Notes under the pieces: generated by a model | The model's input: the letters and a program-made list of their open reading frames with translations, nothing else | The model's database searches: none | Told to the model about the DNA's origin: nothing | Shown here: piece after piece, positions 1-64,000 of the stretch | How the letters are laid out: each line of letters opens with the position of its first letter | Position numbering within the stretch: position 1 is the first letter of the stretch | Source of the DNA: Luteimonas sp. | GTDB taxonomy: Bacteria > Pseudomonadota > Gammaproteobacteria > Xanthomonadales > Xanthomonadaceae | Length of the DNA: 64,000 nucleotides | Direction: 5' to 3' | Assembly (NCBI GenBank): GCA_035539095.1 | Contig: DATLJE010000009.1 | Coordinates: 265,071 to 329,070 of the forward strand | Position numbers and translations under genes: made by a program

Positions 1-690
1 GTCGACGTCGACTGCGACGTCCACAGCGACTACGACTTCGCGCTGACGCAGAAGAGCCTGATCCTGACCCGCAAGACCGGCGCGCCGAAGACCGTGCTGA
101 TGCGGCAGGGACGCTTGTTCATCGACGACCGCTGGGTCGCCGTCGATGCCGCCGACCGCGAGCGCCTGGCCGAGTACGAGAAAAAGGCGCGCGAGACCAT
201 GCCGCTGGCCGCGCAGATCGGCCGCGACGCGGCGACGATCGCCTTCACCGCACTGGGCGAGGTCGCCAAGGGCTTCAGCCGCGACCCGGAGCGCACGGAG
301 GCCAGGCTCCGCGAGGCGCGCGAGGAGCTCGACCGCAGCCTCGCGCGCTCGGTCAGCCCCACCCACTTCAACAGCGCCGACCTCGGCAAGGGCATCGGCG
401 ATGCCGTGGGCGATGCCGTGCCGCTTCTGGTGGGCGACATCGTCGGCGGCGCCCTGCGCGCCGCCTTCACTGGCGATACCGAACGGCTGGAGGAGCTGGA
501 CAACCTCGACAGCCGCATCGACGCCATCGTCGAGCCGCGCGCGAAGGCGCTCGAGCGCAACGCCGAAACACTGTGTCGCAGCATGCGCGCGCTGGACGCC
601 ATCGACGACGCGCTGGACTACCGCCACGACGGCAAGCCGCTCGAGCTGCTGCGGGTCGAAGCCGGGCACCGGAGCCGGTTCGCCGACTGA
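1..690 (+). CDS. hypothetical protein, 5' end outside the window (weak resemblance to DUF2884/YggN-type proteins)
   Basis: Frame 1 is open from base 1 to the stop at 688-690. G/C-rich third positions. ORF-track 94..690 is its Met-started part. Confidence 0.55.
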   Translation, partial: VDVDCDVHSDYDFALTQKSLILTRKTGAPKTVLMRQGRLFIDDRWVAVDAADRERLAEYEKKARETMPLAAQIGRDAATIAFTALGEVAKGFSRDPERTEARLREAREELDRSLARSVSPTHFNSADLGKGIGDAVGDAVPLLVGDIVGGALRAAFTGDTERLEELDNLDSRIDAIVEPRAKALERNAETLCRSMRALDAIDDALDYRHDGKPLELLRVEAGHRSRFAD

Positions 691-855
691 AGCCGCCCCC
701 CGTTCGCGCCGTTCTCTCCCCTGCGGCGCGGATACCGCGCCCTCCGTGCCCCCACGGAGGGCGCTTCCTTTTCCGGCCGCCCGCGCCGTGGTCGAGGTTG
801 GCGCGGGCCGCCCGGCGGGCGACAATGGCGATCCCCTCGCATCCCGGAGCGCGCC

Positions 856-2268
856 ATGGCCGACCTGAAGGAAGCACGCGTCCCCGACATCGGCGGCTAC
901 GACGACGTGCCGGTGATCGAGGTGCTGGTCGCGGTCGGCGACACCGTTGCCAAGGACCAGGGCCTGGTGACCCTGGAATCGGACAAGGCGACGATGGAAG
1001 TGCCCGCACCGTTCGGCGGGGTAGTCAGGGAGCTCAGGCTCAAGGTCGGCGACACCGCGTCCGAGGGCGCGGTGGTGGCCATGATCGAGGCCGAGGGCGA
1101 GGCGGCGCCCGCCAAGGCCCAGCCCGCCGCGGCCCCCGCGCAGCCTGCCTCCGCGCAGCCGGCCGCCGAGCCGCCGCGCGCGCAGCCCGCCGCGGCGCAG
1201 CCGGACAACCGCACCACGGAGACCACCGCGCGGGTCGAGCCGGTGTCCGTCGCCGAGAAGCCCGACAACATCGCCCGCGCCGCGATCGACAGCAAGGGCG
1301 GCCTGTCGTCGGCGCCGCTGCTGCGCTTCGAGGCGGGCGCGCTGATGCCCGACAAGGTGCCTTACGCGAGCCCCGCGGTGCGGCTGTTCGCGCGCGAGCT
1401 GGGCGTGGACCTGATGCGGGTCGAAGGCAGCGCGCGCGGCGGCCGGATCACGAAGGACGACGTGCAGCGCTTCGTCAAGGGCGCACTGCAGGGCGGCGCG
1501 ACAGGCGCCGGCGCGGCGGCCGGCGGCGGGCTGAACCTGCTGCCGTGGCCGAAGGTGGACTTCGCCAAGTTCGGCGAGGTCGAGGTCAAGCCGCTGTCGA
1601 AGATCAAGAAGATCTCCGGCGCAAACCTCGCCCGCAACTGGGCGATGATCCCGCACGTCACCCAGCACGACGACGCCGACATCACCGAGCTCGAGGCGCT
1701 GCGGGTCGCGCTCAACAAGGAAAACGAGAAGGCCGGCATCAAGCTCACCATGCTCGCCTTCATCATGAAGGCCAGCGTCGCGGCGCTGCAGAAGTACCCG
1801 GATTTCAATTCCTCGCTCGACGCCAGCGGCGAGAACCTCACGCTCAAGAAGTACTTCCACGTCGGCTTCGCCGCCGACACGCCCAATGGCCTCGTGGTGC
1901 CGGTGGTGCGCGACTGCGACCGCAAGGGCGTCATCGAGATCGCGCGCGAGACCGGCGAGCTGGCGAAGAAGGCGCGCGACGGCAAGCTCGGCCCGGCCGA
2001 GATGAGCGGCGGCTGCTTCTCGATCAGCTCGCTCGGCGGGATCGGCGGCACCTCGTTCACGCCGATCGTCAACGCGCCGGAAGTCGCGATCCTCGGCGTC
2101 TCCAAGTCGGCGATGAAGCCGGTCTGGAACGGCGAGAAGTTCAAGCCGCGGCTGGTGCTGCCGCTGTCGCTGAGCTACGACCACCGCGTGATCGACGGCG
2201 CCGCCGCGGCGCGCTTCACCGCCTACCTCGCGCAGCTGCTGGGCGACATGCGGCGCGTGCTGCTGTAA
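856..2268 (+). CDS. aceF: pyruvate dehydrogenase E2, dihydrolipoamide acetyltransferase (single lipoyl domain)
   Basis: Lipoyl motif LESDKATMEVP, Ala/Pro linker, subunit-binding segment, C-terminal catalytic DHRVIDGA motif. Confidence 0.93.
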   Translation: MADLKEARVPDIGGYDDVPVIEVLVAVGDTVAKDQGLVTLESDKATMEVPAPFGGVVRELRLKVGDTASEGAVVAMIEAEGEAAPAKAQPAAAPAQPASAQPAAEPPRAQPAAAQPDNRTTETTARVEPVSVAEKPDNIARAAIDSKGGLSSAPLLRFEAGALMPDKVPYASPAVRLFARELGVDLMRVEGSARGGRITKDDVQRFVKGALQGGATGAGAAAGGGLNLLPWPKVDFAKFGEVEVKPLSKIKKISGANLARNWAMIPHVTQHDDADITELEALRVALNKENEKAGIKLTMLAFIMKASVAALQKYPDFNSSLDASGENLTLKKYFHVGFAADTPNGLVVPVVRDCDRKGVIEIARETGELAKKARDGKLGPAEMSGGCFSISSLGGIGGTSFTPIVNAPEVAILGVSKSAMKPVWNGEKFKPRLVLPLSLSYDHRVIDGAAAARFTAYLAQLLGDMRRVLL

Positions 2269-2279
2269 GGCGCGTGCGC

Positions 2280-3455
2280 ATGGCCGCCACGACTCCGCTC
2301 GGCGCCGCCGGCGAAGGCGTGCGCGAGGCGGCCGGCCAGGTCGCCCGGCGCGGGCTGGACGGCCTGGATTCGGTGCTCGACTTCCACCTGCTGCGCGCCG
2401 CCGGCATGGACATCACCGTCGGCGGTCTGGTCGCCGCGGTGCTGGTGGTCCTGCTGGCCTGGCTGCTGTCGGCGCTGCTGCGCCGCGCGGTGCGCCGCTT
2501 CGGCCACCGCCACCAGGGCGTCAACCAAGCCGCGCTGTACACCGTCTCGCGGCTGCTGCATTACGTGCTGCTGGTGACGGGCATCCTGCTGGCGCTGGAC
2601 TTCGCCGGCATCCCGCTGGGCAAGTTCACCATCTTCGCCGGTGCGCTGGGCGTGGGCCTGGGCTTCGGCATGCAGGCGATCTTCGGCAACTTCATCTCCG
2701 GGCTGATCCTGCTGTTCGACCGCTCGCTCAAGATCGGCGACTTCGTCGAGCTCGACAACGACATGCGCGGCACCGTGCACGCGATCAACATCCGCGCCAC
2801 CCGCATCGTCACCAACGACAACATCGGCGTGCTGGTGCCCAACTCCGAGTTCGTCAACGGCCGGGTGGTGAACTGGACCCACCGCAGCGTCAACCGCCGC
2901 ATCCGCGTGCCGTTCCGCGTCGCCTTCGGCGTCGACAAGGAGCTGGTGAAGAAGGCCGCGCTGGAAGCCGCCGCGCGCGTGCCCTTCACCCTCGCCACCG
3001 AGGGCGAGCAGCGGCCGCAGGTGTGGCTGGTGGCCTACGGCGAGAACGGCGTGGAGTTCCTGCTGGTGGTGTGGCTGACCGAGGCCGCAGCGCGGCGCAA
3101 CGTCGCCATCCAGGCCGCCTACCTGTGGGAGCTCGACACCGCGCTGCGCGAGCACGGCATCGAGGTGCCGGCGCCGCAGCGCGACCTGCGCGTGCGCGCG
3201 GCCTTCGGCCTGGAGGGCGCGCGCGCGGTCGCGGCGCTGCTTCCCGGCCCGCAGCCGCCGATGCCGCGCGAGGCGGGCGAGGCGGAGGCGATCGCGCCGC
3301 ACGAGCGCCGCGTGCTTGCCGGCAACGACGCCTCCGAAGACACCCAACGCCGCATCGCCGAGGACGAGGCGATGCGCAGGCAGGCCGAGGAAGACGCGGC
3401 CAAACCCCCATCCAAGGCCGATCCCGCGCGGGATCGCCCGCCCCCCGAGGAGTGA
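2280..3455 (+). CDS. mechanosensitive ion channel, MscS family
   Basis: ATG at 2280 inside ORF 573..3455. TM helices are followed by an MscS-type core (LKIGDFVELDNDMRGTVHAINIRATRIVTNDNIGVLVPNSEF). Confidence 0.85.
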   Translation: MAATTPLGAAGEGVREAAGQVARRGLDGLDSVLDFHLLRAAGMDITVGGLVAAVLVVLLAWLLSALLRRAVRRFGHRHQGVNQAALYTVSRLLHYVLLVTGILLALDFAGIPLGKFTIFAGALGVGLGFGMQAIFGNFISGLILLFDRSLKIGDFVELDNDMRGTVHAINIRATRIVTNDNIGVLVPNSEFVNGRVVNWTHRSVNRRIRVPFRVAFGVDKELVKKAALEAAARVPFTLATEGEQRPQVWLVAYGENGVEFLLVVWLTEAAARRNVAIQAAYLWELDTALREHGIEVPAPQRDLRVRAAFGLEGARAVAALLPGPQPPMPREAGEAEAIAPHERRVLAGNDASEDTQRRIAEDEAMRRQAEEDAAKPPSKADPARDRPPPEE

Positions 3456-3459
3456 AGAC

Positions 3460-5325
<1,866 letters not shown>

Positions 5326-5567
5326 CCGCGGGTCCGCCCGCGCCCCGAGGTACTCGCCGGGGCGCGGCCGGGACGCAGCCGGGGATCGGGCAAAGAGAAG
5401 CCCCGGCCATGGAGAACCGGGGCTCCGGGGGCCTGCCGCGGATTCGACGAGGAAGCAGGACGCAGGCCTTGTGTCCACTGACCGCGGCCATCGCCGAAGG
5501 TTCCGCGACCCGGGCGGGCGCGGGCCGCCGCGGGCGCGGAAACCCGGGAAATCAGGGCTTCCGGCGG

Positions 5568-5597
5568 TTGCCGCTGAAATTGGGCCCCTGCTATACT
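5568..5597 (+). promoter_or_regulatory. candidate sigma-70 promoter of the atp operon (TTGCCG-N18-TATACT)
   Basis: Hexamers read directly, ~75 nt upstream of atpI. Not verified. Confidence 0.35.
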
Positions 5598-5671
5598 TCC
5601 GCGGCTTCGCAGGAGGGATTTGCACCGGGCCGTCAGGCAACCCTCCGCGGCGAGCCCCGCAAGCTGAACAG

Positions 5672-7295
<1,624 letters not shown>

Positions 7296-7369
7296 TCCGG
7301 GCACGCTGACCAAGCAAGCGATTCAGGCATCGCCGGCGGCGCGTCCGCCGGCACCAGGAGCACAGCACC

Positions 7370-7840
7370 ATGCTACCCAACCTCACTCTGGTCATTCAGG
7401 GATTCGCGTTCATCGCGGTCGCGTGGCTGGTGATGAAATTCGGCTGGCCGCACATCATCGGCGCGATCGAGGAACGCCAGCAGAAGATCGCCGAAGGCCT
7501 CGCCGCCGCCGACAACAGCCAGAAGGCGCTGGCGCAGGCGCAGGACCAGGTCAACGAAGAGTTGAAGCACGCCCGCGCCAAGGCCAACGAGATCATCGAG
7601 CAGGCCCACCAGCGCGCCAACCAGATCATCGACGCCGCGAAGGCCGAGGCGGTCGCGGAAGGGCAGCGCCAGAAGGCGCTGGCCGAGAGCGAGATCGTCG
7701 CGGCCTCCAACCGGGCGCGCGAGGACCTGCGCAAGCAGGTGTCCGCACTGGCGGTCGGCGGCGCCGAGAAGCTGCTGCGCCGCGAGATCGATGCCGGCGC
7801 GCACAAGGCGCTGCTGGACGAGCTGGCCGCAGAGATCTGA
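7370..7840 (+). CDS. atpF: F0F1 ATP synthase subunit b
   Basis: N-terminal TM helix followed by a long charged coiled coil. Operon position. Confidence 0.93.
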
Positions 7841-7843
7841 TCG

Positions 7844-8371
7844 ATGAGCCAGGCCCTCACCCTTGCCCGTCCCTACGCGCGCGCCGCGTTCGCGATCGCA
7901 CGCGACGGCAACGCCTTCGCGCCGTGGTCGCAGGCGCTCGGCTTCGCCGCCCGCGTCGCGGCCGACCCGCGCGTCGCCGGCCTGCTCGGCGATCCGAAGC
8001 TCGGCGACGCCGAAGCGGTCGCGCTGCTCTCGCCCGACGCCGCCGCGCAGCCGTTCGGCGACTTCCTCGCGCTGCTTGCCGACAACCGCCGCCTCGCGCT
8101 GCTGCCGGAGATCGCCGGCCTGTACGAGGACCTGCGCGCCGAGGCCGAGCGCGTGGTCAAGGCCAGGGTGACCTCGGCGGCGGAACTGCCGGCGGGCGAG
8201 CTCGACACGCTCAAGGCCGCGCTCAAGCGCCGCTTCGGCCGCGAGGTCGAGGTCGAGACGGCGGTCGACGCGTCGCTGATCGGCGGCGCGGTGATCGACG
8301 TCGGCGACGTGGTCATCGACGGCTCGCTCAAGGGCAAGCTCGAACGCCTGCAGGCCGCGCTCGCAGGCTGA
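7844..8371 (+). CDS. atpH: F0F1 ATP synthase subunit delta
   Basis: OSCP-like sequence (LARPYARAAF...IGGAVI). Operon position. Confidence 0.93.
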   Translation: MSQALTLARPYARAAFAIARDGNAFAPWSQALGFAARVAADPRVAGLLGDPKLGDAEAVALLSPDAAAQPFGDFLALLADNRRLALLPEIAGLYEDLRAEAERVVKARVTSAAELPAGELDTLKAALKRRFGREVEVETAVDASLIGGAVIDVGDVVIDGSLKGKLERLQAALAG

Positions 8372-8378
8372 TTGATTC

Positions 8379-8438
8379 GTAGGGCGGGCCCCGGCCCGCC
8401 GGAATGCAACCGTGATGGCGGGCCAGGGCCCGCCCTAC
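8379..8438. repeat. REP-like palindromic element (gtagggcgggcc...ggcccgccctac family)
   Basis: Inverted arms read directly in the atpH-atpA spacer. It creates the spurious N-terminal extension of ORF 8412. Confidence 0.7.
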
Positions 8439-8450
8439 AGGAAAACCGCA

Positions 8451-10016
<1,566 letters not shown>

Positions 10017-10020
10017 GCAA

Positions 10021-10080
10021 TGCGCAGGGTGGGCCTTGGCCCACCTTCCGCGGCAACGGTGGGCCAGCGCCCACCCCACG
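10021..10080. repeat. REP-like element (ggtgggcc..ggcccacc hairpins)
   Basis: Two short hairpins in the atpA-atpG spacer. Confidence 0.55.
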
Positions 10081-10103
10081 TGACGGGATAGCGAGCAAAG
10101 CAG

Positions 10104-10967
10104 ATGGCCGGCGGCAGAGAAATCAAAACCAAGATCAAGAGCGTGCAGAACACCCGCAAGGTGACGCGCGCGCTCGAGATGGTCTCGGCTTCCAAGATCC
10201 GCAAGGCGCAGGAGCGGATGAAGTCGTCGCGCCCGTACGCGCGCGCGATGAAGCAGGTCATCGGCCACCTGGCGCAGGCGAACTCGGAGTTCCAGCACCC
10301 CTACCTGGTCGAGCGCGCGCAGATCAGGCGCGTGGGCTATGTCATCGTCTCCTCCGACCGCGGACTGGCCGGCGGCCTCAACAACAACCTGTTCCGCAAG
10401 CTGCTCGGCGAGATGCGCCAGTGGCAGGAGCAGGGCGTCGAGGTCGACGTGGTCACCATCGGCCAGAAGGCCTCGGTGTTCTTCCGCCGGATCAAAGTGA
10501 ACATGCTGGCCACCGTGACCCACCTGGGCGACACGCCGCGGGTGGAGCAGCTGATCGGCGTGATCAAGGTGATGCTGGACGCCTACAGCGGCGGCCAGGT
10601 CGACAAGGTGTTCCTGGCCTACAACGACTTCGTCAACACGATGACCCAGCGCGCGGCGTTCGACCAGCTGCTGCCGCTGCCGGCGTCCAACGACGCGGTC
10701 GCCCACCACGACTGGGACTACATCTACGAGCCCGACGCGCAGACCGTGCTCGAGCACGTGCTCACCCGCTACGTGGAGTCGCTGGTGTACCAGGCGGTGA
10801 TGGAGAACGTGGCTTCCGAGCACGCCGCGCGCATGGTCGCGATGAAGGCCGCGAGCGACAACGCCAGCAAGCTGATCGACACCCTGAACCTGGTCTACAA
10901 CAAGGCCCGGCAGGCGGCGATCACCCAGGAAATTTCCGAGATCGTGGGTGGCGCGGCAGCGGTGTAA
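10104..10967 (+). CDS. atpG: F0F1 ATP synthase subunit gamma
   Basis: [31 protein letters not shown] start and C-terminal [14 protein letters not shown]. Confidence 0.96.
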
Positions 10968-11017
10968 CAGGAACAACCGAGATCGTCGGCGGCGCTGCGG
11001 CGGTCTGACCCTTTCCT

Positions 11018-12530
<1,513 letters not shown>

Positions 12531-12539
12531 GGTTTGCAT

Positions 12540-12634
12540 CCCCTCTCCCGCCCGCGGGAGAGGGTCAGGGTGAGGGCCCGGCTTTTCGCCGCGCCCCTCG
12601 CCCCCACCCCGGCCTCCCCCGCAAGCGGGGGAGG
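12540..12634. repeat. REP-like three-hairpin element, same family as 3758-3862
   Basis: cccctctcccgcccgcgggagaggg, then ggtgagggc...gcccctcgcc, then cctcccccgcaagcgggggagg. It fills the atpD-atpC spacer. Confidence 0.75.
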
Positions 12635-12660
12635 GGGAAATGGAAGAGAAGCGTTTACTT

Positions 12661-13086
12661 ATGAGCAGCACCATCCGTTGCGACATCGTCAGCGCCGAGC
12701 ACGAGATCTTCCATGGCGAAGCCGAGATGATCGTGGCCACCGGCGAGATGGGCGAGCTCGGCATCGCGCCGCGCCACGCGCCGCTGATCACCCGGCTCAA
12801 GCCCGGCAAGGTGGTGGTCACCCAGCCCGGCGGCGAGGTGCTGGACTTCGCGATCTCCGGCGGCATCCTGGAGGTGCAGCCGCAGCTGGTCACGATCCTG
12901 GCCGACACCGCGGTGCGTGCGCAGGACATCGACGAGGCCGCGGTGCGCGCGGCGATGGAAGAGGCCGAGCGCGCGCTGGCCAACAAGGACCCGAAGATGA
13001 GCGCCGAGGAAGCGCAGACCCAGCTGGCGATGAGCATCGCCCAGCTCAGCGCGCTGGAGCGGCTGCGCAAGAACCTCAAGCACTGA
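12661..13086 (+). CDS. atpC: F0F1 ATP synthase subunit epsilon
   Basis: ATG at 12661 ([21 protein letters not shown]) within ORF 12640..13086. Confidence 0.93.
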
Positions 13087-13114
13087 GCCGCGGGTTCGAC
13101 CTGCGCGACGAGGA

Positions 13115-13137
13115 CGCCGGCGCAAGCCGGCGTTTTT
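13115..13137 (+). terminator. rho-independent terminator of the atp operon
   Basis: cgccggc-gcaa-gccggcg stem-loop followed by TTTTT. Confidence 0.7.
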
Positions 13138-13191
13138 CGTTGGGATCACGCCAGCCGGCAGCGACCAGGCCCGGGAGTTCGCGCCTGCCAG

Positions 13192-13264
13192 CTGTCATCC
13201 CGAGCGTAGCGAGGGATCTGTTTCGCGCGGGGCGGCAGATCCCTCGCTGCGCTCGGGATGACAG
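13192..13264. repeat. REP-like palindrome (ctgtcatcccgagcgyagcgagggatc family)
   Basis: Inverted arms read directly. Further copies at 33001-33074 and 36947-37019. Confidence 0.8.
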
Positions 13265-13315
13265 CGAAAGGACACGACATTCCGCGGGCCCCGTCCCGGG
13301 TCGCCGTTCCTCGCC

Positions 13316-13699
13316 CTAGCGCTTGTAGACCCAGTGCCGCGACAGCACGAACCCGAGCACGCCCAGCGCCAGCTCGATCGCGGGCTTGGCCAGCCACGCC
13401 CAGCCCAGCCCGAACAGTTCGTCGATGTGGGTCATCGACCAGGTGCTGACCGCGGTGGTGCCCAGCCACATCAGCACGAAGCGCACGAGCTGGGTGCGGC
13501 CGACCGCGGTGTCCTCGCCGGCGAAGGTGAGCTTGCCGTTGAGCCAGTAGCCCAGCAGCGCGCCGCTCACGCGGCCGGCGACGTTGGCCGGGCCCACGCG
13601 CATGCCGAAGTGGCTCAGCGCGACCATCACCGCCCAGTCCACCAGCCACTGGATCCCGCCGATGAGCAGGTAGTGGCGGCCCTGCCGGGTCAGGCTCAT
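13316..13699 (-). CDS. GtrA-family membrane protein
   Basis: 127 aa, four hydrophobic segments. N-terminal [12 protein letters not shown] and C-terminal LSRHWVYKR are typical of GtrA-like proteins. Confidence 0.75.
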
Positions 13700-13836
13700 G
13701 CGCGGGAGGCGGCGGCGGGCGCGCGCGGCGGCGCGGCGGGGACGGCTTCGGGCATGGGCGCTGCGGGTCGTGGGCGTGGCCCCGCATCGTAATGCCAGCG
13801 CCGTTAGAATTCAGCGATTCCAGACAGGATCCCCGC

Positions 13837-15207
13837 ATGGCCACGCCGCTGCACGTCGTGATCCTCGCCGCCGGCGAGGGCAAGCGCATGAAGTCCTCGC
13901 TGCCCAAGGTGCTGCAGCAGGTCGCGGGCCGGCCGATGCTGGCGCACGTCGTCGACGTCGCGCGCGAACTGCAGCCGGCCGGCATCCATGTCGTTTACGG
14001 CCACGGCGGCGCGCAGGTGCTCGATGCCTTCGCCGGCCAGCCCGACCTGCACTGGGCCGAGCAGGCGCGCCAGCTCGGCACCGGGCACGCGGTGCAGCAG
14101 GCCATGCCCGGGATCCCGGACGAGGCGCGCGTGCTGGTGCTGTACGGCGACGTGCCGCTGATCACCGCCGCCAGCCTGCGGCGCCTGCTCGAGGCGCCCG
14201 GCCGCATCGCCGTGCTGGTCGCCGAGCCCGCCGATCCCACCGGCTACGGCCGCGTGCTGCGCGACACCGAAGGGCGGGTCGGCGCCATCGTCGAGCACAA
14301 GGACGCCGACGAGGAACAGCGTCGCGTGCGCACCATCAACACCGGCATCCTGGTCGCCGACGCGACCGCGCTCAAGGCATGGCTGGCGCGGCTGTCGAGC
14401 GACAACGCGCAGGGCGAGTACTACCTGACCGACGTGTTCGCGATGGCCGCGCACGAGTACACCGCGGCGGAGATGGTGATGGTCGACGACCCGCTCGAGA
14501 CCGAGGGCGCCAACGACCCCTGGCAGCTGGCGCAGCTCGAGCGCGCGTTCCAGCGCCGCGCGGTGCGCGTGCTGTGCGCGCAGGGCGCGCGCTTCGCCGA
14601 CCCGGCACGGGTGGACATCCGCGGCACGGTGAGCGTCGGCCAGGACGTCGAGATCGACGTCGATGTCGTCCTCGAGGGCCGGGTGGAACTCGGCGACGGC
14701 GTGCGCATCGGCCCGTTCTGCCGCATCCGCGACGCGATGCTGGCCGCGGGCACGCAGGTGCGCGCGCACTGCGACATCGACGGCGCGCGCACCGAGGGCG
14801 CGGTGCAGGTCGGCCCGTTCGCGCGGCTGCGCCCGGGCACGGTGCTCGCCGACGGCGTGCACGTGGGCAACTTCGTCGAGACCAAGAACGCGCGCGTGGG
14901 CGTGGGCAGCAAGGCCAACCACCTCACCTACCTCGGCGACGCCGAGGTCGGCGCCGGGGTCAACATCGGCGCCGGCACCATCACCTGCAACTACGACGGC
15001 GCCAACAAGACGACCACCACGATCGAGGACGAGGCCTTCATCGGCTCGAACTCCTCGCTGGTCGCGCCGGTGCGGATCGGCAAGGGCGCGACCATCGGTG
15101 CCGGCTCGGTGATCGGCAGCGACGCGCCGGCCGGCGAGCTCACCGTGGCGCGCGCGCGGCAGGTGACCATCGAGGGCTGGCAGCGGCCGAAGAAGAAGCC
15201 GAAGTAG
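13837..15207 (+). CDS. glmU: bifunctional UDP-N-acetylglucosamine pyrophosphorylase / GlcN-1-P acetyltransferase
   Basis: ATG at 13837 ([20 protein letters not shown]). C-terminal left-handed beta-helix hexapeptide repeats. Confidence 0.95.
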
Positions 15208-15249
15208 CCGTTGTCGGCGGGAGCGACGGAAGTCGCCGCGCGCCTGCTT

Positions 15250-15326
15250 GTGGGAGCGGCTTCAGCGCGAGCTCTTCGCGACGCTTTCGAGGACCACCAA
15301 AAGCTCGCGGCTGAAGCCGCTCCCAC
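15250..15326. repeat. REP-like palindrome (gtgggagcggcttcagcgcgagc ... gctcgcggctgaagccgctcccac)
   Basis: Inverted arms read directly between glmU and the convergent kinase gene. Confidence 0.75.
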
Positions 15327-15354
15327 GACGGCATTCGGGGCACTGCGTGCCGCC

Positions 15355-16665
15355 TTACCCGGGCAGCACCATCGACACGCACAGCCCGCCGCCGTCGCGG
15401 TTGAGCAGGGCGATGCGGCCGCCGTGCGCCTCGGCGATCTCGCGCGCCAGCGCCAGGCCCAGTCCGGTGCCGTGGCGCTTGGTCGAGTAGAACGGCAGCA
15501 GCGCGTTGGCCAGCACCGCCTCGTTCATGCCGCTGCCGCGGTCGAGCACCTCCAGGCGCCAGGCCCCCGGGATGCGTCGCAGCGACAGCCGCACCTCGCC
15601 GGCGGTCGAGCCGGATTCGTGCGCGTTCTTGAGCAGGTTGAGCAGCGCCTGCTCCATCTGCGCGGCGTCGATGCGCGCGATGCCGTCGGCCGGGCGCAGG
15701 TCGACCACGAAATCCACCTGGCTGCGCAGCTGGGCGACGAACTGCCGCCATTCCACCGGCTCCAGCCGCGGCGCCGGCAGCTTGGCGAAGCGCGCGTAGT
15801 CGCGGATGAAGCCTTCCAGGTGGCGCGCGCGCTCCTCGATCGTGGCCAGCGCGGTCGGCAAGCGCTCGTGCTGGCCGCGGCGCAGCAGCTCGGCGCCCGA
15901 ATGCGCGAGCGAGGCGATCGGTGCCAGCGAGTTGTTGAGCTCGTGGCTGATCACCCGGATCACCTTCTTCCACGTCTGCACTTCCTGCCGGCGCAGCTCG
16001 GCGGTGAGCAGGCGCAGCAGCACCAGCTCGTGCGGGCGGCCGTTGAGGCGGAATGTGCGGCGCGAGAGGTGGTAGATGTCCTCGTGGTCGTCGTCGCCGA
16101 CGGTGAACATGCCGTCGCCGCCGCGCGCGAAGGCCTCGCGCACCGCGTCGCTGGTGGTGGCGAGCAGGTCGTCGAAGGACCGGCCTTCGAGCTTGTGGCC
16201 GTCGCCGAAGGTCTTGCGCGCCGCGAGGTTGCCCAGCACCACCCGCCGCGACGGATCGAGCAGCAGCATCGCCACCGGCGTGTTCTGCACCATCGTGTCG
16301 AGCAGCAGCTCGCGCTGCACCAGCGCCTGGCGCTGCTCGCGCAGCACCTGGCCGAGCAGGTTATGGCTGTCGACCAGCTCGCGCAGCTCGCCGCGGCCCC
16401 GCCAGGAGATGCCGAAGCTGTAGTCGCCGTCGCGGTAGCTGGCCACGCTGCCGGCCATGGCGCGGAACAGCGAGCGCACCGGCGCGAACATCCGCCGCAC
16501 GTGGTAGACCAGCAGCGGCAGCGGCAACACCGTGCCCAGCGCGACCGCCGCCCACGGTTGCAGCCACCGCGCGAGCAGCAGCGCGAGCGCGGCGGCGGCG
16601 AGCATGTAGGCCGCGGTGAGCGCGGCGTAGACGATGTTCAGCGGGAGGCGATGCCACCAGTGCAT
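15355..16665 (-). CDS. sensor histidine kinase (two TM helices, PAS-like, HisKA, HATPase)
   Basis: ATG at 16665 ([13 protein letters not shown]) inside ORF 15355..18042. H-box ISHELNNSLAPI, N-box LLNLLKNAHES, G-boxes DRGSGM and GTGLGLA. Confidence 0.9.
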   Translation of the reverse strand: MHWWHRLPLNIVYAALTAAYMLAAAALALLLARWLQPWAAVALGTVLPLPLLVYHVRRMFAPVRSLFRAMAGSVASYRDGDYSFGISWRGRGELRELVDSHNLLGQVLREQRQALVQRELLLDTMVQNTPVAMLLLDPSRRVVLGNLAARKTFGDGHKLEGRSFDDLLATTSDAVREAFARGGDGMFTVGDDDHEDIYHLSRRTFRLNGRPHELVLLRLLTAELRRQEVQTWKKVIRVISHELNNSLAPIASLAHSGAELLRRGQHERLPTALATIEERARHLEGFIRDYARFAKLPAPRLEPVEWRQFVAQLRSQVDFVVDLRPADGIARIDAAQMEQALLNLLKNAHESGSTAGEVRLSLRRIPGAWRLEVLDRGSGMNEAVLANALLPFYSTKRHGTGLGLALAREIAEAHGGRIALLNRDGGGLCVSMVLPG

Positions 16666-18008
16666 CACTCGCGCCTGATCCCGAGCCGGTCCAGCCGCCG
16701 GTACAGCGCCTGCCGCGACAGCCCCAGTTCGGCCGCCGCCTGCGCGAGCACGCCGTGGTGGCGTTCGAGCGCGGCCTCGATCGCCGCGCGGTCGGGCTCG
16801 TCGGGCGCGGCGGTGCCCGCCGCGGGTCCCTGCGCCGGCTGCAGGTTGAGGTCGGCCGCGCCGACCGTGTCGCCGCGCGAGAGCAGGGCGGCGCGCTGCA
16901 TGGTGTTGCGCAATTCGCGCACGTTGCCCGGCCAGGGATGCCGCAGCAGCGCGCGCTCGGCGTCCTCGCCCAGGTGCTTGCCCGCGGGCAGGAAGTGGCG
17001 CGCCAGCGGCAGGATGTCGCGCGGCCTTGCGCTGAGCGGCGGCAGCCGCACTTCGATGCCGTTGAGCCGGTAGAACAGGTCCTCGCGGAAGCGCCCCTGC
17101 GCGATCAGCGCCGGCAGGTCGGCGTTGGTGGCGCTGACCACGCGCACGCGCACGCTGCGCTCGCGGTTGCCGCCCAGGCGTTCGAAGCGGCCGGTCTCCA
17201 GCACGCGCAGCAGCTTGACCTGGCCGGCCAGCGGCAGCGTGCCGACCTCGTCGAGGAACAGCGTGCCGCCGTCGGCGGCCTCGAACTTGCCTTCGCGCGC
17301 CTTGTTGGCGCCGGTGTAGGCGCCGGCCTCGGCGCCGAACAGCTCCGCCTCCACCAGGTCGGCCGGCAGCGCGCCGCAATTGAGGGCGACCAGCGGGCCG
17401 TTGCGCACGCTGGAGTTGGCATGCAGGATCTCGGCGTATTTCTCCTTGCCCACGCCGTTGGGCCCGGTGATCAGCACCGGGATGTCGGAACGGGCGACCT
17501 GGCACGCCAACGCCAGCGTGTCCGCGCTGGCCGGGTCGGCGAACACCAGTCCGCGCAGGTCGTAGTCGCGCAGCAGGCCGTCGCGCCGGTGGCGTTCGCC
17601 GGCCTGCTGGCGCCCGAGCTCGCGCCGGGCCTCGGCGAGTTCGAGCAGGTTGTTGACCGTCGCCATCAGCTTGCGGTCGTCCCACGGCTTGGCGAGGTAG
17701 TCGGCCGCGCCCGCGCGCACCAGGTCGACCGCCGAGGCCAGGTGCGTCCACGCGGTGAGCAGGATCACCGGCAGGTCGGGATGGCGCGCGCGCAGGTCGT
17801 GGAACAGCGCGGTGCCTTCCTCGCCCGAGGTGGTGTCGGCGTGGAAGTTCATGTCCTGCACCACCAGGTCGATGTCGTGGCGCTGCAGCAGCGCCAGGCC
17901 CTCGCGCGGCGACTGCGCGGCCAGGGTGTCGATCTCGTGCAGGGAGAACAGCATCTCCAGCGCGGTGGCGACGGCCGGGTTGTCGTCGATGACGAGGATC
18001 GTGGGCAT
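16665..18008 (-). CDS. sigma-54-dependent response regulator (REC, AAA+ EBP, Fis-type HTH)
   Basis: [10 protein letters not shown] receiver, Walker [15 protein letters not shown] (GAFTGA variant), [11 protein letters not shown]-terminal HTH. Its stop overlaps the kinase ATG (ATGA). Confidence 0.92.
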
Positions 18009-18190
18009 CGGGCGGGGAGGCGAGGGAAGGAAGGCGGGGCACGGGGCGCGAACGGCCCGCGTGCCCGCTGCCACCGGATTCTACGCAACCGCGCGCGGCG
18101 CGCCGGCAGGCCGCGCCGTTCCGGCGAAGGGAGTCGGGATCGGGTGCCGCGGATGGGGGCCACGGCGTCGCCGCCGTGGCCCGCCGCGCC

Positions 18191-19423
18191 TCACACGCTG
18201 CGCGTGGCCACCGCCGGCGGCACCGCCGCCGCGCGCCGCGCCGGCCAGAACACGGAGACCTGGCCCAGCAGCCACAGCGCGACCGCGCCCACCGGCAGGT
18301 AGACCAGCGGCAGCCGCGGCAGCTCGTACTTGCCCATCAGCATCTGGTTGATCGCGTAGGCCAGCAGCATGCCCAGCACGATGCCGATGGTGGCGAGCAG
18401 GAAGTTCTCGGTCTGGAAGTAGCGCAGGATCTGCCCGCGCGTCGCCCCCAGCGCGCGGCGCACGCCGATCTGCTTGGTGCGCTGCTGCACCCAGAAGCTG
18501 GCCAGCCCGACGATGCCCAGCGCGGTCACCACCAGCAGCGCGACGATCACCGCCACCAGCAGCCACACCATCGCGCGGTCCTGGCGGTAGTACTCCGCGC
18601 GCAGCTGCTCCATCGTCTTGGTGTTGTCGGCGAGGATGATGCGGTTGGGGCCGTTCTTCTCCAGCGCCGCGACCGCGGCCTTGAGCACTTCGTCGCGGCG
18701 CTCCGGCGTGGTGCGCAGCACGTAGTTGCCGCCGACCGAATAGGCCACCTTGATCGGGAAGATCATCGAATACTCGTGCGCGGTCGGCCCGCCCTGCTCG
18801 CTCGGCCGCACCAGGTGGTCGACCACGCCGACGATGCGGATCGGGTCGTCGCCCCAGCTGTAGAACGACTTGCCCACCGCGTCCTGGCCGGGGAACAGCT
18901 TCTCGGCCATGCTGCGGGTGATGACGGTGGACGGGATCGACACCTTCGCGCCGGGCGCGTCGAGCTTCTCGAAGTCGATGAACTCGTCCGGCGAGAACCA
19001 ACGGCCGGCGACGATCTTCGGCCCCAGCGCGTCGATGAACTGCTCGTCGGCCATGTAGACCGTGGAGCTCAGCGTCGGCTGCTGCTGGTCCTTGGTCATC
19101 GTCACCGACGAGTTCCACGACGAGTTGACGAACGGCACCTGGTTGGTGACGGTGGCGGCCTTGACGCCGGGCAGCCCGCGCAGCATCGCCAGGTCGCTGT
19201 TGGTCAGCGCCGTGGCGTTGTCGTCCTCGCCGATGCCGGTGAGCTGCACGCGCACGGTCTCGTTTTCGGCGACGCCGCTGACCAGGTGCAGGCGCTCGAT
19301 GCGGTTGCCGATCAGGAACAGCGCATTGCAGACGATGGCGCAGCTGAGCGCGATCTCCAGCACGATCAGCAGCGAGGCGGTCTTGTGCCGCAGCATGGTG
19401 GACAGGATGGGGCGGATGTCCAT
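18191..19423 (-). CDS. ABC transporter permease, FtsX/MacB-type (paralogue 2)
   Basis: N-terminal TM helix, large periplasmic domain, C-terminal FtsX-type triple TM (IGVRRALGATRGQILRYF). Confidence 0.88.
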   Translation of the reverse strand: MDIRPILSTMLRHKTASLLIVLEIALSCAIVCNALFLIGNRIERLHLVSGVAENETVRVQLTGIGEDDNATALTNSDLAMLRGLPGVKAATVTNQVPFVNSSWNSSVTMTKDQQQPTLSSTVYMADEQFIDALGPKIVAGRWFSPDEFIDFEKLDAPGAKVSIPSTVITRSMAEKLFPGQDAVGKSFYSWGDDPIRIVGVVDHLVRPSEQGGPTAHEYSMIFPIKVAYSVGGNYVLRTTPERRDEVLKAAVAALEKNGPNRIILADNTKTMEQLRAEYYRQDRAMVWLLVAVIVALLVVTALGIVGLASFWVQQRTKQIGVRRALGATRGQILRYFQTENFLLATIGIVLGMLLAYAINQMLMGKYELPRLPLVYLPVGAVALWLLGQVSVFWPARRAAAVPPAVATRSV

Positions 19424-19518
19424 GTTCGTTTCTCCGGAAGTTTCGGTCCGGGCGCGGCGAGGAATCTCTTCCGCGCCGGCCGGGGATGCTTAGTCGCGAT
19501 CGGGATGGCGGGGCGTGT

Positions 19519-20847
19519 TCATTGCGACTTGAGCTGGAGCGCCGGCGTGACCTGCATCGCCTGCCACGCCGGGATCAGGCCGGCCAGCACGCTGGCGACG
19601 ATCGCGAGCGCGAAGGTGGCCAGCAGCATCATCGGGTCCAGGTGCGCCAGCTCGGCGTAGCTGGACGGCTGCTGCCGCACCGCCCACAGGCCGAGCCAGG
19701 CCAGGCCGAGGCCGAGGATGCCGCCGGCCAGGCCGACCGTGCCGGCCTCGACCAGGCACTGCGCGAAGATCGCGCGGCGCGAGGCGCCCAGCGCACGGCG
19801 CACGCCGACCTCGCCGCTGCGGCGCAGGAACTTCGCCAGCAGCAGCCCGACCGTGTTGAGCAGGCACACCAGCAGGAAGCCCAGCGCCAGCCACACCTGC
19901 AGGCGCACGTCGCCCGGCACCACCTTGTTGTAGTCCAGCCACTCCATCACGTCGCGCAGGCGCACGTTGGTGGGGCGCTGGTAGCGGCCCGCGGCGCGCT
20001 GCTGGTCGGAGTAGTTGACGAGGTAGCGCTTGTAGGCCGCCGCCTTCTCCGGGGTGTCCAGCTGCACCCAGTACTGGATCCAGACGCAGGGCGAGTTGAC
20101 GCCGGTGTTGCCTTCCGGGTCGCTGCTGTCCTTGCCGTCGTCCCAGCAGTCCATGCTGCCGTTGCGCCCCATCTTCAGGTCGCGCGAGGTGCTGAAGGGC
20201 AGGAAGACCTGCTCCAGGTCCCCGTAGCGGTCGCTGTTCATGTCGTAGAAGCGCGGCGTCGGGCGCCACTCGTCGATCACGCCGACGATGCGGAAGTCGG
20301 CCTTGTCCACGCGCAACGTCTTGCCGACGCTGTTGGCGCCGCCGAACAGCTTGTCGTTGAGCGCCTTGGCGATCACCGCGACGCGCGCGTGGCGGTCGTC
20401 CTCGGTCGCGCTCCAGCCGTTCCCGTACAGGAACGGCACGTCGAACATGGGGAAGATGTCGGCGGTGCTGTAGCGCGCGTCGGCGTAGAACGGCGTCATC
20501 CCCTGGCGGTCGGGGGTGATCGCGACGCTGCCGCCGGTCATCATCGCCTGGCGGTCGCCGCGCTTGTCGCGCAGCAGCGTCTCCGCGTCGAACCGGCCGA
20601 CCTGCTCGGCGGGCTCCTCGCCGGCGTTGTAGCCGTTCATGCTGGCCGGGTCGAGCTGCACGTAGTACAGCACGTCGCTGCGGCTGGGGATCGGGTCGCC
20701 CGACAGCACGTGGAACACGGTCAGCGTGGTCATGCTCGCGCCGATGCCCAGCGCGATCGCCAGCACCATCAGCGCGGTCAGCGCCTTGTTGCGCCGGAAG
20801 CTGCGCAGCGCCAGGTTGAGGTAGTAGCCGAACATTGTGAGCTCCAT
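19519..20847 (-). CDS. ABC transporter permease, FtsX/MacB-type (paralogue 1)
   Basis: LRSFRRNKALTALMVLAIALGIG N-terminus and VGVRRALGASRRAIFAQ FtsX motif. An alternative ATG lies 4 codons in. Confidence 0.88.
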   Translation of the reverse strand: MELTMFGYYLNLALRSFRRNKALTALMVLAIALGIGASMTTLTVFHVLSGDPIPSRSDVLYYVQLDPASMNGYNAGEEPAEQVGRFDAETLLRDKRGDRQAMMTGGSVAITPDRQGMTPFYADARYSTADIFPMFDVPFLYGNGWSATEDDRHARVAVIAKALNDKLFGGANSVGKTLRVDKADFRIVGVIDEWRPTPRFYDMNSDRYGDLEQVFLPFSTSRDLKMGRNGSMDCWDDGKDSSDPEGNTGVNSPCVWIQYWVQLDTPEKAAAYKRYLVNYSDQQRAAGRYQRPTNVRLRDVMEWLDYNKVVPGDVRLQVWLALGFLLVCLLNTVGLLLAKFLRRSGEVGVRRALGASRRAIFAQCLVEAGTVGLAGGILGLGLAWLGLWAVRQQPSSYAELAHLDPMMLLATFALAIVASVLAGLIPAWQAMQVTPALQLKSQ

Positions 20848-20992
20848 GGGGTGGGCCCTTGCCCACCGTTGCGTCGGATTGCCGTGGCCGGATTTCGAAT
20901 GTCGCGGTGTTGTCGTGGCGCCGGGGGATGGGGATCGCGAAGGCTGCGGGGATCGCGGGTAGGCGGGCCGGGCCGGCGGGCCGAGGCCCGCC

Positions 20993-21721
20993 CTACGCGG
21001 ACGCCGACGACTTCGCCGCCTGCGCCTCGCGCACCCGCGCCAGGCTCGGCTCGACCGACAGGTCGGTGGCCATGCCGTCGACGATGTGCACGTTGCGCTG
21101 CGCGCGCGCGGCCAGCTCCGGGTCGTGGGTGACCATGATGATCGTCGCGCCCTGCGAATTGATGTCCTCCAGCAGCTCCATGACGCTGCGCGCCATCTGC
21201 GAGTCGAGGTTGCCGGTGGGCTCGTCGGCGAGCAGCAGGCGCGGGCTGCCGGCGAGCGCGCGCGCGATCGCCGCGCGCTGCTGCTGGCCGCCCGAGAGCT
21301 CGGCGGGGAAGTGCTTCATGCGCGAGCCCAGCCCGACCTGGCCCAGCGCTTCCTCGATCCGCTGCTTGCGCTCGCTCGCGGCCATGCCGCGGTAGCGCAG
21401 CGGCACGTCGCAGTTGTCGAACAGGTTGAGGTCGGGGATCAGGTTGAAGCTCTGGAAGATGAAGCCGATCTTCTGGTTGCGCAGCTTGCTGCGCGCGTCG
21501 TCGTTGAGCCCCTTCACGTCCTGGCCATCGAGCGTGAACTCGCCGCCGGTGAAGGTCTCCAGCAGGCCCGCGATGTTGAGGAAGGTGGTCTTGCCCGAGC
21601 CCGACGGCCCGGTGACGGCGACGAACTCGCCTTCCTTGACGTGCAGGTCGAGCGAGCGCAGCGCGTGCGTCTCGACCAGCTCGGTGCGGTAGACCTTGGT
21701 GACCTGGCGCATGTCCAACAT
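20993..21721 (-). CDS. ABC transporter ATP-binding protein (LolD/MacB-NBD-like)
   Basis: Walker A GPSGSGKTT, signature LSGGQQQR, Walker B LLLADEPTGNLD. Confidence 0.95.
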   Translation of the reverse strand: MLDMRQVTKVYRTELVETHALRSLDLHVKEGEFVAVTGPSGSGKTTFLNIAGLLETFTGGEFTLDGQDVKGLNDDARSKLRNQKIGFIFQSFNLIPDLNLFDNCDVPLRYRGMAASERKQRIEEALGQVGLGSRMKHFPAELSGGQQQRAAIARALAGSPRLLLADEPTGNLDSQMARSVMELLEDINSQGATIIMVTHDPELAARAQRNVHIVDGMATDLSVEPSLARVREAQAAKSSASA

Positions 21722-21759
21722 GTCGGTGGTTCCTGTGTGGCGGGAGGGGTGTGGCGGCG

Positions 21760-21984
21760 TCAGCCGACGCGGAACAGCCGCGCCAGCGCGGGCACGTGCA
21801 GGTAGCCGCGCTGCAGCGCGCGTTGCGGGGCGTTGGCGCAGGCCTGGACGCCGTCGCGCAGCGCGTCGAAGTCGATCATCTGCGACAACCGCACGCGGCG
21901 CGGCACGGCGTCGGCCAGGTCCTGCGCGTTCCAGGCTTGCGGGAACTCGAAGTAGCCGGGGTTCATGTCGATGGAAGCGGGCAT
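21760..21984 (-). CDS. small cytoplasmic protein of unknown function (74 aa)
   Basis: Almost every third position is G/C. GGAGA lies 7 nt upstream. The ATG starts 1 nt after the HlyD stop. No TM helix or signal peptide. Confidence 0.6.
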   Translation of the reverse strand: MPASIDMNPGYFEFPQAWNAQDLADAVPRRVRLSQMIDFDALRDGVQACANAPQRALQRGYLHVPALARLFRVG

Positions 21985-21985
21985 G

Positions 21986-23314
21986 TCAGTCTCCGTTGAT
22001 GCGGACGCGGTCCGCGTTGCCGAACTGGTCCGTGCCCGAGACGACGATGCGGTCGCCTTCCTTCAGGCCGGACACGATTTCCACTGCGTTGAGGCTGCTG
22101 GCGCCGGCCTGGATCGGGCGGCGCGTGGCGCTGCCGTCCTCGACCACCCAGGCGACGCTGCCGCCGTCCTGCTCCAGGAACGGGCCGCGCTCGACCATCA
22201 GCACGTTCCTGCGGGTGTCGAGCACGATGCGCGCCTGCAGGCGCTGGTTCTGGCGCAGGCCCGGCGGCTGCTGGCCGTCGGCGAAGCGCAGGCGGGCGTT
22301 GACCTCGCCGTTGACCACCTCGGGCGAGACCGCCGAGACCTCGGCCTTGAAGACCTTGCCGTTGCTGCTGATCTGCGCCGGGATGCCGATGCCCAGGTCG
22401 CGCGCGAAGCTTTCCGGCACCTTGACCTCGACCTCGAACTTGCTCAGGTCCACCACGCTCATCACCGGGCCGTTGGCGACCACGCTGGTGCCCTGCGGCA
22501 CCTGCACCTGGCCGACCTGGCCGTCGAAGGGCGCGCGGATGGTCAGCGCGTCGACCTGGCGCTGCTGCTCGGCCACCACCGCCTTCTGGCGGTCGGCGAG
22601 CAGGCGCTTGTTGCGCGCGTCAAGGGTCGCACCCTCGCCCTGCAGCGCGTTGTCCTTCTTCGCGCTGGCCAGGCCGATGTCGGCCTTCTTCAGCTCGTCC
22701 TGCGCCTTGGCCAGTTCGTTCTGCGACACCGCGCCGCCCTCGTAGGCGCGCTGGTAGCGCTCCAGATCGCGTTGCGCGGCGGTGCGGTCGATCTCGGCCT
22801 GGTCCAGGGCCTTGCGCGCGGCGGCGCGGGCGAGCTGCGCGTCGAGCACCGCGCGGCTGGCCTCGGCCTCCATGCCGGCCAGGGTGGATTCCTCCTGCAC
22901 CAGCTTGCTGCGCAGCTCAGGGCTGTCGACTACCGCCAGTTCCTGGCCCTTCTTGACCACGTCGCCCGCCACCACCTTGAGCGCGACGGTGCCGGCGGCG
23001 ATCGCGTAGAGCGTCGGGCTGTTGGCGGCGATCACGCGGCCGTCGGCCGACAGGTCGCGCACCAGGTCGCCGCGCTTGACCTCGGCGATGCGCACCCGGC
23101 TGGCGTCGAACGAGCGCCCGCCCGACGTCCAGCCGGCCACCACCCACGCCAGCAGCGCCAGCACGACCGCGCCGGCGGCGCCGCCGATGATCCAGGACTT
23201 GCGCAGGCGGGGGGCGGTGCGGGTGGGGGAAACGACGTGGTCCTGCGCGGAGGTGTCCCGGATGCGGGCGCGGGGGTGGTTGTCCATGCGGCTTTGGATG
23301 TCCGAAACGTTCAT
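21986..23314 (-). CDS. HlyD/MacA-family periplasmic adaptor (membrane fusion protein)
   Basis: TM anchor WIIGGAAGAVVLALLAWVV, barrel-sandwich and coiled-coil hairpin, IRAPFDGQV motif. Start is 23314 or 23287, given the promoter position. Confidence 0.88.
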   Translation of the reverse strand: MNVSDIQSRMDNHPRARIRDTSAQDHVVSPTRTAPRLRKSWIIGGAAGAVVLALLAWVVAGWTSGGRSFDASRVRIAEVKRGDLVRDLSADGRVIAANSPTLYAIAAGTVALKVVAGDVVKKGQELAVVDSPELRSKLVQEESTLAGMEAEASRAVLDAQLARAAARKALDQAEIDRTAAQRDLERYQRAYEGGAVSQNELAKAQDELKKADIGLASAKKDNALQGEGATLDARNKRLLADRQKAVVAEQQRQVDALTIRAPFDGQVGQVQVPQGTSVVANGPVMSVVDLSKFEVEVKVPESFARDLGIGIPAQISSNGKVFKAEVSAVSPEVVNGEVNARLRFADGQQPPGLRQNQRLQARIVLDTRRNVLMVERGPFLEQDGGSVAWVVEDGSATRRPIQAGASSLNAVEIVSGLKEGDRIVVSGTDQFGNADRVRINGD

Positions 23315-23327
23315 ATGGTTGCAATGC

Positions 23328-23342
23328 GCAACATGCGTGCCA
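23328..23342 (-). promoter_or_regulatory. sigma-54 (-24/-12) promoter TGGCAC-GCATG-TTGC
   Basis: The reverse complement of 23328-23342 reads TGGCACGCATGTTGC, which matches the consensus TGGCAC-N5-TTGC. It lies directly upstream of the adaptor gene. Confidence 0.8.
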
Positions 23343-23384
23343 GACGCAAGCGCTTGATTCGCATGGCTGTCTGGGGCCGCGGAC

Positions 23385-23422
23385 GGTGTCCGCCCGGACA
23401 CCCGGGGCGTCCGGGCGGACGC
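23385..23422. promoter_or_regulatory. two adjacent palindromes, candidate enhancer (UAS) for the sigma-54 activator
   Basis: ggtgtccg-cc-cggacacc (23385-23402) and gcgtccg-gg-cggacgc (23407-23422), 45-80 bp upstream of the -24 element. Confidence 0.4.
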
Positions 23423-23447
23423 TTTTCCCCGTCTTTCGCGTATCCGT

Positions 23448-23514
23448 GTAGGAGCGCCCCTTGGGCGCGATGGCTTTCCACGCGAAAGCCATCGCGCCCA
23501 AGGGGCGCTCCTAC
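23448..23514. repeat. REP-like perfect palindrome (31-bp arms, gtaggagcgcccc...ggggcgctcctac)
   Basis: Arms are exact reverse complements around a 5-nt loop. Located in the divergent adaptor/glmS spacer. Confidence 0.85.
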
Positions 23515-23594
23515 GCGGACCGTCGCGACCGCGCCGGGGCATCACCCCGCGACCGCTTACAATCGCCCTCCACCAGCAGGAGTTCCCTCCCCTC

Positions 23595-25424
23595 ATGTGC
23601 GGCATCGTCGGCGCGATCGCGGATCGCGATGTGGTCCCCGTCCTGATCGAAGGCCTCAAGCGGCTCGAATACCGCGGCTACGATTCCGCCGGCATCGCCG
23701 TCGTCGACGACCGCCAGGTGCGCCGCGTGCGCCGCACCGGCCGCGTCTCCGAGATGGAGGCCGCGGCCGGCGCCGAAGGCTTCCGCGCGGACCTGGGCAT
23801 CGGCCATACCCGCTGGGCCACCCACGGCGGCGTCACCGAGGGCAACGCCCACCCGCACGTCAGCCACGGCGTGGCGCTGGTGCACAACGGCATCATCGAG
23901 AACCACGAGCAGCAGCGCGAGCGCCTGCAGGCGCTGGGCTACGCGTTCGAGTCGCAGACCGACACCGAGGTCATCGCCCACCTGATCCACCACTACCTCA
24001 AGCAGGGCAACGACCTGCTCGCCGCCCTGCAGCGCGCGGTGAAGGAGCTGCACGGCGCCTACGCGCTGGCCGTGGTCAGCCGCGGCGAGCCCGACCGCAT
24101 GGTCTGCGCGCGCATGGGCTGCCCGCTGCTCGTGGGCCTGGGCGAGGGCGAGAACTTCATCGCCTCGGACGTTTCGGCGATCGTGCAGGCCACGCGGCGC
24201 GTGATCTTCCTCGAGGAAGGCGATACCGCCGAGGTCACCCGCGACGCGGTGCGCGTGTTCGACGCCGCCGACGCGCCGGTCGAGCGCGAGGTGCACGTCT
24301 CCGACGTCTCGCTGGCCTCGCTCGAGCTCGGCCCCTACCGCCACTTCATGCAGAAGGAGATCCACGAGCAGCCGCGCGCGATCGGCGACACCATCGAGGC
24401 GGTGATGGACCAGGGCGCGTTCGGCGCCGCGCTGTTCGGCGCGGGCGCGGAGGACGTCCTGCGCGACGTCGACGGCGTGCAGGTCCTGGCCTGCGGCACC
24501 AGCTTCTACGCTGGCAGCGTGGCGCGTTACTGGATCGAGGCGATCAGCGGCCTGCCGTGCAGCGTCGAGATCGCCAGCGAGTACCGCTATCGCACCGCGG
24601 TGGCCAATCCCCGGCATCTCATCGTCACCATCTCGCAGTCGGGCGAAACGCTCGACACCATGGAGGCGCTCAAGTACGCCAGGTCACTGGGGCACGACAA
24701 GACGCTGTCGATCTGCAACGTGCCCGAAAGCGCGATCCCGCGCGCCAGCCGGCTGGTGCTCTACACCCGCGCCGGCGCCGAGATCGGCGTCGCCTCCACC
24801 AAAGCCTTCACCACCCAGCTGGTGGCGCTGTTCACGCTCGCCGCCACGCTGGCCAAGCTGCAGGGCCGGCTGCCGGAAGAGAAAGAAGCGGCCTACATCG
24901 AGGCGCTGCGCCACCTGCCCGGCAGCGTGCAGCACGCGCTCAACCTCGAGCCGCAGATCGCCACCTGGGCCGAGCGCTTCGCGCCCAAGCAGCACGCGCT
25001 GTTCCTCGGCCGTGGCGTGCACTACCCCATTGCGCTCGAAGGCGCATTGAAGCTCAAGGAAATCTCCTACATCCACGCCGAGGCGTATCCCGCCGGCGAG
25101 CTCAAGCACGGCCCGCTGGCGCTGGTCGACGCCGACATGCCGGTGGTGGTGATCGCGCCCAACGACAACCTGCTGGAGAAGGTGAAGTCGAACATGCAGG
25201 AAGTCCGCGCCCGCGGCGGCCAGCTGTTCGTGTTCACCGACGCCGACAGCAACTTCAGCGAGTCCGAAGGCGTGCACGTGATCCGCACCCCGCGCCACGT
25301 CGGCGTGCTCAGCCCGATCGTGCACACCATCCCGGTGCAGCTGCTGGCCTACCACGCCGCGCTCGCGCGCGGGACGGACGTGGACAAGCCGCGCAACCTG
25401 GCGAAGTCGGTGACAGTGGAGTAG
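23595..25424 (+). CDS. glmS: glutamine--fructose-6-phosphate aminotransferase
   Basis: MCGIVGA N-terminal nucleophile, two SIS domains, C-terminal [12 protein letters not shown]. Confidence 0.97.
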
Positions 25425-25455
25425 ACGTCGGAGACATCAGATACCCGTAGCTTCA

Positions 25456-26289
25456 CTAGATCGCACGCGCGCAGCTTGGAGTCGGAAACTCATTGACCTT
25501 GCGCAGGATGCTGTCGACCACTCGCTCCGGCATGAAGCGACGGAGGGAGCGGACCTGGCGCGATTGCTTTCCCGCCGAATAGCGCAGCTTCGGCTTGCGG
25601 TCCGTCGCCGCCTCGAGCACTGCGTCGGCGACGACCTGCGGCGGATCCCCCGCCTCGACCCACCTGCGCATCATGTTTTCACTGCGCGCGCGCTCGGCGG
25701 CGTAGTCCGGTAAAGGCTGGTCCGCACGCGTCAAGTTTTCTTCGAAGGCGGTGCGGGTCACGCCAGGTTCGATCAGCAGCACGCGGATGCCGAAGGATCG
25801 GACTTCGTGATCGAGCGATTCCGTATAGCCTTCGACGGCATGCTTAGTCGACGCGTAGAACGCGTTGTACGGCGACGGGATCAGGCCGAGTATCGAGCTC
25901 ATGTTGATGATCCGGCCGCGCTTCTGGCTGCGCATGATCGGCAGCACGGCATTGACGACGCTCGCGAGCCCGAACACGTTGACGTCGAACAGGCGCCGGA
26001 CCTGAGCGATGGAAGATTCTTCCGCGCCGCCGAGCAGCCCGATGCCGGCGTTGTTGACGACCAGGTCGATCCGGCCCGCCAGCTCCATGACTTCATTGAT
26101 CAACGTCCGCACGGAAGCTTCGTCCGTCACGTCGCACACCAGCATCGTCACGCCTTGCGAACTCGCCACCGGCCTGCGGCTGGTGCCGAACACGCGATAA
26201 CCCGCCTTCGCCAGCGTTTGCGCTGTTACGAGGCCGATGCCTGAAGAAGCGCCTGTCACCAACGCGACGACTTCGTTTCGTCTGGTCAT
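25456..26289 (-). CDS. SDR-family oxidoreductase
   Basis: ATG at 26289. TGASSGIG cofactor motif, NNAG, YxxxK (YASTKHAVEGY). Visibly less GC-rich than its neighbours. Confidence 0.88.
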   Translation of the reverse strand: MTRRNEVVALVTGASSGIGLVTAQTLAKAGYRVFGTSRRPVASSQGVTMLVCDVTDEASVRTLINEVMELAGRIDLVVNNAGIGLLGGAEESSIAQVRRLFDVNVFGLASVVNAVLPIMRSQKRGRIINMSSILGLIPSPYNAFYASTKHAVEGYTESLDHEVRSFGIRVLLIEPGVTRTAFEENLTRADQPLPDYAAERARSENMMRRWVEAGDPPQVVADAVLEAATDRKPKLRYSAGKQSRQVRSLRRFMPERVVDSILRKVNEFPTPSCARAI

Positions 26290-26423
26290 TTCGTCAGCCC
26301 TCGAAAGCGGACCCTTGAGGACCGATCCGGCGATAGGCGTATCGGGTGGATCCGACAAATAGGCGGCGGTGGCTTTCACGGTTGGCTTGTCCTGGGCGGC
26401 CGTTTGCCACCCCTGAACCTAAT

Positions 26424-26473
26424 GATGATGATCATAATCTTAAATGTCAAGAGTTTGATTATGACCGTCATCA
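26424..26473. promoter_or_regulatory. AT-rich imperfect inverted repeat, candidate TetR operator
   Basis: tgatgatcataatc ... gattatgaccgtcatca in the divergent SDR/TetR spacer. Confidence 0.4.
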
Positions 26474-26516
26474 ATGCGAGGATTGAGTCCGTTTTTCCCG
26501 CATAGGAGGCCTCCTA

Positions 26517-27101
26517 ATGAAGGTCACCAAAGCCCAAGCCCAGGCGAACCGCACCCGGATCGTCGAAACCGCCGCGCAGTTGTTCCGCGAGCGCGGGTAC
26601 GACGGCGTTGGCGTGGCCGAGTTGATGGCCGCGGCAGGCCTGACCCACGGCGGCTTCTACAAGCACTTCGGCTCCAAGGCCGACCTCATGGCCGAGGCGG
26701 CAGCCAGCGGCATTTCCCAGAATTCGGCAGTCAGCAGTGGCATGAACCTGGCCGACTTCATTGCGCACTACCTTTCGCGCGAGCACCGGGACTCCCTCGG
26801 CACTGGCTGCACGATTGCCGCCCTCAGTGGCGACGCCGCGCGCAAGCCCGAGGAGGTCAAGGCCAAGTTTGCCGTAGGGATTGAGAACAGCCTGGCGGCT
26901 TTCCATCATGGCGAGTCGTGCGGCAAACGCGACCGTCGAGCCGAAAGGGAAATGATGATCGCGACTTTTGCCAATGCGGTGGGTGCACTGGTGCTGTCGC
27001 GAGCCTGCCCGGACGATTCGCCGCTGGCCGACGAGATACTTGAGGTATGCCGCAAGCGATTGCTCGCGTCGTCGCCAGACAATGCGAAGCAGGAACAGTA
27101 G
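26517..27101 (+). CDS. TetR/AcrR-family transcriptional regulator
   Basis: AGGAGG Shine-Dalgarno sequence. N-terminal HTH RIVETAAQLFRERGYDGVGVAELMAAAGLTHGGFYKHFGSK. Confidence 0.9.
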   Translation: MKVTKAQAQANRTRIVETAAQLFRERGYDGVGVAELMAAAGLTHGGFYKHFGSKADLMAEAAASGISQNSAVSSGMNLADFIAHYLSREHRDSLGTGCTIAALSGDAARKPEEVKAKFAVGIENSLAAFHHGESCGKRDRRAEREMMIATFANAVGALVLSRACPDDSPLADEILEVCRKRLLASSPDNAKQEQ

Positions 27102-27205
27102 CTTGATGCTTGAACGAGCCTAAGCGGTGCAATGCGATCCAAGGGCGTGCAGTGCCGGGGATTTTCATGGGTCCGCTCCCGACCTACTGCCGTATGGCGG
27201 ATAGT

Positions 27206-28483
27206 TCATATCGAACGATGGTCATGCGCCACAGCCAACGCTTCTTCTTTCGGTAGTCCAGCTTCACCTGCGAATTCCGGCCAACGTCCAACCGCCTCGC
27301 GCACCCGCGCCAGCGCCTCGCGCGCGCCGACCACGCCGAAACGTTTCGCCACCGCCATCAGGTCGTCGCGCGTGATGCCGTCGAACTTGCCGTTGACGCC
27401 CATCAGGTGCTGGTAGGTCCACTCGCCGTTCGGGTTGTGGGCGTGGGTGACGTCGAAGGCGGGGGCGAGTTGCCAGCGGCCGCCCTGCTTCAGCAGGAAG
27501 GCGTGGTTCTTGGTGTGGTCGTCGCAGTTGCGCGCCATCACGTTGAAGGCCATGCGGCGGAAGACCTCGGTCATCGCGTCGTCGCCGAGCCCGAGCTGCT
27601 GCACCACCAGGAACAGCTGCTCGTAGGCATGCGTGGCGCGCTGGTTGTAGTCCAGGTGCTGCATCGCGCACAGCGATTGCACGTGGTGCCTGCGGTCGCC
27701 GTCGCGGTCGAAGCGGCGGGTCATGAAGTGGGCGCGGCCGTTCTCCTCCAGCAGGCGGCAGGGCTCCATCGCGATGCCGGCGGCGCGCGCCATCAGGTGG
27801 TAGGCGTATTCGATGCGGCCGTAATCGGCGCCGGCGCCGAGCTCCAAGTCCTGGCCGACGCCGTCGAACTTGAGCAGCCAGTGCTCGAAGCCGGGCGCGG
27901 CGTCGAACTGGCCGCTGCGCAGCTCTCCCGTTTCCTGGTTCCACGCCACCACCGCCTTGGCGCGCGCGCCGCCGGCCGAGGTGCCGACGCGGATGATGTT
28001 GGCCAGCGCGGCCTGCGCGTGCGCGTCGTCGGACAGGTCGCCCTGGATCACGCTGCGCGCGGCCTCGACCAGCGACTTCATCTGCAGCGGCTCGGCGCTC
28101 TCGCTGTGCGAGCCGCGCGCGGGGCGGAACTCGAGCGCGCCCATGCCGCGCCTGCCCATGTAGGCCAGGCGGTCGAGCGCGGTGACGGCGTCGGGCGCGA
28201 CGCCGTGGCGCGCCATCCACGCGTCGATCAGGGCGTTGCCGAACGCGTCGGGCAGGGCGTCGGCGAGCAGCCCGGGCAGGCCGCGGAAGCTCGCGCGCGG
28301 CAGTTCGGGGAACAGGAACACCGGCTCGGCCGCGTCGGTGGGCATGGTGAGCGGCGCAAGCTCGATGCCCTGGCGGCGCCAGGCCGGGTCGTATTCGAAG
28401 GCGTGGCAGCCGGCCTGCGGGTCGGGCGCCACCGCACCGACGCGCTGGCCCCAGATGCGGACCTCGATGACCGGGGTGTCCAT
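27206..28483 (-). CDS. hipA: type II toxin-antitoxin system HipA-family kinase toxin
   Basis: N-terminal HipA coupling domain (LPGLLADALPDAFG) and C-terminal kinase core (NCDDHTKNHAFLL). Confidence 0.9.
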   Translation of the reverse strand: MDTPVIEVRIWGQRVGAVAPDPQAGCHAFEYDPAWRRQGIELAPLTMPTDAAEPVFLFPELPRASFRGLPGLLADALPDAFGNALIDAWMARHGVAPDAVTALDRLAYMGRRGMGALEFRPARGSHSESAEPLQMKSLVEAARSVIQGDLSDDAHAQAALANIIRVGTSAGGARAKAVVAWNQETGELRSGQFDAAPGFEHWLLKFDGVGQDLELGAGADYGRIEYAYHLMARAAGIAMEPCRLLEENGRAHFMTRRFDRDGDRRHHVQSLCAMQHLDYNQRATHAYEQLFLVVQQLGLGDDAMTEVFRRMAFNVMARNCDDHTKNHAFLLKQGGRWQLAPAFDVTHAHNPNGEWTYQHLMGVNGKFDGITRDDLMAVAKRFGVVGAREALARVREAVGRWPEFAGEAGLPKEEALAVAHDHRSI

Positions 28484-28514
28484 GGCCGGGTGGCGGCGGC
28501 GAAACCGGTCCGCG

Positions 28515-28835
28515 CTACTTCGCCGTCGCGGCCTTGCGGCGCGGGCGGCCGACGCGGCGGCGCTCCGGCCGGCGGCGCAGCAGAGCCATCGGGCTGACCG
28601 AGGCGACAGGCGCCAGCAGGTCCAGCCAGTCGAGTCGGTCGAGCGCGCGCAGCACCTGCAGCAGGGTCGACAGGCTCGAACCGCGCCCGGCCTCGAGGTT
28701 GCGCAACGCCTTCTCGGAGATGCCGGCCTTGTCGGCCAGGGTGAGCTGGTCGAGGTCGCGGGCCAGGCGCAGGCGACGGAGCTGGTCGCCCAGCTGGGCC
28801 TGGAGATCCTCGGTCGAAGCAGTCTGGGGATTCAT
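28515..28835 (-). CDS. hipB: XRE-family HTH antitoxin (HipB-like) with basic C-terminal tail
   Basis: LRRLRLARDLDQLTLADKAGISEKALRNLEAG HTH. Directly upstream of hipA. Confidence 0.8.
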   Translation of the reverse strand: MNPQTASTEDLQAQLGDQLRRLRLARDLDQLTLADKAGISEKALRNLEAGRGSSLSTLLQVLRALDRLDWLDLLAPVASVSPMALLRRRPERRRVGRPRRKAATAK

Positions 28836-29045
28836 GGGTGGAAACCTGCCGTTTGGAGGCCATGGGGCACGGATACGGTCGAATTATACCGCTAGTAGCG
28901 TGATGATGTGTCGGCTATAACCGGCCTGTATCTACCGATATCGATCAATCTGACCGGGAACGATCGGAATCGACCGCTGGTGGCGGAGGGGTGGCCGCCG
29001 GGCCGGTCTCGGTGAGGCGGGTGAAAGCCCGATCCGGGCCGCGCG

Positions 29046-29519
29046 TCAGGCCAGGCTCCGCTCGGCGGCCGGCTGCGGCCGCGCATCCACGGCCGCCGGT
29101 GCGGCCGGTACCGGCGCGGCGCAGGGCAGCGACGGGGCGGTGCCTGCGGACGGGCCGTTCCGCCGCAGGTGCGCCAGGCCCCAGAGGCGGACGCTTTCGA
29201 CCAGCGTCAGCAGCGTGCCGCCGTAGGGGCTGAGCCGGTAATGCACCGGCGCCGGCACCGGGCCGCTGGACAGCCGTTCCACCAGTCCATCGGCCTCGAG
29301 CTCGCGCAGCTGCTCGGTCAGCACCTTGTGCGAGATCGGCGCGACGCGGCGCAGCAGGCCGGAGAAATGGTGTTCGTCGTGCGCCAGCCAGTAGACGATC
29401 GTCAGCTTCCACTTGCCGCCGATCGCGGCGAACGCGGCGGCCAGCGGGCAGTCCGCCAGCGGGCTGGTCCGCGCGGGGCGGCGGCACGCACCTGCGGGTG
29501 CGTTCTTGTCGCGCGACAT
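29046..29519 (-). CDS. HxlR-family transcriptional regulator with Ala/Pro-rich C-terminal tail
   Basis: ATG at 29519. CPLAAAFAAIGGKWKLTIVYWL...RLSPYGGTL winged-helix signature. Confidence 0.85.
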   Translation of the reverse strand: MSRDKNAPAGACRRPARTSPLADCPLAAAFAAIGGKWKLTIVYWLAHDEHHFSGLLRRVAPISHKVLTEQLRELEADGLVERLSSGPVPAPVHYRLSPYGGTLLTLVESVRLWGLAHLRRNGPSAGTAPSLPCAAPVPAAPAAVDARPQPAAERSLA

Positions 29520-29564
29520 GCAGGCCTCCAGGCTTGCCACGGGTCGTTGCCGATGGAGCATGCC

Positions 29565-30158
29565 ATGCGCGTTCGCGGTTCCGTTTTCCTCGCTGGCGTT
29601 TTCGCCGTCGCGCCGACGCTGGCGCCGGCAACGGCACCGGCTGCACCGGCCGCGGCGCAGGCGCCGGCGGACGCGCCGCGGGCCGCGCCGCGCGACGGCA
29701 GCCGGGACTTCGATTTCGAGATCGGCACCTGGAAGACGCAGCTCAGGCGCCTCGTGCGCCCGCTGTCGGGCTCGACGCAATGGGCCGAGTACGCAGGCAC
29801 CACCACCGTGCGCAAGGTCTGGGGCGGCCGCGCCAACCTGGTCGAGCTGGTCGCCGACGGCCCGGAAGGGCATTTCGAAGGCCTGAACCTGCGGCTGTAC
29901 CACCCCGCCTCGGGCCAGTGGAGCCTCAACTTCGCCAACGCGCGCACCGGGGTGCTGGCGCCGCCCACCATCGGTGGCTTCAGGGACGGCCGCGGGGAGT
30001 TCTACAACCAGGAGGACTTCGACGGCCGCGCCGTGCTGGTGCGCTTCGTCATCACGCCGCTGGACGGGGACACGATCCGCTTCGAGCAGGCGTTTTCCGA
30101 CGACGGCGGCCGGACGTGGGAAGTGAACTGGATCGCGACCGACACCCGGGTGCGTTGA
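29565..30158 (+). CDS. secreted protein of unknown function
   Basis: Signal-peptide-like MRVRGSVFLAGVFAVAPTLAPA (ATG at 29565 or 29553). Divergent from the HxlR gene. Confidence 0.65.
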   Translation: MRVRGSVFLAGVFAVAPTLAPATAPAAPAAAQAPADAPRAAPRDGSRDFDFEIGTWKTQLRRLVRPLSGSTQWAEYAGTTTVRKVWGGRANLVELVADGPEGHFEGLNLRLYHPASGQWSLNFANARTGVLAPPTIGGFRDGRGEFYNQEDFDGRAVLVRFVITPLDGDTIRFEQAFSDDGGRTWEVNWIATDTRVR

Positions 30159-30257
30159 GTCGATCCGGCGCGGCAACTCCTCCCGGCCCGCGCCCGCCTT
30201 CGCGGGGGAAGGAACGGATGGCTGCTATCGTCGCCGCTCGCAGCCGAGCGGAGCCCG

Positions 30258-32963
30258 ATGAGCACCTACGCGCTCAAGTCCGTGTTCGCGCCGGCCTCGG
30301 TCGCGGTGGTCGGGGCCAGCCCGCGCGAACGTTCGCTCGGGCGGCTGGTGCTGCGACAGCTGCGCGAGGGCGGTTTCGCGGGGCCGGTCGGACTGGTGAA
30401 CCCGCACTACCGCGAGATCGACGGCATGGCCGCGGCGCCGCGGCTGGATGCGCTCGGCTTCGCGCCGGAGCTGGTGGTGGTAGCCGCGCCGCCGCAGGAC
30501 GTGGCCGGCGTCGCGGCGGATGCCGCCGACTGCGGCGCGAAGGCGGCGATCGTGCTCACCCGCGGCATGGGCGCGGGGCCGGGATCGCACAACGCGGCGC
30601 TGGAGGCGGCCACGCGGCCGCGCGGGCTGCGGATCGTCGGGCCAAACTGCCTGGGCGTGATCGCGCCGCACGCGCGGTTGTTCGCCAGCTTCGCCGCGCA
30701 CCGGCCGCTGGCCGGCGACCTCGCGCTGGTCTCGCAGTCCGGCGCGGTGGCGGCGGGCGTGCTGGAGTGGGCACACGCGCACGGCGTCGGCTTCTCGGCG
30801 GTGGCTGCGCTGGGCGACGCGCTCGACGTCGACTTCGCCGACCTGCTGGACTTCTTCGCCGTCGACCATCGCACGCGCGCGATCCTGCTCTACCTCGAGC
30901 ACGTGCGCGACGCGCGCAAGTTCCTCTCGGCCGCGCGCGCGGCGGCGCGCGGCAAGCCGGTGGTGGTGGTCAAGCCCGGCCGCCACGCCCGCGCCGCCGC
31001 CGGCGCGGCCACGCACACCGCGCGCCTGGCCACGCCCGACGCCGCCTACGACGCCGCGTTCCGCCGCGCCGGCCTGCTGCGCGTGCATGCGCTCGACGAA
31101 CTGTTCGCCGCGGCGCAGACGCTGTCGCACCTGGGCGACGCGCCGGGCAACCGGCTGGCGGTGCTGACCAACGGCGCCGGCACCGGCATGCTCGCGCTCG
31201 ACCGGCTGGTGGACCTGGGCGGGGTGCCGGCGACGCTGTCGGAACCGACGCTCGAAGCCCTCGATGCGGCGTTCACGCGCGGCTGGTCGCGCGCCAACCC
31301 GGTCGACATGCTCGGCGACGCCGACGGCGCGCGTTACCAGGCGGGGATGGAGGCGCTGCTCGCCGACCGCGGCAACGATGCGGTGCTGGCGTTGCAGGTG
31401 CCCACCGTGCTCTCGCAGCCCGGCGAAACCGCGGAGGCGGTGGTGCGCGCGCTGGCCACGCAGCCGCGCGGCCGCGGGCGCAAGCCGGTGCTGGCGGTGT
31501 GGGTCGGCGGCGACGCCGGCGCGACCGCGACGCTCGCGGCCGCGGGCCTGCCGACCTACGCCAGCGAGGCCGAGGCCGTGCGCGGCTTCATGTACCTGGT
31601 GCGCCACCGCGAGGCCCGGCAGGCGCTGATGGAAACGCCGCCGAGCCTGCCGCAGGACTTCACCGTCGACAGCGCCGCCGCGCAGGCGGTGGTGGCCGAT
31701 GCGCTGGCGCACGGGCACGAGTGGCTGCCGCCCGCCGCGGTGGCGCGGCTGCTCGCGGCCTACGGCATCCCGCTGCTGCCCTCGCTGCCGGCCTTCGACG
31801 CCGTCGACGCCGCGCGCGTCGCCGCGCCGATGCTCGCCGGCGGCGGCACGGTCGCGGTGAAGGTGTTCTCGCCCGACATCACCCACAAGTCCGACGTCGA
31901 CGGCGTGCGCCTGAACCTGGGCAGCGAGGCGGCGGTGCGCGAGGCCGCCGACGGCATCCTGCGGCGCGCGCGCGAACGCCGCCCGGACGCGCGCATCGAC
32001 GGCGTGCTGGTGCAGCCGATGGCCAGGCGGCCGAAGGCGCGCGAGGTGATCGCGGGCATCGCCGACGACGCCACGTTCGGCCCGGTGGTGGTGTTCGGGC
32101 GCGGCGGCACCGCGGTGGAGGTGATCGACGACAAGGCGCTGGCGCTGCCGCCGCTGGACCTGCGGCTGGCGCACGAGCTGGTCGGCCGCACCCGCGTCGC
32201 GCGGATCCTCGGCGCCTACCGCGACGTGCCGGCCGCCGACGAGCGCGCGCTGGCGCTGGTGCTGGTCAAGCTTGCGCAGCTGGCGGCCGACATCCCGGCG
32301 TTGCGCGAGCTCGACATCAACCCGCTGCTGGTGGACGCCGACGGCGTGGTCGCGATCGACGCGCGGGTGGCGGTGGCGCCCTCGCGCCCGCTGCACCGCG
32401 GCCGCGGCCACCCGCGCTTCGCGATCTTCCCGTATCCGAAGGAGTGGGAGCGCGCGCTCGCGCTCGCCGACGGCCGCGAGGTGTTCGTGCGCCCGGTGCG
32501 GCCGGAGGACGATGCAATGTTCCGCGCGTTCTTCGCGAAGGTCAGCGCCGAGGACCTGCGGCTGCGCTTCTTCATGGCGGTGCGCGACTTCAGCCACGAC
32601 TTCATCGCCCGGCTGGTGCAGCTCGACTACGCGCGCTCGATGGCGCTGGTGGCGATCGACCCTGCCGGCGGCGAGATGCTCGGCGCGGTGCGGCTGCTGG
32701 CCGACGCCGACTACGACCGCGGCGAATACGGGATCATGGTGCGCTCCGACCTAAAGGGCGCGGGCCTGGGCTGGCAGCTGATGCGGATGATGGTCGAGGT
32801 CGCGCACTGGCTCGGCCTGCGGGCGGTCGAGGGCCAGGTGCTGCGCGAGAACAGCACGATGCTGTCGATGTGCCGGCAGATGGGGTTCGAGGTCGCACCG
32901 GATCCGGACGACGCCACGCTGATGCGGGTGGTGCTGCCGGTGGGGAGTGGCGCGGCGGGGTGA
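30258..32963 (+). CDS. bifunctional acyl-CoA synthetase (NDP-forming)-like / GNAT protein acetyltransferase (Pat/YfiQ type)
   Basis: N-terminal CoA-binding fold (SVAVVGAS), ATP-grasp middle region, C-terminal GNAT (RSDLKGAGLGWQLMRMMVE). Confidence 0.88.
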   Translation: MSTYALKSVFAPASVAVVGASPRERSLGRLVLRQLREGGFAGPVGLVNPHYREIDGMAAAPRLDALGFAPELVVVAAPPQDVAGVAADAADCGAKAAIVLTRGMGAGPGSHNAALEAATRPRGLRIVGPNCLGVIAPHARLFASFAAHRPLAGDLALVSQSGAVAAGVLEWAHAHGVGFSAVAALGDALDVDFADLLDFFAVDHRTRAILLYLEHVRDARKFLSAARAAARGKPVVVVKPGRHARAAAGAATHTARLATPDAAYDAAFRRAGLLRVHALDELFAAAQTLSHLGDAPGNRLAVLTNGAGTGMLALDRLVDLGGVPATLSEPTLEALDAAFTRGWSRANPVDMLGDADGARYQAGMEALLADRGNDAVLALQVPTVLSQPGETAEAVVRALATQPRGRGRKPVLAVWVGGDAGATATLAAAGLPTYASEAEAVRGFMYLVRHREARQALMETPPSLPQDFTVDSAAAQAVVADALAHGHEWLPPAAVARLLAAYGIPLLPSLPAFDAVDAARVAAPMLAGGGTVAVKVFSPDITHKSDVDGVRLNLGSEAAVREAADGILRRARERRPDARIDGVLVQPMARRPKAREVIAGIADDATFGPVVVFGRGGTAVEVIDDKALALPPLDLRLAHELVGRTRVARILGAYRDVPAADERALALVLVKLAQLAADIPALRELDINPLLVDADGVVAIDARVAVAPSRPLHRGRGHPRFAIFPYPKEWERALALADGREVFVRPVRPEDDAMFRAFFAKVSAEDLRLRFFMAVRDFSHDFIARLVQLDYARSMALVAIDPAGGEMLGAVRLLADADYDRGEYGIMVRSDLKGAGLGWQLMRMMVEVAHWLGLRAVEGQVLRENSTMLSMCRQMGFEVAPDPDDATLMRVVLPVGSGAAG

Positions 32964-33000
32964 GGATGGCCACAGCCCTGGCCGCGAAGGAACGCGAAGG

Positions 33001-33074
33001 CTGTCATCCCGAGCGCAGCGAGGGATCTCGGCCTGCGCGCGAAACAGGATCCCTCGCTGCGCTCGGGATGACAG
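33001..33074. repeat. REP-like palindrome (ctgtcatcccgagcgcagcgagggatc family)
   Basis: Inverted arms read directly between the Pat-type gene and dinB. Confidence 0.8.
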
Positions 33075-33146
33075 GCGGACGGTCGCGGCAGGCATCGTCC
33101 CTGCATGGCAACACGGGTGCCCTGCCCGACGCGCGATAATCGCCGC

Positions 33147-34391
33147 ATGCGCAAGATCCTCCACATCGACATGGACGCGTTCTACGCGTCGGTCGAGCAG
33201 CGCGACGACCCGTCGCTGCGCGGGCGGCCGGTGGTGGTGGCCTGGCGCGGCGCGCGCTCGGTGGTGTGCGCGGCCAGCTACGAGGCGCGCGTGTTCGGCG
33301 TGCGCTCGGCGATGCCGGCGGCGCGCGCGGAGCGGTTGTGCCCGGACGCGGTGTTCGTGCCGCCGGACTTCACGCGCTACAAGGCGGTCTCGCGCCAGGT
33401 GCGCGCGATCTTCCTGCGCCACACCGACCTGGTCGAGCCGCTGTCGCTGGACGAGGCCTACCTCGACGTCACCGCGCCGAAGATCGCATCACCCAGCGCC
33501 ACCGCGACCGCGCAGGCGATCCGCGCCCAGATCCGCGAGGAAACCGCGCTCACCGCGTCCGCCGGCGTCGCGCCGAACAAGTTCATCGCCAAGATCGCCT
33601 CGGACTGGAACAAGCCCGATGGCCTGTTCGTGGTCAAGCCGGCGCAGGTGCAGGCTTTCCTCACGCCGTTGCCGGTGGGCAAGATCCCGGGCGTGGGCAA
33701 GGTGATGGAGAAGAAGCTGGCGCAGCTGGGCATCGCCACCGTCGGCGACGTGCGCAGCTTCCACGCGGAGGAGCTGCAGTCGCGCTTCGGCAGCTTCGGT
33801 GCGCGCCTGCACCAGCGCGCGCGCGGCATCGACGAGCGGCCGGTGGAGCCGGACCAGCCGGTGCAGTCGATCTCTGCCGAGGACACCTTCGAACGCGACC
33901 TGCCGCTGTACGGCTTCGAAGCCGACATCCGCCGCCTCGCCGAGAAGACCTGGCTCGCCACGCGCAGGACGCAGCGCGTCGGACGCACCGTGGTGCTCAA
34001 ACTCAAGACCGCGCAGTTCCGCATCCTCACCCGCAGCTTCACGCCCGAGTCGCCGCCGGCCTCGATCGAGGAGCTGGCGCGGATCGCGCTGGCGCTGCGC
34101 GACCGCGTCGACCTGCCCGGGTCGACCCGCTACCGGCTGGTGGGCGTGGGCCTGTCCGGGTTCCGCGAGCGCGAAGGGCTCGAGTGGCAGGGCAGCCTGT
34201 TCGGCGAAGGCGCAGGCGCAGGCGAAGGTGAAGTTGAAACCGAAGTCGGAACCGAAGGTGGGTTCGGGGCCGACGGCGAAGGCGCGGGAAGCAGCGAAAG
34301 CGAACGAGCCGGCGAGGACGCGGGCGAAGGCGATCCGTCGCCGCAGGATGCGCCGCACCGCGCGGAAGCGGCTTCAGCCACCCGCCCTTGA
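33147..34391 (+). CDS. dinB: DNA polymerase IV with Gly/Glu-rich C-terminal extension
   Basis: ATG at 33147 (MRKILHIDMDAFYASVEQRDDP), SLDEAYLDV, GVAPNKFIAKIASD. Confidence 0.93.
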   Translation: MRKILHIDMDAFYASVEQRDDPSLRGRPVVVAWRGARSVVCAASYEARVFGVRSAMPAARAERLCPDAVFVPPDFTRYKAVSRQVRAIFLRHTDLVEPLSLDEAYLDVTAPKIASPSATATAQAIRAQIREETALTASAGVAPNKFIAKIASDWNKPDGLFVVKPAQVQAFLTPLPVGKIPGVGKVMEKKLAQLGIATVGDVRSFHAEELQSRFGSFGARLHQRARGIDERPVEPDQPVQSISAEDTFERDLPLYGFEADIRRLAEKTWLATRRTQRVGRTVVLKLKTAQFRILTRSFTPESPPASIEELARIALALRDRVDLPGSTRYRLVGVGLSGFREREGLEWQGSLFGEGAGAGEGEVETEVGTEGGFGADGEGAGSSESERAGEDAGEGDPSPQDAPHRAEAASATRP

Positions 34392-34428
34392 TCTCGTGGG
34401 AGCGGCTCCGGTCCCGCGCACCTGCTTT

Positions 34429-34542
34429 TGTGGAGCGGCTTCAGCCGCGAGCTTCTGCCGCGGGTGGACGGCGATCATCGGCAAGGCGCGTGAGACCAGT
34501 CGCCCACTGCATCAAGAGCTCGCGGCTGAAGCCGCTTCCACA
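34429..34542. repeat. REP-like element (tgtggagcggcttcagccgcgagc ... gctcgcggctgaagccgcttccaca), with a half copy at 34394-34412
   Basis: Arms separated by a 65-bp spacer between dinB and btuB. Confidence 0.7.
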
Positions 34543-34591
34543 GGGGATTCCCACAGGGGATTAAAGGGATTGCCCGGCACGCGGAGCCCCG

Positions 34592-36490
34592 TCAGCGCAC
34601 CGGCGCCCAGCGCAACGCCAGCCCGAACTCGCGTCCCGGTTGCTCGTACCAGGCGATGGTTTCGTAGTCGCGGTCGAAGGCGTTGTCGACGCGCGCCTCC
34701 AGCGTCCAGGCCCTCGCGAAGGCGTACGACGCGCGCAGGTCGAAGGTCGCATACCCGCCAAGGCGCACGAGGTTGGCTGCATCGTCGTAGCGATGCCCCG
34801 CGGCGTTGAGCGTGGCGCCCAGGCGCAGCTTGCCGAACGCGCGGTCGAGCGCGATGCGCGCGGTGTCGCGCGCACGACGCGCCAGCAGGCGGTCATGGTT
34901 GCCGTTGTCGCTGCCATCGGGATTGTGCCGCGTGCGGTTGCGCGGGTCGGTATGCGACAGCCGCGTCGACAGGTCCCAGCCGGCGAGCGTGGTGTCGAGC
35001 GCGAACTCGACGCCGCGGATGCGCGCGCGGTCGATGTTGTTGGGCAGGAAGATCGACGAATCGTAGGAGATCAGGTCGTCGACGCGCGTCTGGTAGGCAT
35101 CGAGCGTCCAGCTGTAGCGCTGCGTGTAGCGCGCGATCCCGGCGTTGACGCCCTTCGACGCCTCCGGGCGCAGGTCCGGCTTGCCGAAGAACGGGTAGTA
35201 CAGGTCGTTGAAGGTGGGCGCCTTGAAGCCGGTGGCGTAACTGGCGTTCACGCGGTAGCCGTCGCCGAAGGACAGGCCCCAGCCGAGGCTGCCGGTGGCG
35301 TGGTCGCCGAACTGCTCGTTGTCGTCGTTGCGCAGGCTGGCCTGCAGCCGGTGCGCGCCGAACGTGCCCTGGTATTCGACGAACACGCCGGTGTTGTCGC
35401 GCTGCGTGACGTCGAAGGCGGTGTCGCTCTCCACCGCGTCGCGCTCGCGGTCGGCGCCGGCGCTGAGCAGCTGGCCCGCGGCCAGGCCGAAGTCGGCCTG
35501 GATCGAGGCGGTGGTGCGGCTGGTGTCGAAGTGGCCGACGCGGGCGTGGCCACCGGCGTGGTCGTCGAAGAAGTTCTCCGAGCGGTCGTCGTTGCGCCCG
35601 GCCTGCGCGGTCACCGCGACGCGTTCGGACGGCGTCCACGCGAGCTTGCCGCCCAGCACCTGCTGCACGTTCTCCGCGACGTTGCCACCGAAGATGCTGC
35701 CGTCGAATTCGTTGCGCGACTGCGCGCGCAGCGCGTTGGCCTGCAGCTCGAGCGTGTCGCCCACCTCCACGCCCCCGCGCAGGTTGAGCGAGGCGTTGCG
35801 ATAGCCGTCGCGGTCGGGCTCGTCGACGAAGCAGCCGGCGCCGAACGGCGCGCCCGGCGCCGAGGCGGTGCCGCGGCAGGCATTGATGCCATCGGTGCGC
35901 TGCCAGGCCACGTCGGCGCCGAACCATCCGCGCTCGCCGCCGCCGCCGATGCCGCCGCTGGCCTCCTGCAGGCCGTGGCTGCCCACGCCCAGGCGCAGGC
36001 GCGGGGTGAACGCGCCTTCGTCGTGGCGGGTGAAGATCTGGATCACGCCGCCGATCGCCTCGGAGCCGTACAGGCTCGAGCGCGGCCCGCGCACGATCTC
36101 GACGCGGTCGATCTGGTCGACGGGAATGTCCTGGAACGCGGCGAGCCCGGCGGTGACCGAGCCCACGCGCACGCCGTCGACCAGCACCAGCACGTGGTCG
36201 GACTCGCTGCCGCGCAGGAACACGGTGCTGTTCTTGCCGATCCCGCCCTGGTTGCCGATGTCGATGCCGGCGCGGCCGCGCAGCAGCGCCGGCAGGCTGC
36301 GCGCCTGGCTGCGCACGATCTCGTCGTGGTCGATCACCTCGACCGGGAACAGGCTGTCGGCCAGCCGCACCTGGGTGCGGGTGGCGGTGACGACGACTTC
36401 GTCGAGGTCGGTGGCATCGGCCGCGGCGGACGCGATCGTGGGGACGGACAGGCTGGCGCCGATGGCCAGGAAGAGCAGGCGGAATCGCAT
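34592..36490 (-). CDS. btuB: TonB-dependent vitamin B12 receptor
   Basis: ATG at 36490. Signal peptide, TonB box DEVVVTATR, plug domain, C-terminal beta-barrel ending in an aromatic residue. Cobalamin riboswitch upstream. Confidence 0.9.
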   Translation of the reverse strand: MRFRLLFLAIGASLSVPTIASAAADATDLDEVVVTATRTQVRLADSLFPVEVIDHDEIVRSQARSLPALLRGRAGIDIGNQGGIGKNSTVFLRGSESDHVLVLVDGVRVGSVTAGLAAFQDIPVDQIDRVEIVRGPRSSLYGSEAIGGVIQIFTRHDEGAFTPRLRLGVGSHGLQEASGGIGGGGERGWFGADVAWQRTDGINACRGTASAPGAPFGAGCFVDEPDRDGYRNASLNLRGGVEVGDTLELQANALRAQSRNEFDGSIFGGNVAENVQQVLGGKLAWTPSERVAVTAQAGRNDDRSENFFDDHAGGHARVGHFDTSRTTASIQADFGLAAGQLLSAGADRERDAVESDTAFDVTQRDNTGVFVEYQGTFGAHRLQASLRNDDNEQFGDHATGSLGWGLSFGDGYRVNASYATGFKAPTFNDLYYPFFGKPDLRPEASKGVNAGIARYTQRYSWTLDAYQTRVDDLISYDSSIFLPNNIDRARIRGVEFALDTTLAGWDLSTRLSHTDPRNRTRHNPDGSDNGNHDRLLARRARDTARIALDRAFGKLRLGATLNAAGHRYDDAANLVRLGGYATFDLRASYAFARAWTLEARVDNAFDRDYETIAWYEQPGREFGLALRWAPVR

Positions 36491-36639
36491 GGGTCGTTCT
36501 CCTTCGCGCGCACCCGCGCACGCGAATCGCTGGGATGGAATCGCGAAGGAGGAGGGATGGTGGCCGCGGGTCGGGCATGGAGCATGCGCCGGCATCGCCG
36601 CCGCAATGCCCGCCGCATCGCAATCGGTCAGGGTCGTGG

Positions 36640-36900
36640 GACCCGTGCTCCGTGGCCGGTCTCCGGACTGGCGAGTTGGAGTGTTCGACTCCGGCCGCGG
36701 CGCCTTCCCGTGCGGCTTCCCGGGGGAAGCCCGCAGGCCGATGGCCTGCCTGGACAGTGGCGGATGCGTTGGCGCGACTCGCTTACCGTTGCGGGGGCAG
36801 TGCCGGACTGGTCGTGGCGCGCTGCATGCGCGGCGCGCGGCGGACTTCACCGGCTTCCCGTTTCAACCCGTTGGCGGACGCCGCCGGGTCACCGCGAAGC
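36640..36900 (-). promoter_or_regulatory. cobalamin (B12) riboswitch
   Basis: The minus strand shows AAACGGGAAGCCGGTGAAGTCCG, CTGCCCCCGCAACGGTAAGC, GCCACTG and the B12 box AGTCCGGAGACCGGCC, in canonical order. Confidence 0.88.
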
Positions 36901-36946
36901 GGGGCGATTGTACGCGATGGGCGCCGCCGCGGCGCATCCCGGGCTC

Positions 36947-37019
36947 GTCATTCCGGGCACGGCGAGGGAGCCGGGCTTGCCGGGGGAAAAGCAAGATCCC
37001 TCGCTGCGCTCGGAATGAC
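36947..37019. repeat. REP-like palindrome, diverged copy of the gtcatcccgagcg family
   Basis: gtcattccgggcacggcgagggagc ... gatccctcgctgcgctcggaatgac. Confidence 0.65.
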
Positions 37020-37053
37020 AAGGAAGACGCAGGCCGCGGCTTGCTCGCGGCAG

Positions 37054-37425
37054 TCAATCGCCGTCGGGCTCGTCGAACAGACCGGGTGACGGCATGCGGC
37101 CGTCCTCGTCCTGCATCACCGTCGTGGTCACCGGCGCGGCCGCGGGGCGGTTGCGCGGCGGCGGCAGCTGGGCGATCGCGGCTTCGGCCTGCTCGACCAG
37201 CTCGGCGCGGCGCGCTTCGGGCACTTCCTGCCAGTGGCAGTCGTGCAGCGCGCCTTCGAGCGCGTAGAGCAGGTTGAGGCTGGGCTTGAAGCCGGCGCGC
37301 TTGACGCGCATGAAGGCTTCCACCGGCCCGGCCGCGGCCAGGTCCTCGGGCGTGCGCAGGCCGACCTGGCGCAGCCACGCCGCGCTCTTGGGGCCGATGT
37401 TGCGCAGCTTCAGCGGGGCGCTCAC
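37054..37425 (-). CDS. TfoX/Sxy C-terminal-domain protein
   Basis: LRNIGPKSAAWLRQVGLRTPEDL...SLNLLYALEGAL pattern typical of the TfoX_C domain. Confidence 0.75.
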   Translation of the reverse strand: MSAPLKLRNIGPKSAAWLRQVGLRTPEDLAAAGPVEAFMRVKRAGFKPSLNLLYALEGALHDCHWQEVPEARRAELVEQAEAAIAQLPPPRNRPAAAPVTTTVMQDEDGRMPSPGLFDEPDGD

Positions 37426-37503
37426 GAGCGCGCCCCCGCCTGCGCCGTCGCGTCGCGTTGCCGGGTCCCGTCGTCCGTCGTCGTGGCGTGCCTCATCGGC
37501 CTG

Positions 37504-37986
37504 TCATCCCAGTGACCGCACGAAGATCCGCGCGATGTTCTCGAGCCCTGTCTGGTCATCAACGTCGAAACGGGCCGGATCCGGACTATCGAGGTCGAAC
37601 ACGCCCACCAGCGCGTCCCCATGGAACAGCGGCACCACCAGCTCCGAGCGCGAGGCCGAGTCGCAGGCGATGTGGCCGGGGAAGGCGTTGACGTCGTCGA
37701 CGCGCTGGGTGCGGCCGCTGCTCGCGGCCGCGCCGCATACGCCCTTGTCGAGCGGGATGCGAATGCAGGCGGGCAGGCCCTGGAACGGGCCGACCACCAG
37801 CTCGGTGCCGTCGAAGAAATAGAAGCCGGCCCAGTTCAGGCGCGGCAGCGCGTGGTAGACCAGCGCCGAGAGGTTGGCGGCGTTGGCGATGCGGTCGCGC
37901 TCGCCGGCGACCAGCGCCGCCGCCTGTTCGGCAAGCTGGGCGTACTGTTCGGGCTTGCTGCCGCTTAGACTGTGCGAAGTGAACAT
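37504..37986 (-). CDS. msrC: GAF-domain protein (free methionine-R-sulfoxide reductase type)
   Basis: ATG at 37986. NWAGFYFFDG...LVVGPFQG..ACIRIPLDKGVCG...HIACDSASRSE..VPL signature. Confidence 0.8.
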   Translation of the reverse strand: MFTSHSLSGSKPEQYAQLAEQAAALVAGERDRIANAANLSALVYHALPRLNWAGFYFFDGTELVVGPFQGLPACIRIPLDKGVCGAAASSGRTQRVDDVNAFPGHIACDSASRSELVVPLFHGDALVGVFDLDSPDPARFDVDDQTGLENIARIFVRSLG

Positions 37987-38038
37987 GCGTGGCAGTGTAG
38001 CGCGGCCGCCCGCCACCGGCCCCACCCGCGGAGGATGC

Positions 38039-38776
38039 ATGGGCAGTGCCAATCCCGCGCCCGAGCCTGCGCTCCGCCGCGGCGTGTTCGCCCACCGCGG
38101 CCAGCAGGTGACGCGCCTGGAAGCGTTCGTCGACGCCGCGTTCGCGTTCGCGGTGACGCTGCTGGTGATCTCGATCGACGCCATCCCCGACAGCACCCGC
38201 GCGCTGGTGCAGGCGCTCAAGGCGATCCCCGCGTTCGCGGCGTGCTTCGCGATGGTGGCGATGTTCTGGGCCGCGCACGCGCGCTGGAGCCGGCGCTACG
38301 GGCTCGACGACGGCGCGAGCACGGTGCTCAGCCTGGCGCTGGTGTTCCTGGTGCTGGTGTACGTGTACCCGCTGCGGCTGCAGTTCGGGGTGTTCTTCGC
38401 CTGGATCACCGACGGCTGGCTGCCCTCGCCGATGCGGATCGACAGCCATGCGGACATCGGCTTCATGTTCCTGGTCTACGGGCTCGCGTTCGCGATGATG
38501 TCGCTGTGCCTGCTGGGGCTGTACGCGCACGCGTGGCGCCGGCGCGCGGCGATCGGCCTGGACGGCGACGAGCGCGCGCATACCGCCGGCGAGATCGCGG
38601 TCTATGTCTACTTCGTCGCGGTCGCCGTGGCGTCGCTTTCGTTCGCGGCCTGGTCGATGCGGCACGCGCCGGCGATGGTCGGCTTGGCCGGCATGGCGTA
38701 CGCGCTGCTCGGGCTCACCGGGGTGGTCGACGCGCTGGTGCGGCGCGGGGTGCTCGCGCGCGGGACGGGCGCATGA
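38039..38776 (+). CDS. TMEM175/DUF1211-family putative potassium channel
   Basis: GGAGGA Shine-Dalgarno sequence, ATG at 38039. RLEAFVDAAFAFAVTLLVISI matches the family TM1 motif. Six hydrophobic segments. Confidence 0.75.
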   Translation: MGSANPAPEPALRRGVFAHRGQQVTRLEAFVDAAFAFAVTLLVISIDAIPDSTRALVQALKAIPAFAACFAMVAMFWAAHARWSRRYGLDDGASTVLSLALVFLVLVYVYPLRLQFGVFFAWITDGWLPSPMRIDSHADIGFMFLVYGLAFAMMSLCLLGLYAHAWRRRAAIGLDGDERAHTAGEIAVYVYFVAVAVASLSFAAWSMRHAPAMVGLAGMAYALLGLTGVVDALVRRGVLARGTGA

Positions 38777-39459
38777 GCCATCCGGGCGTCTACGTCACCG
38801 GCACCGACACCGATGCCGGCAAGACCGTCGCCAGCGCGGCGCTGCTGCATGCGCTGCGCGCGCGCGGCCTGCGCGCGGTGGGAATGAAGCCGCTGGCCAG
38901 CGGCTGCGCGCATACCGCGCACGGCTGGCGCAACGACGACGCGCTGGCGCTGCAGGCCGCCAGCGCCCCGCGCCCGGCCTACGACGACGTCAATCCGTTC
39001 GCGCTGCCGCTGCCGTTGGCGCCGGAGTTCGCCGCGCGCGAGGCCGGGATCACCGTCGAGCTGGCGCCGATCCTCGCCGCGCACGCGCGGCTCGCCGCGC
39101 AGGCGGACTTCGTGCTGGTCGAGGGCGTCGGCGGCTGGCTGGCGCCGCTCACCGCCACCCTCGACCAGTCGGGCTTGGCGCGCGCGCTGGAACTGCCGGT
39201 GGTGCTGGTGGTGGGCCTGCGCCTGGGCTGCCTCAACCACGCGCGGCTGAGCGCGCGCGCGATCGCGGCCGACGGCGCGTCCCTGGCCGGCTGGATCGCG
39301 AGCGAGGTGGATCCGGCGATGGCGCACCGCGACGACAACTTCGAGGCCCTGCGCGAGCGCCTGCCGGCGCCCTGCCTGGGCCGCCTGCGCCACGCCGCGC
39401 CGCCAGACCCGGCAACGCTGGCGCGAGCCCTCGACGCCACCCCGCTGCTGGCAGGCTGA
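38773..39459 (+). CDS. bioD: dethiobiotin synthase
   Basis: VTGTDTDAGKTV P-loop and VEGVGGW motif. Its ATG overlaps the upstream stop (ATGA). Confidence 0.9.
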   Translation: MSHPGVYVTGTDTDAGKTVASAALLHALRARGLRAVGMKPLASGCAHTAHGWRNDDALALQAASAPRPAYDDVNPFALPLPLAPEFAAREAGITVELAPILAAHARLAAQADFVLVEGVGGWLAPLTATLDQSGLARALELPVVLVVGLRLGCLNHARLSARAIAADGASLAGWIASEVDPAMAHRDDNFEALRERLPAPCLGRLRHAAPPDPATLARALDATPLLAG

Positions 39460-39580
39460 CGACCGCGCTTTCCTGACTTCCGGCACGTGGACCGAAACCG
39501 CCGGATGCTACACTGACGGGTATAGGAATTGCCGACATGCCGCAGCAGACCGGCACACGATCCCCCCGGAGCCCCCACCC

Positions 39581-40780
39581 ATGACGATGCAAACCCGTAC
39601 GCTGGCGATCGCCGGCGCGCTTCTCCTGCTGGCCGCCTGCGGCAAGGGTGAACAGGCCGGCCCCGGCGGCCCCGGCGGCGGCATGCCGCCGCCCGACGTT
39701 GGCGTGATGGTGGCGAAGAAGACCACGGTGCCGCTGCAGCAGGAGCTGGTCGGCCGGCTCGCGGCCTATCGCAGCGCCGACGTGCGCGCCCGCGTGCCCG
39801 GCGTGCTGCAGAAGCGCGCCTACGAGGAAGGCAGGGACGTGCGCAAGGGCCAGGTCCTGTTCGTGATCGACCCGGCGCCGCTGCGCGCGGCGCTCGGCCA
39901 GGCCCAGGGCGCGCTCGCGCAGGCGCAGGCCAGCTATGCGAACGCGAAGGCCAACGCCGACCGCGCCCGCCAGCTTCTGCCGCAGAAGTTCGTCTCCAAG
40001 TCCGACTACGACAATGCCCTGGCCAGCGAGCGCAGTTCCGCCGCGGCGGTGCAGGCGGCGAAGGCCTCGGTGCAGAGCGCGCAGATCAACCTCGGCTACG
40101 CCACCGTGCGTTCGCCGATCGACGGCCGCGCCGGCAAGCAGCAGGTCACCGAGGGCGCGCTGGTCGGGCAGGGCGACGCCACCCTGCTGACCACGGTCGA
40201 CCAGATCGACCCGCTGTACGTGAACTTCTCCATGGGCGTGTCCGAGCTCGAGCAGGTGCGCCGGCTGCAGGCCGGCGGCCAGTCGCAGGTGCAGGTGCTG
40301 CTGCCCGACGGCACGCCCTACCAGCGCGCCGGCGAGCTGGATTTCTCCGGCGACGTGGTCGACCCGGCCACCGGCTCGGTCGCGCTGCGCGCGCGCCTGC
40401 CCAATCCCGACAAGCACTTGCTGCCCGGCACCTACGTGACGCTGAAGGCGACCCTGGGCGAGGTGCACGACGCCTTCCTGGTCCCGCAGGCGGCGGTGCA
40501 GCGCGACGCGCAGGGCGCGTACGTGCTGGTGGTCGGCCAGGACGGCAAGGTCGCGCGCAAGGACATCGACGCCGACCGCGCGCAGGGCAGCAACTGGATC
40601 GTCACCAAGGGACTGGCCGGCGGCGAGCAGATCATCGTGTCCGGCCTGCAGAAGGCCCAGCCCGGCCAGCCCGCGAAGGCCTCGCCCTGGCAGCCGCCGG
40701 GCGCGCCCGTCGCGGCCCAGCCGGGAGCGGCAAAACCCGACGCGGGCAAGCAGGGTGACGACGCGAAGAAGAAGGACTGA
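39581..40780 (+). CDS. RND efflux periplasmic adaptor lipoprotein (AcrA/MexA family)
   Basis: Lipobox LLLAAC, coiled-coil hairpin, YATVRSPIDGRAG motif. Confidence 0.92.
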   Translation: MTMQTRTLAIAGALLLLAACGKGEQAGPGGPGGGMPPPDVGVMVAKKTTVPLQQELVGRLAAYRSADVRARVPGVLQKRAYEEGRDVRKGQVLFVIDPAPLRAALGQAQGALAQAQASYANAKANADRARQLLPQKFVSKSDYDNALASERSSAAAVQAAKASVQSAQINLGYATVRSPIDGRAGKQQVTEGALVGQGDATLLTTVDQIDPLYVNFSMGVSELEQVRRLQAGGQSQVQVLLPDGTPYQRAGELDFSGDVVDPATGSVALRARLPNPDKHLLPGTYVTLKATLGEVHDAFLVPQAAVQRDAQGAYVLVVGQDGKVARKDIDADRAQGSNWIVTKGLAGGEQIIVSGLQKAQPGQPAKASPWQPPGAPVAAQPGAAKPDAGKQGDDAKKKD

Positions 40781-40786
40781 CCCGCC

Positions 40787-43700
40787 ATGTCCCGGTTCTT
40801 CATCAACCACCCGGTCTTCGCCTGGGTCATCGCGATCCTGATCACGCTCGGCGGCGTGCTCGCGATCACCGGCCTGGGCGTCGAGTCCTACCCGAACATC
40901 GCGCCCCCGCAGGTGACCGTCTCGGCCAGCTATCCCGGCGCGAGCGCGGAGACTACCGAGGGCGCGGTCACCCAGGTCATCGAGCAGCAGCTCACCGGCA
41001 TCGACAACCTCGACTACTTCAGCTCCTCGTCGAGCTCCAGCGGCGGTTCGTCGATCACGCTGACGTTCAAGCCGGGCACCGACCCCGACATCGCCCAGGT
41101 GCAGGTGCAGAACAAGGTCGCGCTGGCGACCCCGCGCCTGCCATCGGAAGTGATCCAGCAGGGCGTGGAGGTGGCCAAGGCCAACCCGGGCTTCCTGATG
41201 GTGGTGGCACTGCGCTCGAGCAACCCGGCCTTCGACAAGGACGCGCTGGCCGACCTGATCGCCGCGCGCGTGCTCGACCAGATCGCGCGCACCCCGGGCG
41301 TGGGCAGCACGCGGCTGTTCGGCGGCGAGTACGCGATGAACATCTGGCTCAACGCCGACAAGCTGCACGGCTACGGGCTCTCGGCCAGCGAGGTGCTGGC
41401 GGCGGTGCGCGGGCAGAACGTGCAGTTCGCCGCCGGCGCGGTCGGCGCAGAGCCTTCGCCCGAAGGCCAGGCGTTCACCGCCACGGTGTCGGCCGAAGGC
41501 CGCTACAGCACCGCCGAGCAGTTCGGCAACATCATCCTGCGCGCCAACGGCGACGGCACCACGGTGCGGCTCAAGGACGTGGCGCGGGTGGAGAAGGGCG
41601 CCTCGGCCTACGGTTTCGACCTCAAATGGAGCGGCACGCCGGCCTCCGGCTTCGCGGTGCAGCTGGCGCCCGGCGCCAACGCGCTGGGCGTGGCCGAGAC
41701 GGTGCGCGCGCGCATGGACGAGCTGCAGGCCACCTTCCCGCAGGGCGTGACCTGGTTCTCGCCGTACGACAGCTCGACGTTCGTGAAGATCTCGATCGAG
41801 GAGGTCGTCAAGACCCTGTTCGAGGCGGTCGTGCTGGTGTTCCTGGTGATGCTGGTGTTCCTGCAGAACTTCCGCGCCACGCTGATCCCGACGCTGGTGA
41901 TCCCGGTGGCGCTGCTGGGCACGTTCCTGGGCATGTGGATGGTCGGCTTCACGATCAACCAGCTCACGCTGTTCGGCATGGTGCTGGCGATCGGCATCGT
42001 GGTCGACGACGCGATCGTGGTGATCGAGAACGTCGAGCGCATCATGACCGAGGAAGGCCTCTCGCCGAAGGACGCCACGGTCAAGGCGATGGGCCAGATC
42101 ACCGGCGCGGTGGTGGCGATCACGGTGGTGCTGGCGGCGGTGTTCGTGCCCAGCGCGTTCCAGGCCGGCAGCGCGGGCGAGATCTACAAGCAGTTCGCGA
42201 TCACGATCGCGATGGCGATGGCGTTCTCGGCGTTCCTGGCGCTGGGCTTCACGCCTGCGCTGTGCGCGTCGATGCTCAAGCCGACCGGCCACCACGAGAG
42301 CCGCAACCCGATCTTCCGCGCCTTCAACAAGGTCTACGACAAGGTCAGCCACACCTATGTCGGCCACATCGGCAGCGCCGTGCGGCACGCGCCGCGCTGG
42401 ATGCTGGTGTTCGCGGGGCTGGCGCTGCTGTGCGGCTTCCTGTTCACGCGCATGCCCGGCAGCTTCCTGCCCGAGGAAGACCAGGGCTACGCGCTGGCGA
42501 TCGTGCAGCTGCCGTCGGGCGCGACCCTCAAGCGCACCGAGCGGGTGTTCGAGCAGGTCCGCGGCGCGCTGGAGAAGATCGACGGCTACGAGGGCATGAT
42601 GCAGGTGGCCGGCTTCAGCTTCGTCGGCCAGGGCGAGAACGTCGGCATGGCCTTCGTCAAGCTCAAGCCCTGGGACGAGCGCAAGATCACCGCGTCGGAG
42701 TTCATCCAGCAGGCCAACGGCGCGCTGTTCCCGATCCGCGACGCGCAGATCTTCGTGATCAACCTGCCGACGGTGAACGGGCTGGGCCAGTTCGGCGGCT
42801 TCGACATGTACCTGCAGGACCGCGGCGGCCAGGGCCGCGCGGCGCTGGCGCAGGCGATGGGGACGCTGCTGGGCAAGGCGGCGCAGAACCCGGCGCTGAC
42901 CGCGGTGCGACCGAACACGCTGGCCGACGCGCCGCAGCTCAAGCTCGACGTCGATCGCACCCAGGCGCAGGCGATGGGGCTGTCGGTGAGCGACATCTAC
43001 AACGCCATCGGCCTGATGCTGGCGCCGGTCTACGTCAACGACTTCGTCGACGGCGGGCGCGTCAAGCGCGTGACCATGCAGGCCGACCGCGACTACCGCA
43101 CCGGGCCCGAATCGCTGTCGCGCTTCTACACACCGGCGCCGGGAACCGACGCCGACGGCGCCAGCGCGATGATCCCGATCTCCAACGTCGTCCACAGCCA
43201 CTGGACCACCGCGCCGCCGTCGCTGGGACGCTACAACGGCTACGCGGCGGTCGAGATCGTCGGCTCGCAGGCGCCCGGCCACAGCTCGGGCGAGGCGATG
43301 AACGCGATGCAGAAGATCGTCGAGGACGACCTGCCCGAAGGCTTCGGCTACGACTGGACCGGCCAGTCCTACCAGGAAATCCTCTCCGGCAACCAGGCCA
43401 CGATGCTGATGGTGCTGTCGATCCTGGTGGTGTTCCTGTGCCTGGCCGCGCTGTACGAGAGCTGGTCGGTACCGGTGTCGGTGCTGCTGGTGGTGCCGCT
43501 GGGCGTGCTGGGCGCGGTGGTGCTGTCGCTGCTGCGCGGCCTGCCCAATGACATCTACTTCAAGATCGGCCTGATCACGGTCATCGGCCTTGCGGCGAAG
43601 AACGCGATCCTGATCATCGAGTTCGCGATCGAGCAGCGCCAGGAGGGCAAGCCGCTGGGCGAGGCGATCATCGAGGCGGCGCGGCTGCGCTTCCGCCCGA

Positions 43701-43918
43701 TCCTGATGACCTCGTTCGCCTTCATCATGGGCGTCACGCCGATGGCACTGTCGAGCGGCGCGGGCGCCAACGCCCGCCACGCGATCGGCACCGGCGTGAT
43801 CGGCGGCATGCTGTTCGCCACGTTCCTGGGACTGCTGCTGATCCCGGTGTTCTACGTGGTGGTGCGCCGGCTGCTGGGCGACAAGCTGGACGAGAAGCCG
43901 GCGATCGCGCAGGAGTAG
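40787..43918 (+). CDS. RND multidrug efflux transporter (AcrB/MexB family)
   Basis: MSRFFINHPVFAWVIAILI start, 12-TM architecture, conserved VVDDAIVVIENVER. Confidence 0.96.
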   Translation: MSRFFINHPVFAWVIAILITLGGVLAITGLGVESYPNIAPPQVTVSASYPGASAETTEGAVTQVIEQQLTGIDNLDYFSSSSSSSGGSSITLTFKPGTDPDIAQVQVQNKVALATPRLPSEVIQQGVEVAKANPGFLMVVALRSSNPAFDKDALADLIAARVLDQIARTPGVGSTRLFGGEYAMNIWLNADKLHGYGLSASEVLAAVRGQNVQFAAGAVGAEPSPEGQAFTATVSAEGRYSTAEQFGNIILRANGDGTTVRLKDVARVEKGASAYGFDLKWSGTPASGFAVQLAPGANALGVAETVRARMDELQATFPQGVTWFSPYDSSTFVKISIEEVVKTLFEAVVLVFLVMLVFLQNFRATLIPTLVIPVALLGTFLGMWMVGFTINQLTLFGMVLAIGIVVDDAIVVIENVERIMTEEGLSPKDATVKAMGQITGAVVAITVVLAAVFVPSAFQAGSAGEIYKQFAITIAMAMAFSAFLALGFTPALCASMLKPTGHHESRNPIFRAFNKVYDKVSHTYVGHIGSAVRHAPRWMLVFAGLALLCGFLFTRMPGSFLPEEDQGYALAIVQLPSGATLKRTERVFEQVRGALEKIDGYEGMMQVAGFSFVGQGENVGMAFVKLKPWDERKITASEFIQQANGALFPIRDAQIFVINLPTVNGLGQFGGFDMYLQDRGGQGRAALAQAMGTLLGKAAQNPALTAVRPNTLADAPQLKLDVDRTQAQAMGLSVSDIYNAIGLMLAPVYVNDFVDGGRVKRVTMQADRDYRTGPESLSRFYTPAPGTDADGASAMIPISNVVHSHWTTAPPSLGRYNGYAAVEIVGSQAPGHSSGEAMNAMQKIVEDDLPEGFGYDWTGQSYQEILSGNQATMLMVLSILVVFLCLAALYESWSVPVSVLLVVPLGVLGAVVLSLLRGLPNDIYFKIGLITVIGLAAKNAILIIEFAIEQRQEGKPLGEAIIEAARLRFRPILMTSFAFIMGVTPMALSSGAGANARHAIGTGVIGGMLFATFLGLLLIPVFYVVVRRLLGDKLDEKPAIAQE

Positions 43919-43941
43919 CGTTCGCGGCGGATGCACCCACC

Positions 43942-43967
43942 GGAAGGCCGCGGCGACGCGGCCTTCC
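43942..43967. terminator. 11-bp GC hairpin between convergent genes (no clear U-tract)
   Basis: ggaaggccgcg-gcga-cgcggccttcc. Confidence 0.35.
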
Positions 43968-44090
43968 GCGTGTCCGGCGGCCTTCCGGCACGGCTCGCGC
44001 AGCACAGGGTGGCATTCCGGTGCAGCGGGGAATCCGGACAGCGGGGCGGCCGGGGTTCCTCGCCAGCCGGGAACGACGGTGATGCGGTCG

Positions 44091-45149
44091 CTAGCGAAAC
44101 GCCGCGAGCGCGGCGCCGATGCCGACGTTGAGCGCGTAGCCGCCGACCACCAGGAACGCGAACAGCGTCGCCGCCAGCGCCAGCGGGCGCAGCCCGGCCT
44201 GCCGGATCGCGCTGGCCTGCGTGCGCAGGCCGAGCGCGGCCATCGCCATCGCCAGCAGCACGGTGTCGACCTGCACCAGCGCGTCGACCCAAGCCGCCGG
44301 CAGCAGCCGCAGCGAGTTGAAGCCGCACACCGCGACGAACAGCACCGCGAACCACGGGACGCGGATGCGCGAACGGCCGGCCTGCGCGTCGCCGCGCTCC
44401 AGCCGCGACGACAGCACGAGCAGGAACGGCGCCAGCAGCATCACCCGCAGCATCTTCTCGATCACCGCCGCCGCGCCCGCGGCCTCGCCGACGGCGCGGC
44501 CGGCGACCACGACCTGCGCGACCTCGTGGATGGTGGAGCCGGCGTAGATGCCGAACGCGTGCTCGCCCAATCCCAGGTGCGGGTACAGCCATGGGTACAG
44601 GAACATCCCGGTGGTGCCGAACACTACCACCGTCGCCACCGCCACCGACACCTTGTGTGCCGGGGCGCGCACCACCGGCTCGGTCGCCATCACCGCCGCC
44701 GCGCCGCAGATCGCGCTGCCGGCGCCGATCAGCATCGCGGTCTGGCGGTCGAGCCGGAACACGCGCGTGCCCAGCGGCACCGCCAGACCGAACACCGATG
44801 CGATCATCGCCACGTCGACCAGCAGGCCGTGGATGCCGACGCCGGCGATGTCCTGGAAGGTGACGCGCAGCCCGTACAGCACGATCCCCGCGCGCAGCAG
44901 CATGCCCTTGGCGAAATCGACGCCGGCGCCGCTGCGCGCGGCCAGCGCCGGGAACACGGTGTTGCCGACCGCGATGCCCAGCACGATGGCCAGGGTCAGC
45001 GCGCCCAGCCCCAGCGCCTGCAGCGAAGGCAGCCGCGCCAGCAGCATGCCGGCGGCCGCGAGCGCGGCGGCCAGCGCGAGGCCGGGCCAGAGGTCGAGGT
45101 GGCGGCGCAGGCGGGCGGGGATGGTGCGTGGTTCGGCAACGGCGTGCAT
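44091..45149 (-). CDS. yeiH: YeiH-family (UPF0324) membrane protein
   Basis: Polytopic. IGAGSAICGAAAV and GSTIHEVAQVV motifs. Start is 45149 or 45212. Divergent from a LysR gene, as in E. coli yeiE-yeiH. Confidence 0.8.
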   Translation of the reverse strand: MHAVAEPRTIPARLRRHLDLWPGLALAAALAAAGMLLARLPSLQALGLGALTLAIVLGIAVGNTVFPALAARSGAGVDFAKGMLLRAGIVLYGLRVTFQDIAGVGIHGLLVDVAMIASVFGLAVPLGTRVFRLDRQTAMLIGAGSAICGAAAVMATEPVVRAPAHKVSVAVATVVVFGTTGMFLYPWLYPHLGLGEHAFGIYAGSTIHEVAQVVVAGRAVGEAAGAAAVIEKMLRVMLLAPFLLVLSSRLERGDAQAGRSRIRVPWFAVLFVAVCGFNSLRLLPAAWVDALVQVDTVLLAMAMAALGLRTQASAIRQAGLRPLALAATLFAFLVVGGYALNVGIGAALAAFR

Positions 45150-45244
45150 GGCGGAGGCAGGCTTGGCGGGTGCGCGCAGCGTGGCTGCCGCCGGCCGATG
45201 AATCCAATACATATAATTCAGCTTTCCATGGCCTTGGGTTATCG

Positions 45245-46156
45245 ATGAATCTGCACCTGCTGCGCGTGTTCGTGGCCGTGGTCGAGCACCAGGGCTTCTC
45301 GCGCGCCGCCGAGGCGCTGCACGTCAGCCAGCCGGCGGTGTCGAAGGCGGTGCGCGGGCTCGAGCACCAGCTCGGGCTGCCGCTGGTCGAACGCGGCGGC
45401 GCGCGCGGCCTGCGGCTGACCGAGCACGGCGCGTCGCTGCACCGGCACGCGCGCGCGATCTTCTCGATGGAGCGCGTCGCGGCGGCGGACATCCGCGACC
45501 GGGTGGAGCTGCGCAAGGGGTCGATGCGGGTCGGCGCCAGCACCACGGTGGCCGGCTACTGGCTGCCCGATGCGGTGGCGGCGTTCACGCGGCGCTTCCC
45601 CGGCATCGCGTTCTCGCTGCAGGTCGGCAACACCGCCGGGATCGGCCACGCGATCGCCGAGGGGCAGCTGGACGTCGCCTTCGTCGAGGGCGTGGTGGAC
45701 GATCCGGGCATCGTCGCCACGCCGTGGCGCGACGAGCCGCTGCAGGTGGTGGTGGCGGCCGGCGCGACGCTGGGGGCGAAACGCCGCGCCTCGGTCGCGG
45801 AGCTGTCGCGGCAGCCGTGGCTGCTGCGCGAGGCCGGCTCGGGCACGCGCCAGGTCGCGCAGCGCGTGCTGCGCCGGCGCGGCATCCGGCCGGCGCGGCT
45901 GCTCGAGCTGGGCAGCAACGAGGCGATCGCGGGCGCGGTGGCCGCCGGCGCCGGCGTGGCCCTGCTGCCGGCGATCGTGGTGCGCGACCTGGTGGCGATG
46001 GGGCGGCTGCGGATCGTGCGCCTGGCCGGCGACGGCGACATCGTGCGCCCGCTGTATCGGCTGGAACTGGCCAACCGCCCGCGCGCGCCGGCGCTGCAGG
46101 CGTTCGTCGACCTCGTCGAAGCGCCCGCAGCAACCCTCTCCAGCGCACCGGGATAG
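45245..46156 (+). CDS. LysR-family transcriptional regulator
   Basis: ATG at 45245. MNLHLLRVFVAVVEHQGFSRAAEALHVSQPAVSKAV HTH. Confidence 0.92.
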   Translation: MNLHLLRVFVAVVEHQGFSRAAEALHVSQPAVSKAVRGLEHQLGLPLVERGGARGLRLTEHGASLHRHARAIFSMERVAAADIRDRVELRKGSMRVGASTTVAGYWLPDAVAAFTRRFPGIAFSLQVGNTAGIGHAIAEGQLDVAFVEGVVDDPGIVATPWRDEPLQVVVAAGATLGAKRRASVAELSRQPWLLREAGSGTRQVAQRVLRRRGIRPARLLELGSNEAIAGAVAAGAGVALLPAIVVRDLVAMGRLRIVRLAGDGDIVRPLYRLELANRPRAPALQAFVDLVEAPAATLSSAPG

Positions 46157-46256
46157 GGAGGCGCGCGGCGCCGGCGAGGGCCTGGCTTTCAGCACTTGGG
46201 ACGCAGCTTCGGCCGGCTTCCTCCCGGAGTTGCGTCACCTCGGTTGCCAAACGCAC

Positions 46257-46288
46257 AAAAAAACCCGGCAACTTGCGTTGCCGGGTTT
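46257..46288 (-). terminator. rho-independent terminator of the phasin gene
   Basis: Minus strand: cccggcaac-gcaa-gttgccggg followed by TTTTTTT. Confidence 0.75.
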
Positions 46289-46340
46289 CCGACGCGGGAG
46301 AGAGGCCGCGTGGCCGGTCGCCCGGCCGATGGAGCTGGAA

Positions 46341-46739
46341 TTACTTGCGGGCCTTCGAGGCGGCCTTGACGGCTTCCTCGGCCTTGGCCTGGACCTTGGC
46401 GCTGGCCGACTCGACCTGGGCCTTGGCGATCTGGGCGATGGCTTCGTTGGTCTTGAGCGTGCGGCCGATGACTTCCTGACCGGTGCTGACGGCGCGCTCG
46501 ACGTTCTCGCGGGCGACCTGCACGCCCTTCGGCCATGCGGCCTTCAGGCCGTCGAAGTCACGGGCCTCGGCGACCTCGCCCCAGAAGGCGAAGGTGGCGT
46601 TGGCGTTCTCTTCGAACGTGGCCAGCTGCAGGCCGAACACCTTCTCGGCGTTCTCGAGGGCCAGGCGGTTGACCTGGGCGGCGGTGTCGGCGACCTGGCG
46701 CGAGGCGGCGGCGAACTGCTCGTTGAAATCCTGGTACAT
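46341..46739 (-). CDS. phasin-family protein
   Basis: ATG at 46739 (MYQDFNEQFAAASRQ). All-helical, Ala/Glu/Lys-rich 132-aa protein typical of PhaP-type phasins. Confidence 0.7.
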   Translation of the reverse strand: MYQDFNEQFAAASRQVADTAAQVNRLALENAEKVFGLQLATFEENANATFAFWGEVAEARDFDGLKAAWPKGVQVARENVERAVSTGQEVIGRTLKTNEAIAQIAKAQVESASAKVQAKAEEAVKAASKARK

Positions 46740-46935
46740 GGTGGGCTCCTGCTGGGTGTCCGGCAGGGATTGCCGGTATTTGTGCGGTGCAGCATAGCGC
46801 CGGTTTTGTTGCAATGCAACATCCGAGCCGGGAGCCGTTCATTTATATGCGAATCAATGGGTTGGCAGATCACCAGCCCTGTTTGCGTGGGAAAACGCGT
46901 CCAGCCGGCGGCGAATCAAGATCGCCAGCCCAGGC

Positions 46936-47061
46936 GTAGGGCGGGCCTTGGCCCGCGATGTGGGTCCCCGATCCGGTCGGCCCCCTCGCCGACCGGCGCC
47001 CCGCATCGCGGAACTCGATCGGGCGAAGCCAACCTCAGGCGGCGGGCCGGGGCCGCCCTAC
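46936..47061. repeat. REP-like arms (gtagggcgggccttggcccgc ... ggcgggccggggccgccctac)
   Basis: Same family as 8379-8438 and 20959-20996. The right arm overlaps the queD stop. Confidence 0.6.
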
Positions 47062-47414
47062 GGCCCGCGGTAGCGGCAGCCGGAGGTGCAGGTCTCGCGC
47101 ACCACCACCTCGCTCAGCTGCGGCAGCGCCGGCTTCAGGCGCTCCCAGATCCACGCGGCCAGCCGCTCGCTGGTGGGGTTCTCGAGGCCTTCGATGTCGT
47201 TGAGGTAGCGGTGGTCGAGCTGGTCGTACAGCGGACGGAACGCGGCCTTGATATCGCCGAAGTCCATCACCCAGCCGCTGTCGGCGCCGGGCTCGCCGGA
47301 GACGTGCAGCTCGATGCCGAACGAATGCCCGTGCAGCCGCGCGCACTTGTGCCCGGGCGGCACGTTCGGCAGCCGGTGCGCGGCCTCGACGGTGAAGGTC
47401 TTGAAGATGTCCAT
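47058..47414 (-). CDS. queD: 6-carboxy-5,6,7,8-tetrahydropterin synthase
   Basis: [10 protein letters not shown]...CARLHGHSF...Zn/His motifs, 118 aa. Confidence 0.92.
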
Positions 47415-47420
47415 CCGCGC

Positions 47421-48251
47421 TCATTCTACCGGCTCGCGCTCGCCGGCCTTGCGCGAATGGCGGTCGGGCGGCTGCGTGCGCTGGTGCTCGGCCACCCGCG
47501 CCTTGGCGGTCTCGCCGCGCGCGCCGACCACCATCTCGGTCAGCCAGGCGACCAGCACGGCGGTGTAGGCCTTCTGCATCGACTTGTCGCTCAGCGCGTG
47601 GTCGGCGCCGGCCAGCCTGCGCGCGGTGAGCGACTGCACGCCCGTGAACGCGGCCGCGTAGCTCTCGATCACCGGCCTCGGCACGATCTCGTCGTGCTCG
47701 GCCTCCACCAGCAGCACGTCGCCGTCGAACGTGGCGCAGGCGCGCAGCGCACGGTTGTCGCGCGCGTCGATGCGCTGGCGGCGGTAGGCGCGCAGGTCGG
47801 CGTCGCGGTGCAGCTGGCGCTTGGGCACGTCCCAGCCCGGGTCCATGTACAGCGCCGGCGAGCGCAGCGCGAGCCAGCGCACCGGCCGCATCGAGGACAG
47901 GATCGCGGCGAGGTAGCCGCCGTAGCTGATGCCGACCACGGCGATCGCGCCCGGGTCGACGTCGTGGCGCGCCGCGAGCCAGTCGTAGGCGGCCAGCAGG
48001 TCGTCGAGGTTCTGCGCGCGCGTCACCGTCTCCCACTGCGCGGCGTTGGCCTCGTGGCCGCGCAGGTCGAAGGTCAGGCACAGGCAGCCCAGCGCCGCCG
48101 CCTCGCGCGCGCGTACCAGGTCGTGCCGCTGGCTGCCGCCCCAGCCGTGCACGAACAGCACCGCCGGCAATCGCCGGGTCGGCGCCAGCAGGGTGCCGCT
48201 GAGGGTGTCGCCGTCCACTGCGATGGCGACCGGATCAAGTCGGGTGTCCAT
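47421..48251 (-). CDS. alpha/beta hydrolase (dienelactone-hydrolase/S9-like)
   Basis: [10 protein letters not shown], nucleophile elbow GISYGG, and later D...H (EHDEIV, ADHAL). Confidence 0.8.
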
Positions 48252-49416
48252 GACGTTCCACGATGCTGTACTTGGTCAACAGGCCCAGGGTCGGGTCGAC
48301 GTCGCGGTAGTGCACCACCGCGTGCGCGGGTGGGTCGTGCGCGCCGTGCACTTCGTGGCTCGAGGCGCGCACGGCCTGCAACTGTGGATCGGCCGCGAAG
48401 GCCTCGAGCGCGGCGATCTCCGCCGGGCTGGCGCCGCCGATCCGCCAGGATTGCTCGAGCACGCCCGAGCGCGGCTGCCCGTCGCGATCCAGCCCCTGCA
48501 CGATGTCGTAGTTGCAGCGCGAGGCGAAGAAGCGCGGGTACGCCTCGCGCATCGCCGCGTGGTAGCACTGCGCCTGCATGGCCGCGCGCTGCAGGTGGTC
48601 GTCCAGGCCGGCCGCGCGCAACGCCTCGAAGCCGCCGCGCACGGCAAGCAGGTCGGTGCCGCCGTACGCCGCGCCGCCGTTGCGGTCGGGCGTCGTGCGC
48701 TGGGTGCCGGCATAGGTGATGCGGACGCCGGCGCATTCCACCGTGCCGATGCTGCAGGTCGTCGCGTCCGCGAGATGCTGCTCGACGGTGGCGCCGTGGC
48801 GCGCGAGCTCGTCTTCCGCGATCGTGTCCAGCGCAGCATCGAGCGCGGCGAGATCGGGCACCAGCACCTGCCCCAGCCCGCCGGTGCCGCGCGCCAGCTT
48901 GAGCCGCAACGGGCCCAGGTCGAGCAGCTGCGCGCAGGCGCGCCGCGCGTCGCGACGCGAGAACACCGCGAAGCCCGGCAGCACCGCGTCGGCCAGGCAA
49001 CCACAGAGCGAGCGCGACCAGCCGACCGGCGCCGGCGAATCCTCGTCGACCAGCGGATGGCTGACCACCTTGGTGGCGATGAAGGCATACGGCACCACGC
49101 CGCCGAACAGGTCGTCGGCACCGGCGATGCCGAGCGCGCGCGCTCGCCTCGCCAGCAGCGTCTGCTCGGGCACGAAGTAGACGCGTTCCCCGCGCCGGCG
49201 CCGCGCCGCGCCGACGCCGGCGTATTCATAGCGATGCAATCGTGCCAGCCGACGCGCCAGCGCTTCGAGCGTGGCGAACTCGTGGCCGGTGCGCGCGCGG
49301 CCGCGGGCGGCGGGGACGATCGCGACGCGTCCGGCGGCCGCGTGCCGCCGCGCGGGTGCCGCTGCCGAAGTCGCCGCGTGGACCATGCGCGCAGGATCGG
49401 CGATCGCCGCGGACAA
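48235..49416 (-). CDS. conserved hypothetical protein (recalled as DUF3182-like; ATP-grasp-like fold suspected)
   Basis: 393-aa ORF with coding-type composition. Its 3' end overlaps the hydrolase start by 17 nt. The family assignment is from memory only. Confidence 0.55.
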
Positions 49417-49623
49417 CGTCGTGAATGGTGCCCGCCGCAGGCCCGCGTATCACGCACGTGGCCGCGCATGCCCCGCCGGTGCGGATGGCGGCGCGCCCGC
49501 ACGCCGCTTCGCGAAGCGGGCCCAACTTCCGTTGCTGTCTGCGTCGCGCTGCCGCGGATGGCCGGATGCATCGCGCGCCGCCGTTGCATCCCCGGGGGGT
49601 TCCGCACGGTCAAGGACGCAGCC

Positions 49624-51447
49624 ATGAACCGGGCAGTGCTTCTGATCGGGGTCAGCCGCACGGGCGGGCTTGGGACGCTCAAGGCGGTCGAGGACTCGAT
49701 CGACAAGATGGAAGCCTGGGCGCGGTCCCAGGGCATTCCCGACGCGCAGATCATCCGGCGCACCGATGCCGGTGGGCCGGTGACGATCGCGACCTTGTTC
49801 AAGGACGTCCGCGACCTGGCCGAACCGGGCACGATCGAGCAGCTGGTGATCTATTTCGCCGGCCACGGCGTGGTCAACAACCGGACCGAGTACTGGATGC
49901 TGTCCGACGCGCCGGACAACGCCGCCGAAGCGGTCAACGTCGCCAGCAACGTCTCGCTCGCCCAGGCCGGCGCCTTCGACCATGTCGTGCTGTTCTCCGA
50001 TGCGTGCCGCACGCCGACGCAGGGGCTGCAGTACGGCCGCGTCGTCGGCAGCGACATCTTCCCCAACATCGTCGACGTCGAGCTCGAGCGCCCCGTCGAC
50101 ATCTTCTTCGGCACCTCGCTCGGCGCGCCGGCGCTGGAGGTCAGGCAGGCCGAGCAGGGCAGACAGTACCAGGCGATGTACACAGAGGCGCTGCTGGAAG
50201 CGCTCGAAGGCAAGGTCGCCGACACCATCGTCGATGGCCGCGTGCGGCCGCGGCCGTTGAAGCGGGCGCTGCCGAAGCTGGTGCGCAGGAAGCTCGACGC
50301 GAGCGGATTGACGCTGGCGACCACGCAGACGCCAGATGCACGCGTCACCTCGGACGACGACGCCTGGCTGGCGGAAATCCCGCTGCCGGCCGCCGGCGCG
50401 CATCCGCCACCGGCGGGTCACAGGCCAGGGGCGGGGACGCCACCCGCTCCACCACCCGCCGCGCCGCAACCGCCGCCGCCGCCTCCGGACGTGGCTCCGC
50501 CCCCGATGACCACGCGCGAAGTCGCGCAGCTGGTCCTGGACGAGGCGCTGCGCACCGACACCTACGATCGCGCGCCGGCCACGCGGGAAGACATCAAGGC
50601 CATTACCGGCCGCGGCGTGACGCCGAACGCGGGCCGCCTCCTCGAGGCGATGGCCACGCGTACCGCCGATCGCCTGCCGCCCGTGCTGCCCGACCGCCCC
50701 GGGTTCGAGGTCCACGGGCGCGCGCTGGCGGACGCGACCTGTCCCGACGGCGACTGCCAGCTCGGGCAGGAAGGCGACGCCACCACCGTCGGCGTCGCGA
50801 CGACGCAGCCTCAGTCGCAGGTGCTGCTCGAGTTCGACGACGGGACGGGCGTGGTGCTGCCGGTCATCGAACGCTACGTCGGCGTCCTGCGCCTGCGCGA
50901 CGGCCGCCTCGACGAGGTCTGGTACGAGCCGGCGAACGACTTCGACGCATCGATGAGCAGGAAGGAGATCGAGTTCCTGCGCCAGGCGATCATCAAGGCG
51001 TCCGCGCTCGGCGAGTTCGCGCTGCAGGGAGAGGACGCGGACATGCTCGCGCAGCGCATGCAGAACATGAAGTTCCTCGACCCCGCGCTGGCGGTGTACG
51101 CCGCGTACGCCTTCCACGACATCGGCCAGTTCCGCCGCATCGGCCACATGCAGGACTACCTGCAGGCGCAGCTCGGCGTGCGGCTGTACGACCTGGCGCT
51201 GCTCTCGCGCGGCCTGCTCCGCGACGGCGACCTGGCCGACCAGTGCACGCCGCGCCTGCCCCTGCTCTCGCAGGGCTGGGCGCTGGTCGACGCGCTGCGC
51301 GGCCGCATCCCCGGCAAGCTCGATCCGCTGCGCAGGGAGCTGCGGCCCTCGCTGTGGTCGCTGTACACGCCCGAAGGCACCGTCCTGCTGCGCGAATGGA
51401 TGCAGGAGCAGCGCCATCCCGCCATGGCCATGGGAGCCACGTCATGA
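49624..51447 (+). CDS. caspase-like (clan CD, C14-type) protease domain protein with poly-Pro linker and uncharacterised C-terminal domain
   Basis: ATG at 49624. LLIGVS..., His motif IYFAGHG, Cys motif LFSDACRT, then PPAPPPAAPQPPPPPPDVAPPP, then ~270 aa that I cannot assign. Confidence 0.75.
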   Translation: MNRAVLLIGVSRTGGLGTLKAVEDSIDKMEAWARSQGIPDAQIIRRTDAGGPVTIATLFKDVRDLAEPGTIEQLVIYFAGHGVVNNRTEYWMLSDAPDNAAEAVNVASNVSLAQAGAFDHVVLFSDACRTPTQGLQYGRVVGSDIFPNIVDVELERPVDIFFGTSLGAPALEVRQAEQGRQYQAMYTEALLEALEGKVADTIVDGRVRPRPLKRALPKLVRRKLDASGLTLATTQTPDARVTSDDDAWLAEIPLPAAGAHPPPAGHRPGAGTPPAPPPAAPQPPPPPPDVAPPPMTTREVAQLVLDEALRTDTYDRAPATREDIKAITGRGVTPNAGRLLEAMATRTADRLPPVLPDRPGFEVHGRALADATCPDGDCQLGQEGDATTVGVATTQPQSQVLLEFDDGTGVVLPVIERYVGVLRLRDGRLDEVWYEPANDFDASMSRKEIEFLRQAIIKASALGEFALQGEDADMLAQRMQNMKFLDPALAVYAAYAFHDIGQFRRIGHMQDYLQAQLGVRLYDLALLSRGLLRDGDLADQCTPRLPLLSQGWALVDALRGRIPGKLDPLRRELRPSLWSLYTPEGTVLLREWMQEQRHPAMAMGATS

Positions 51448-52331
51448 AACAGCTGATCTTCATCCACGGCCGCTCGCAGCAGGAGAAGGACGCCGTCAAG
51501 CTCAAGCAGGAATGGATCCAGGCATGGAAGAAGGGCCTGGCCAAAGGTGGCCTGCCGATGCCGATCGACGAGGCGCACATCCGCTTCCCGTACTACGGCG
51601 ACACGCTCGCCCAGATGGTCGGCGGCGCCAGCGCGGACGACGCGGCGAAGATCATCGTGCGCGGCGCGGAGCAGAACCCGGCCGCCGAGCAGTTCCTCTC
51701 CATGCTGCTGCAGCAGTACATCGACGGCGCGGGGATCACCGACGACGAGATCGAGGCGCAACTGCGCGCCGAGGCGCTCGTGCTCGAGCGCGGGCCGCAG
51801 AACTGGGGCTGGGTGCAGGCGGTGCTGCGCGCCATCGACAGGCGCACGCCCGGTGGCGGCGCGTTGATCGCGCTGGTCACCAACGACGTGCACCAGTACC
51901 TGGTCAACCTGGACCTGCGCAGGCACATCGAGGACGGCGTGCTCAAGGCCATGGACCCGGACAGCGAGAACGTGGTCGTCTCGCATTCCCTCGGCACCGT
52001 GGTCGCCTACACCGCGCTGCGCCGGCTGGCGGCGGAAGGCCAGGCGTGGCGCGTGCCGTTGCTGGTCACCCTGGGTTCGCCGCTGGGCATCCGCGCGATC
52101 CGCGGCAAGCTGCGCCCCATCGGCCACCCGGCCTGCGTGACGCGCTGGTTCAACGCCTACGATCCCAACGACGTGGTGTCGCTCAACCCGCTGGACGCAA
52201 AGAACTTCGCCATCACCCCTGCGATCGAGAACAAGGGCGACGTGGACAACGGGACGGACAACCAGCACGGCATCGTCGGCTATCTCGACGACGCGGTGGT
52301 CGCGCGAAGGATCCACGAGGCGCTTGCGTAG
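51444..52331 (+). CDS. alpha/beta hydrolase (lipase/esterase-like), function unknown
   Basis: Its ATG overlaps the upstream stop (ATGA). LIFIHGR, nucleophile elbow SHSLG, later YDPNDVV and QHG. Confidence 0.75.
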   Translation: MKQLIFIHGRSQQEKDAVKLKQEWIQAWKKGLAKGGLPMPIDEAHIRFPYYGDTLAQMVGGASADDAAKIIVRGAEQNPAAEQFLSMLLQQYIDGAGITDDEIEAQLRAEALVLERGPQNWGWVQAVLRAIDRRTPGGGALIALVTNDVHQYLVNLDLRRHIEDGVLKAMDPDSENVVVSHSLGTVVAYTALRRLAAEGQAWRVPLLVTLGSPLGIRAIRGKLRPIGHPACVTRWFNAYDPNDVVSLNPLDAKNFAITPAIENKGDVDNGTDNQHGIVGYLDDAVVARRIHEALA

Positions 52332-52462
52332 GGGTGGGCGCCGGAAACGCTGCAGGCCGTCCATGCAGGTCCTGCATCCGGTTGTGCCGCATCCGGTGCG
52401 CAGGTCCGCGCATCGTGGCGGGCCCGATGTCGGCAACCGGCTGATTGCGCTGCGGATTCTGG

Positions 52463-52480
52463 TGGCTATGGGTGGAATCG
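52463..52480. repeat. distal att repeat of the tRNA-Met island (tggctatgggtggaatcg)
   Basis: 17/18 identical to the tRNA 3' end at 60604-60621. A 10-bp partial re-duplication (ggtggctatg) lies at 52483-52492. Confidence 0.8.
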
Positions 52481-52549
52481 CGGTGGCTATGCTTCCGCCC
52501 CGTAGCGCCCTAGTCGTTTCAATGGCTTGCGGACCCGCCGGAGCCCGCA

Positions 52550-52581
52550 CTGTAGCAAACGCTGTAGCACATGCTGTAGCG
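52550..52581 (+). repeat. three CTGTAGC(A/G) units phased at 12 bp (candidate integrase arm-type sites, left arm)
   Basis: Units begin at 52550, 52562 and 52574. The same order (A, A, G) occurs at 60509-60540. Confidence 0.65.
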
Positions 52582-52856
52582 AATGGTGGGCCGCTTTCGT
52601 CCCCTCGCGGCAACGGTTCCCCCGGGGCATATTTCGCGGTGGTCCCCTCGCGGCAACCTATCGGGCCCCTTCATGGCATACCTTGGGTGTCGACCCGCTC
52701 CGGGCCGACAACGGAACCTGCCATGCGAATCTCCCTCGCTCTGGAATCCCTGCTCCCGCAGGAACGCGCCTCGCGCTTCACCGTCACCCGCGAACGCTAC
52801 GGCCGGCACGTCGCCGTGGTCGCCTTCGGTCGTCGCTTGCTGGTCGACTTGATCCG

Positions 52857-53372
52857 CTAGCGCATTCGCTCGATCACCCAAGCGCGTTGGTCCTGCGTCC
52901 ACGCTTCGGCGGGTTTGTAGTCGGCGGCGCGCTCGGGTGGTCTCTCGTGCCGGAGCTGTAGCGCGAGCTGTAGCATCGGCCGGTACTCGGTCACGAACTG
53001 GGCCGACTCCGCGCACCCTGCCGTGGCCTCTCGCTCGATCCGCTCCCACTGGTCCAGCAGCCGGGGCCGGTCGGGGCTAAGCCCTCTCAGGTCGGCGTCA
53101 TTGTCCGGGGGCGGTATCCATCCCCAGCGGGACCCGCCGCTCCGGTCCGTGTGCTTGCCCTCGACCTCAGCCGCTAGCCTCTCGATTCCCTGCGCGCAGC
53201 TCTTGAGCCGCGACCGTAGCGCATAGCGCGCTCGCTGCTCGGCCGTCTGGGGCTTCCTGCGGGCCCTGTCGCGGGCGCTGCGGTCCATCTTGGCCAGCGC
53301 CTGGGCCAGCGCCTCGGCCACCTCGGGGCAGCCTTCGGTGGCCCCTCCGGGGGCATCCCGGGGGTTTGTCAT
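52857..53372 (-). CDS. hypothetical protein (island)
   Basis: ATG at 53372 with GTGAGGA upstream, within ORF 52857..53414. No recognisable motifs. Confidence 0.55.
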   Translation of the reverse strand: MTNPRDAPGGATEGCPEVAEALAQALAKMDRSARDRARRKPQTAEQRARYALRSRLKSCAQGIERLAAEVEGKHTDRSGGSRWGWIPPPDNDADLRGLSPDRPRLLDQWERIEREATAGCAESAQFVTEYRPMLQLALQLRHERPPERAADYKPAEAWTQDQRAWVIERMR

Positions 53373-53465
53373 GGCTAAATCCTCACTGAATGAAATGTTA
53401 AATAGTGGCCTCAACCGGCCACACTAGCGCGCCTCTGTTCCGGCCGGGGCTTAACAATTCCGCGG

Positions 53466-54326
53466 CTACCATTCGCCCCTGTCGATCGCCTCAGCCAACC
53501 TCCGGTCCACCTCAGGGACCCCCGCGGCTCCTTCTTCGGGCTCCGCCTCGACGTCCGCAAGCAACCCCCGAAGTGCCACCGCGACAAGCTCCCGCGGGAG
53601 GTCCTTTGCGTACCGCGCCACCTGTCGCTGCAACTTCCCAATTCGCCAATCCTCGTACTGGCCCGGAGTCATTTCATCGCGCAGCCCGTTGCGGATCGTG
53701 TGCCGCACGTAGCGCCACTGAGGGAACCCCGAAGCGCCATCGCGGTGGTCCTTCGGGTAGCGTTCGGGGTCCACCTCAGGGAGCCGTGCAAGCATCCTCG
53801 CCACGGTGTCCCGACTAATCCCGAACTCAAGCGCGATGCTTCGCTCCGAACTCCCCGGGGGCAGCTTCAGTGATCCCCCGGCGGTGAGTCCGGCTAGGTG
53901 CTGCCACGCCTGTTCCCTGAGCTGGTCGCGGTGCATCGGCAGCTTCACCCCGTCGAGATTCACCAACCGGGAAAGCCTTCCCGCTGTCCGCCAATCCATC
54001 ACTCGAACGCGAGCCGGCAGCCGTGCGCGTCCTGCGCGTTGGTACGCCCTGAGCCGGTGGTGTCCGTCGGTGACGAATAGCTCTCCGGCGATACTCGCCA
54101 CAAGCAACGGCTCAAGCTCTGCCGCGGCACTGAGCCTCAGCACGCCGGTCATGCGCTCGATATGTTCCTCGCTCTGCGCTTCCTGCCTCGCCTGATCCCG
54201 GAGTGACAGCAGCGCCATGTTCCGCGGCTGAAGCGCGGGGTTCTGCCTGACCTCCTTTACCTCGATCTGCCGCGGTTCGGTCTCGCGCCATTCTTCAAGC
54301 CTTGCGGCTAGTGTCTTTGTCTGCAC
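53466..54326 (-). CDS. ParB/Srx-like nuclease N-terminal domain protein with HTH
   Basis: VTDGHHRLRAY (DGHHR motif of the ParB N-terminal domain) and an HTH-like SIALEFGISRDTVARML. GTG start. Confidence 0.75.
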   Translation of the reverse strand: MQTKTLAARLEEWRETEPRQIEVKEVRQNPALQPRNMALLSLRDQARQEAQSEEHIERMTGVLRLSAAAELEPLLVASIAGELFVTDGHHRLRAYQRAGRARLPARVRVMDWRTAGRLSRLVNLDGVKLPMHRDQLREQAWQHLAGLTAGGSLKLPPGSSERSIALEFGISRDTVARMLARLPEVDPERYPKDHRDGASGFPQWRYVRHTIRNGLRDEMTPGQYEDWRIGKLQRQVARYAKDLPRELVAVALRGLLADVEAEPEEGAAGVPEVDRRLAEAIDRGEW

Positions 54327-54338
54327 TGAAGGTGGCCC

Positions 54339-54518
54339 CTAGTGGTCGGAGGGTGGCGGCACCTGCGCCAGCAACTCGGCTAGCACCTCGCTGTTCGTCA
54401 TTGGCCTACCGCGCTGCGTCTCCATCTGGCGCTGGTACGCCTTGAGCTTATCGAACGCGGGCACCTCGAACGAAATGGTGCGATAGACCAACGTCTCTAC
54501 CCTGCGCTCAGCGTCCAT
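54339..54518 (-). CDS. 59-aa protein, possible ribbon-helix-helix DNA binder (below ORF-track cutoff)
   Basis: Hand-translated: MDAERRVETLVYRTISFEVPAFDKLKAYQRQMETQRGRPMTNSEVLAELLAQVPPPSDH. GGAGGAG lies 7 nt upstream. Confidence 0.55.
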   Translation of the reverse strand: MDAERRVETLVYRTISFEVPAFDKLKAYQRQMETQRGRPMTNSEVLAELLAQVPPPSDH

Positions 54519-54684
54519 CGGTGAACTCCTCCCCGCTCGCTACTCGGCGCAGCCGCTCGGCCAGCCGGCGGGCAATGATGCCTTCCAGCACGGCATTGTC
54601 TGGAGTGTCCGCGCGGTAGGGATACCATCCGTCGATTAGATGCGCGGCGGCTTCTACGCCTGCGCGTTCGTGGTCCTGAATCAT
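54508..54684 (-). CDS. 58-aa hypothetical protein (below ORF-track cutoff)
   Basis: Hand-translated: MIQDHERAGVEAAAHLIDGWYPYRADTPDNAVLEGIIARRLAERLRRVASGEEFTDGR. ATGA overlap with the HNH gene stop. Its 3' end overlaps the next start by 11 nt. Confidence 0.5.
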   Translation of the reverse strand: MIQDHERAGVEAAAHLIDGWYPYRADTPDNAVLEGIIARRLAERLRRVASGEEFTDGR

Positions 54685-55202
54685 GTTGATGCCTCTTCGA
54701 TGTAGCGGAGTACCTGGGCCACTTCGTCGTCGGTGACGCCACGCGCGGTGGTCTCGCCGTAGTCCATGCCTTCAAGTCGCGCCCTGAGCCGGTCGGGGCT
54801 GTGATCGCGCTTGATGCGGTTAGCGCGGAGGGAGATAACCTGCACGTTCCCCGGGACATAGCCCGCGGCCGGGTCGATGCGGTCAAAGCTCGGCGATGCG
54901 TCGGTGTGCTCTCCGCTGTAGTCGAGCACCAGTCCTAACACTGGGCACACCTTCGGGGCACCCCCGGGGCACGCCTCGGCGAGCGTGATCGCAAACGGGA
55001 TGCCTTCGCGCTTTGCGTCGGCCTTGCGGGTCCTGAGGTTCAACCTCAAGCGGCCTTCTGGTGTCGCTGCGGTGGCCGCATACCAACGCCGCCACTGTGC
55101 GCGCCGCTTATCCGGATTCGCTGCCTTCCATCGTCGCCGCCGCTGCCGTGCCGCCTCTTTCTGCTCTGGCGTCATCCGCGCCCATCGCTCAGCGGTCGGC
55201 AT
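54681..55202 (-). CDS. HNH-type endonuclease-like protein
   Basis: ATG at 55202. CPVLG...SFDRIDPAAGYVPGNVQVISLRANRIK resembles phage HNH nucleases. Confidence 0.65.
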   Translation of the reverse strand: MPTAERWARMTPEQKEAARQRRRRWKAANPDKRRAQWRRWYAATAATPEGRLRLNLRTRKADAKREGIPFAITLAEACPGGAPKVCPVLGLVLDYSGEHTDASPSFDRIDPAAGYVPGNVQVISLRANRIKRDHSPDRLRARLEGMDYGETTARGVTDDEVAQVLRYIEEAST

Positions 55203-55440
55203 CGCTCGCCTCCAGCGCAGCGCGCGCCTCCGCTGTGGTGGTCCGGAACAGCCCGGACAGCATCCCGGCATTGACGAAAGCCGGGAGGTCTCCGTCTCCA
55301 TCCTTCGCAGCTTCAAGAAACCGCCGCATCCGTTCCCGGCGGTCGGCCTTGGCTGCATCCGCTCCGCGCCCTACTCGGGGGAGGGTATTGTCGAAGGCGG
55401 CGGCTAGCGCGGCCTCCATTCTCTGGCGCATTACGCTCAT
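55189..55440 (-). CDS. hypothetical protein (island)
   Basis: 83-aa ORF. Its end overlaps the HNH start by 14 nt. Confidence 0.5.
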   Translation of the reverse strand: MSVMRQRMEAALAAAFDNTLPRVGRGADAAKADRRERMRRFLEAAKDGDGDLPAFVNAGMLSGLFRTTTAEARAALEASDADR

Positions 55441-55603
55441 TCTGTTTCTACCTCGATTGATTGATTGATCTGAAACAGCGAAGCCCGCCGCTTCGGCGCG
55501 TTCTCCTACTGCCCCGGGACCTTGATCCCTGAGGGTTCGGGCGCGCTTCCACGGCGGGCCTTGCTGCCGGCGGAGTGCTACCGCCTAAGGTGTTCGGCCC
55601 GGA

Positions 55604-56158
55604 TTAGCCCGCGCTGCGTCGCTGCGCCTTCATCCGCTCGGCCAGTGCGCGCGCGTCATCTTCAAGGACCAATTCCTGTGCTCGCGCTTCAACGCGGGCC
55701 TTGTGCTGGCGCTCGGCGTCCAGCTTCTCCAGCTCGGTTGGTACGTGATCGGCTCGCCACTGCGCAGCAGCCGCGACCATCTTCCGCACGCCCGGGAGCT
55801 GTACCGCCTCCTTGAAATAGAGCGCCTTCTCCCGCGTAGTGCGCGCATCGCCCTGATACCGGTAAACCGGTTCGCCCGTTTGCGCGTCATAGCGGATCAC
55901 CTCCGCCAGCTCTGCGCGCATCCGCGCCACTTCCCGCTCAAGGTCCGCGACCTGCGCCGGGTCCGCGGCGGCTGCGCTGAAGTACGGCTCAGCGCCCGGA
56001 GGCCCCAGCGTGGAACTCTTCTGGATCGCCAGCCGGCCGCCCATGAGGTAACGCTTGTCCAGCGATTCCGGGGCATTCCCGCTCCAGCGGTTGGCCTCCA
56101 GCAAGCCATCATCGAGCGCCGCCTGACTCGCGGGGCTCAGCTTTACATCTTCGTTCAT
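55604..56158 (-). CDS. hypothetical protein (island)
   Basis: ATG at 56158 (the ORF track starts at a TTG at 56182). Coiled-coil-like C-terminus. Confidence 0.55.
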   Translation of the reverse strand: MNEDVKLSPASQAALDDGLLEANRWSGNAPESLDKRYLMGGRLAIQKSSTLGPPGAEPYFSAAAADPAQVADLEREVARMRAELAEVIRYDAQTGEPVYRYQGDARTTREKALYFKEAVQLPGVRKMVAAAAQWRADHVPTELEKLDAERQHKARVEARAQELVLEDDARALAERMKAQRRSAG

Positions 56159-56244
56159 TCGTCTTTTCCGTATCGCAGGCAAAGAGAACCCATCACCGCG
56201 CGGCCTGCGCGCGCAGCGTGGGGTGGTGTTGATTGGTGGTGTCT

Positions 56245-56874
56245 CTACTCGGCCGGCGCGAACGGCACGGCCAAGCCTTCGCGGATCGTGGCCGCGGTTC
56301 TTTCTGGGCCTAGCACCTCGTCGCGGATCGCCTTCGCTGCCACCAAGGGCAACGCTCCAAGGGACTGGCGAACATGCTCTCCCAGCGCCCGCGCATGGCT
56401 GGCAGTGGTGCGGGTCTGTTCCTTCCTGCCCGAAGGCGCAACGCTCTTCACGGGTCGGGGTGCGCAGCGCAGCAGCGCCCGCCCCATATTCGTGTCGAAA
56501 ACGCGGTCGTCATTCAACGCGCGCGGAGAAAGGTCTTCTTGCAGCCAAAGCGCAATCGCCGCGGCCAGCATCGCCCGCGGGTCCGTCCCATTCCTGAGCC
56601 GGGCCATTTCCCCCGCGAGGAAGCGCGCCCCTTCCTGCTCAGACACAAGTTCCCGCAGCCAATCCACGGCGGCCACCACGGACGGGTGCCCCGCGTTCCT
56701 GTCGACCCACTCCCGGGCAATCTCCCGGTACGGCTTCAGCTCTTGCTTGCGGATGATTCTCCCGGTGGCCCCGCCGGTGGTCCGGGCGCGCTCGAAGTGG
56801 TGCTCGCAATACCGGCTCCAGCGCCGCGCCCTGCGATTGCAGCCGTCGACGCAGCAGCGTTCGTATTCGGTCAA
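56245..56874 (-). CDS. hypothetical protein with N-terminal Cys/His cluster (CCVDGC...YCEHH)
   Basis: TTG start preceded by AGAGGA. 209 aa. Confidence 0.55.
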   Translation of the reverse strand: MTEYERCCVDGCNRRARRWSRYCEHHFERARTTGGATGRIIRKQELKPYREIAREWVDRNAGHPSVVAAVDWLRELVSEQEGARFLAGEMARLRNGTDPRAMLAAAIALWLQEDLSPRALNDDRVFDTNMGRALLRCAPRPVKSVAPSGRKEQTRTTASHARALGEHVRQSLGALPLVAAKAIRDEVLGPERTAATIREGLAVPFAPAE

Positions 56875-57430
56875 GTGTGTTTCCTCTGGTCATGGTGAAG
56901 GGGCCCCCGCAGTCCACTGCGGTTGCCTCTGTCGGGGTCAAAAAAGGGAGCCCGTCGAACGCACGGGCAGCGCCCGGGAACGGGTGGTGTTCTTCTATTA
57001 GGGACGCAATCGCTTAGCCCGCTCTACGGGCCGGTTACGGCTGCCGCTTTGTTAGTACGCAACCTGACATTCGCAGGGTCCCCTCGGGTGGTCCTGAGGT
57101 GCCCTTGAGGTGCCCATGTAGTGGCCCCTTGGTGTATGGGCTCCGCCCCTTGTGCTAGTAGTCATAGTGACATTTGGTTGCCCCGCGGGGACCTGCCGCC
57201 TGAGCCCTACCCAGCGGCCCTACAGGGGCCACCTGAGCGCCCCGCCGCCGCCTCCGTCCCCGGCCCGGGGCGGCCCGAATCAGCCAGTGCCGGCGGTCTC
57301 CCGGGCTGTCTGCCGGGGCGGTCGGTCGGCTGGTCTCTATCGAGTAGTCGCCCAATCGGTTAACCCGCTCTAGGGGCCGTGGAACATTTTCGTGGAACAG
57401 CGCCATACTGGGGGCCGAACGGCCGCCCGC

Positions 57431-58108
57431 CTAAGCCTGCGCCTCCCGGGCCAGCAGCCCCCGCACGCTCGACTTGTGCCACCCCTTCCCCTGTAGCGTC
57501 CGCACGCCCCGGGCGTTCAATGCCTGCGCCAACGCGCCCAGGCTCTCCACGCCCTGCGCCCGAAGCTCCGCGACGATCGGCAGGACCTTGGCAGCGTGGG
57601 CCCCGGCCTTGGCACTGGCCGCGGCTGTAGCGGCCCCTGTGCCCTTCCCAGCCCTGCGGATCGCCTCGGCCCCGTTGGGGTTCCCCAGCTTCACCCCGCG
57701 CCGCTTAGCGGCTGCCAGCGCCTCCCGGGTGCGCCGGCTGATAGCCTCGCGTTCCCGCTGCGCCATGATCGCCATGATCCCTACCGTGGTTTCGTCCGCG
57801 TTGGGCATGTCGGCCGCGACGAACTTCACCCCGCCGTTTTGCAGCCTCAGCAGGAACTCCGCGTTGCGGCTGAGCCGGTCCAGCTTGGCAATGACCAACG
57901 TCGCCCCGGTGACGTCCGCGAGCTGTAGCGCCTTCGCCAGCTCCGGGCGGTCGTTGTCCTTCCCGCTCTCCACCTCGGTAAACGCGGCCGTGATCGTCCC
58001 CCGCACGCTCTGGGCGTACTGGTCGACCGCGTGCCGCTGCGCTTCCAACCCCAGCCCGGAGCGGCCCTGGCGGTCCGTGGAAACGCGGTAGTAGGCGACT
58101 AGCTTCAT
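57431..58108 (-). CDS. serine recombinase (resolvase/invertase family)
   Basis: MKLVAYYRVSTDRQ catalytic-Ser motif, LVIAKLDRLSRN, C-terminal HTH-like region. Confidence 0.9.
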   Translation of the reverse strand: MKLVAYYRVSTDRQGRSGLGLEAQRHAVDQYAQSVRGTITAAFTEVESGKDNDRPELAKALQLADVTGATLVIAKLDRLSRNAEFLLRLQNGGVKFVAADMPNADETTVGIMAIMAQREREAISRRTREALAAAKRRGVKLGNPNGAEAIRRAGKGTGAATAAASAKAGAHAAKVLPIVAELRAQGVESLGALAQALNARGVRTLQGKGWHKSSVRGLLAREAQA

Positions 58109-58566
58109 GGGGTGGCACTCCATCTAACGGGCGTTAGACGGATTTGTACGCCCCGGGTGCGCGCCCTGTCAAGCGGGCGGCTGCTCTGGGCCTAGGGCGT
58201 CCAGTGGGCCGGGGCGGCTGCTCTGGCCTAGTACCAGCACAACCGGCGAAGGGGTCACCGAATCCACTACGTCCTAAGGCGCGGCGCGGGCTGCCCGGGT
58301 GGCGTGTGCCGAAGCGTGCCCGGGGTGGTGTCTCTGGCTCTCTAGAGCGGAACCGGAGGGTGCCCCCGCGGTGGCATCGCCGGGTTGTCCCCGGTCCTCG
58401 CGCGGTCCTCCCTAGGTGCGCCGCGGTGGCCTGCGCGGGCCATTCGGCGGCCACCCCCTACGGGGGAAACGGGCCACGGCCGCCCGATCGAGGGGCGCTC
58501 GATGGTTTGAGCAATTTTCGGCACCTTGCGGCAGGCGCTACAGTCGCAAGCGCGAAGGGGGCACCA

Positions 58567-59109
58567 ATGCGAATCCGCCAAAAGCCGGAAGGCGTCGAAG
58601 ACTACCAACGGGGCATGAAACAGGCGCTCCGCCTACTGAAAGAGATTCCTTCGGACGCCTTCAAGTGGACCGGGGCGGTGGCCGCTATCGCGGCAATCCA
58701 TGTCGCCGACGAGCGCACCCATTCGGCATGGCTCCAATGGATGGGTTACGCCTTGTCCATCCTGTTGGTCGCTTGGATGCAATATTCCTTCTATCGTCTC
58801 GGCTTGACCAAGCACCCGGAACGGCGCGAGCGGGACGGGGCAGTAGTGATCGACTTTCGCTTGTGGAAGTTGGCCCTCGGCGCCGTCCTTTGCGTGTTGT
58901 CGTACTGGTTTGCCTTCTATCTACCGAAGGTGATTGCGGGGAGTGACTTGCTGCAAACAGTCGCCACTACACCGGCAACCGTAGCTGCCCCAGCGCCCCG
59001 GCCAGTGCCGCGAGGTCCGTCGTCTTCCCATACCGCCCAACCGGCATCGAATCCAACTCGTGCCCCAGCAGGTCCGCAATCTGGTACTCCGGCACCCCCG
59101 CATCCTTAA
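58567..59109 (+). CDS. small membrane protein (three predicted TM helices) with Pro-rich tail, island cargo
   Basis: AAGGGGG Shine-Dalgarno sequence and ATG at 58567. A/T-richer codons than the surroundings. There is no stop before 59109, so it overlaps the integrase 3' end by 143 nt. Confidence 0.5.
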   Translation: MRIRQKPEGVEDYQRGMKQALRLLKEIPSDAFKWTGAVAAIAAIHVADERTHSAWLQWMGYALSILLVAWMQYSFYRLGLTKHPERRERDGAVVIDFRLWKLALGAVLCVLSYWFAFYLPKVIAGSDLLQTVATTPATVAAPAPRPVPRGPSSSHTAQPASNPTRAPAGPQSGTPAPPHP

Positions 59110-60517
59110 GCCTGGCCGATACCGTGTGCCGGAAGCTATGCGCCGCCGTCTTCTTCGGATCGGTGACGCCTGCATCCCGCAGTCGCCGCGCTAGCAGCTT
59201 CGATAGCTTGTCCACTGCGCCGCGCTTCGGGTTGTCGGTGGTGCGCCACTGCGCATCGAACAGGTGGCCCGCAGGTGCGCCCTCAGTCCACTTCAACAGC
59301 CCCAGCTCGACCAACCGCGGATGCACGGGCACAAGCCGGCGGCTCCCCGGGGTCTTGAGCTGCTTCCCTTCGGTGTCGTCGTTCACGTCGATGACCCAAG
59401 CCTCTCCCTCGCGGCGAATGTCCGCCGTCGTGAGCTGCGCCGCTTCGCCAAGCCGCAGCCCTGAGTACGCCATGATCCGGGGAAGCCAACGCAATTCTGG
59501 CCGCTTCGGCTCTTGGTCGAGCTTGGCAAAGTAGGTGCGCAAGTCGTCGTCGGTGAAGGGCCGCCGGTCATCGCGTGCGCGTCGTTCCTTCACGTCTCGC
59601 AACACTTCGGCGGGATTCTTCGGAATCGTGTCATGCTCGGTCGCCCACGCGAACAGCGAGCGCGTTAGCTGTTGGTACTTGTTGACGCTGCGCGGTTCCA
59701 GCCGGGGAACGCTCGGGTCCCCTTCGGTGGCCTTCAGGACCTCCCGCGGTGTCTTCCCCGGGAACTTCTTCCCCATGTTCGCCGGTAGCTGCGTGATCGC
59801 GTGGCCTAGCTGGCGCATGTCTTCCTTCGTGACGTCGCCAATCTGCGGATCGCCCAGCAGCTCCGCGACGGTTTGCAGAATGGTCCGGTGGAGGTGTTCT
59901 GTCTTCGGTGACCATTTCCGCAGCGAAACGCGCTCGTCTCCGTAGAGCCGCGCCACCTCCGAAACCCGCGGGGTTTCCTTCGGTGCCTCCGCAGTGGCCC
60001 CGCGGTGTTCCGTGGGCCTGCGCAGCGGATTGCCGGCAAGCGCCTTTAGCTCTGCCGTCACGGCTTCAAGCTTCGCCTCAATCAAGCGGCGGGCCAGCTT
60101 GCGGCGGGTGGTGTCTTCGCCTTCGAGTAGCAGCGTGCGCGCCAGCTCCGCGAACTCGCCTAGCTCGGCATTAGCGAGTAGGCCGCTCAGCCGGTGCGCT
60201 TCGTCGTTCAAGTCGAAGCGGTGCGCGTCCAGCCCGGGGCCTTCCCACTCAAGGGCTAGCCGGTCTTCGATCTCGTCGAAGCTCGCCGCAAGGTAGCGGC
60301 GGGTGATCTGGTCTAGCTGGTCGGCGGTCATTGGCCGGCGTCGCACCCCTGCGAACAATGTCCCGAGGTGAGTCTCCCACAACGCCAAGCGGCGGGCCGC
60401 CTCGCGGGGGTCCGCGGTGGATAGGGAGCGGGTGATTTCGGATCGGCCCAAGGTGTCCCGAAGGTCGGCCGGGACTGCGATCCGCGAAGCGTAGGAACTG
60501 CCGCGTCTCTGTAGCAT
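58967..60517 (-). CDS. tyrosine recombinase / phage-type integrase
   Basis: C-terminal catalytic region HSFRHTVSARL...LLGHE...GRYGK. Adjacent to the tRNA. ATG at 60517 is preferred over the TTG at 60586. Confidence 0.9.
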   Translation of the reverse strand: MLQRRGSSYASRIAVPADLRDTLGRSEITRSLSTADPREAARRLALWETHLGTLFAGVRRRPMTADQLDQITRRYLAASFDEIEDRLALEWEGPGLDAHRFDLNDEAHRLSGLLANAELGEFAELARTLLLEGEDTTRRKLARRLIEAKLEAVTAELKALAGNPLRRPTEHRGATAEAPKETPRVSEVARLYGDERVSLRKWSPKTEHLHRTILQTVAELLGDPQIGDVTKEDMRQLGHAITQLPANMGKKFPGKTPREVLKATEGDPSVPRLEPRSVNKYQQLTRSLFAWATEHDTIPKNPAEVLRDVKERRARDDRRPFTDDDLRTYFAKLDQEPKRPELRWLPRIMAYSGLRLGEAAQLTTADIRREGEAWVIDVNDDTEGKQLKTPGSRRLVPVHPRLVELGLLKWTEGAPAGHLFDAQWRTTDNPKRGAVDKLSKLLARRLRDAGVTDPKKTAAHSFRHTVSARLKDAGVPEYQIADLLGHELDSMPVGRYGKTTDLAALAGALGQLRLPV

Positions 60518-60540
60518 GGTCTGTAGCACTCCCTGTAGCG
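60509..60540 (+). repeat. three CTGTAGC(A/G) units phased at 12 bp (candidate arm-type sites, integrase-proximal)
   Basis: Units begin at 60509, 60521 and 60533. They overlap the integrase start region. Confidence 0.65.
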
Positions 60541-60603
60541 CGGGGGCTAGGACCACTGAAGCGACGTGTTCGCCCTGCGTGTTCAAGGGCTTGCAGAATG
60601 GTA

Positions 60604-60677
60604 TGGCTATGGGTGGACTCGAACCACCGACCCCAGCATTATGAGTGCTGTGCTCTAACCGGCTGAGCTACATAGCC
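60604..60677 (-). tRNA. tRNA-Met (CAT), elongator type
   Basis: The minus strand reads GGCTATGTAGCTCAGCCGGTTAGAGCACAGCACTCATAATGCTGGGGTCGGTGGTTCGAGTCCACCCATAGCCA. Cloverleaf fold, G1-C72 pair, close to E. coli elongator tRNA-Met. Confidence 0.9.
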
Positions 60678-60811
60678 AAGGGGCGCTTCCCGCGCAGGGA
60701 AGCCGCGAATTATTCCCGGATCGGGCCCCCGCCGTCAATTCACGCCCCGGTCGCTTGTCGGCCCGGCGCCGCCGTGGCAGAGTCGATGGCAGTGAATTCG
60801 GAGTCCGCATC

Positions 60812-61378
60812 GTGATCGATCCGGACGGTTACCGGCCCAACGTCGGCATCGTGCTGATGCACCCCGACGGTCGCGTCTTCTGGGCGCGGCGCGTGCGCCG
60901 CGATGGCTGGCAGTTCCCGCAGGGCGGGATGAACACCGACGAGACGCCGCTCGAGGCGATGTATCGCGAGCTGCGGGAGGAAACCGGGCTGCTGCCCGGC
61001 CACGTCGACGTGCTGGGGGTCACTCCCGGGTGGCTGCGCTACCGGCTGCCGCAGCGGGCGATCCGCCGCCACGACAGGCTGGTGTGCATCGGCCAGAAGC
61101 AGGTCTGGTTCCTGCTGCGGTTCGCCGGGCAGGAGAGCGACCTGCGCCTGGACCTGACCGACAAGCCGGAGTTCGACCACTGGCGCTGGGTCGACTTCTG
61201 GTACCCGCTGGAGCACGTGGTCACGTTCAAGCGCGGGGTCTACGCCAGCGCCCTGCGCCATCTCGCCCCGTTCGCGCGCCAGATCGCCGGCCTGCAGGCG
61301 ATCCCGGACGCCTGCCAGGAGGCTCGCCAGCGGATCCCGGTCCGGTCGCGCCCGGGGCAGCGCAGCCAGCGGGGCTGA
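60812..61378 (+). CDS. rppH: RNA pyrophosphohydrolase (Nudix)
   Basis: GTG at 60812 ([15 protein letters not shown]). Nudix box [23 protein letters not shown]. Confidence 0.9.
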
Positions 61379-61418
61379 GCGCCGGACGGCTCGCCGGCCG
61401 GGGCGCGCGCCGCTGTTC

Positions 61419-61439
61419 ATGATTGACAATCATTCTCAT
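61419..61439. promoter_or_regulatory. Fur box candidate upstream of bfd
   Basis: atgattgacaatcattctcat resembles the GATAATGATAATCATTATC consensus. Confidence 0.6.
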
Positions 61440-61484
61440 TCGCGCGGACAATGGCGCCGTTCCCGCAGCCGTGGCCCGAAGTCC

Positions 61485-61709
61485 ATGTACGTGTGTGTCT
61501 GCAATGGCGTGACCGATCGTGACATCCGCCAGGGGGCCCAGGCCGGCTGCGGCAGCATGGCCGAGTTGACCATGCGCACCGGCTGCGGCGCGTGCTGCGG
61601 CAGTTGCGTCGAGATGGCCACCCGGCTGCTCGAGGAGGCGCGCGCGCAGTCCCAACCCGCCTGCGGCGACAACGTGGTCGCCTTCCCGCGCATCCCTCAC
61701 GCGGCCTGA
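61485..61709 (+). CDS. bfd: bacterioferritin-associated ferredoxin
   Basis: MYVCVCNGVTDRDI...GCGACCGSC [2Fe-2S] Cys pattern. Confidence 0.9.
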   Translation: MYVCVCNGVTDRDIRQGAQAGCGSMAELTMRTGCGACCGSCVEMATRLLEEARAQSQPACGDNVVAFPRIPHAA

Positions 61710-61809
61710 ACACGCCGGCCGCGCGCCGGTAATGCACACGATTCGCGTTTCGCCACCGCTTTCGCGGCGGCGCTAGAGTGGCGTGGCCATGGAACCACGG
61801 AGACGCGCC

Positions 61810-62289
61810 ATGCAGGGCGACGCACAGGTCATCAAGTTCCTCAACGAGGCGCTCTACAACGAGCTGACCGCGATCAACCAGTACTTCCTGCATTCGAAGA
61901 TGCTGAAGAACTGGGGCCTGCACGAGCTGGCCAAGCACGAGTACGAGGAATCGATCGACGAGATGAAGCATGCCGACATGCTCGCCGAGCGGATCCTGTT
62001 CCTCGACGGGCTGCCGAACTTCCAGGCGCTGGGCAAGCTCAAGATCGGCGAGAACCCGCGCGAGGTGCTCGAATGCGACCTCGCGCTGGAGCTGGAGGCC
62101 TGCCCGCCGCTGCGTGCCGCGATCGCCCATTGCGAGCAGGTCGCCGACTACGTGAGCCGCAGGCTGTTCACCGACATCCTCAAGTCCGAGGAAGAGCACA
62201 TCGACTGGCTGGAGACCCAGCTGGCGCTGATCGAGCGGATCGGCGAGCAGAACTACCTGCAGGCCAAGATCGAGGGCGACGACGACTGA
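61810..62289 (+). CDS. bfr: bacterioferritin
   Basis: ATG at 61810 ([28 protein letters not shown]). Haem-Met and di-iron ligand pattern. Confidence 0.95.
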
Positions 62290-62311
62290 CGCCCGCGGAC
62301 ACGAAGCCGGA

Positions 62312-62340
62312 AGGGCGCGGAGCGATCCGCGCCCTTTTTT

Positions 62341-62341
<1 letters not shown>
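62312..62341. terminator. rho-independent terminator (bfr), shared with the convergent kinase gene
   Basis: agggcgcgga-gcga-tccgcgccct followed by TTTTTTT. Confidence 0.8.

Positions 62342-64000
<1,659 letters not shown>

Follow-up and report, generated by a model that had tools for sequence, protein, structure and literature searches.

In 2020-21, the Aravind group reportedly predicted a link between proteases and alpha/beta hydrolases. A module of this kind, from Lysobacter capsici, was characterized in a bioRxiv preprint of November 2025 (Evans et al., PMC12642450). According to the available part of that preprint, the protease LcCaspase cuts LcHydrolase at Arg73-Gly and Arg117-Gly, yielding fragments of 8.1, 4.7, and 19.8 kDa. 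[quoted passage not shown] 2025) that cuts after Arg and slightly favors small residues near the cut.

Comparison of the locus with the L. capsici module

The window (the whole 64-kb stretch of DNA analyzed, from a Luteimonas MAG) carries two adjacent genes, gene A and gene B (Table 1), that align over their full lengths with L. capsici proteins: gene A at 64% identity with WP_153018843.1 and gene B at 76% identity with KWS02470.1 of strain AZ78. The two-gene architecture is the same, with proteins of 607 and 295 aa in the window and of 594 and 296 aa in L. capsici, and the two organisms belong to one bacterial order. In the alignments, the published cleavage positions Arg73 and Arg117, with their fragment sizes, and Cys129 map to R73-G74, R116-G117, and C128 of the window proteins, and the catalytic Cys, both Arg-Gly sites, and the Ser-Asp-His set are all kept. 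The window pair differs in its genus, in its genomic location, and in a Pro-rich linker that is longer than that of LcCaspase. Judged by sequence, it is an intact copy of an LcCaspase/LcHydrolase-type module, already known rather than new. An earlier note on this DNA had suggested that the pair could lie outside the named defense systems, an idea overtaken by the L. capsici preprint and, reportedly, by the prediction that preceded it. The module is absent from PADLOC v2, which gave no match for gene B.

Table 1. Features of the gene A/gene B locus, in window coordinates
Feature	Position	Strand	Basis
Gene A, caspase-like cysteine protease, 607 aa, LcCaspase ortholog	49624..51447	+	ORF and translation
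Caspase (clan CD) catalytic domain, gene A residues 1-249	49624..50370	+	Foldseek, invariant dyad
Gene A His81 codon	49864-49866		
Gene A Cys128 codon	50005-50007		
Pro-rich disordered linker, gene A residues ~250-297	50371..50514	+	translation, pLDDT 40-58
Family-specific C-terminal domain of gene A	50515..51444	+	AF2 model, confidently folded
ATGA stop/start overlap of genes A and B	51444..51447	+	sequence GTC ATGA AAC
Gene B, alpha/beta-hydrolase zymogen, 295 aa, LcHydrolase ortholog	51444..52331	+	homology, AF2 model
Predicted cleavage site 1, gene B Arg73-Gly74	51660..51665	+	aligns with LcHydrolase Arg73-Gly
Predicted cleavage site 2, gene B Arg116-Gly117	51789..51794	+	aligns with LcHydrolase Arg117-Gly
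Gene B catalytic Ser182	51987-51989		
Gene B catalytic Asp240	52161-52163		
Gene B catalytic Asp243	52170-52172		
Gene B catalytic His275	52266-52268		

The translation of gene A contains LLIGVS (residues 6 to 11), IYFAGHG with His81, and LFSDACRT with Cys128. Profile searches gave weak matches only (Pfam PF00656, NCBIfam NF047832, and the PADLOC “caspase” model). Using Foldseek, the AF2 model (pLDDT, 85; pTM, 0.85) was matched to MALT1, metacaspases, and caspase-9 (best E = 3.7e-9, others weaker). His81 and Cys128 are invariant across 43 aligned gene A homologs; the GHG of His81 aligns with the HYSGHG histidine of Arabidopsis metacaspase-4, and Cys128 occupies the aligned position of Cys129, the published catalytic residue of LcCaspase. 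Based on the modeled structure, the predicted caspase fold with a His81/Cys128 dyad is confirmed. Assignment to the EACC1-associated caspases (NCBIfam NF047832) was rejected, given a score of 34.6 bits, short of the cutoff of 140, and a partner that is an alpha/beta hydrolase and not EACC1.

The Pro-rich linker that follows the catalytic domain differs in length and sequence among aligned homologs. Beyond it, the ∼310 C-terminal residues (∼300 to 607) had no match in Pfam, NCBIfam, or PADLOC, a phmmer comparison of the domain with PDB sequences returned only noise, and a Foldseek comparison of the full-length model with the PDB and BFVD structures yielded caspase-domain matches and none for the C-terminal domain. 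In the AF2 model, this domain comprises short helices, an eight-stranded beta sandwich (residues 360 to 436), and a helical bundle (residues 439 to 597), with G365, P413, R453, D486, Y495, D523, P546, G551, W552, and W578 invariant in the alignment. It is represented by 935 clusters at 50% identity, nearly all of which share one caspase-linker-domain architecture of 570 to 650 aa; on this ground, we rejected the idea that it is a portable sensor. Candidate roles for the domain are sensing, oligomerization, and substrate docking, and it may act as a sensor within gene A.

Gene B is confirmed as a lipase-like alpha/beta hydrolase and is probably an esterase or lipase. Its translation contains LIFIHG, SHSLG with Ser182, Asp240/Asp243, and His275, and these four catalytic residues are invariant in all 85 distinct homologs. 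The AF2 model (pLDDT, 88) gave weak Foldseek matches to lipase, DDHD, and phospholipase structures. The family retains at least 50% identity across phyla, which is unusually conserved for a defense effector. An (R/K)G pair is kept at site 1 in 83 of the 85 homologs and at site 2 in 81, with G74 and G117 invariant, and cuts at both sites are predicted to excise a 43-aa inhibitory middle fragment. In the models of both proteins, the N-terminus forms the first buried beta-strand of the fold (pLDDT, >90), so neither carries a signal peptide.

Much of this had been described in the earlier note, and its description held: the caspase-like N-terminal motifs of the 607-aa protein are all present, the Foldseek matches are significant and His81 and Cys128 align with known catalytic residues, the Pro-rich run and the unmatched region were located (given there as ∼40 and ∼270 residues), and the ATGA overlap with a 295-aa hydrolase bearing LIFIHG, SHSLG, and Asp/His candidates was seen again, as was the lack of signal peptides.

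Linkage and genomic setting of the pair

The overlap of the gene A stop with the gene B start is translational coupling. The pair ends 131 bp before an att repeat (TGGCTATGGGTGGAATCG, positions 52463-52480) and lies outside the 8.1-kb island, in agreement with the ∼130 bp and the placement reported previously. The repeat reproduces 17 of the 18 bases of the tRNA-Met 3' end (60604-60621); when the window was shuffled 100 times, no shuffle gave two matches. An older island boundary enclosing the pair was also considered and was rejected on a search that allowed up to 3 mismatches and revealed no further tRNA-Met att copy in the window. The pair has a GC content of 0.69 to 0.72, near the 0.73 to 0.75 of the chromosome, and thus gives no sign of recent acquisition.

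Linkage was assessed in 80 genomes from many phyla, collected via the hydrolase. The C-terminal protease domain lies directly upstream of the hydrolase in 75 of these loci, of which 71 have a complete caspase domain, bearing out the earlier expectation that the two genes are syntenic in relatives. Stop and start overlap in 59 of the 75 linked loci (by -4 in 42 and by -1 in 17), and at one locus A and B occupy a single uninterrupted reading frame. The remaining hydrolase genes adjoin other proteases: CHAT at two loci, a 1,200-aa caspase-like protein at one, and, at two more, an S8 protease together with an MBL gene directly upstream. The protease partners of the hydrolase are interchangeable, including the caspase with its C-terminal domain, CHAT, and S8 plus MBL.

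None of the genes that flank the window pair recurs at any of the other 80 loci. This excludes a core-genome locus, which, if it had a known metabolic role, the earlier note had named as fatal to its proposal, and because flanks are never common between loci, the pair moves as a cassette. The window pair sits among metabolic genes, as do those of Achromobacter and Bryobacterales. A census of 130 ORFs from ∼35 loci found mostly housekeeping genes, with 163 Pfam families, each present in at most 3 ORFs; it is qualitative, covering the first 130 of 294 neighboring ORFs called by a home-made gene caller of only rough accuracy, which put a LysR gene of the window on the wrong strand. Most neighborhoods examined contain ordinary metabolic or regulatory genes, and defense genes adjoin a minority of loci.

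Proposed mechanism and alternative readings

We consider it highly probable that genes A and B form a self-contained, two-gene protease-effector module like that of L. capsici. Computationally, the pair displays both folds, both catalytic sets, the cleavage motifs, and tight, conserved coupling of A and B. By homology with the L. capsici ortholog, the window pair would undergo Cys-dependent double cleavage and yield N- and C-terminal fragments that are toxic. At rest, the gene B product would be an inactive alpha/beta-hydrolase zymogen; on activation, gene A would cleave it after Arg73 and Arg116, both at Arg-Gly, freeing the 43-residue piece from the lid/core-sheet region. Gene A may be kept in check until a phage infection or some other stress is perceived, possibly via the gene A C-terminal domain, and the hydrolase might act on a membrane lipid, with abortive infection as the outcome. 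The sensor-protease plus hydrolytic-effector module that the earlier note proposed stands in its two-gene logic, demonstrated experimentally for the ortholog in the available part of the preprint (PMC12642450), whereas the sensor role and the anti-phage function are ones that we infer.

The same cleave-to-activate chemistry could instead serve a stress- or addiction-type death or dormancy cassette, or the maturation of a lipid/ester enzyme in normal physiology. The mostly housekeeping character of the neighboring ORFs scanned, the metabolic surroundings of the pair in the window, Achromobacter, and Bryobacterales, and the strong conservation of the hydrolase are all consistent with a nonantiviral role, as are the general stress roles suggested by Evans et al. 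and the lack of a reported phage phenotype for the L. capsici ortholog in the available part of their preprint. However, the split fragments described there kill E. coli, a better fit for an executioner than for a housekeeping enzyme, and relatives of the hydrolase are linked to proteases fused to STAND or other sensors. The patchy, cassette-like spread without common flanks is a pattern typical for accessory conflict genes, and the pair repeatedly adjoins TIR/caspase systems and other defense genes. On balance, we regard a nonantiviral function as unlikely.

The TIR/caspase neighbors raise another reading, in which the pair acts as an accessory arm of type IV Thoeris, with the hydrolase as a dedicated downstream substrate that could be activated by the Thoeris caspase as well or with the gene A C-terminal domain binding a TIR-made nucleotide. 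Five distinct lineages (Dyella, Arthrobacter, Accumulibacter, Rhizobacter, and Hydrogenophaga) have a TIR gene and a ∼325-aa caspase gene no more than 3.5 kb from the module, and at the Hydrogenophaga locus (L093), all genes share a strand and run TIR, A, B, caspase, TIR. These modules are 40 to 50% identical among themselves, except for L093 and locus L004, suggesting that in separate lineages the pairing either emerged or was maintained, and the Arg/small-residue preference of the Thoeris caspase is compatible with an Arg-Gly site. Against this, genes for TIR proteins and Thoeris-type caspases are present at only 3 of the 80 hydrolase-found loci, adjacency may merely reflect clustering in defense islands, and the module's own protease suffices in vitro, according to the available part of the preprint. 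Using tblastn with the Accumulibacter TIR and caspase as queries, we detected no TIR in the 64-kb window, and the caspase query matched gene A alone, at 22% identity. A 30-residue match at 58739-58828 (E = 0.005), considered as a hidden TIR or Thoeris caspase, was judged to be due to chance. Scored with a local HMM of three Thoeris-type caspases, gene A homologs reached no more than 30 bits, versus 270 to 670 bits for true members. The C-terminal domains of gene A and the Thoeris caspase share no detectable sequence similarity. The Thoeris caspase and gene A are both caspase-like, cleave at P1 Arg, and carry a C-terminal domain without a known fold, but the former is promiscuous, whereas gene A has a dedicated substrate. 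Lacking both a TIR and the ∼325-aa Thoeris caspase, the window pair is not a type IV Thoeris system, and a role for it as a Thoeris arm is highly improbable.

A related idea, which we hold to be unlikely, is that the hydrolase zymogen gated at Arg-Gly is a shared executioner fired by more than one Arg-specific caspase, with TIR and N7-cADPR signaling feeding in at loci that adjoin a type IV Thoeris operon or lie within it. If so, the Hydrogenophaga, Accumulibacter, Dyella, Arthrobacter, and Rhizobacter loci would be examples of a two-tier caspase cascade, and the window copy would be a minimal stand-alone form triggered via the gene A C-terminal domain.

Relation to other protease-effector systems

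Bacterial gasdermins, reportedly described by Johnson and colleagues in 2022, are said to combine a caspase-like protease with a pore-forming zymogen. As in the self-contained module favored here, an adjacent protease, of clan CD or another type, frees an autoinhibited death effector by a site-specific cut. The gasdermin effector forms pores, whereas that of the window pair is an enzyme, an alpha/beta hydrolase; moreover, a single cut removes a C-terminal peptide from gasdermin, whereas in LcHydrolase-type modules two cuts remove an internal piece.

Because the ortholog has already been dissected, the window copy adds little on its own; its value is as a clean, intact example of protease-gated bacterial cell killing. 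Comparative handles are offered by the conserved hydrolase core, the interchangeable proteases, the single-frame A/B gene, and the repeated adjacency to type IV Thoeris.

The same two-cleavage zymogen logic is found in MBL-fold nuclease modules that are activated by a protease (Evans et al. 2025; Tuck et al. 2025, PMC12799240), in which the protease partner is likewise interchangeable. The MBL effector, a Zn-dependent nuclease that acts on dsDNA, differs from LcHydrolase in both fold and activity, and the MBL modules usually carry a fusion to a known sensor, such as Avs or Hachiman. The logic of protease-gated killing also extends to animals, where caspase/gasdermin and caspase/CAD pairs follow the same principle as the module in the window.

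The gene pair and its predicted folds

A gene for a caspase-like protease (gene A) is followed by one for a candidate alpha/beta-hydrolase zymogen (gene B), the stop codon of A containing the start codon of B (GTC ATGA AAC). The 607-aa product of A carries LLIGVS, IYFAGHG (His81), and LFSDACRT (Cys128) in caspase order, then a proline-rich stretch (residues 250 to 297) and ∼310 residues without a family match; its 295-aa partner carries LIFIHG, SHSLG (Ser182), Asp240/Asp243, and His275. The pair ends 131 bp short of the att repeat of the neighboring island, outside it. As all these features were found in the window, every item of the observation made in an earlier note holds. B has a 100% identical counterpart in an NCBI Luteimonas sp. 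protein, from which we assign the window to a Luteimonas MAG. The GC content of the pair (0.69 to 0.72) is near that of the chromosome (0.73 to 0.75) and above that of the island (0.63 to 0.68).

Sequence profiles alone weakly suggest that A is a caspase, with matches to Pfam Peptidase_C14 (E = 4.8e-4, slightly below the gathering score), NCBIfam caspase_w_EACC1 (34.6 bits; cutoff, 140), and PADLOC “caspase” (E = 1.8e-4). However, in a confident AlphaFold2 model built from 43 homologs (pLDDT 85, pTM 0.85), the N-terminal domain has MALT1 paracaspase, plant and yeast metacaspases, caspase-9, and caspase-7 as Foldseek neighbors (best E, 3.7e-9). His81 and Cys128 are invariant in the 43 homologs, and in a family-profile alignment the YFaGHG of the A family corresponds to HYSGHG of Arabidopsis metacaspase-4.

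Beyond the caspase domain, the model of A shows a disordered linker followed by a few helices, then an eight-stranded beta sandwich (360 to 436) and a helical bundle (439 to 597); searches of PDB sequences, PDB folds, and viral folds detected no relatives of this region. Clustering at 50% identity gives the C-terminal domain 935 relatives, nearly all 570 to 650 aa long with the same architecture, indicating that it is specific to this protease family; we therefore rejected the idea of a widely shared sensor domain. For B, the top Pfam match was at E = 0.036, and PADLOC and NCBIfam gave none. Its model (pLDDT 88) has an alpha/beta-hydrolase fold interrupted by a long helical insertion (residues 52 to 170), and its weak structural neighbors are lipases or phospholipases (A. 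fulgidus lipase, the Nir2 DDHD domain, PLA1, TleB, and PlaB).

Coordinates of features in the window and in homologous loci (L handles) compared with it
Locus	Feature	Position	Strand	Remarks
Window	Gene A	49624-51447	+	607 aa
Window	Gene B	51444-52331	+	295 aa
Window	Three-gene run	47058-49416	-	Tight; divergent from A, immediately upstream
Window	Integrative island, 8.1 kb	52463-60621		Inserted at tRNA-Met 3' end, bounded by repeat pair
Window	att direct repeat, 18 nt	52463-52480 and 60604-60621		17/18 bases match tRNA-Met 3' end
Window	tRNA-Met	60603-60678	-	Sole tRNA in window
L056	Hydrolase and its caspase	7757-10906		One uninterrupted reading frame
L057	CHAT-domain protein with hydrolase	10859-12949		
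L059	CHAT-domain protein with hydrolase	8557-9900	-	
L058	S8 subtilase and MBL-fold protein	7141-9995		Directly upstream of hydrolase
L089	S8 subtilase and MBL-fold protein	6568-9935		Directly upstream of hydrolase
L046	1200-aa caspase-like protein	1053-4652		Downstream of hydrolase
L087	Apparent decayed copy	9586-10891		
L001/L002	Thoeris-like genes near module	10686-12045		
L003	Thoeris-like genes near module	13300-14664		
L004-L007	Thoeris-like genes near module	6471-7840		
L044	Thoeris-like genes near module	11079-13027		
L093	Thoeris-like genes near module	7554-7976 and 10876-12451		
L065	Thoeris-like genes near module	11636-11914		

Correspondence with the Lysobacter capsici pair

A cluster look-up among the homologs found L. 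capsici AZ78 KWS02470.1 and KWS02471.1, as well as the L. capsici RefSeq caspase WP_153018843.1. Across 295 residues, window B and LcHydrolase share 76% identity, and R73|G74 and R116|G117 line up with the published LcHydrolase cleavage sites. Window A and the L. capsici caspase share 64% over the full length, with C128 aligned with Cys129. Based on these identities and matching sites, we conclude that the window pair is an ortholog of the characterized module. According to the accessible part of the L. capsici study (PMC12642450), LcCaspase cuts LcHydrolase at two R|G sites, Arg73 and Arg117, yielding fragments of 8.1, 4.7, and 19.8 kDa; cleavage depends on the catalytic Cys129; LcCaspase is active in vitro without a trigger; the cleaved hydrolase does not degrade nucleic acids; and its N and C fragments together are toxic.

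In the best-supported reading, B would be made as a latent hydrolase that A cuts after R73 and R116, freeing a 43-residue piece, and the remaining fragments would assemble into an active, cell-killing Ser-Asp-His enzyme. Homology and motif conservation with the ortholog suggest that the window pair shares this cleavage chemistry and toxicity. The mechanism may also include gating of the protease, a sensing role for its C-terminal domain, a lipid as the substrate, and abortive infection as the outcome.

Conservation of the hydrolase and its protease partners

A hydrolase-profile scan of one genome per species recovered 305 loci, and we kept the best 80, which span Pseudomonadota, Acidobacteriota, Actinomycetota, Planctomycetota, Gemmatimonadota, and Nitrospirota; partner domains were scored by local HMMs. 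The protease C-terminal domain lies directly upstream on the same strand in 75 of these best 80, and 71 of those 75 have a complete caspase domain (three others end at a contig edge, and one, L087, is degraded). Stop and start overlap by −4 in 42 loci and by −1 in 17. Loci without the usual partner (L046, L057, L058, L059, and L089) still have a protease adjoining the hydrolase. A TIR-like ORF, identified by its N-terminal motif only, occurs near L058 and L089. At L087, the protease C-terminal domain is reduced to its final ∼140 residues, whereas the hydrolase gene downstream is intact, with the catalytic residues and (R/K)G sites retained.

The hydrolase is more strongly conserved than the protease. 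Among 85 distinct hydrolases, Ser182, Asp240, Asp243, and His275 are invariant, and (R/K)G is present at site 1 in 83 and at site 2 in 81. Between Pseudomonadota and the Acidobacteriota, Planctomycetota, and Actinomycetota, hydrolase identity remains ≥50%, and 46 positions are invariant in a 36-sequence family alignment (A2); the protease falls to 31 to 45% and has a hypervariable Pro/Gly-rich linker.

Genomic setting and alternative roles

None of the window's tested flanking genes (upstream LysR, phasin, QueD-like PTPS, DLH-type hydrolase, and DUF3182; downstream island genes) turns up again within 10 kb of the module at any other locus, Lysobacter sp. Root690 included, indicating that the pair moves as a two-gene cassette; a conserved core locus was rejected on the same grounds. 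The upstream run encodes a DUF3182 protein (383 to 393 aa), a DLH/Peptidase_S9-type alpha/beta hydrolase (276 aa) whose gene overlaps that of DUF3182, and a QueD-like 6-pyruvoyl-tetrahydropterin synthase (118 aa), with the phasin gene after it; this run adjoins the module at no other locus. By gene calls on the matching contig, the island carries a DUF6538/phage-integrase gene adjoining the tRNA, a resolvase, a ParB_N-domain protein, and several small family-less ORFs, and two matches to its att repeat arose in 0 of 100 shuffles.

A rough census of 130 neighboring ORFs from ∼35 loci gave 163 Pfam families, each in at most 3 ORFs. Because these are mostly housekeeping genes with scattered defense matches (NERD+UvrD, LmuA, Avs1a-like, subtilase, SAVED-CHAT, and caspase), the defense-island signal is only partial. 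Such mostly nondefense neighborhoods, and a module without a reported phage phenotype in the accessible part of PMC12642450, make it possible that the same cleavage chemistry serves a stress response or addiction rather than antiviral defense.

The module might instead serve type IV Thoeris as an accessory arm. At least five lineages have Thoeris-like TIR (∼123 to 140 aa) and caspase (∼325 aa) genes adjoining the module or interspersed with it, in varied orders; a small ThsB-type TIR and the ∼325-aa caspase are within 3.5 kb in Dyella, Arthrobacter, Accumulibacter, Rhizobacter (L044), and Hydrogenophaga (L093), the last reading TIR, A, B, caspase, TIR on one strand. In the first three, TIR and caspase are mutually 62 to 78% identical and the adjoining modules 39 to 50%; across all five lineages, the modules are only 40 to 50% identical to each other, L004 versus L093 excepted. 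Since the Thoeris caspase is described, in the source as available to us, as a promiscuous P1-Arg protease, it is plausible on chemical grounds that it could cross-activate a zymogen gated by R|G sites. However, the 64-kb window contains no TIR gene, only 3 of the best 80 of 305 hydrolase-seeded loci show the association, and defense-island clustering could account for the adjacency, so that this role is unlikely for this locus.

We favor cleavage-activated toxicity of B. The earlier note's proposal of a two-gene protease and hydrolytic-effector module was essentially right, agreeing with the fold and co-occurrence checks it had suggested, but the module is already described. The accessible part of PMC12642450 credits an earlier computational prediction linking the hydrolase to proteases (Kaur et al. 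2020, 2021; Burroughs & Aravind 2020) and reports no trigger, substrate, or phage protection. Remaining interest lies in the trigger, substrate, and antiviral role of the family, and further in two features that we did not find discussed in the accessible portions of published work on these systems: how the module adjoins Thoeris genes and how its protease partner can be exchanged. The window copy itself is an ordinary ortholog, identical in architecture, of a module predicted since 2020-21 and characterized biochemically in 2025.

Follow-up and report, generated by a model that had tools for sequence, protein, structure and literature searches.

What kind of element occupies the DNA beside the tRNA-Met gene of Luteimonas, and do its genes without assigned function represent cargo or the machinery of the element itself? 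Small integrase islands without transfer genes are common, and their movement and the roles of their conserved genes are mostly not understood. In the 64-kb stretch of Luteimonas DNA analyzed here (the window), an initial annotation had proposed a compact islet with two recombinases, either satellite-like or mobilizable or else decayed. We confirmed that positions 52463–60617 of the window constitute an 8.1-kb site-specific integrative element in the Luteimonas genome. This element probably belongs to a so far undescribed family of mini-islands with a conserved backbone and with movement that would depend on a helper. Its features are collected in Table 1.

Table 1. Features of the Luteimonas island and its target site (positions in the window).
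Feature	Position	Strand	Remarks
Distal att copy, attL-type junction	52463–52480	plus	14-bp crossover core at 52463–52476
Distal triple CTGTAGC[A/G] repeat	52550–52581	plus	12-bp spacing; 74 bp inside distal core; putative arm-type sites
orf171, backbone protein	52857–53372	minus	homologues in L090 (47% identity) and L159
ParB286, ParB/KorB/Noc-type	53466–54326	minus	N-terminal ParB/Srx-fold domain, central HTH, C-terminal helical region (predicted)
orf59, small conserved protein	54339–54518	minus	directly upstream of ParB286
orf58, tiny ORF	54508–54684	minus	unique to Luteimonas copy
HNH173, putative endonuclease-VII/HNH-superfamily protein	54681–55202	minus	unique to Luteimonas copy; absent from sister islands
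orf83b, small protein	55189–55440	minus	one HMM match, in L090
orf184, backbone protein	55604–56158	minus	conserved DP(R/K)TGEP motif, helical C-terminus
orf209, backbone protein (CCCH)	56245–56874	minus	invariant C-x4-C-x10-C-x2-H motif
Non-coding spacer	56875–57430	minus	53-nt direct repeat and terminator-like hairpin
ser225, small serine recombinase (resolvase/invertase type)	57431–58108	minus	alternative start 58123
mem180, small membrane protein	58567–59109	plus	tail overlaps int 3' end
int516, tyrosine integrase	58967–60517	minus	N-terminal DUF6538 and Phage_integrase (1.9e-14)
Proximal triple CTGTAGC[A/G] repeat	60509–60540	plus	12-bp spacing; 65 bp inside proximal core; overlaps int start codon; putative arm-type sites
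tRNA-Met(CAT)	60603–60678	minus	3' end 60604–60617 is the proximal att core; CCA no longer encoded

Boundaries of the island and its entry at tRNA-Met

The repeat of the tRNA-Met 3' end that had drawn attention to the locus was borne out: TGGCTATGGGTGGAATCG at 52463–52480 agreed with positions 60604–60621 at 17 of 18 bases. When up to three mismatches were allowed, this att repeat matched twice in the 64 kb, both times at the att copies themselves, versus 0.01 matches expected. Comparison with four relatives resolved the junctions at base level and delimited a crossover core of 14 bp, TGGCTATGGGTGGA, showing that the island entered by recombination within this core at the tRNA-Met 3' end. As read from the two junctions, the tRNA-Met gene is now completed by element DNA, and its native 3' end has been displaced to the opposite junction, 8.1 kb away, where the native CCA (TGG) is retained just beyond the distal core (52460–52462).

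Base composition changed at the same positions. The third-position GC content (GC3) of the island genes was 0.68–0.85 (0.90 in the serine recombinase), as against 0.90–0.97 in the left flank and 0.82–0.93 in the right flank, in line with the reduced third-position GC described initially; the step coincided exactly with both island junctions (overall GC, 66.5% in the island versus about 71%). Genes called independently on a Logan contig of identical sequence matched the gene list of the island, and the tight overlaps reported for the minus-strand train were verified base by base (orf83b/HNH173, 14 nt; HNH173/orf58, ATGA; orf58/orf59, 11 nt).

In the comparison with relatives for an empty tRNA-Met site, the queD gene lay less than 700 bp from the tRNA gene in 15 of 67 assessable related Lysobacteraceae loci, versus 13.2 kb in Luteimonas, but the exact LF295–tRNA empty junction was seen in none of the relatives compared. 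The segment deviating from the relatives spans 13.2 kb (47415–60603), thus including an additional 5 kb outside the 8.1-kb element. Among 80 NUDIX-anchored loci searched by tblastn (E ≤ 1e-5), an island-protein homologue was detected only in L078, which carries a different island. The identical Logan contig passed through the distal junction unbranched, so that no empty-site reads were evident in that sample. The repeat, the intact recombinase, the absence in relatives, and the deviant composition by which a tRNA-integrated tyrosine-integrase island is recognized were thus all found at this locus.

Integrase, serine recombinase, and putative arm-type sites

The integrase int516 starts 85 bp from the tRNA-Met 3' end, consistent with its initial description as adjoining the tRNA gene, and it has the R, HxxR, H, and Y residues required for catalysis. 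Its N-terminal domain belongs to DUF6538, for which no function is described and which was not mentioned in the full-text literature searched. The triple CTGTAGC pattern with 12-bp spacing matched exactly twice in the 64-kb window, versus 0.00 matches expected, and these repeats may be arm-type sites for the integrase N-terminal domain. The CTGTAGC motif was also present inside both ends of the L078 island, though the L078 integrase is only 47% identical, and the island of L002 contained comparable tandem GTTAGGGGA repeats inside both ends. The arrangement resembles lambda-type integrases with arm-type sites in that tandem short repeats are placed inward of each att junction, at a distance of 65–74 bp, and in that the N-terminal domain of the integrase is a separate one. 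It differs in that this domain is DUF6538, that all six repeats share one orientation, and that the proximal set overlaps the start codon of int, because of which autoregulation of int through the repeats is possible.

The second recombinase, ser225, matched Resolvase (2e-26), HTH_62 at its C-terminus (2.8e-5), and the DNA invertase family phrog_125 (1e-32), contained a YYRVSTDRQ motif with the nucleophilic Ser10, and was 68% identical to the L078 copy. No convincing res or inversion sites were found for ser225, and no meaningful alignment was obtained between the upstream sequences in the window and in L078. As a resolvase, ser225 would resolve multimers of the excised circle.

A backbone shared among mini-islands

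The ParB-like protein, orf59, orf209, orf184, orf171, the resolvase, and the membrane protein recurred together in other islands of ~7–9 kb at other tRNAs, and are therefore backbone rather than cargo. The backbone genes and their order were common to L002, L090, L091, L093, L156, L167, and L187; the same compact set was found in the same order in at least six other loci differing in host and insertion site. Independent islands, such as those of L002 (tRNA-His), L090, L091, and L078, each have att repeats and arm-type repeats of their own. By homology and gene order, ser225, orf209, orf184, the orf59–ParB286 pair, orf171, and mem180 are shown to form a conserved family backbone, and the Luteimonas island belongs to a small family of probably non-autonomous mini-islands that has apparently been described nowhere so far.

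ParB286 had been labeled ParB-nuclease-like. Its relation to ParB held, and structural prediction refined the assignment: the AF2 model (pLDDT 89.1) matched ParB, Noc, and KorB structures in Foldseek with E-values of 3e-7 to 1e-4, including 7BM8, 7NG0, 6SDK, and 8QA9 at E about 1e-6 over 235–250 aligned columns. ParB286 is accordingly modeled as a two-domain ParB/KorB/Noc-type protein, whose C-terminal helical region ends in an acidic-aromatic tail. Its DGHHRLRA sequence aligned with the GERRxR nucleotide-binding motif, and D87, G88, H90, and R91 were invariant in the ParB286 family. The small protein orf59 accompanied ParB in 35 of the 57 loci that were 5 kb or longer and contained a motif conserved in its family; a PDB sequence search returned no match, but with its strand-helix-helix pattern orf59 may be a ribbon-helix-helix protein. 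Together, orf59 and ParB286 may act as a DNA-binding switch for regulation or maintenance, comparable with KorB on plasmid RK2. ParB286 shares the ParB N-domain, the HTH, and the fold with the CTP-dependent clamps KorB, ParB, and Noc (RK2 KorB–KorA, 8QA9; ParB, 6T1F; Noc, 7NFU), and, as in the KorB–KorA pair, it is encoded beside a small and putatively DNA-binding partner. In contrast to these clamps, it has DGHHR in place of GERRxR and resides in an island in which Pfam and NCBIfam revealed no ParA-like gene; its partner looks ribbon-helix-helix-like, unlike RK2 KorA. A search for parS-like sites in the island intergenic regions yielded only short weak palindromes.

The other backbone proteins were less readily assigned. 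The orf209 family is large and unannotated (867 cluster representatives at 50% identity), and the orf209 model matched no replication protein. Homologues of orf184 were found in L002, L090, L091, L165, L166, and L167, with no family or PDB match (Pfam, PHROGs, PADLOC, NCBIfam, and PDB), and orf171 likewise had no family match (Pfam, PHROGs, NCBIfam, and PADLOC). Neither these three proteins nor ParB286 had homologues among 50,697 phage records. mem180 showed a coding signal at 58600–58900 and one predicted TM segment, and shared 28% identity with its homologue in L091. In the spacer, the copies of the direct repeat lie at 56981–57033 and 57327–57379 and the hairpin at 56968–56950; an RNA structure signal was absent (z = 0.5), and no Rfam match was found. 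An open reading frame in this region, orf83a (57155–57406), was rejected as a gene, its coding signal being absent. One of the proteins without assigned function could be an unrecognized replicase or relaxase, which counts against a helper-dependent reading of the element.

Only about 0.7 kb, consisting of HNH173 and orf58, was unique to the Luteimonas copy. The HNH-like character ascribed to HNH173 was supported only by PHROGs (phrog_3322, 6.6e-27; phrog_1035, 6.7e-14), not by Pfam, in which no HNH match was obtained; the protein has phage homologues that are 40–50% identical and reads DRID at the typical DHID. HNH173 and orf58 may represent a secondary, selfish insertion, and a role of HNH173 in assisting packaging is a guess.

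Class of the element and its mobility

Searches of Pfam, PHROGs, and NCBIfam returned no matches to capsid, terminase, primase, replication, packaging, or transfer/conjugation families, in agreement with the gene inventory first drawn up. No island protein matched a relaxase family (Pfam and NCBIfam) or a satellite packaging or hijack marker (TerS, Sid/Psu, Ppi/Rpp, or capsid; Pfam and PHROGs). Because no replicase, packaging, or conjugation gene is recognizable, movement between cells would rely on a helper phage or conjugative element; no helper was identified for the Luteimonas island. Also counting against this reading are the missing excisionase, the failure to find circular contigs among the family loci, the unbranched Logan contig, and the lack of phage-record homologues of orf209, orf184, orf171, and ParB286. 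Since the island is compact, was integrated site-specifically, and has two recombinases but no recognizable replication, packaging, or transfer genes, the satellite-like or mobilizable class proposed initially is the most reasonable one, and the island is most likely a helper-dependent mini-element of putative mobility.

The best-surviving alternative is an integrative, plasmid-like episome, the excised circle of which would replicate via an unrecognized initiator (orf209 or orf184) and would be stably maintained through the ParB-like protein together with the resolvase; no helper would then be needed for persistence. A ParB/KorB-type protein and a resolvase are a classical plasmid maintenance pair, orf209 represents a large family with a zinc-binding motif and no assigned function, and some virion-packaged mini-elements have plasmid-like Rep/Par genes (PMC9618062). 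We nonetheless consider an episome unlikely: the ParA partner and any Rep family match (Pfam, PHROGs, and NCBIfam) are missing, the orf209 model resembles no replication protein, circular contigs were absent among about 90 family loci, and all family members on long contigs were integrated in the chromosome.

Decay, the second option of the initial annotation, is less likely still. On this reading, a prophage or conjugative element of larger size would have been reduced to the integrase and a few early genes. Consistent with it are the occurrence of the orf59–ParB module in larger elements (a primase and helicases accompany it in L007 and inovirus genes in L092, and in L093 it lies beside a terminase) and the lack of an excisionase, as no island protein matched Phage_AlpA or HTH_17, whereas such an excisionase was present in 40 other loci with this ParB family. 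However, independent islands with att and arm-type repeats of their own show the same compact set of genes in the same order, and in the Luteimonas copy the two att ends and the two sets of arm repeats are preserved intact, the ORFs are all intact and tightly overlapping, and the recombinase catalytic residues are present.

Relation to known mobile elements

Among the closest known systems are VEIMEs, marine virion-encapsidated integrative mobile elements, some subgroups of which combine a tyrosine integrase with a serine recombinase and some of which have HNH genes (Eppley et al., 2022; PMC9618062). Like VEIMEs and phage satellites (PICI, cfPICI, P4-like, and PLE), the Luteimonas element is small and integrative and has no structural genes, and defense genes occur in many satellites as they do in the sister island L078. 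Unlike satellites, it lacks AlpA, primase-replicase, TerS, and capsid-redirecting genes; it further differs from satellites and VEIMEs in that phage records contained no relatives of orf209, orf184, orf171, or ParB286. Phage-transduced integrase-only islands (I55-type tmRNA islands and VPI-1) are 20–70 kb in size, are located at tmRNA, and share alpA, RadC, YqaJ, and Gp2-like genes (Zhao et al., 2025; PMC12595487). The Luteimonas island resembles them in its tyrosine integrase, short target-RNA-derived repeats, lack of autonomous-transfer genes, and defense cargo within its family, but is 8 kb in size, is located at tRNA-Met, and has another backbone. IMEs (integrative and mobilizable elements), such as SGI1 and MGI-type islands, bring an integration module of their own, in some cases along with a resolvase, and use the transfer machinery of a helper. 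The Luteimonas island has an integration module and a resolvase of its own and would share the helper dependence; it differs in that no relaxase, mobilization protein, or recognizable oriT was found in it, the recognition of an oriT requiring a known helper.

A broader proposal is put forward tentatively, and we regard it as possible rather than probable. The triad of DUF6538 integrase, serine recombinase, and orf209, often with the orf59 and ParB/KorB-like pair, might define a class of minimal hitch-hiking elements that is widespread in Proteobacteria but so far undescribed. Such elements would occupy various tRNA sites, exchange cargo (retrons and restriction enzymes, for example), be switched on and off by a ParB-type clamp and its small partner, and exploit helpers by new machinery consisting of orf209, orf184, and orf171.

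Defense genes and biological implications

Known defense genes are present in the sister island L078, which occupies the same tRNA-Met: PADLOC identified a type VI retron (RT_VI, 7e-69; HTH_VI, 1.7e-34) and a type IV restriction enzyme (mREase_IV, 1e-19). The Luteimonas copy has no comparable cargo, and PADLOC 2.0 gave zero matches for the ten island proteins scanned, that is, all except the integrase. Some defense systems include HNH and ParB-fold proteins, and the Eleftheria and L184/L187 relatives have large proteins without assigned function beside orf209. That the functionally unassigned genes are themselves a new anti-phage or exclusion system is nevertheless improbable, because they are conserved and syntenic across islands while the recognized defense genes vary between islands, and because so little of the Luteimonas copy is unique to it. 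The initial view of these genes as cargo, and as the best place in the window to look for anti-phage functions, accordingly found no support.

As a mini-island with base-level junctions, putative integrase arm sites, and a backbone common to several genera, the Luteimonas locus is a cleanly bounded 8.1-kb example of its kind. This backbone features the large unannotated orf209 family and a distinctive, predicted ParB/KorB-like clamp with a small partner, and the genes without assigned function are candidates for roles in maintaining the element or exploiting a helper rather than for new defense systems. L078 shows that the island platform can carry defense genes; since it does so at the same tRNA, with a retron and a restriction enzyme, this island family may be a vehicle that moves defense systems among Lysobacteraceae and beyond.

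Integration at tRNA-Met

The single tRNA gene found by ARAGORN in the 64-kb window was tRNA-Met(CAT), and 17 of 18 bases at its 3' end were repeated at the distal end of the island. When up to three mismatches were allowed, this 18-mer had only two matches in 64 kb, against 0.01 expected by chance. The G+C content was 66.5% between the repeats and approximately 71% outside, and the third-position GC content (GC3) of the island genes was 0.68–0.85, except for the serine recombinase ser225 (0.90), compared with 0.90–0.97 for the five genes left of the island and 0.92 for the NUDIX gene on the right flank. This GC3 step coincided exactly with both repeat copies.

In four relatives, the site reads ...TGG-TGGCTATGGGTGGA-CTCGAACC..., which is a tRNA with CCA encoded. 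The distal copy (...cTGG-TGGCTATGGGTGGA-Atcgcgg) diverged from these relatives after 14 bases and kept the native CCA on its outer side, and in the proximal copy (...gaatggTA-TGGCTATGGGTGGA-CTCGAACC) the divergent part lay towards the island interior and the native tRNA body away from it. This layout is the expected result of an integrase-mediated crossover within a 14-bp core, and the junctions indicate that the new tRNA 3' end is supplied by the element, with the displaced native end at the far junction. The predicted attP of the excised island would be ...GCAGAATGGTA-TGGCTATGGGTGGA-ATCGCGGTGGC..., and the predicted attB of the emptied site ...GGATTCTGG-TGGCTATGGGTGGA-CTCGAACC....

Since integration, the tRNA-Met gene has lacked an encoded CCA (GCCA-TACCA, compared with GCCACCA in relatives), and the tRNA must therefore depend on 3' processing and CCA addition. 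Separately, in four other loci, the interval from the tRNA to the NUDIX gene contained partial duplicates of the tRNA-Met 5' half, which may be scars of other integrations.

A triple CTGTAGC pattern was present inside each core in the same orientation; it occurred exactly twice in the window, with 0.00 expected, and the proximal set overlapped the integrase start codon. The identical motif and spacing were found inside both ends of L078, a sister island that also occupies this tRNA-Met, though its integrase was only 47% identical. Another tandem repeat, GTTAGGGGA, was found inside both ends of the tRNA-His island L002, whose DUF6538 integrase was 25% identical. We infer that the CTGTAGC repeats are arm-type sites read by the N-terminal DUF6538 domain of the integrase; our literature search found no paper on DUF6538.

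Features of the window and of compared loci (coordinates are those of the sequence named)
Feature	Sequence	Position	Details
Extent of identical Logan contig L001	Window	42442–60633	18,192 bases, 100% identity
Additional block	Window	47415–52462	alpha/beta hydrolase; DUF3182; 607-aa protein; 295-aa uncharacterised protein, overlapping the 607-aa gene
Distal repeat	Window	52463–52480	
Distal putative arm-type sites	Window	52550–52581	CTGTAGC[A/G] x3, 12-bp spacing; 74 bp inside distal core
ser225 with its flanking spacers	Window	56875–58566	spacers ~440 and ~480 nt, non-coding
Direct repeat	Window	56981–57033; 57327–57379	53 nt, 74% identity; spacer downstream of ser225
Rejected orf83a	Window	57155–57406	
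Membrane protein mem180	Window	58567–59109	plus strand
Proximal putative arm-type sites	Window	60509–60540	CTGTAGC[A/G] x3, 12-bp spacing; 65 bp inside proximal core
Integrase start codon	Window	60517	ATG
tRNA-Met(CAT)	Window	60603–60678	minus strand
tRNA 3' end without encoded CCA	Window	60603–60621	
Proximal repeat	Window	60604–60621	
Partial tRNA-Met duplicates	L013, L026, L042, L062	near 9820–9920	26–50 nt
Sister island	L078	896–9796	Arenimonas MAG; 8.9 kb; att repeat 25 bp
Inovirus-like contig	L092 (IMG/VR UViG_3300011701_000025)	1–8888	8.9 kb
Block beside phage genes	L093	500–9400	
Duplicated module	L123	1–12304	18-kb metagenomic contig

Variability of the site

We fetched 80 Lysobacteraceae loci via the adjacent NUDIX gene. 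The tRNA-Met beside this gene was kept in most of them, and a related island was found at it in L078 only. The queD gene was located <700 bp from the tRNA 3' end in 15 of the 67 assessable loci and 1.1–5.2 kb from it in four more, as against 13.2 kb in the window. The site is thus variable, as the initial annotation required.

The difference between the window and its relatives exceeded the island, in that an extra block of approximately 5 kb lay between queD and the island. Its interpretation as a tandem island was rejected, since no third att copy was found at ≤3 mismatches and its GC3 was host-like; we therefore treated it as probable lineage-specific DNA outside the element. Because of this block, none of the 80 loci shows the exact empty junction of the island, and the empty-site comparison accordingly established the variability of the site and, against four relatives, the 14-bp core, but not an exact empty junction. 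The 607-aa protein of the block showed weak similarity to caspases (Peptidase_C14), and it might form a two-gene system with the 295-aa protein.

Gene content

The gene calls of L001, an independent contig, matched those of the window (171, 286, 59, 58, 173, 83, 184, 209, 225, and 516 aa). The gene overlaps of 14 nt, ATGA, and 11 nt were real, so that this feature of the initial annotation was confirmed together with the tRNA-Met repeat and the lower-GC3 interior. The membrane protein ORF had coding signal, and a single transmembrane segment was predicted in its product; orf83a was rejected as a gene, having no codon-position coding signal.

The integrase contained DUF6538 and Phage_integrase domains with the catalytic residues present, and ser225 contained a Resolvase domain and a C-terminal HTH, with a DNA invertase as its top PHROG. 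HNH173 matched phrog_3322 ('endonuclease'; 6.6e-27) with no Pfam HNH match and had DRID in place of the usual DHID; its relatives (40–50% identity) occurred sporadically in phages of Caulobacter, Ralstonia, Streptomyces, and Xanthomonas. The conserved strand-helix-helix pattern of orf59 suggests that it is likely a ribbon-helix-helix protein. No family match was found for orf209, orf184, orf171, orf83b, and orf58 in Pfam, PHROGs, and NCBIfam, or for the membrane protein in Pfam and PHROGs, and comparison of orf184, orf171, and orf59 with PDB sequences gave nothing significant. ParB286, orf209, orf184, and orf171 had no phage homologue in 50,697 records, and as single proteins none of them was found on IMG/VR contigs.

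The GC3 of ser225 was host-like, unlike that of the remaining island, and its gene was flanked by non-coding spacers, of which the downstream one contained a direct repeat and a terminator-like hairpin. Either a swapped module or the presence of binding sites may explain these features. A structured RNA in the 480-nt downstream spacer was rejected (z = 0.5; no Rfam match), and no resolvase site shared with L078 was recognised, as the upstream regions failed to align.

Family backbone and the orf209 family

The gene train was also found in islands at other sites. A compact subfamily of the ParB286 loci had orf209 in common, and orf184, orf171, the resolvase, the DUF6538 integrase, and the membrane protein occurred in varying combinations. 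L002, L003, and L004 were three assemblies of a single island, 7.6 kb long, which is located at tRNA-His and has an att repeat of its own; a cultured strain (GCA_017796745.1) is a carrier of the L002 island. The contigs L090 (6.5 kb) and L091 (8 kb) encoded the resolvase, orf209, (a small ORF), orf184, orf59, ParB, and orf171, followed by the integrase on the opposite strand; L093, L156, and L167 were further members. Compared with these islands, the integrase module of the window is inverted and placed across the att site, suggesting that integrase modules are exchanged. HNH173 and orf58 were found in the window only among the family loci. The pair formed by the resolvase and orf209 also occurred in L187 and on a replicon of Eleftheria terrae (Betaproteobacteria), there accompanied by an integrase; large uncharacterised proteins lay nearby in both cases.

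An exhaustive profile search showed that the orf209 family comprised 867 clusters of approximately 200–250 aa with an invariant C-x4-C-x10-C-x2-H motif. The family was absent from Pfam (76 members) and from PDB sequences in single-sequence and profile searches, and the AF2 structure (pLDDT 69.6) had a top Foldseek E-value of 0.75. Regarding its wider context, the alignments diverged too far to support pattern scans, and a word-indexed search gave two hits only. These comparisons indicate that the uncharacterised island genes are mostly backbone conserved across the mini-island family, not cargo. Their proposed role as a reservoir of new defence functions was not borne out, as they recur in sister islands and PADLOC gave zero matches for the ten island proteins other than the integrase.

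ParB286 and its module

ParB286 had only sub-threshold Pfam matches. Its AF2 model (pLDDT 89.1; 26-sequence alignment) matched Caulobacter and Bacillus ParB, Noc, and RK2 KorB with E-values of 3e-7 to 1e-4 over approximately 240 columns, covering the HTH as well as the N-terminal domain, and its family-invariant DGHHR aligned with GERRxR of ParB. The model thus identifies ParB286 as a ParB/KorB/Noc-type DNA-binding protein; of the earlier label 'ParB-nuclease-like', the ParB fold held, whereas the protein is not simply a nuclease. In nearly all family members, the C-terminus consisted of an acidic stretch and then an aromatic residue (…D-F, …D-Y, …GEW), which resembles a partner-docking tail.

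The ParB286 family was small, with 26 hits in a word-indexed search and approximately 90 loci from pattern scans. Co-occurrence was assessed by iterative HMM searches over all ORFs of these loci and counted in the 57 loci that were 5 kb or longer: orf59 was located beside ParB in 35 and a tyrosine integrase 1.5–4 kb upstream in 37. An AlpA-type gene followed the module in 40 loci, and a conserved protein of approximately 135 aa preceded it in 27. The machinery downstream differed between loci. It consisted of a DUF5906 primase and helicases in L007, and L092 encoded a tyrosine integrase, ParB, AlpA, the inovirus genes DUF2523 and Zot, and TraX, and it resembles a filamentous-phage-like element that carries an integrase. 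In L093, a block of resolvase, orf209-like, ParB-like, and integrase genes immediately adjoined a Toprim/AAA_25 primase-helicase and a gpA-type large terminase; the arrangement represents either a prophage with a tandem islet or a phage bearing the module. This variety marks the module as promiscuous among integrative elements, with an early or regulatory function; a KorB-like regulatory or maintenance role fits it better than a cargo role. One contig, L123, carried the integrase-orf59-ParB module twice, in inverted orientation.

Defence genes in the sister island

The L078 island (GC content of 59.9%, compared with 70.6% in the flank) and the window had the integrase type, arm motif, att site, and resolvase (68% identity) in common; the L078 island contained a weak orf209 relative and was without ParB. 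It encoded a type VI retron (RT_VI, 7e-69; HTH_VI, 1.7e-34) and an SRA-HNH type IV methyl-directed restriction enzyme (1e-19), showing that the platform is able to carry defence genes, and PADLOC recognised none in the window copy. A 575-aa uncharacterised protein overlapped the start of the orf209-like gene of L078.

Mobility and class of the element

Integration at the 14-bp core in tRNA-Met and a backbone common to the mini-island family are established. We regard the island as almost certainly an integrated mobile element and very probably a member of a conserved mini-element family. No genes for replication, packaging, or transfer were recognised in it. In the mechanism that we propose, the integrase would use the arm sites, orf59 and ParB would form a DNA-binding switch, the resolvase would resolve multimers, and a helper would carry the element between cells. 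Marine virion-packaged mini-elements, some of which bear a tyrosine integrase and a serine recombinase (PMC9618062), and integrase-only islands transduced by jumbo phages (PMC12595487) are precedents for such helper-dependent movement. Against it stand the lack of any direct excision sign, the absence of a detectable excisionase in the window copy, and a backbone without relatives in phage records; helper-dependent transfer is favoured only slightly.

No circular contigs were found among the family loci. L001 extended exactly 30 nt (k-1, k = 31) beyond the inner edge of the proximal att core and stopped, the signal of a graph branch. Reads from an empty site could give such a signal, but L001 had no branch at the distal junction, which makes a second identical tRNA-Met gene the likelier source.

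The initial interpretation as a satellite-like, mobilisable, or decayed island is partly supported: the element is real, compact, and probably non-autonomous, but its uncharacterised genes are backbone instead of a defence reservoir. The main interest of the island lies in the cleanly defined backbone of its family and in the orf209 family, which is large and unannotated.

Follow-up and report, generated by a model that had tools for sequence, protein, structure and literature searches.

Which protein recognizes the CTGTAGC heptads that stand in 12-bp phased triplets at both ends of a mobile island in Luteimonas sp., and what does this arrangement mean for the integrase gene that the island carries? 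The island lies in a 64,000-nt stretch of contig DATLJE010000009.1 (hereafter the window), and all coordinates are positions in that stretch. Lambda-type tyrosine integrases bind arrays of arm-type sites flanking the core, and the first-pass annotation had read the heptads as such sites or, alternatively, as excisionase sites.

Phased heptads at the ends of a tRNA-Met island

[quoted passage not shown] The same 14-bp core bounds related islands of 7.3–18 kb. Directly inside the far end, the second GGTGGCTATG copy may serve as an accessory site or as one of core type; the related island G008 retains the block CATAGCCACCGCG-N-TTCCACCCATAGCCACC, and G063 has it in nearly the same form (GATAGCCACC...). 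No third att remnant bounding the neighbouring caspase-hydrolase module was found within the window.

Table 1. Coordinates of the island features in the window
Feature	Position	Strand	Remarks
Far-end att core, TGGCTATGGGTGGA	52463..52476		Displaced copy of the tRNA-Met 3' end; identical to 60604-60617
Second GGTGGCTATG copy	52483..52492		Directly inside the island far end
Far-arm (P') triplet	52550..52580	-	Heptads 52550-56, 52562-68, 52574-80; GCTACAG on the integrase strand
Two 23-nt direct repeats	52592-52614, 52635-52657		Outside the far-arm triplet; 87% identity
Internal phased doublet	52956..52974	-	Inside a 185-aa ORF (52857-53414, - strand)
Four single copies	57491..58543	+ (57491, 57625, 57923); - (58537)	Three of four inside the serine recombinase gene
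Tyrosine integrase (int)	58967..60517	-	516 aa; DUF6538 (aa 2-60) and Phage_integrase catalytic domain (aa 322-496)
DUF6538 N-terminal domain coding region, proposed arm-binding domain	60338..60517	-	Pfam E = 1.3e-17
Integrase-proximal (P) arm triplet	60509..60539	-	Heptads 60509-15, 60521-27, 60533-39
Short inverted repeat (hairpin)	60572..60590	-	Between core and P array; -7.9 kcal/mol, z = -1.2
tRNA-Met (CAT) gene	60603..60678	-	3' end 60604-60617 is the tRNA-side att core
Promoter-like site of tRNA-Met	60709..60738	-	TTGACG-18-AATAAT; sigma-70-like match

Both triplets lie inside the island in the same orientation, outside the 14-bp identity between attP and attB, and flank the core on both sides, the nearest heptad being 73 bp from it in the far arm and 64 bp on the integrase side. 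The excised circle would read three GCTACAG sites 12 bp apart, 73 bp, the 14-bp core, 64 bp, three further heptads and int, with all six heptads pointing one way within ~213 bp around the junction. Within the arm arrays the spacers are dissimilar, and the far-arm triplet is non-coding. By comparison, the heptad at 60509-15 overlaps the int start codon (ATG CTA CAG, encoding M-L-Q), in agreement with the earlier proposal that the right-hand array covers the ATG at 60517.

The heptads had been placed by eye, and a full count bore out all of the placements. The plus-strand CTGTAGC copies at 52550, 52562 and 52574 and at 60509, 60521 and 60533 are all exact, as are the doublet at 52956 and 52968 and the single copies at 57491, 57625 and 57923; an inverted copy reported near 58543 occupies 58537-58543. 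At least 12 copies had been claimed for the island, and exactly 12 were counted, but the single copy noticed in the rest of the window became three (20468, 35112 and 41502). A 16-bp repeat described in the left arm (52599-52614 and 52642-52657) was confirmed and forms part of a longer, 23-nt repeat with 87% identity; one copy of the 23-nt repeat is kept in G008, and the repeat is missing from more distant relatives.

The window contains 15 CTGTAGC copies versus 2.76 ± 1.76 in shuffled sequences, none of which (0 of 100) reaches 15. Across the genome (3,657,176 bp) the heptad occurs 180 times, with 12 copies in the island, where ~0.4 are expected, and at most four in any other 8-kb window. Same-strand pairs at 12 bp number five genome-wide, all in the island, against ~0.004 expected by arithmetic from the genome counts, and no pairs were found genome-wide at other spacings of 7–30 bp except the implied 24. 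The genome-wide count proposed in the first-pass annotation therefore shows the motif to be island-specific and its phased pairs to occur nowhere else in the genome. The clustering of the heptads is real and far beyond chance.

Conservation of the arrays and covariation with the integrase

We compared the island with 12 related elements whose integrases are 46–76% identical. On the integrase side, the heptads occupy the same 12-bp grid in all 12, while the spacers vary, some spacer positions carrying only 0.2–0.4 bits in the alignment. In every relative the int start codon falls within the last heptad. This third heptad also encodes protein, with an invariant Leu2, so that selection on the protein may account for some of its conservation. 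Far ends were located for eight elements, seven of which carry one to three GCTACA(N) sites 69–105 bp from the core, and the eighth (G127) is degenerate. Full far-arm triplets are present in the window, G008 and L041, with a grid of 105/93/81 in the window versus 104/92/80 in L041 and 93/81/69 in G008; G377, G032, G293 and G063 have one or two far-arm sites at matching positions. Alignment of the att arms of related islands, as the earlier annotation had suggested, thus reveals arrays kept in position, phase and orientation.

The integrase gene is the sole gene common to all related islands. G008, with full triplets in both of its arms, lacks the serine recombinase. The small ORFs occur in the window only, and tblastn detected none of them in any related island that has kept the arrays. 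Several relatives of the island that occupy the same hotspot carry defence genes, including a SIR2_2 gene beside a DUF87/HerA-type gene, restriction-modification genes and GmrSD.

Furthermore, DUF6538 integrases that are 25–34% identical and associated with other tRNA genes have GGTATCG, GGACACA or TGGTCAC doublets, again spaced at exactly 12 bp and ending 2–11 bp before the integrase start codons. Three genomes with GGTATCG and one with GGACACA have a second array, located ~60–80 bp inward of the far att repeat. The heptad sequence therefore covaries with the integrase clade. One genome, G047, contains two islands with different heptads, indicating that the heptads are not host-factor sites.

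The DUF6538 domain and competing explanations

The ATG at 60517 is the conserved start of int because it opens the DUF6538 domain (residues 2–60) common to full-length homologues. The database entry for the integrase of this genome has 454 aa, is 100% identical over 88% of the query and gives no DUF6538 match, and about one third of the listed integrase homologues are likewise ~60 residues shorter and have no such match. This points to a recurrent annotation problem, in which integrase entries are shortened by ~60 residues and DUF6538 is lost.

In the AlphaFold2 model, residues 1–70 (mean pLDDT 88.5) are predicted with confidence to adopt a compact sheet-plus-helix fold of strand, strand, short helix, strand and long helix, an order that we take to resemble the fold of known arm-binding domains. 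A Pfam search of the N-terminal domain returned only DUF6538 even at E = 10, hhalign of DUF6538 against an alignment of 25 Arm-DNA-bind_3 domains from relatives gave a probability of 0.3% (E = 0.18), and Foldseek against the PDB gave nothing below E = 1. No significant link of DUF6538 to a known arm-binding domain was obtained by Pfam, hhalign or Foldseek. Weak matches in BFVD include three annotated phage integrases (E 0.3–1.3), two of them with probabilities of 0.97 and 0.85. The closest solved catalytic domain is that of Tn1549 Int (6EN0; E = 0.002), a relative of Tn916 Int. A full-text search for the domain name and accession found no papers on DUF6538 (PF20172).

The island-specific motif, the matching distances to the core, the conservation, the sharing of int alone and the covariation with the integrase clade all support the arm-type sites proposed by the first-pass annotation. 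Based on these observations, the repeats are very likely arm-type sites of the integrase attachment site, bound by the N-terminal DUF6538 domain. It is also fairly likely that DUF6538 defines a hitherto unassigned class of integrase arm-binding domain, with a clade-specific heptad (GCTACAG, GGTATCG, GGACACA and TGGTCAC having been seen with DUF6538 integrases) in a fixed 12-bp register in both arms. The central and catalytic domains of the integrase would bind and cut the core, while the extra 60-residue DUF6538 domain would bind the heptads, so that integrase subunits would bridge arms and core into a recombination complex. The fixed 12-bp register would place neighbouring N-terminal domains side by side.

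With the start codon of int inside the last heptad and the two other heptads occupying the 24 bp before it, bound integrase should also block int expression. Autoregulation of int through the P array is thus plausible, and the anatomy that fits it, an array over the start codon and 24 bp upstream, is found in every relative. The stretch between the tRNA and int yielded no sigma-70-like promoter, the only match upstream of int being the promoter-like site of tRNA-Met. Hairpins of differing sequence occupy the same place between core and array in most relatives, with z ≤ -2 in five of ten single-sequence folds, and RNAalifold yielded no shared consensus structure for them.

Alternatively, the heptads could be sites of an excisionase (directionality factor) or of another small DNA-binding protein encoded by the island. 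Direct short repeats in helical register, as seen here, are typical of excisionase and Cox-type proteins, and the island holds several small unannotated ORFs, an example candidate being a 59-aa ORF at 54339-54518 that we take to be ribbon-helix-helix-like. However, no match to the Xis, AlpA or Cox families was detected among the island proteins in Pfam, PHROGs or NCBIfam, and the small ORFs do not accompany the arrays into any related island. Directionality factors usually occupy one arm, unlike the arrays here, which stand in both arms at matching distances, and covariation of the motif with the integrase clade also speaks against such a factor. With no excisionase-like gene, no shared accessory gene and sites in both arms, this second proposal of the first-pass annotation is disfavoured, and we consider it unlikely.

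That the integrase-side array serves only in the transcription of int, as an operator or promoter element bound by integrase or another regulator, and takes no part in recombination agrees with its position over the start codon in all relatives, but this leaves unexplained the matching, conserved far-arm array ~8 kb away at an equivalent distance from the core, as well as the second arrays near the far att repeats of the GGTATCG and GGACACA clades. An operator function alone is therefore quite unlikely.

The six direct repeats around the circle junction are superficially iteron-like, and the heptads could be iterons of an origin from which the excised circle replicates, or else be bound by a host protein. 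Iterons are usually 17–22 bp, whereas each repeat here has a 7-bp core within a 12-bp unit; the islands have no replication initiator gene in common, and no Rep initiator family was matched in this one in Pfam, PHROGs or NCBIfam. In addition, no other phased array exists in the genome, and the differing heptads of the two G047 islands argue against a host protein, making this explanation very improbable.

Finally, the pattern could be due to chance or be an artefact of composition or of coding sequence, for instance a tandem repeat of 12 bp within a gene. This explanation has a negligible likelihood and is effectively refuted for the two arm arrays by their dissimilar spacers, the non-coding far-arm triplet, the excess of phased pairs and the conservation of the arrays across 12 elements, although such patterns do arise elsewhere: in viral contigs the triple pattern can come from (Ala-Thr-x-x)n coding repeats, and a scan of these contigs gave at least 120 loci, of which those inspected lay in unrelated viruses and consisted of coding sequence repeated in tandem every 12 or 6 bp, which made the scan uninformative. 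Codon usage is also in keeping with an artefact, in that CTA is common in the island genes (14% of Leu codons); the argument that CTA in the heptads, as a rare codon, reveals selection at the DNA level was therefore dropped.

The artefact is the best reading only for the internal doublet. Its units, GAGCTGTAGCGC and GAGCTGTAGCAT, are identical at 10 of 12 positions including the spacer and encode LQLA-LQLR, so it is probably a 12-bp coding tandem repeat. In the G008 homologue the doublet positions read, by inspection, CTCTAGG and TCGCAGC, and the doublet sites are therefore not conserved. The four single copies are probably non-functional; of these, 57491 and 57923 were checked, and six recombinase homologues lack them at the corresponding codons. 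The island interior is enriched, with six copies (doublet and singles) versus 0.64 expected, but the checked copies are unconserved and the doublet resembles a coding tandem repeat, and internal copies as extra sites were rejected. The inclusion of the internal copies in the arm system by the first-pass annotation is thus unsupported.

Comparison with known integrases

The arm-site mechanism as such is textbook knowledge and would hold no surprise for a specialist. What the arm-type reading of the heptads would add is a testable function, arm-site binding, for a Pfam domain of unknown function, together with a rule for finding island ends and attP arms: heptads 12 bp apart, ~60–105 bp inside the att repeats and abutting the int start. 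If DUF6538 is indeed an arm-binding class of this kind, sequence alone could serve to predict both the attP arms and the control of the integrase in many uncharacterised islands at tRNA genes, several of them with defence cargo, and in the GCTACAG clade the binding site would double as the codons for the first residues of the very domain that binds it (Met-Leu-Gln).

The present system shares with lambda Int an integrase with an extra N-terminal domain and short repeats in both arms (P1, P2 and P'1–P'3 in lambda) that lie tens of bp away from the core and do not occur in attB. The lambda P'1–P'3 sites are tandem and about one helical turn apart, like the tandem sites here. By comparison, the lambda P sites are inverted relative to P' and spread, whereas all six heptads here have the same orientation in regular 12-bp triplets; in sequence and profile comparisons the N-terminal domain here, DUF6538, has no detectable resemblance to known families of arm-binding domains, and neither an excisionase nor IHF sites were identified in this island. 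The P4/SXT/HPI-type integrases (Arm-DNA-bind_3, DUF4102) are likewise island integrases that target tRNA genes, and arm binding is assigned to their N-terminal domain. They are found alongside DUF6538 integrases in the same bacterial genera, but their domain belongs to a different family, as the hhalign result above indicates.

For the proposed control of int, the closest parallel is KplE1 IntS at argW, where int is negatively autoregulated via arm-type sites overlapping its promoter; autoregulation was predicted for ~61% of tRNA-associated integrase genes, with a mean tRNA–int spacer of 208–228 bp in the predicted cases (Panis et al. 2010, PMC2951348). Both systems have the tRNA and int in the same orientation with an att arm between them (both on the minus strand here, with the array in the spacer), and arm-type sites, candidate ones here, over the int expression signals. 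The spacer here is only 85 bp, and the last site contains the start codon itself; moreover, neither a promoter between tRNA and int nor a directionality factor was identified here.

The N-terminal domain of Tn916 Int is a small sheet-plus-helix domain that binds the directly repeated DR2 arm sites. The DUF6538 domain gave no sequence or Foldseek match, and the sequence and spacing of the sites differ. What the two systems have in common is a small sheet-plus-helix N-terminal domain and direct repeats in the arms, to which binding is predicted in the present system.

Heptads and island ends

The tRNA-Met 3' end TGGCTATGGGTGGA recurs exactly at 52463–52476, and the island therefore spans 52463–60617. 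Both CTGTAGC triplets lie inside it, with the heptad closest to the core 64 bp away on the integrase side and 73 bp away on the far side. All six arm heptads share one orientation, reading GCTACAG on the integrase strand, and in the excised circle a stretch of about 213 bp would include the core and the six sites on its two sides. The integrase start codon is overlapped by the heptad at 60509–60515 (ATG CTA CAG, Met-Leu-Gln), and the frame upstream of this start (60586 to 60509, minus strand) reads ...ALQGVLQTMLQ, in which site 2 gives an in-frame GTG. The repeats are read in frame because their 12-bp unit corresponds to four codons. The three units at the related locus L036 each read GTG-CTA-CA(G/A), also in frame, and a gene caller placed the protein start further upstream.

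Coordinates of the island features in the window
Feature	Position	Strand	Source or detail
tRNA-Met (CAT)	60603–60678	−	ARAGORN
att core, tRNA 3' end	60604–60617		exact copy at far end
Integrase gene (int)	58967–60517	−	start 85 bp from tRNA, same direction as tRNA; Pfam DUF6538 (residues 2–60) and Phage_integrase (residues 322–496)
CTGTAGC triplet, far side	52550, 52562, 52574	+	exact search
CTGTAGC triplet, integrase side	60509, 60521, 60533	+	exact search
CTGTAGC doublet	52956, 52968		exact search
CTGTAGC single copies	57491, 57625, 57923		exact search
CTGTAGC inverted copy	58537–58543		exact search

The window contains 15 CTGTAGC copies, as compared with 2.76 ± 1.76 in shuffles. A whole-genome count (3.66 Mb, 71% G+C) gave 180 copies, 12 of which fall within the 8,155-bp island (~0.4 expected), and any other 8-kb stretch has at most four. 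Same-strand pairs at 12 bp occur five times genome-wide, all within the island, against ~0.004 expected by chance as estimated from the genome-wide counts. Equal frequency elsewhere in the genome, which would have counted against the reading in the first-pass annotation, is thus not observed. Reading of 52000–61500 and exact search found all its heptad coordinates to be exact; the single copy that it reported in the window outside the island becomes three (20468, 35112 and 41502).

The island interior holds six copies versus 0.64 expected. The 12-mers of the doublet are identical at 10 of 12 positions, spacer included, and encode LQLA-LQLR, and the homologue in the related genome G008 reads without the motif at this position; we take them to be a tandem repeat of the coding sequence rather than a part of the arm-site system. 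The copies at 57491 and 57923 in the recombinase gene, the two checked, are missing at the homologous codons of six homologues. Other islands have 0–2 interior copies, and that at locus L041 has only its six arm sites. The interior (52620–60480) is 66.7% G+C, as compared with 70.8% in the window left of the island (1–52462), and CTA is unusually common in island genes (14% of Leu codons), often in GCTAGC-like contexts.

Further elements were observed at the island ends. After integration the tRNA-Met ends ...CATAGCCA-TACC (60600–60617) and so has no encoded CCA, and the displaced core copy at the far end (52460–52476) retains ...CATAGCCACCAG; the arrangement is identical in G008, and other relatives have CCA at both ends. 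A second GGTGGCTATG copy, 6 bp inside the far core (52483–52492), is a possible core-type or accessory site; G008 keeps the block CATAGCCACCGCG-N-TTCCACCCATAGCCACC, and genome G063 has it almost unchanged (GATAGCCACC...). Directly outside the far-arm triplet, two 23-nt direct repeats (87% identical, 52592–52657) precede a 45-aa ORF (52723–52860, plus strand); one copy is kept, in G008 only. The stretch from the core to the integrase-side array contains a short inverted repeat (60572–60590), 3–15 nt beyond the tRNA 3' end, with counterparts of different sequence at the same place in five related loci (L023, L024, L026, L034 and L040). Half of 10 folds reached z ≤ −2, and no alignment-level consensus for a core-to-array hairpin was found among the relatives; the inverted repeat may serve as a terminator or processing hairpin of the tRNA, or as a site for a protein. 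A block like AGCGTTTCC(G), at a constant place 25–45 bp core-side of the integrase-side array in most relatives and weaker in the window (about 60541–60570), may be a promoter element or accessory-protein site.

Arrays in related and distant elements

The arrays, which the first-pass annotation had put forward as arm-type or excisionase sites, are conserved in related islands. Whole-genome and collection searches recovered integrases 46–76% identical to that of the island, including those of Luteimonas lutimaris, Cognatiluteimonas profundi, Novilysobacter erysipheiresistens and metagenome contigs. When aligned on the start codon, all 12 elements show GCTACAG-type heptads in the same 12-bp phase, each with an ATG or GTG start within the last heptad, and some spacer positions between heptads carry only 0.2–0.4 bits. 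G377 and L040 have a degenerate middle site and a first site displaced by 1 nt; the middle site is GCTGCAG in G127 and GCTACAT in L039, and sites 1 and 2 of C. profundi are TTACAG. At another tRNA, an integrase 48% identical (L037) has two GCTACAC copies 23 bp apart, the second lying within codons 2–4.

Far ends were located through the second core copy in eight elements, the window included, and the seven fully delimited islands measure 7.3–18 kb. GCTACA(N) sites lie 105, 93 and 81 bp from the core in the window, 104, 92 and 80 bp in L041, 93, 81 and 69 bp in G008, 102 and 79 bp in G377, 101 and 78 bp in G032, 93 bp in G293 and 70 bp in G063; the array of G127 is degenerate. The G032 element (L022, 19380–19700; protein named Luteimonas yindakuii) retains its triplet on the integrase side, as well as a far arm and its core, but has lost the tRNA and core beside int; its sequence diverges about 45 bp from the array, and it therefore looks rearranged or trapped.

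In the same genera and in neighbouring ones, distant DUF6538-type integrases (25–34% identical) adjoin other tRNA genes and have doublets of their own, spaced exactly 12 bp and ending 2–11 bp before the start codon: GGTATCG at L005, L006, L008 and L009, GGACACA at L007 and TGGTCAC at L017. Whole-genome pattern search revealed a second GGTATCG array on the same contig and strand, 20–32 kb off, in three of four genomes, each ~60 bp before a 17–22-bp repeat of the tRNA 3' end; a TGGTCAC far arm was not found by this search. G036 has only three exact GGACACA doublets: two form integrase-proximal arrays, and the third, a far-arm array, lies ~60 bp from an 18-bp repeat of the tRNA end. This genome has two DUF6538 integrase genes, L055 (G036:C26) and L054 (G036:C8), both with the doublet. 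The islands of genome G047 differ in their heptad, two kinds being present, and this speaks against a host factor as their reader.

The integrase as candidate reader of the heptads

Comparison of every island ORF with eight related islands (tblastn) showed the integrase to be the only ORF common to all eight. The serine recombinase is missing in G008, where each of the two arms has a full triplet. Only G008 and G063 have matches to the ParB-like ORF and to the ORFs of 185 and 192 aa, and none of the eight matches the ORFs of 83, 58 and 59 aa. No excisionase-type family was detected with Pfam, PHROGs or NCBIfam. The cargo of the other islands is very different. Four loci at the same tRNA-Met/NUDIX hotspot with the same integrase family (L035, L039, L040 and L041) carry varied, partly defence-type cargo: a SIR2_2 gene beside a DUF87/HerA-type gene, an NspV-family gene beside a DNA methylase, type I restriction-modification genes with GmrSD and a STAND-like NTPase, and a large methylase beside a ResIII helicase.

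AlphaFold2 modelled integrase residues 1–70 with a mean pLDDT of 88.5 (30 homologues in the alignment), in the order strand 2–5, strand 8–14, helix 17–23, strand 27–31 and helix 37–60, a sheet-plus-helix order that may resemble the arm-binding domains of lambda and Tn916. Foldseek returned no PDB match to this domain below E = 1. BFVD matches were weak, three annotated phage integrases being among them, two at probability 0.97 and 0.85 (E 0.3–1). Pfam gave no family besides DUF6538 in the N-terminal domain, and hhalign against 25 Arm-DNA-bind_3 domains gave a probability of 0.3%. Among solved structures Tn1549 Int is the nearest, and its match is confined to the catalytic half of the integrase. 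That DUF6538 may work like an arm-binding domain therefore rests on the genomic evidence, not on demonstrated homology. With regard to 60332–60517 (minus strand), the database entry that corresponds to the integrase of this genome (P0001) has 454 aa, is 100% identical to the 516-aa reading over 88% of its length and has no DUF6538 hit; judged by its length, Met63 is its probable start. Of the homologues among the matches listed, about a third are similarly short and also lack the hit.

Apart from the tRNA's own, no sigma-70-like promoter was found upstream of int. The array spans the start codon and 24 bp upstream in all relatives and ends just before the start in the other clades; therefore, any int promoter or leader must overlap the sites. 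IntS of KplE1 represses its own promoter via arm-type sites, and the same repression was predicted for most integrase genes that lie next to a tRNA gene in this orientation (Panis et al., PMC2951348). We consider the chances that int is autoregulated through the array to be roughly even.

Taken together, the heptad arrays are predicted, with good confidence, to be arm-type sites. This kind of system is already well known, to which the present analysis contributes a simple 12-bp rule for the integrase family and, for DUF6538, a probable function.
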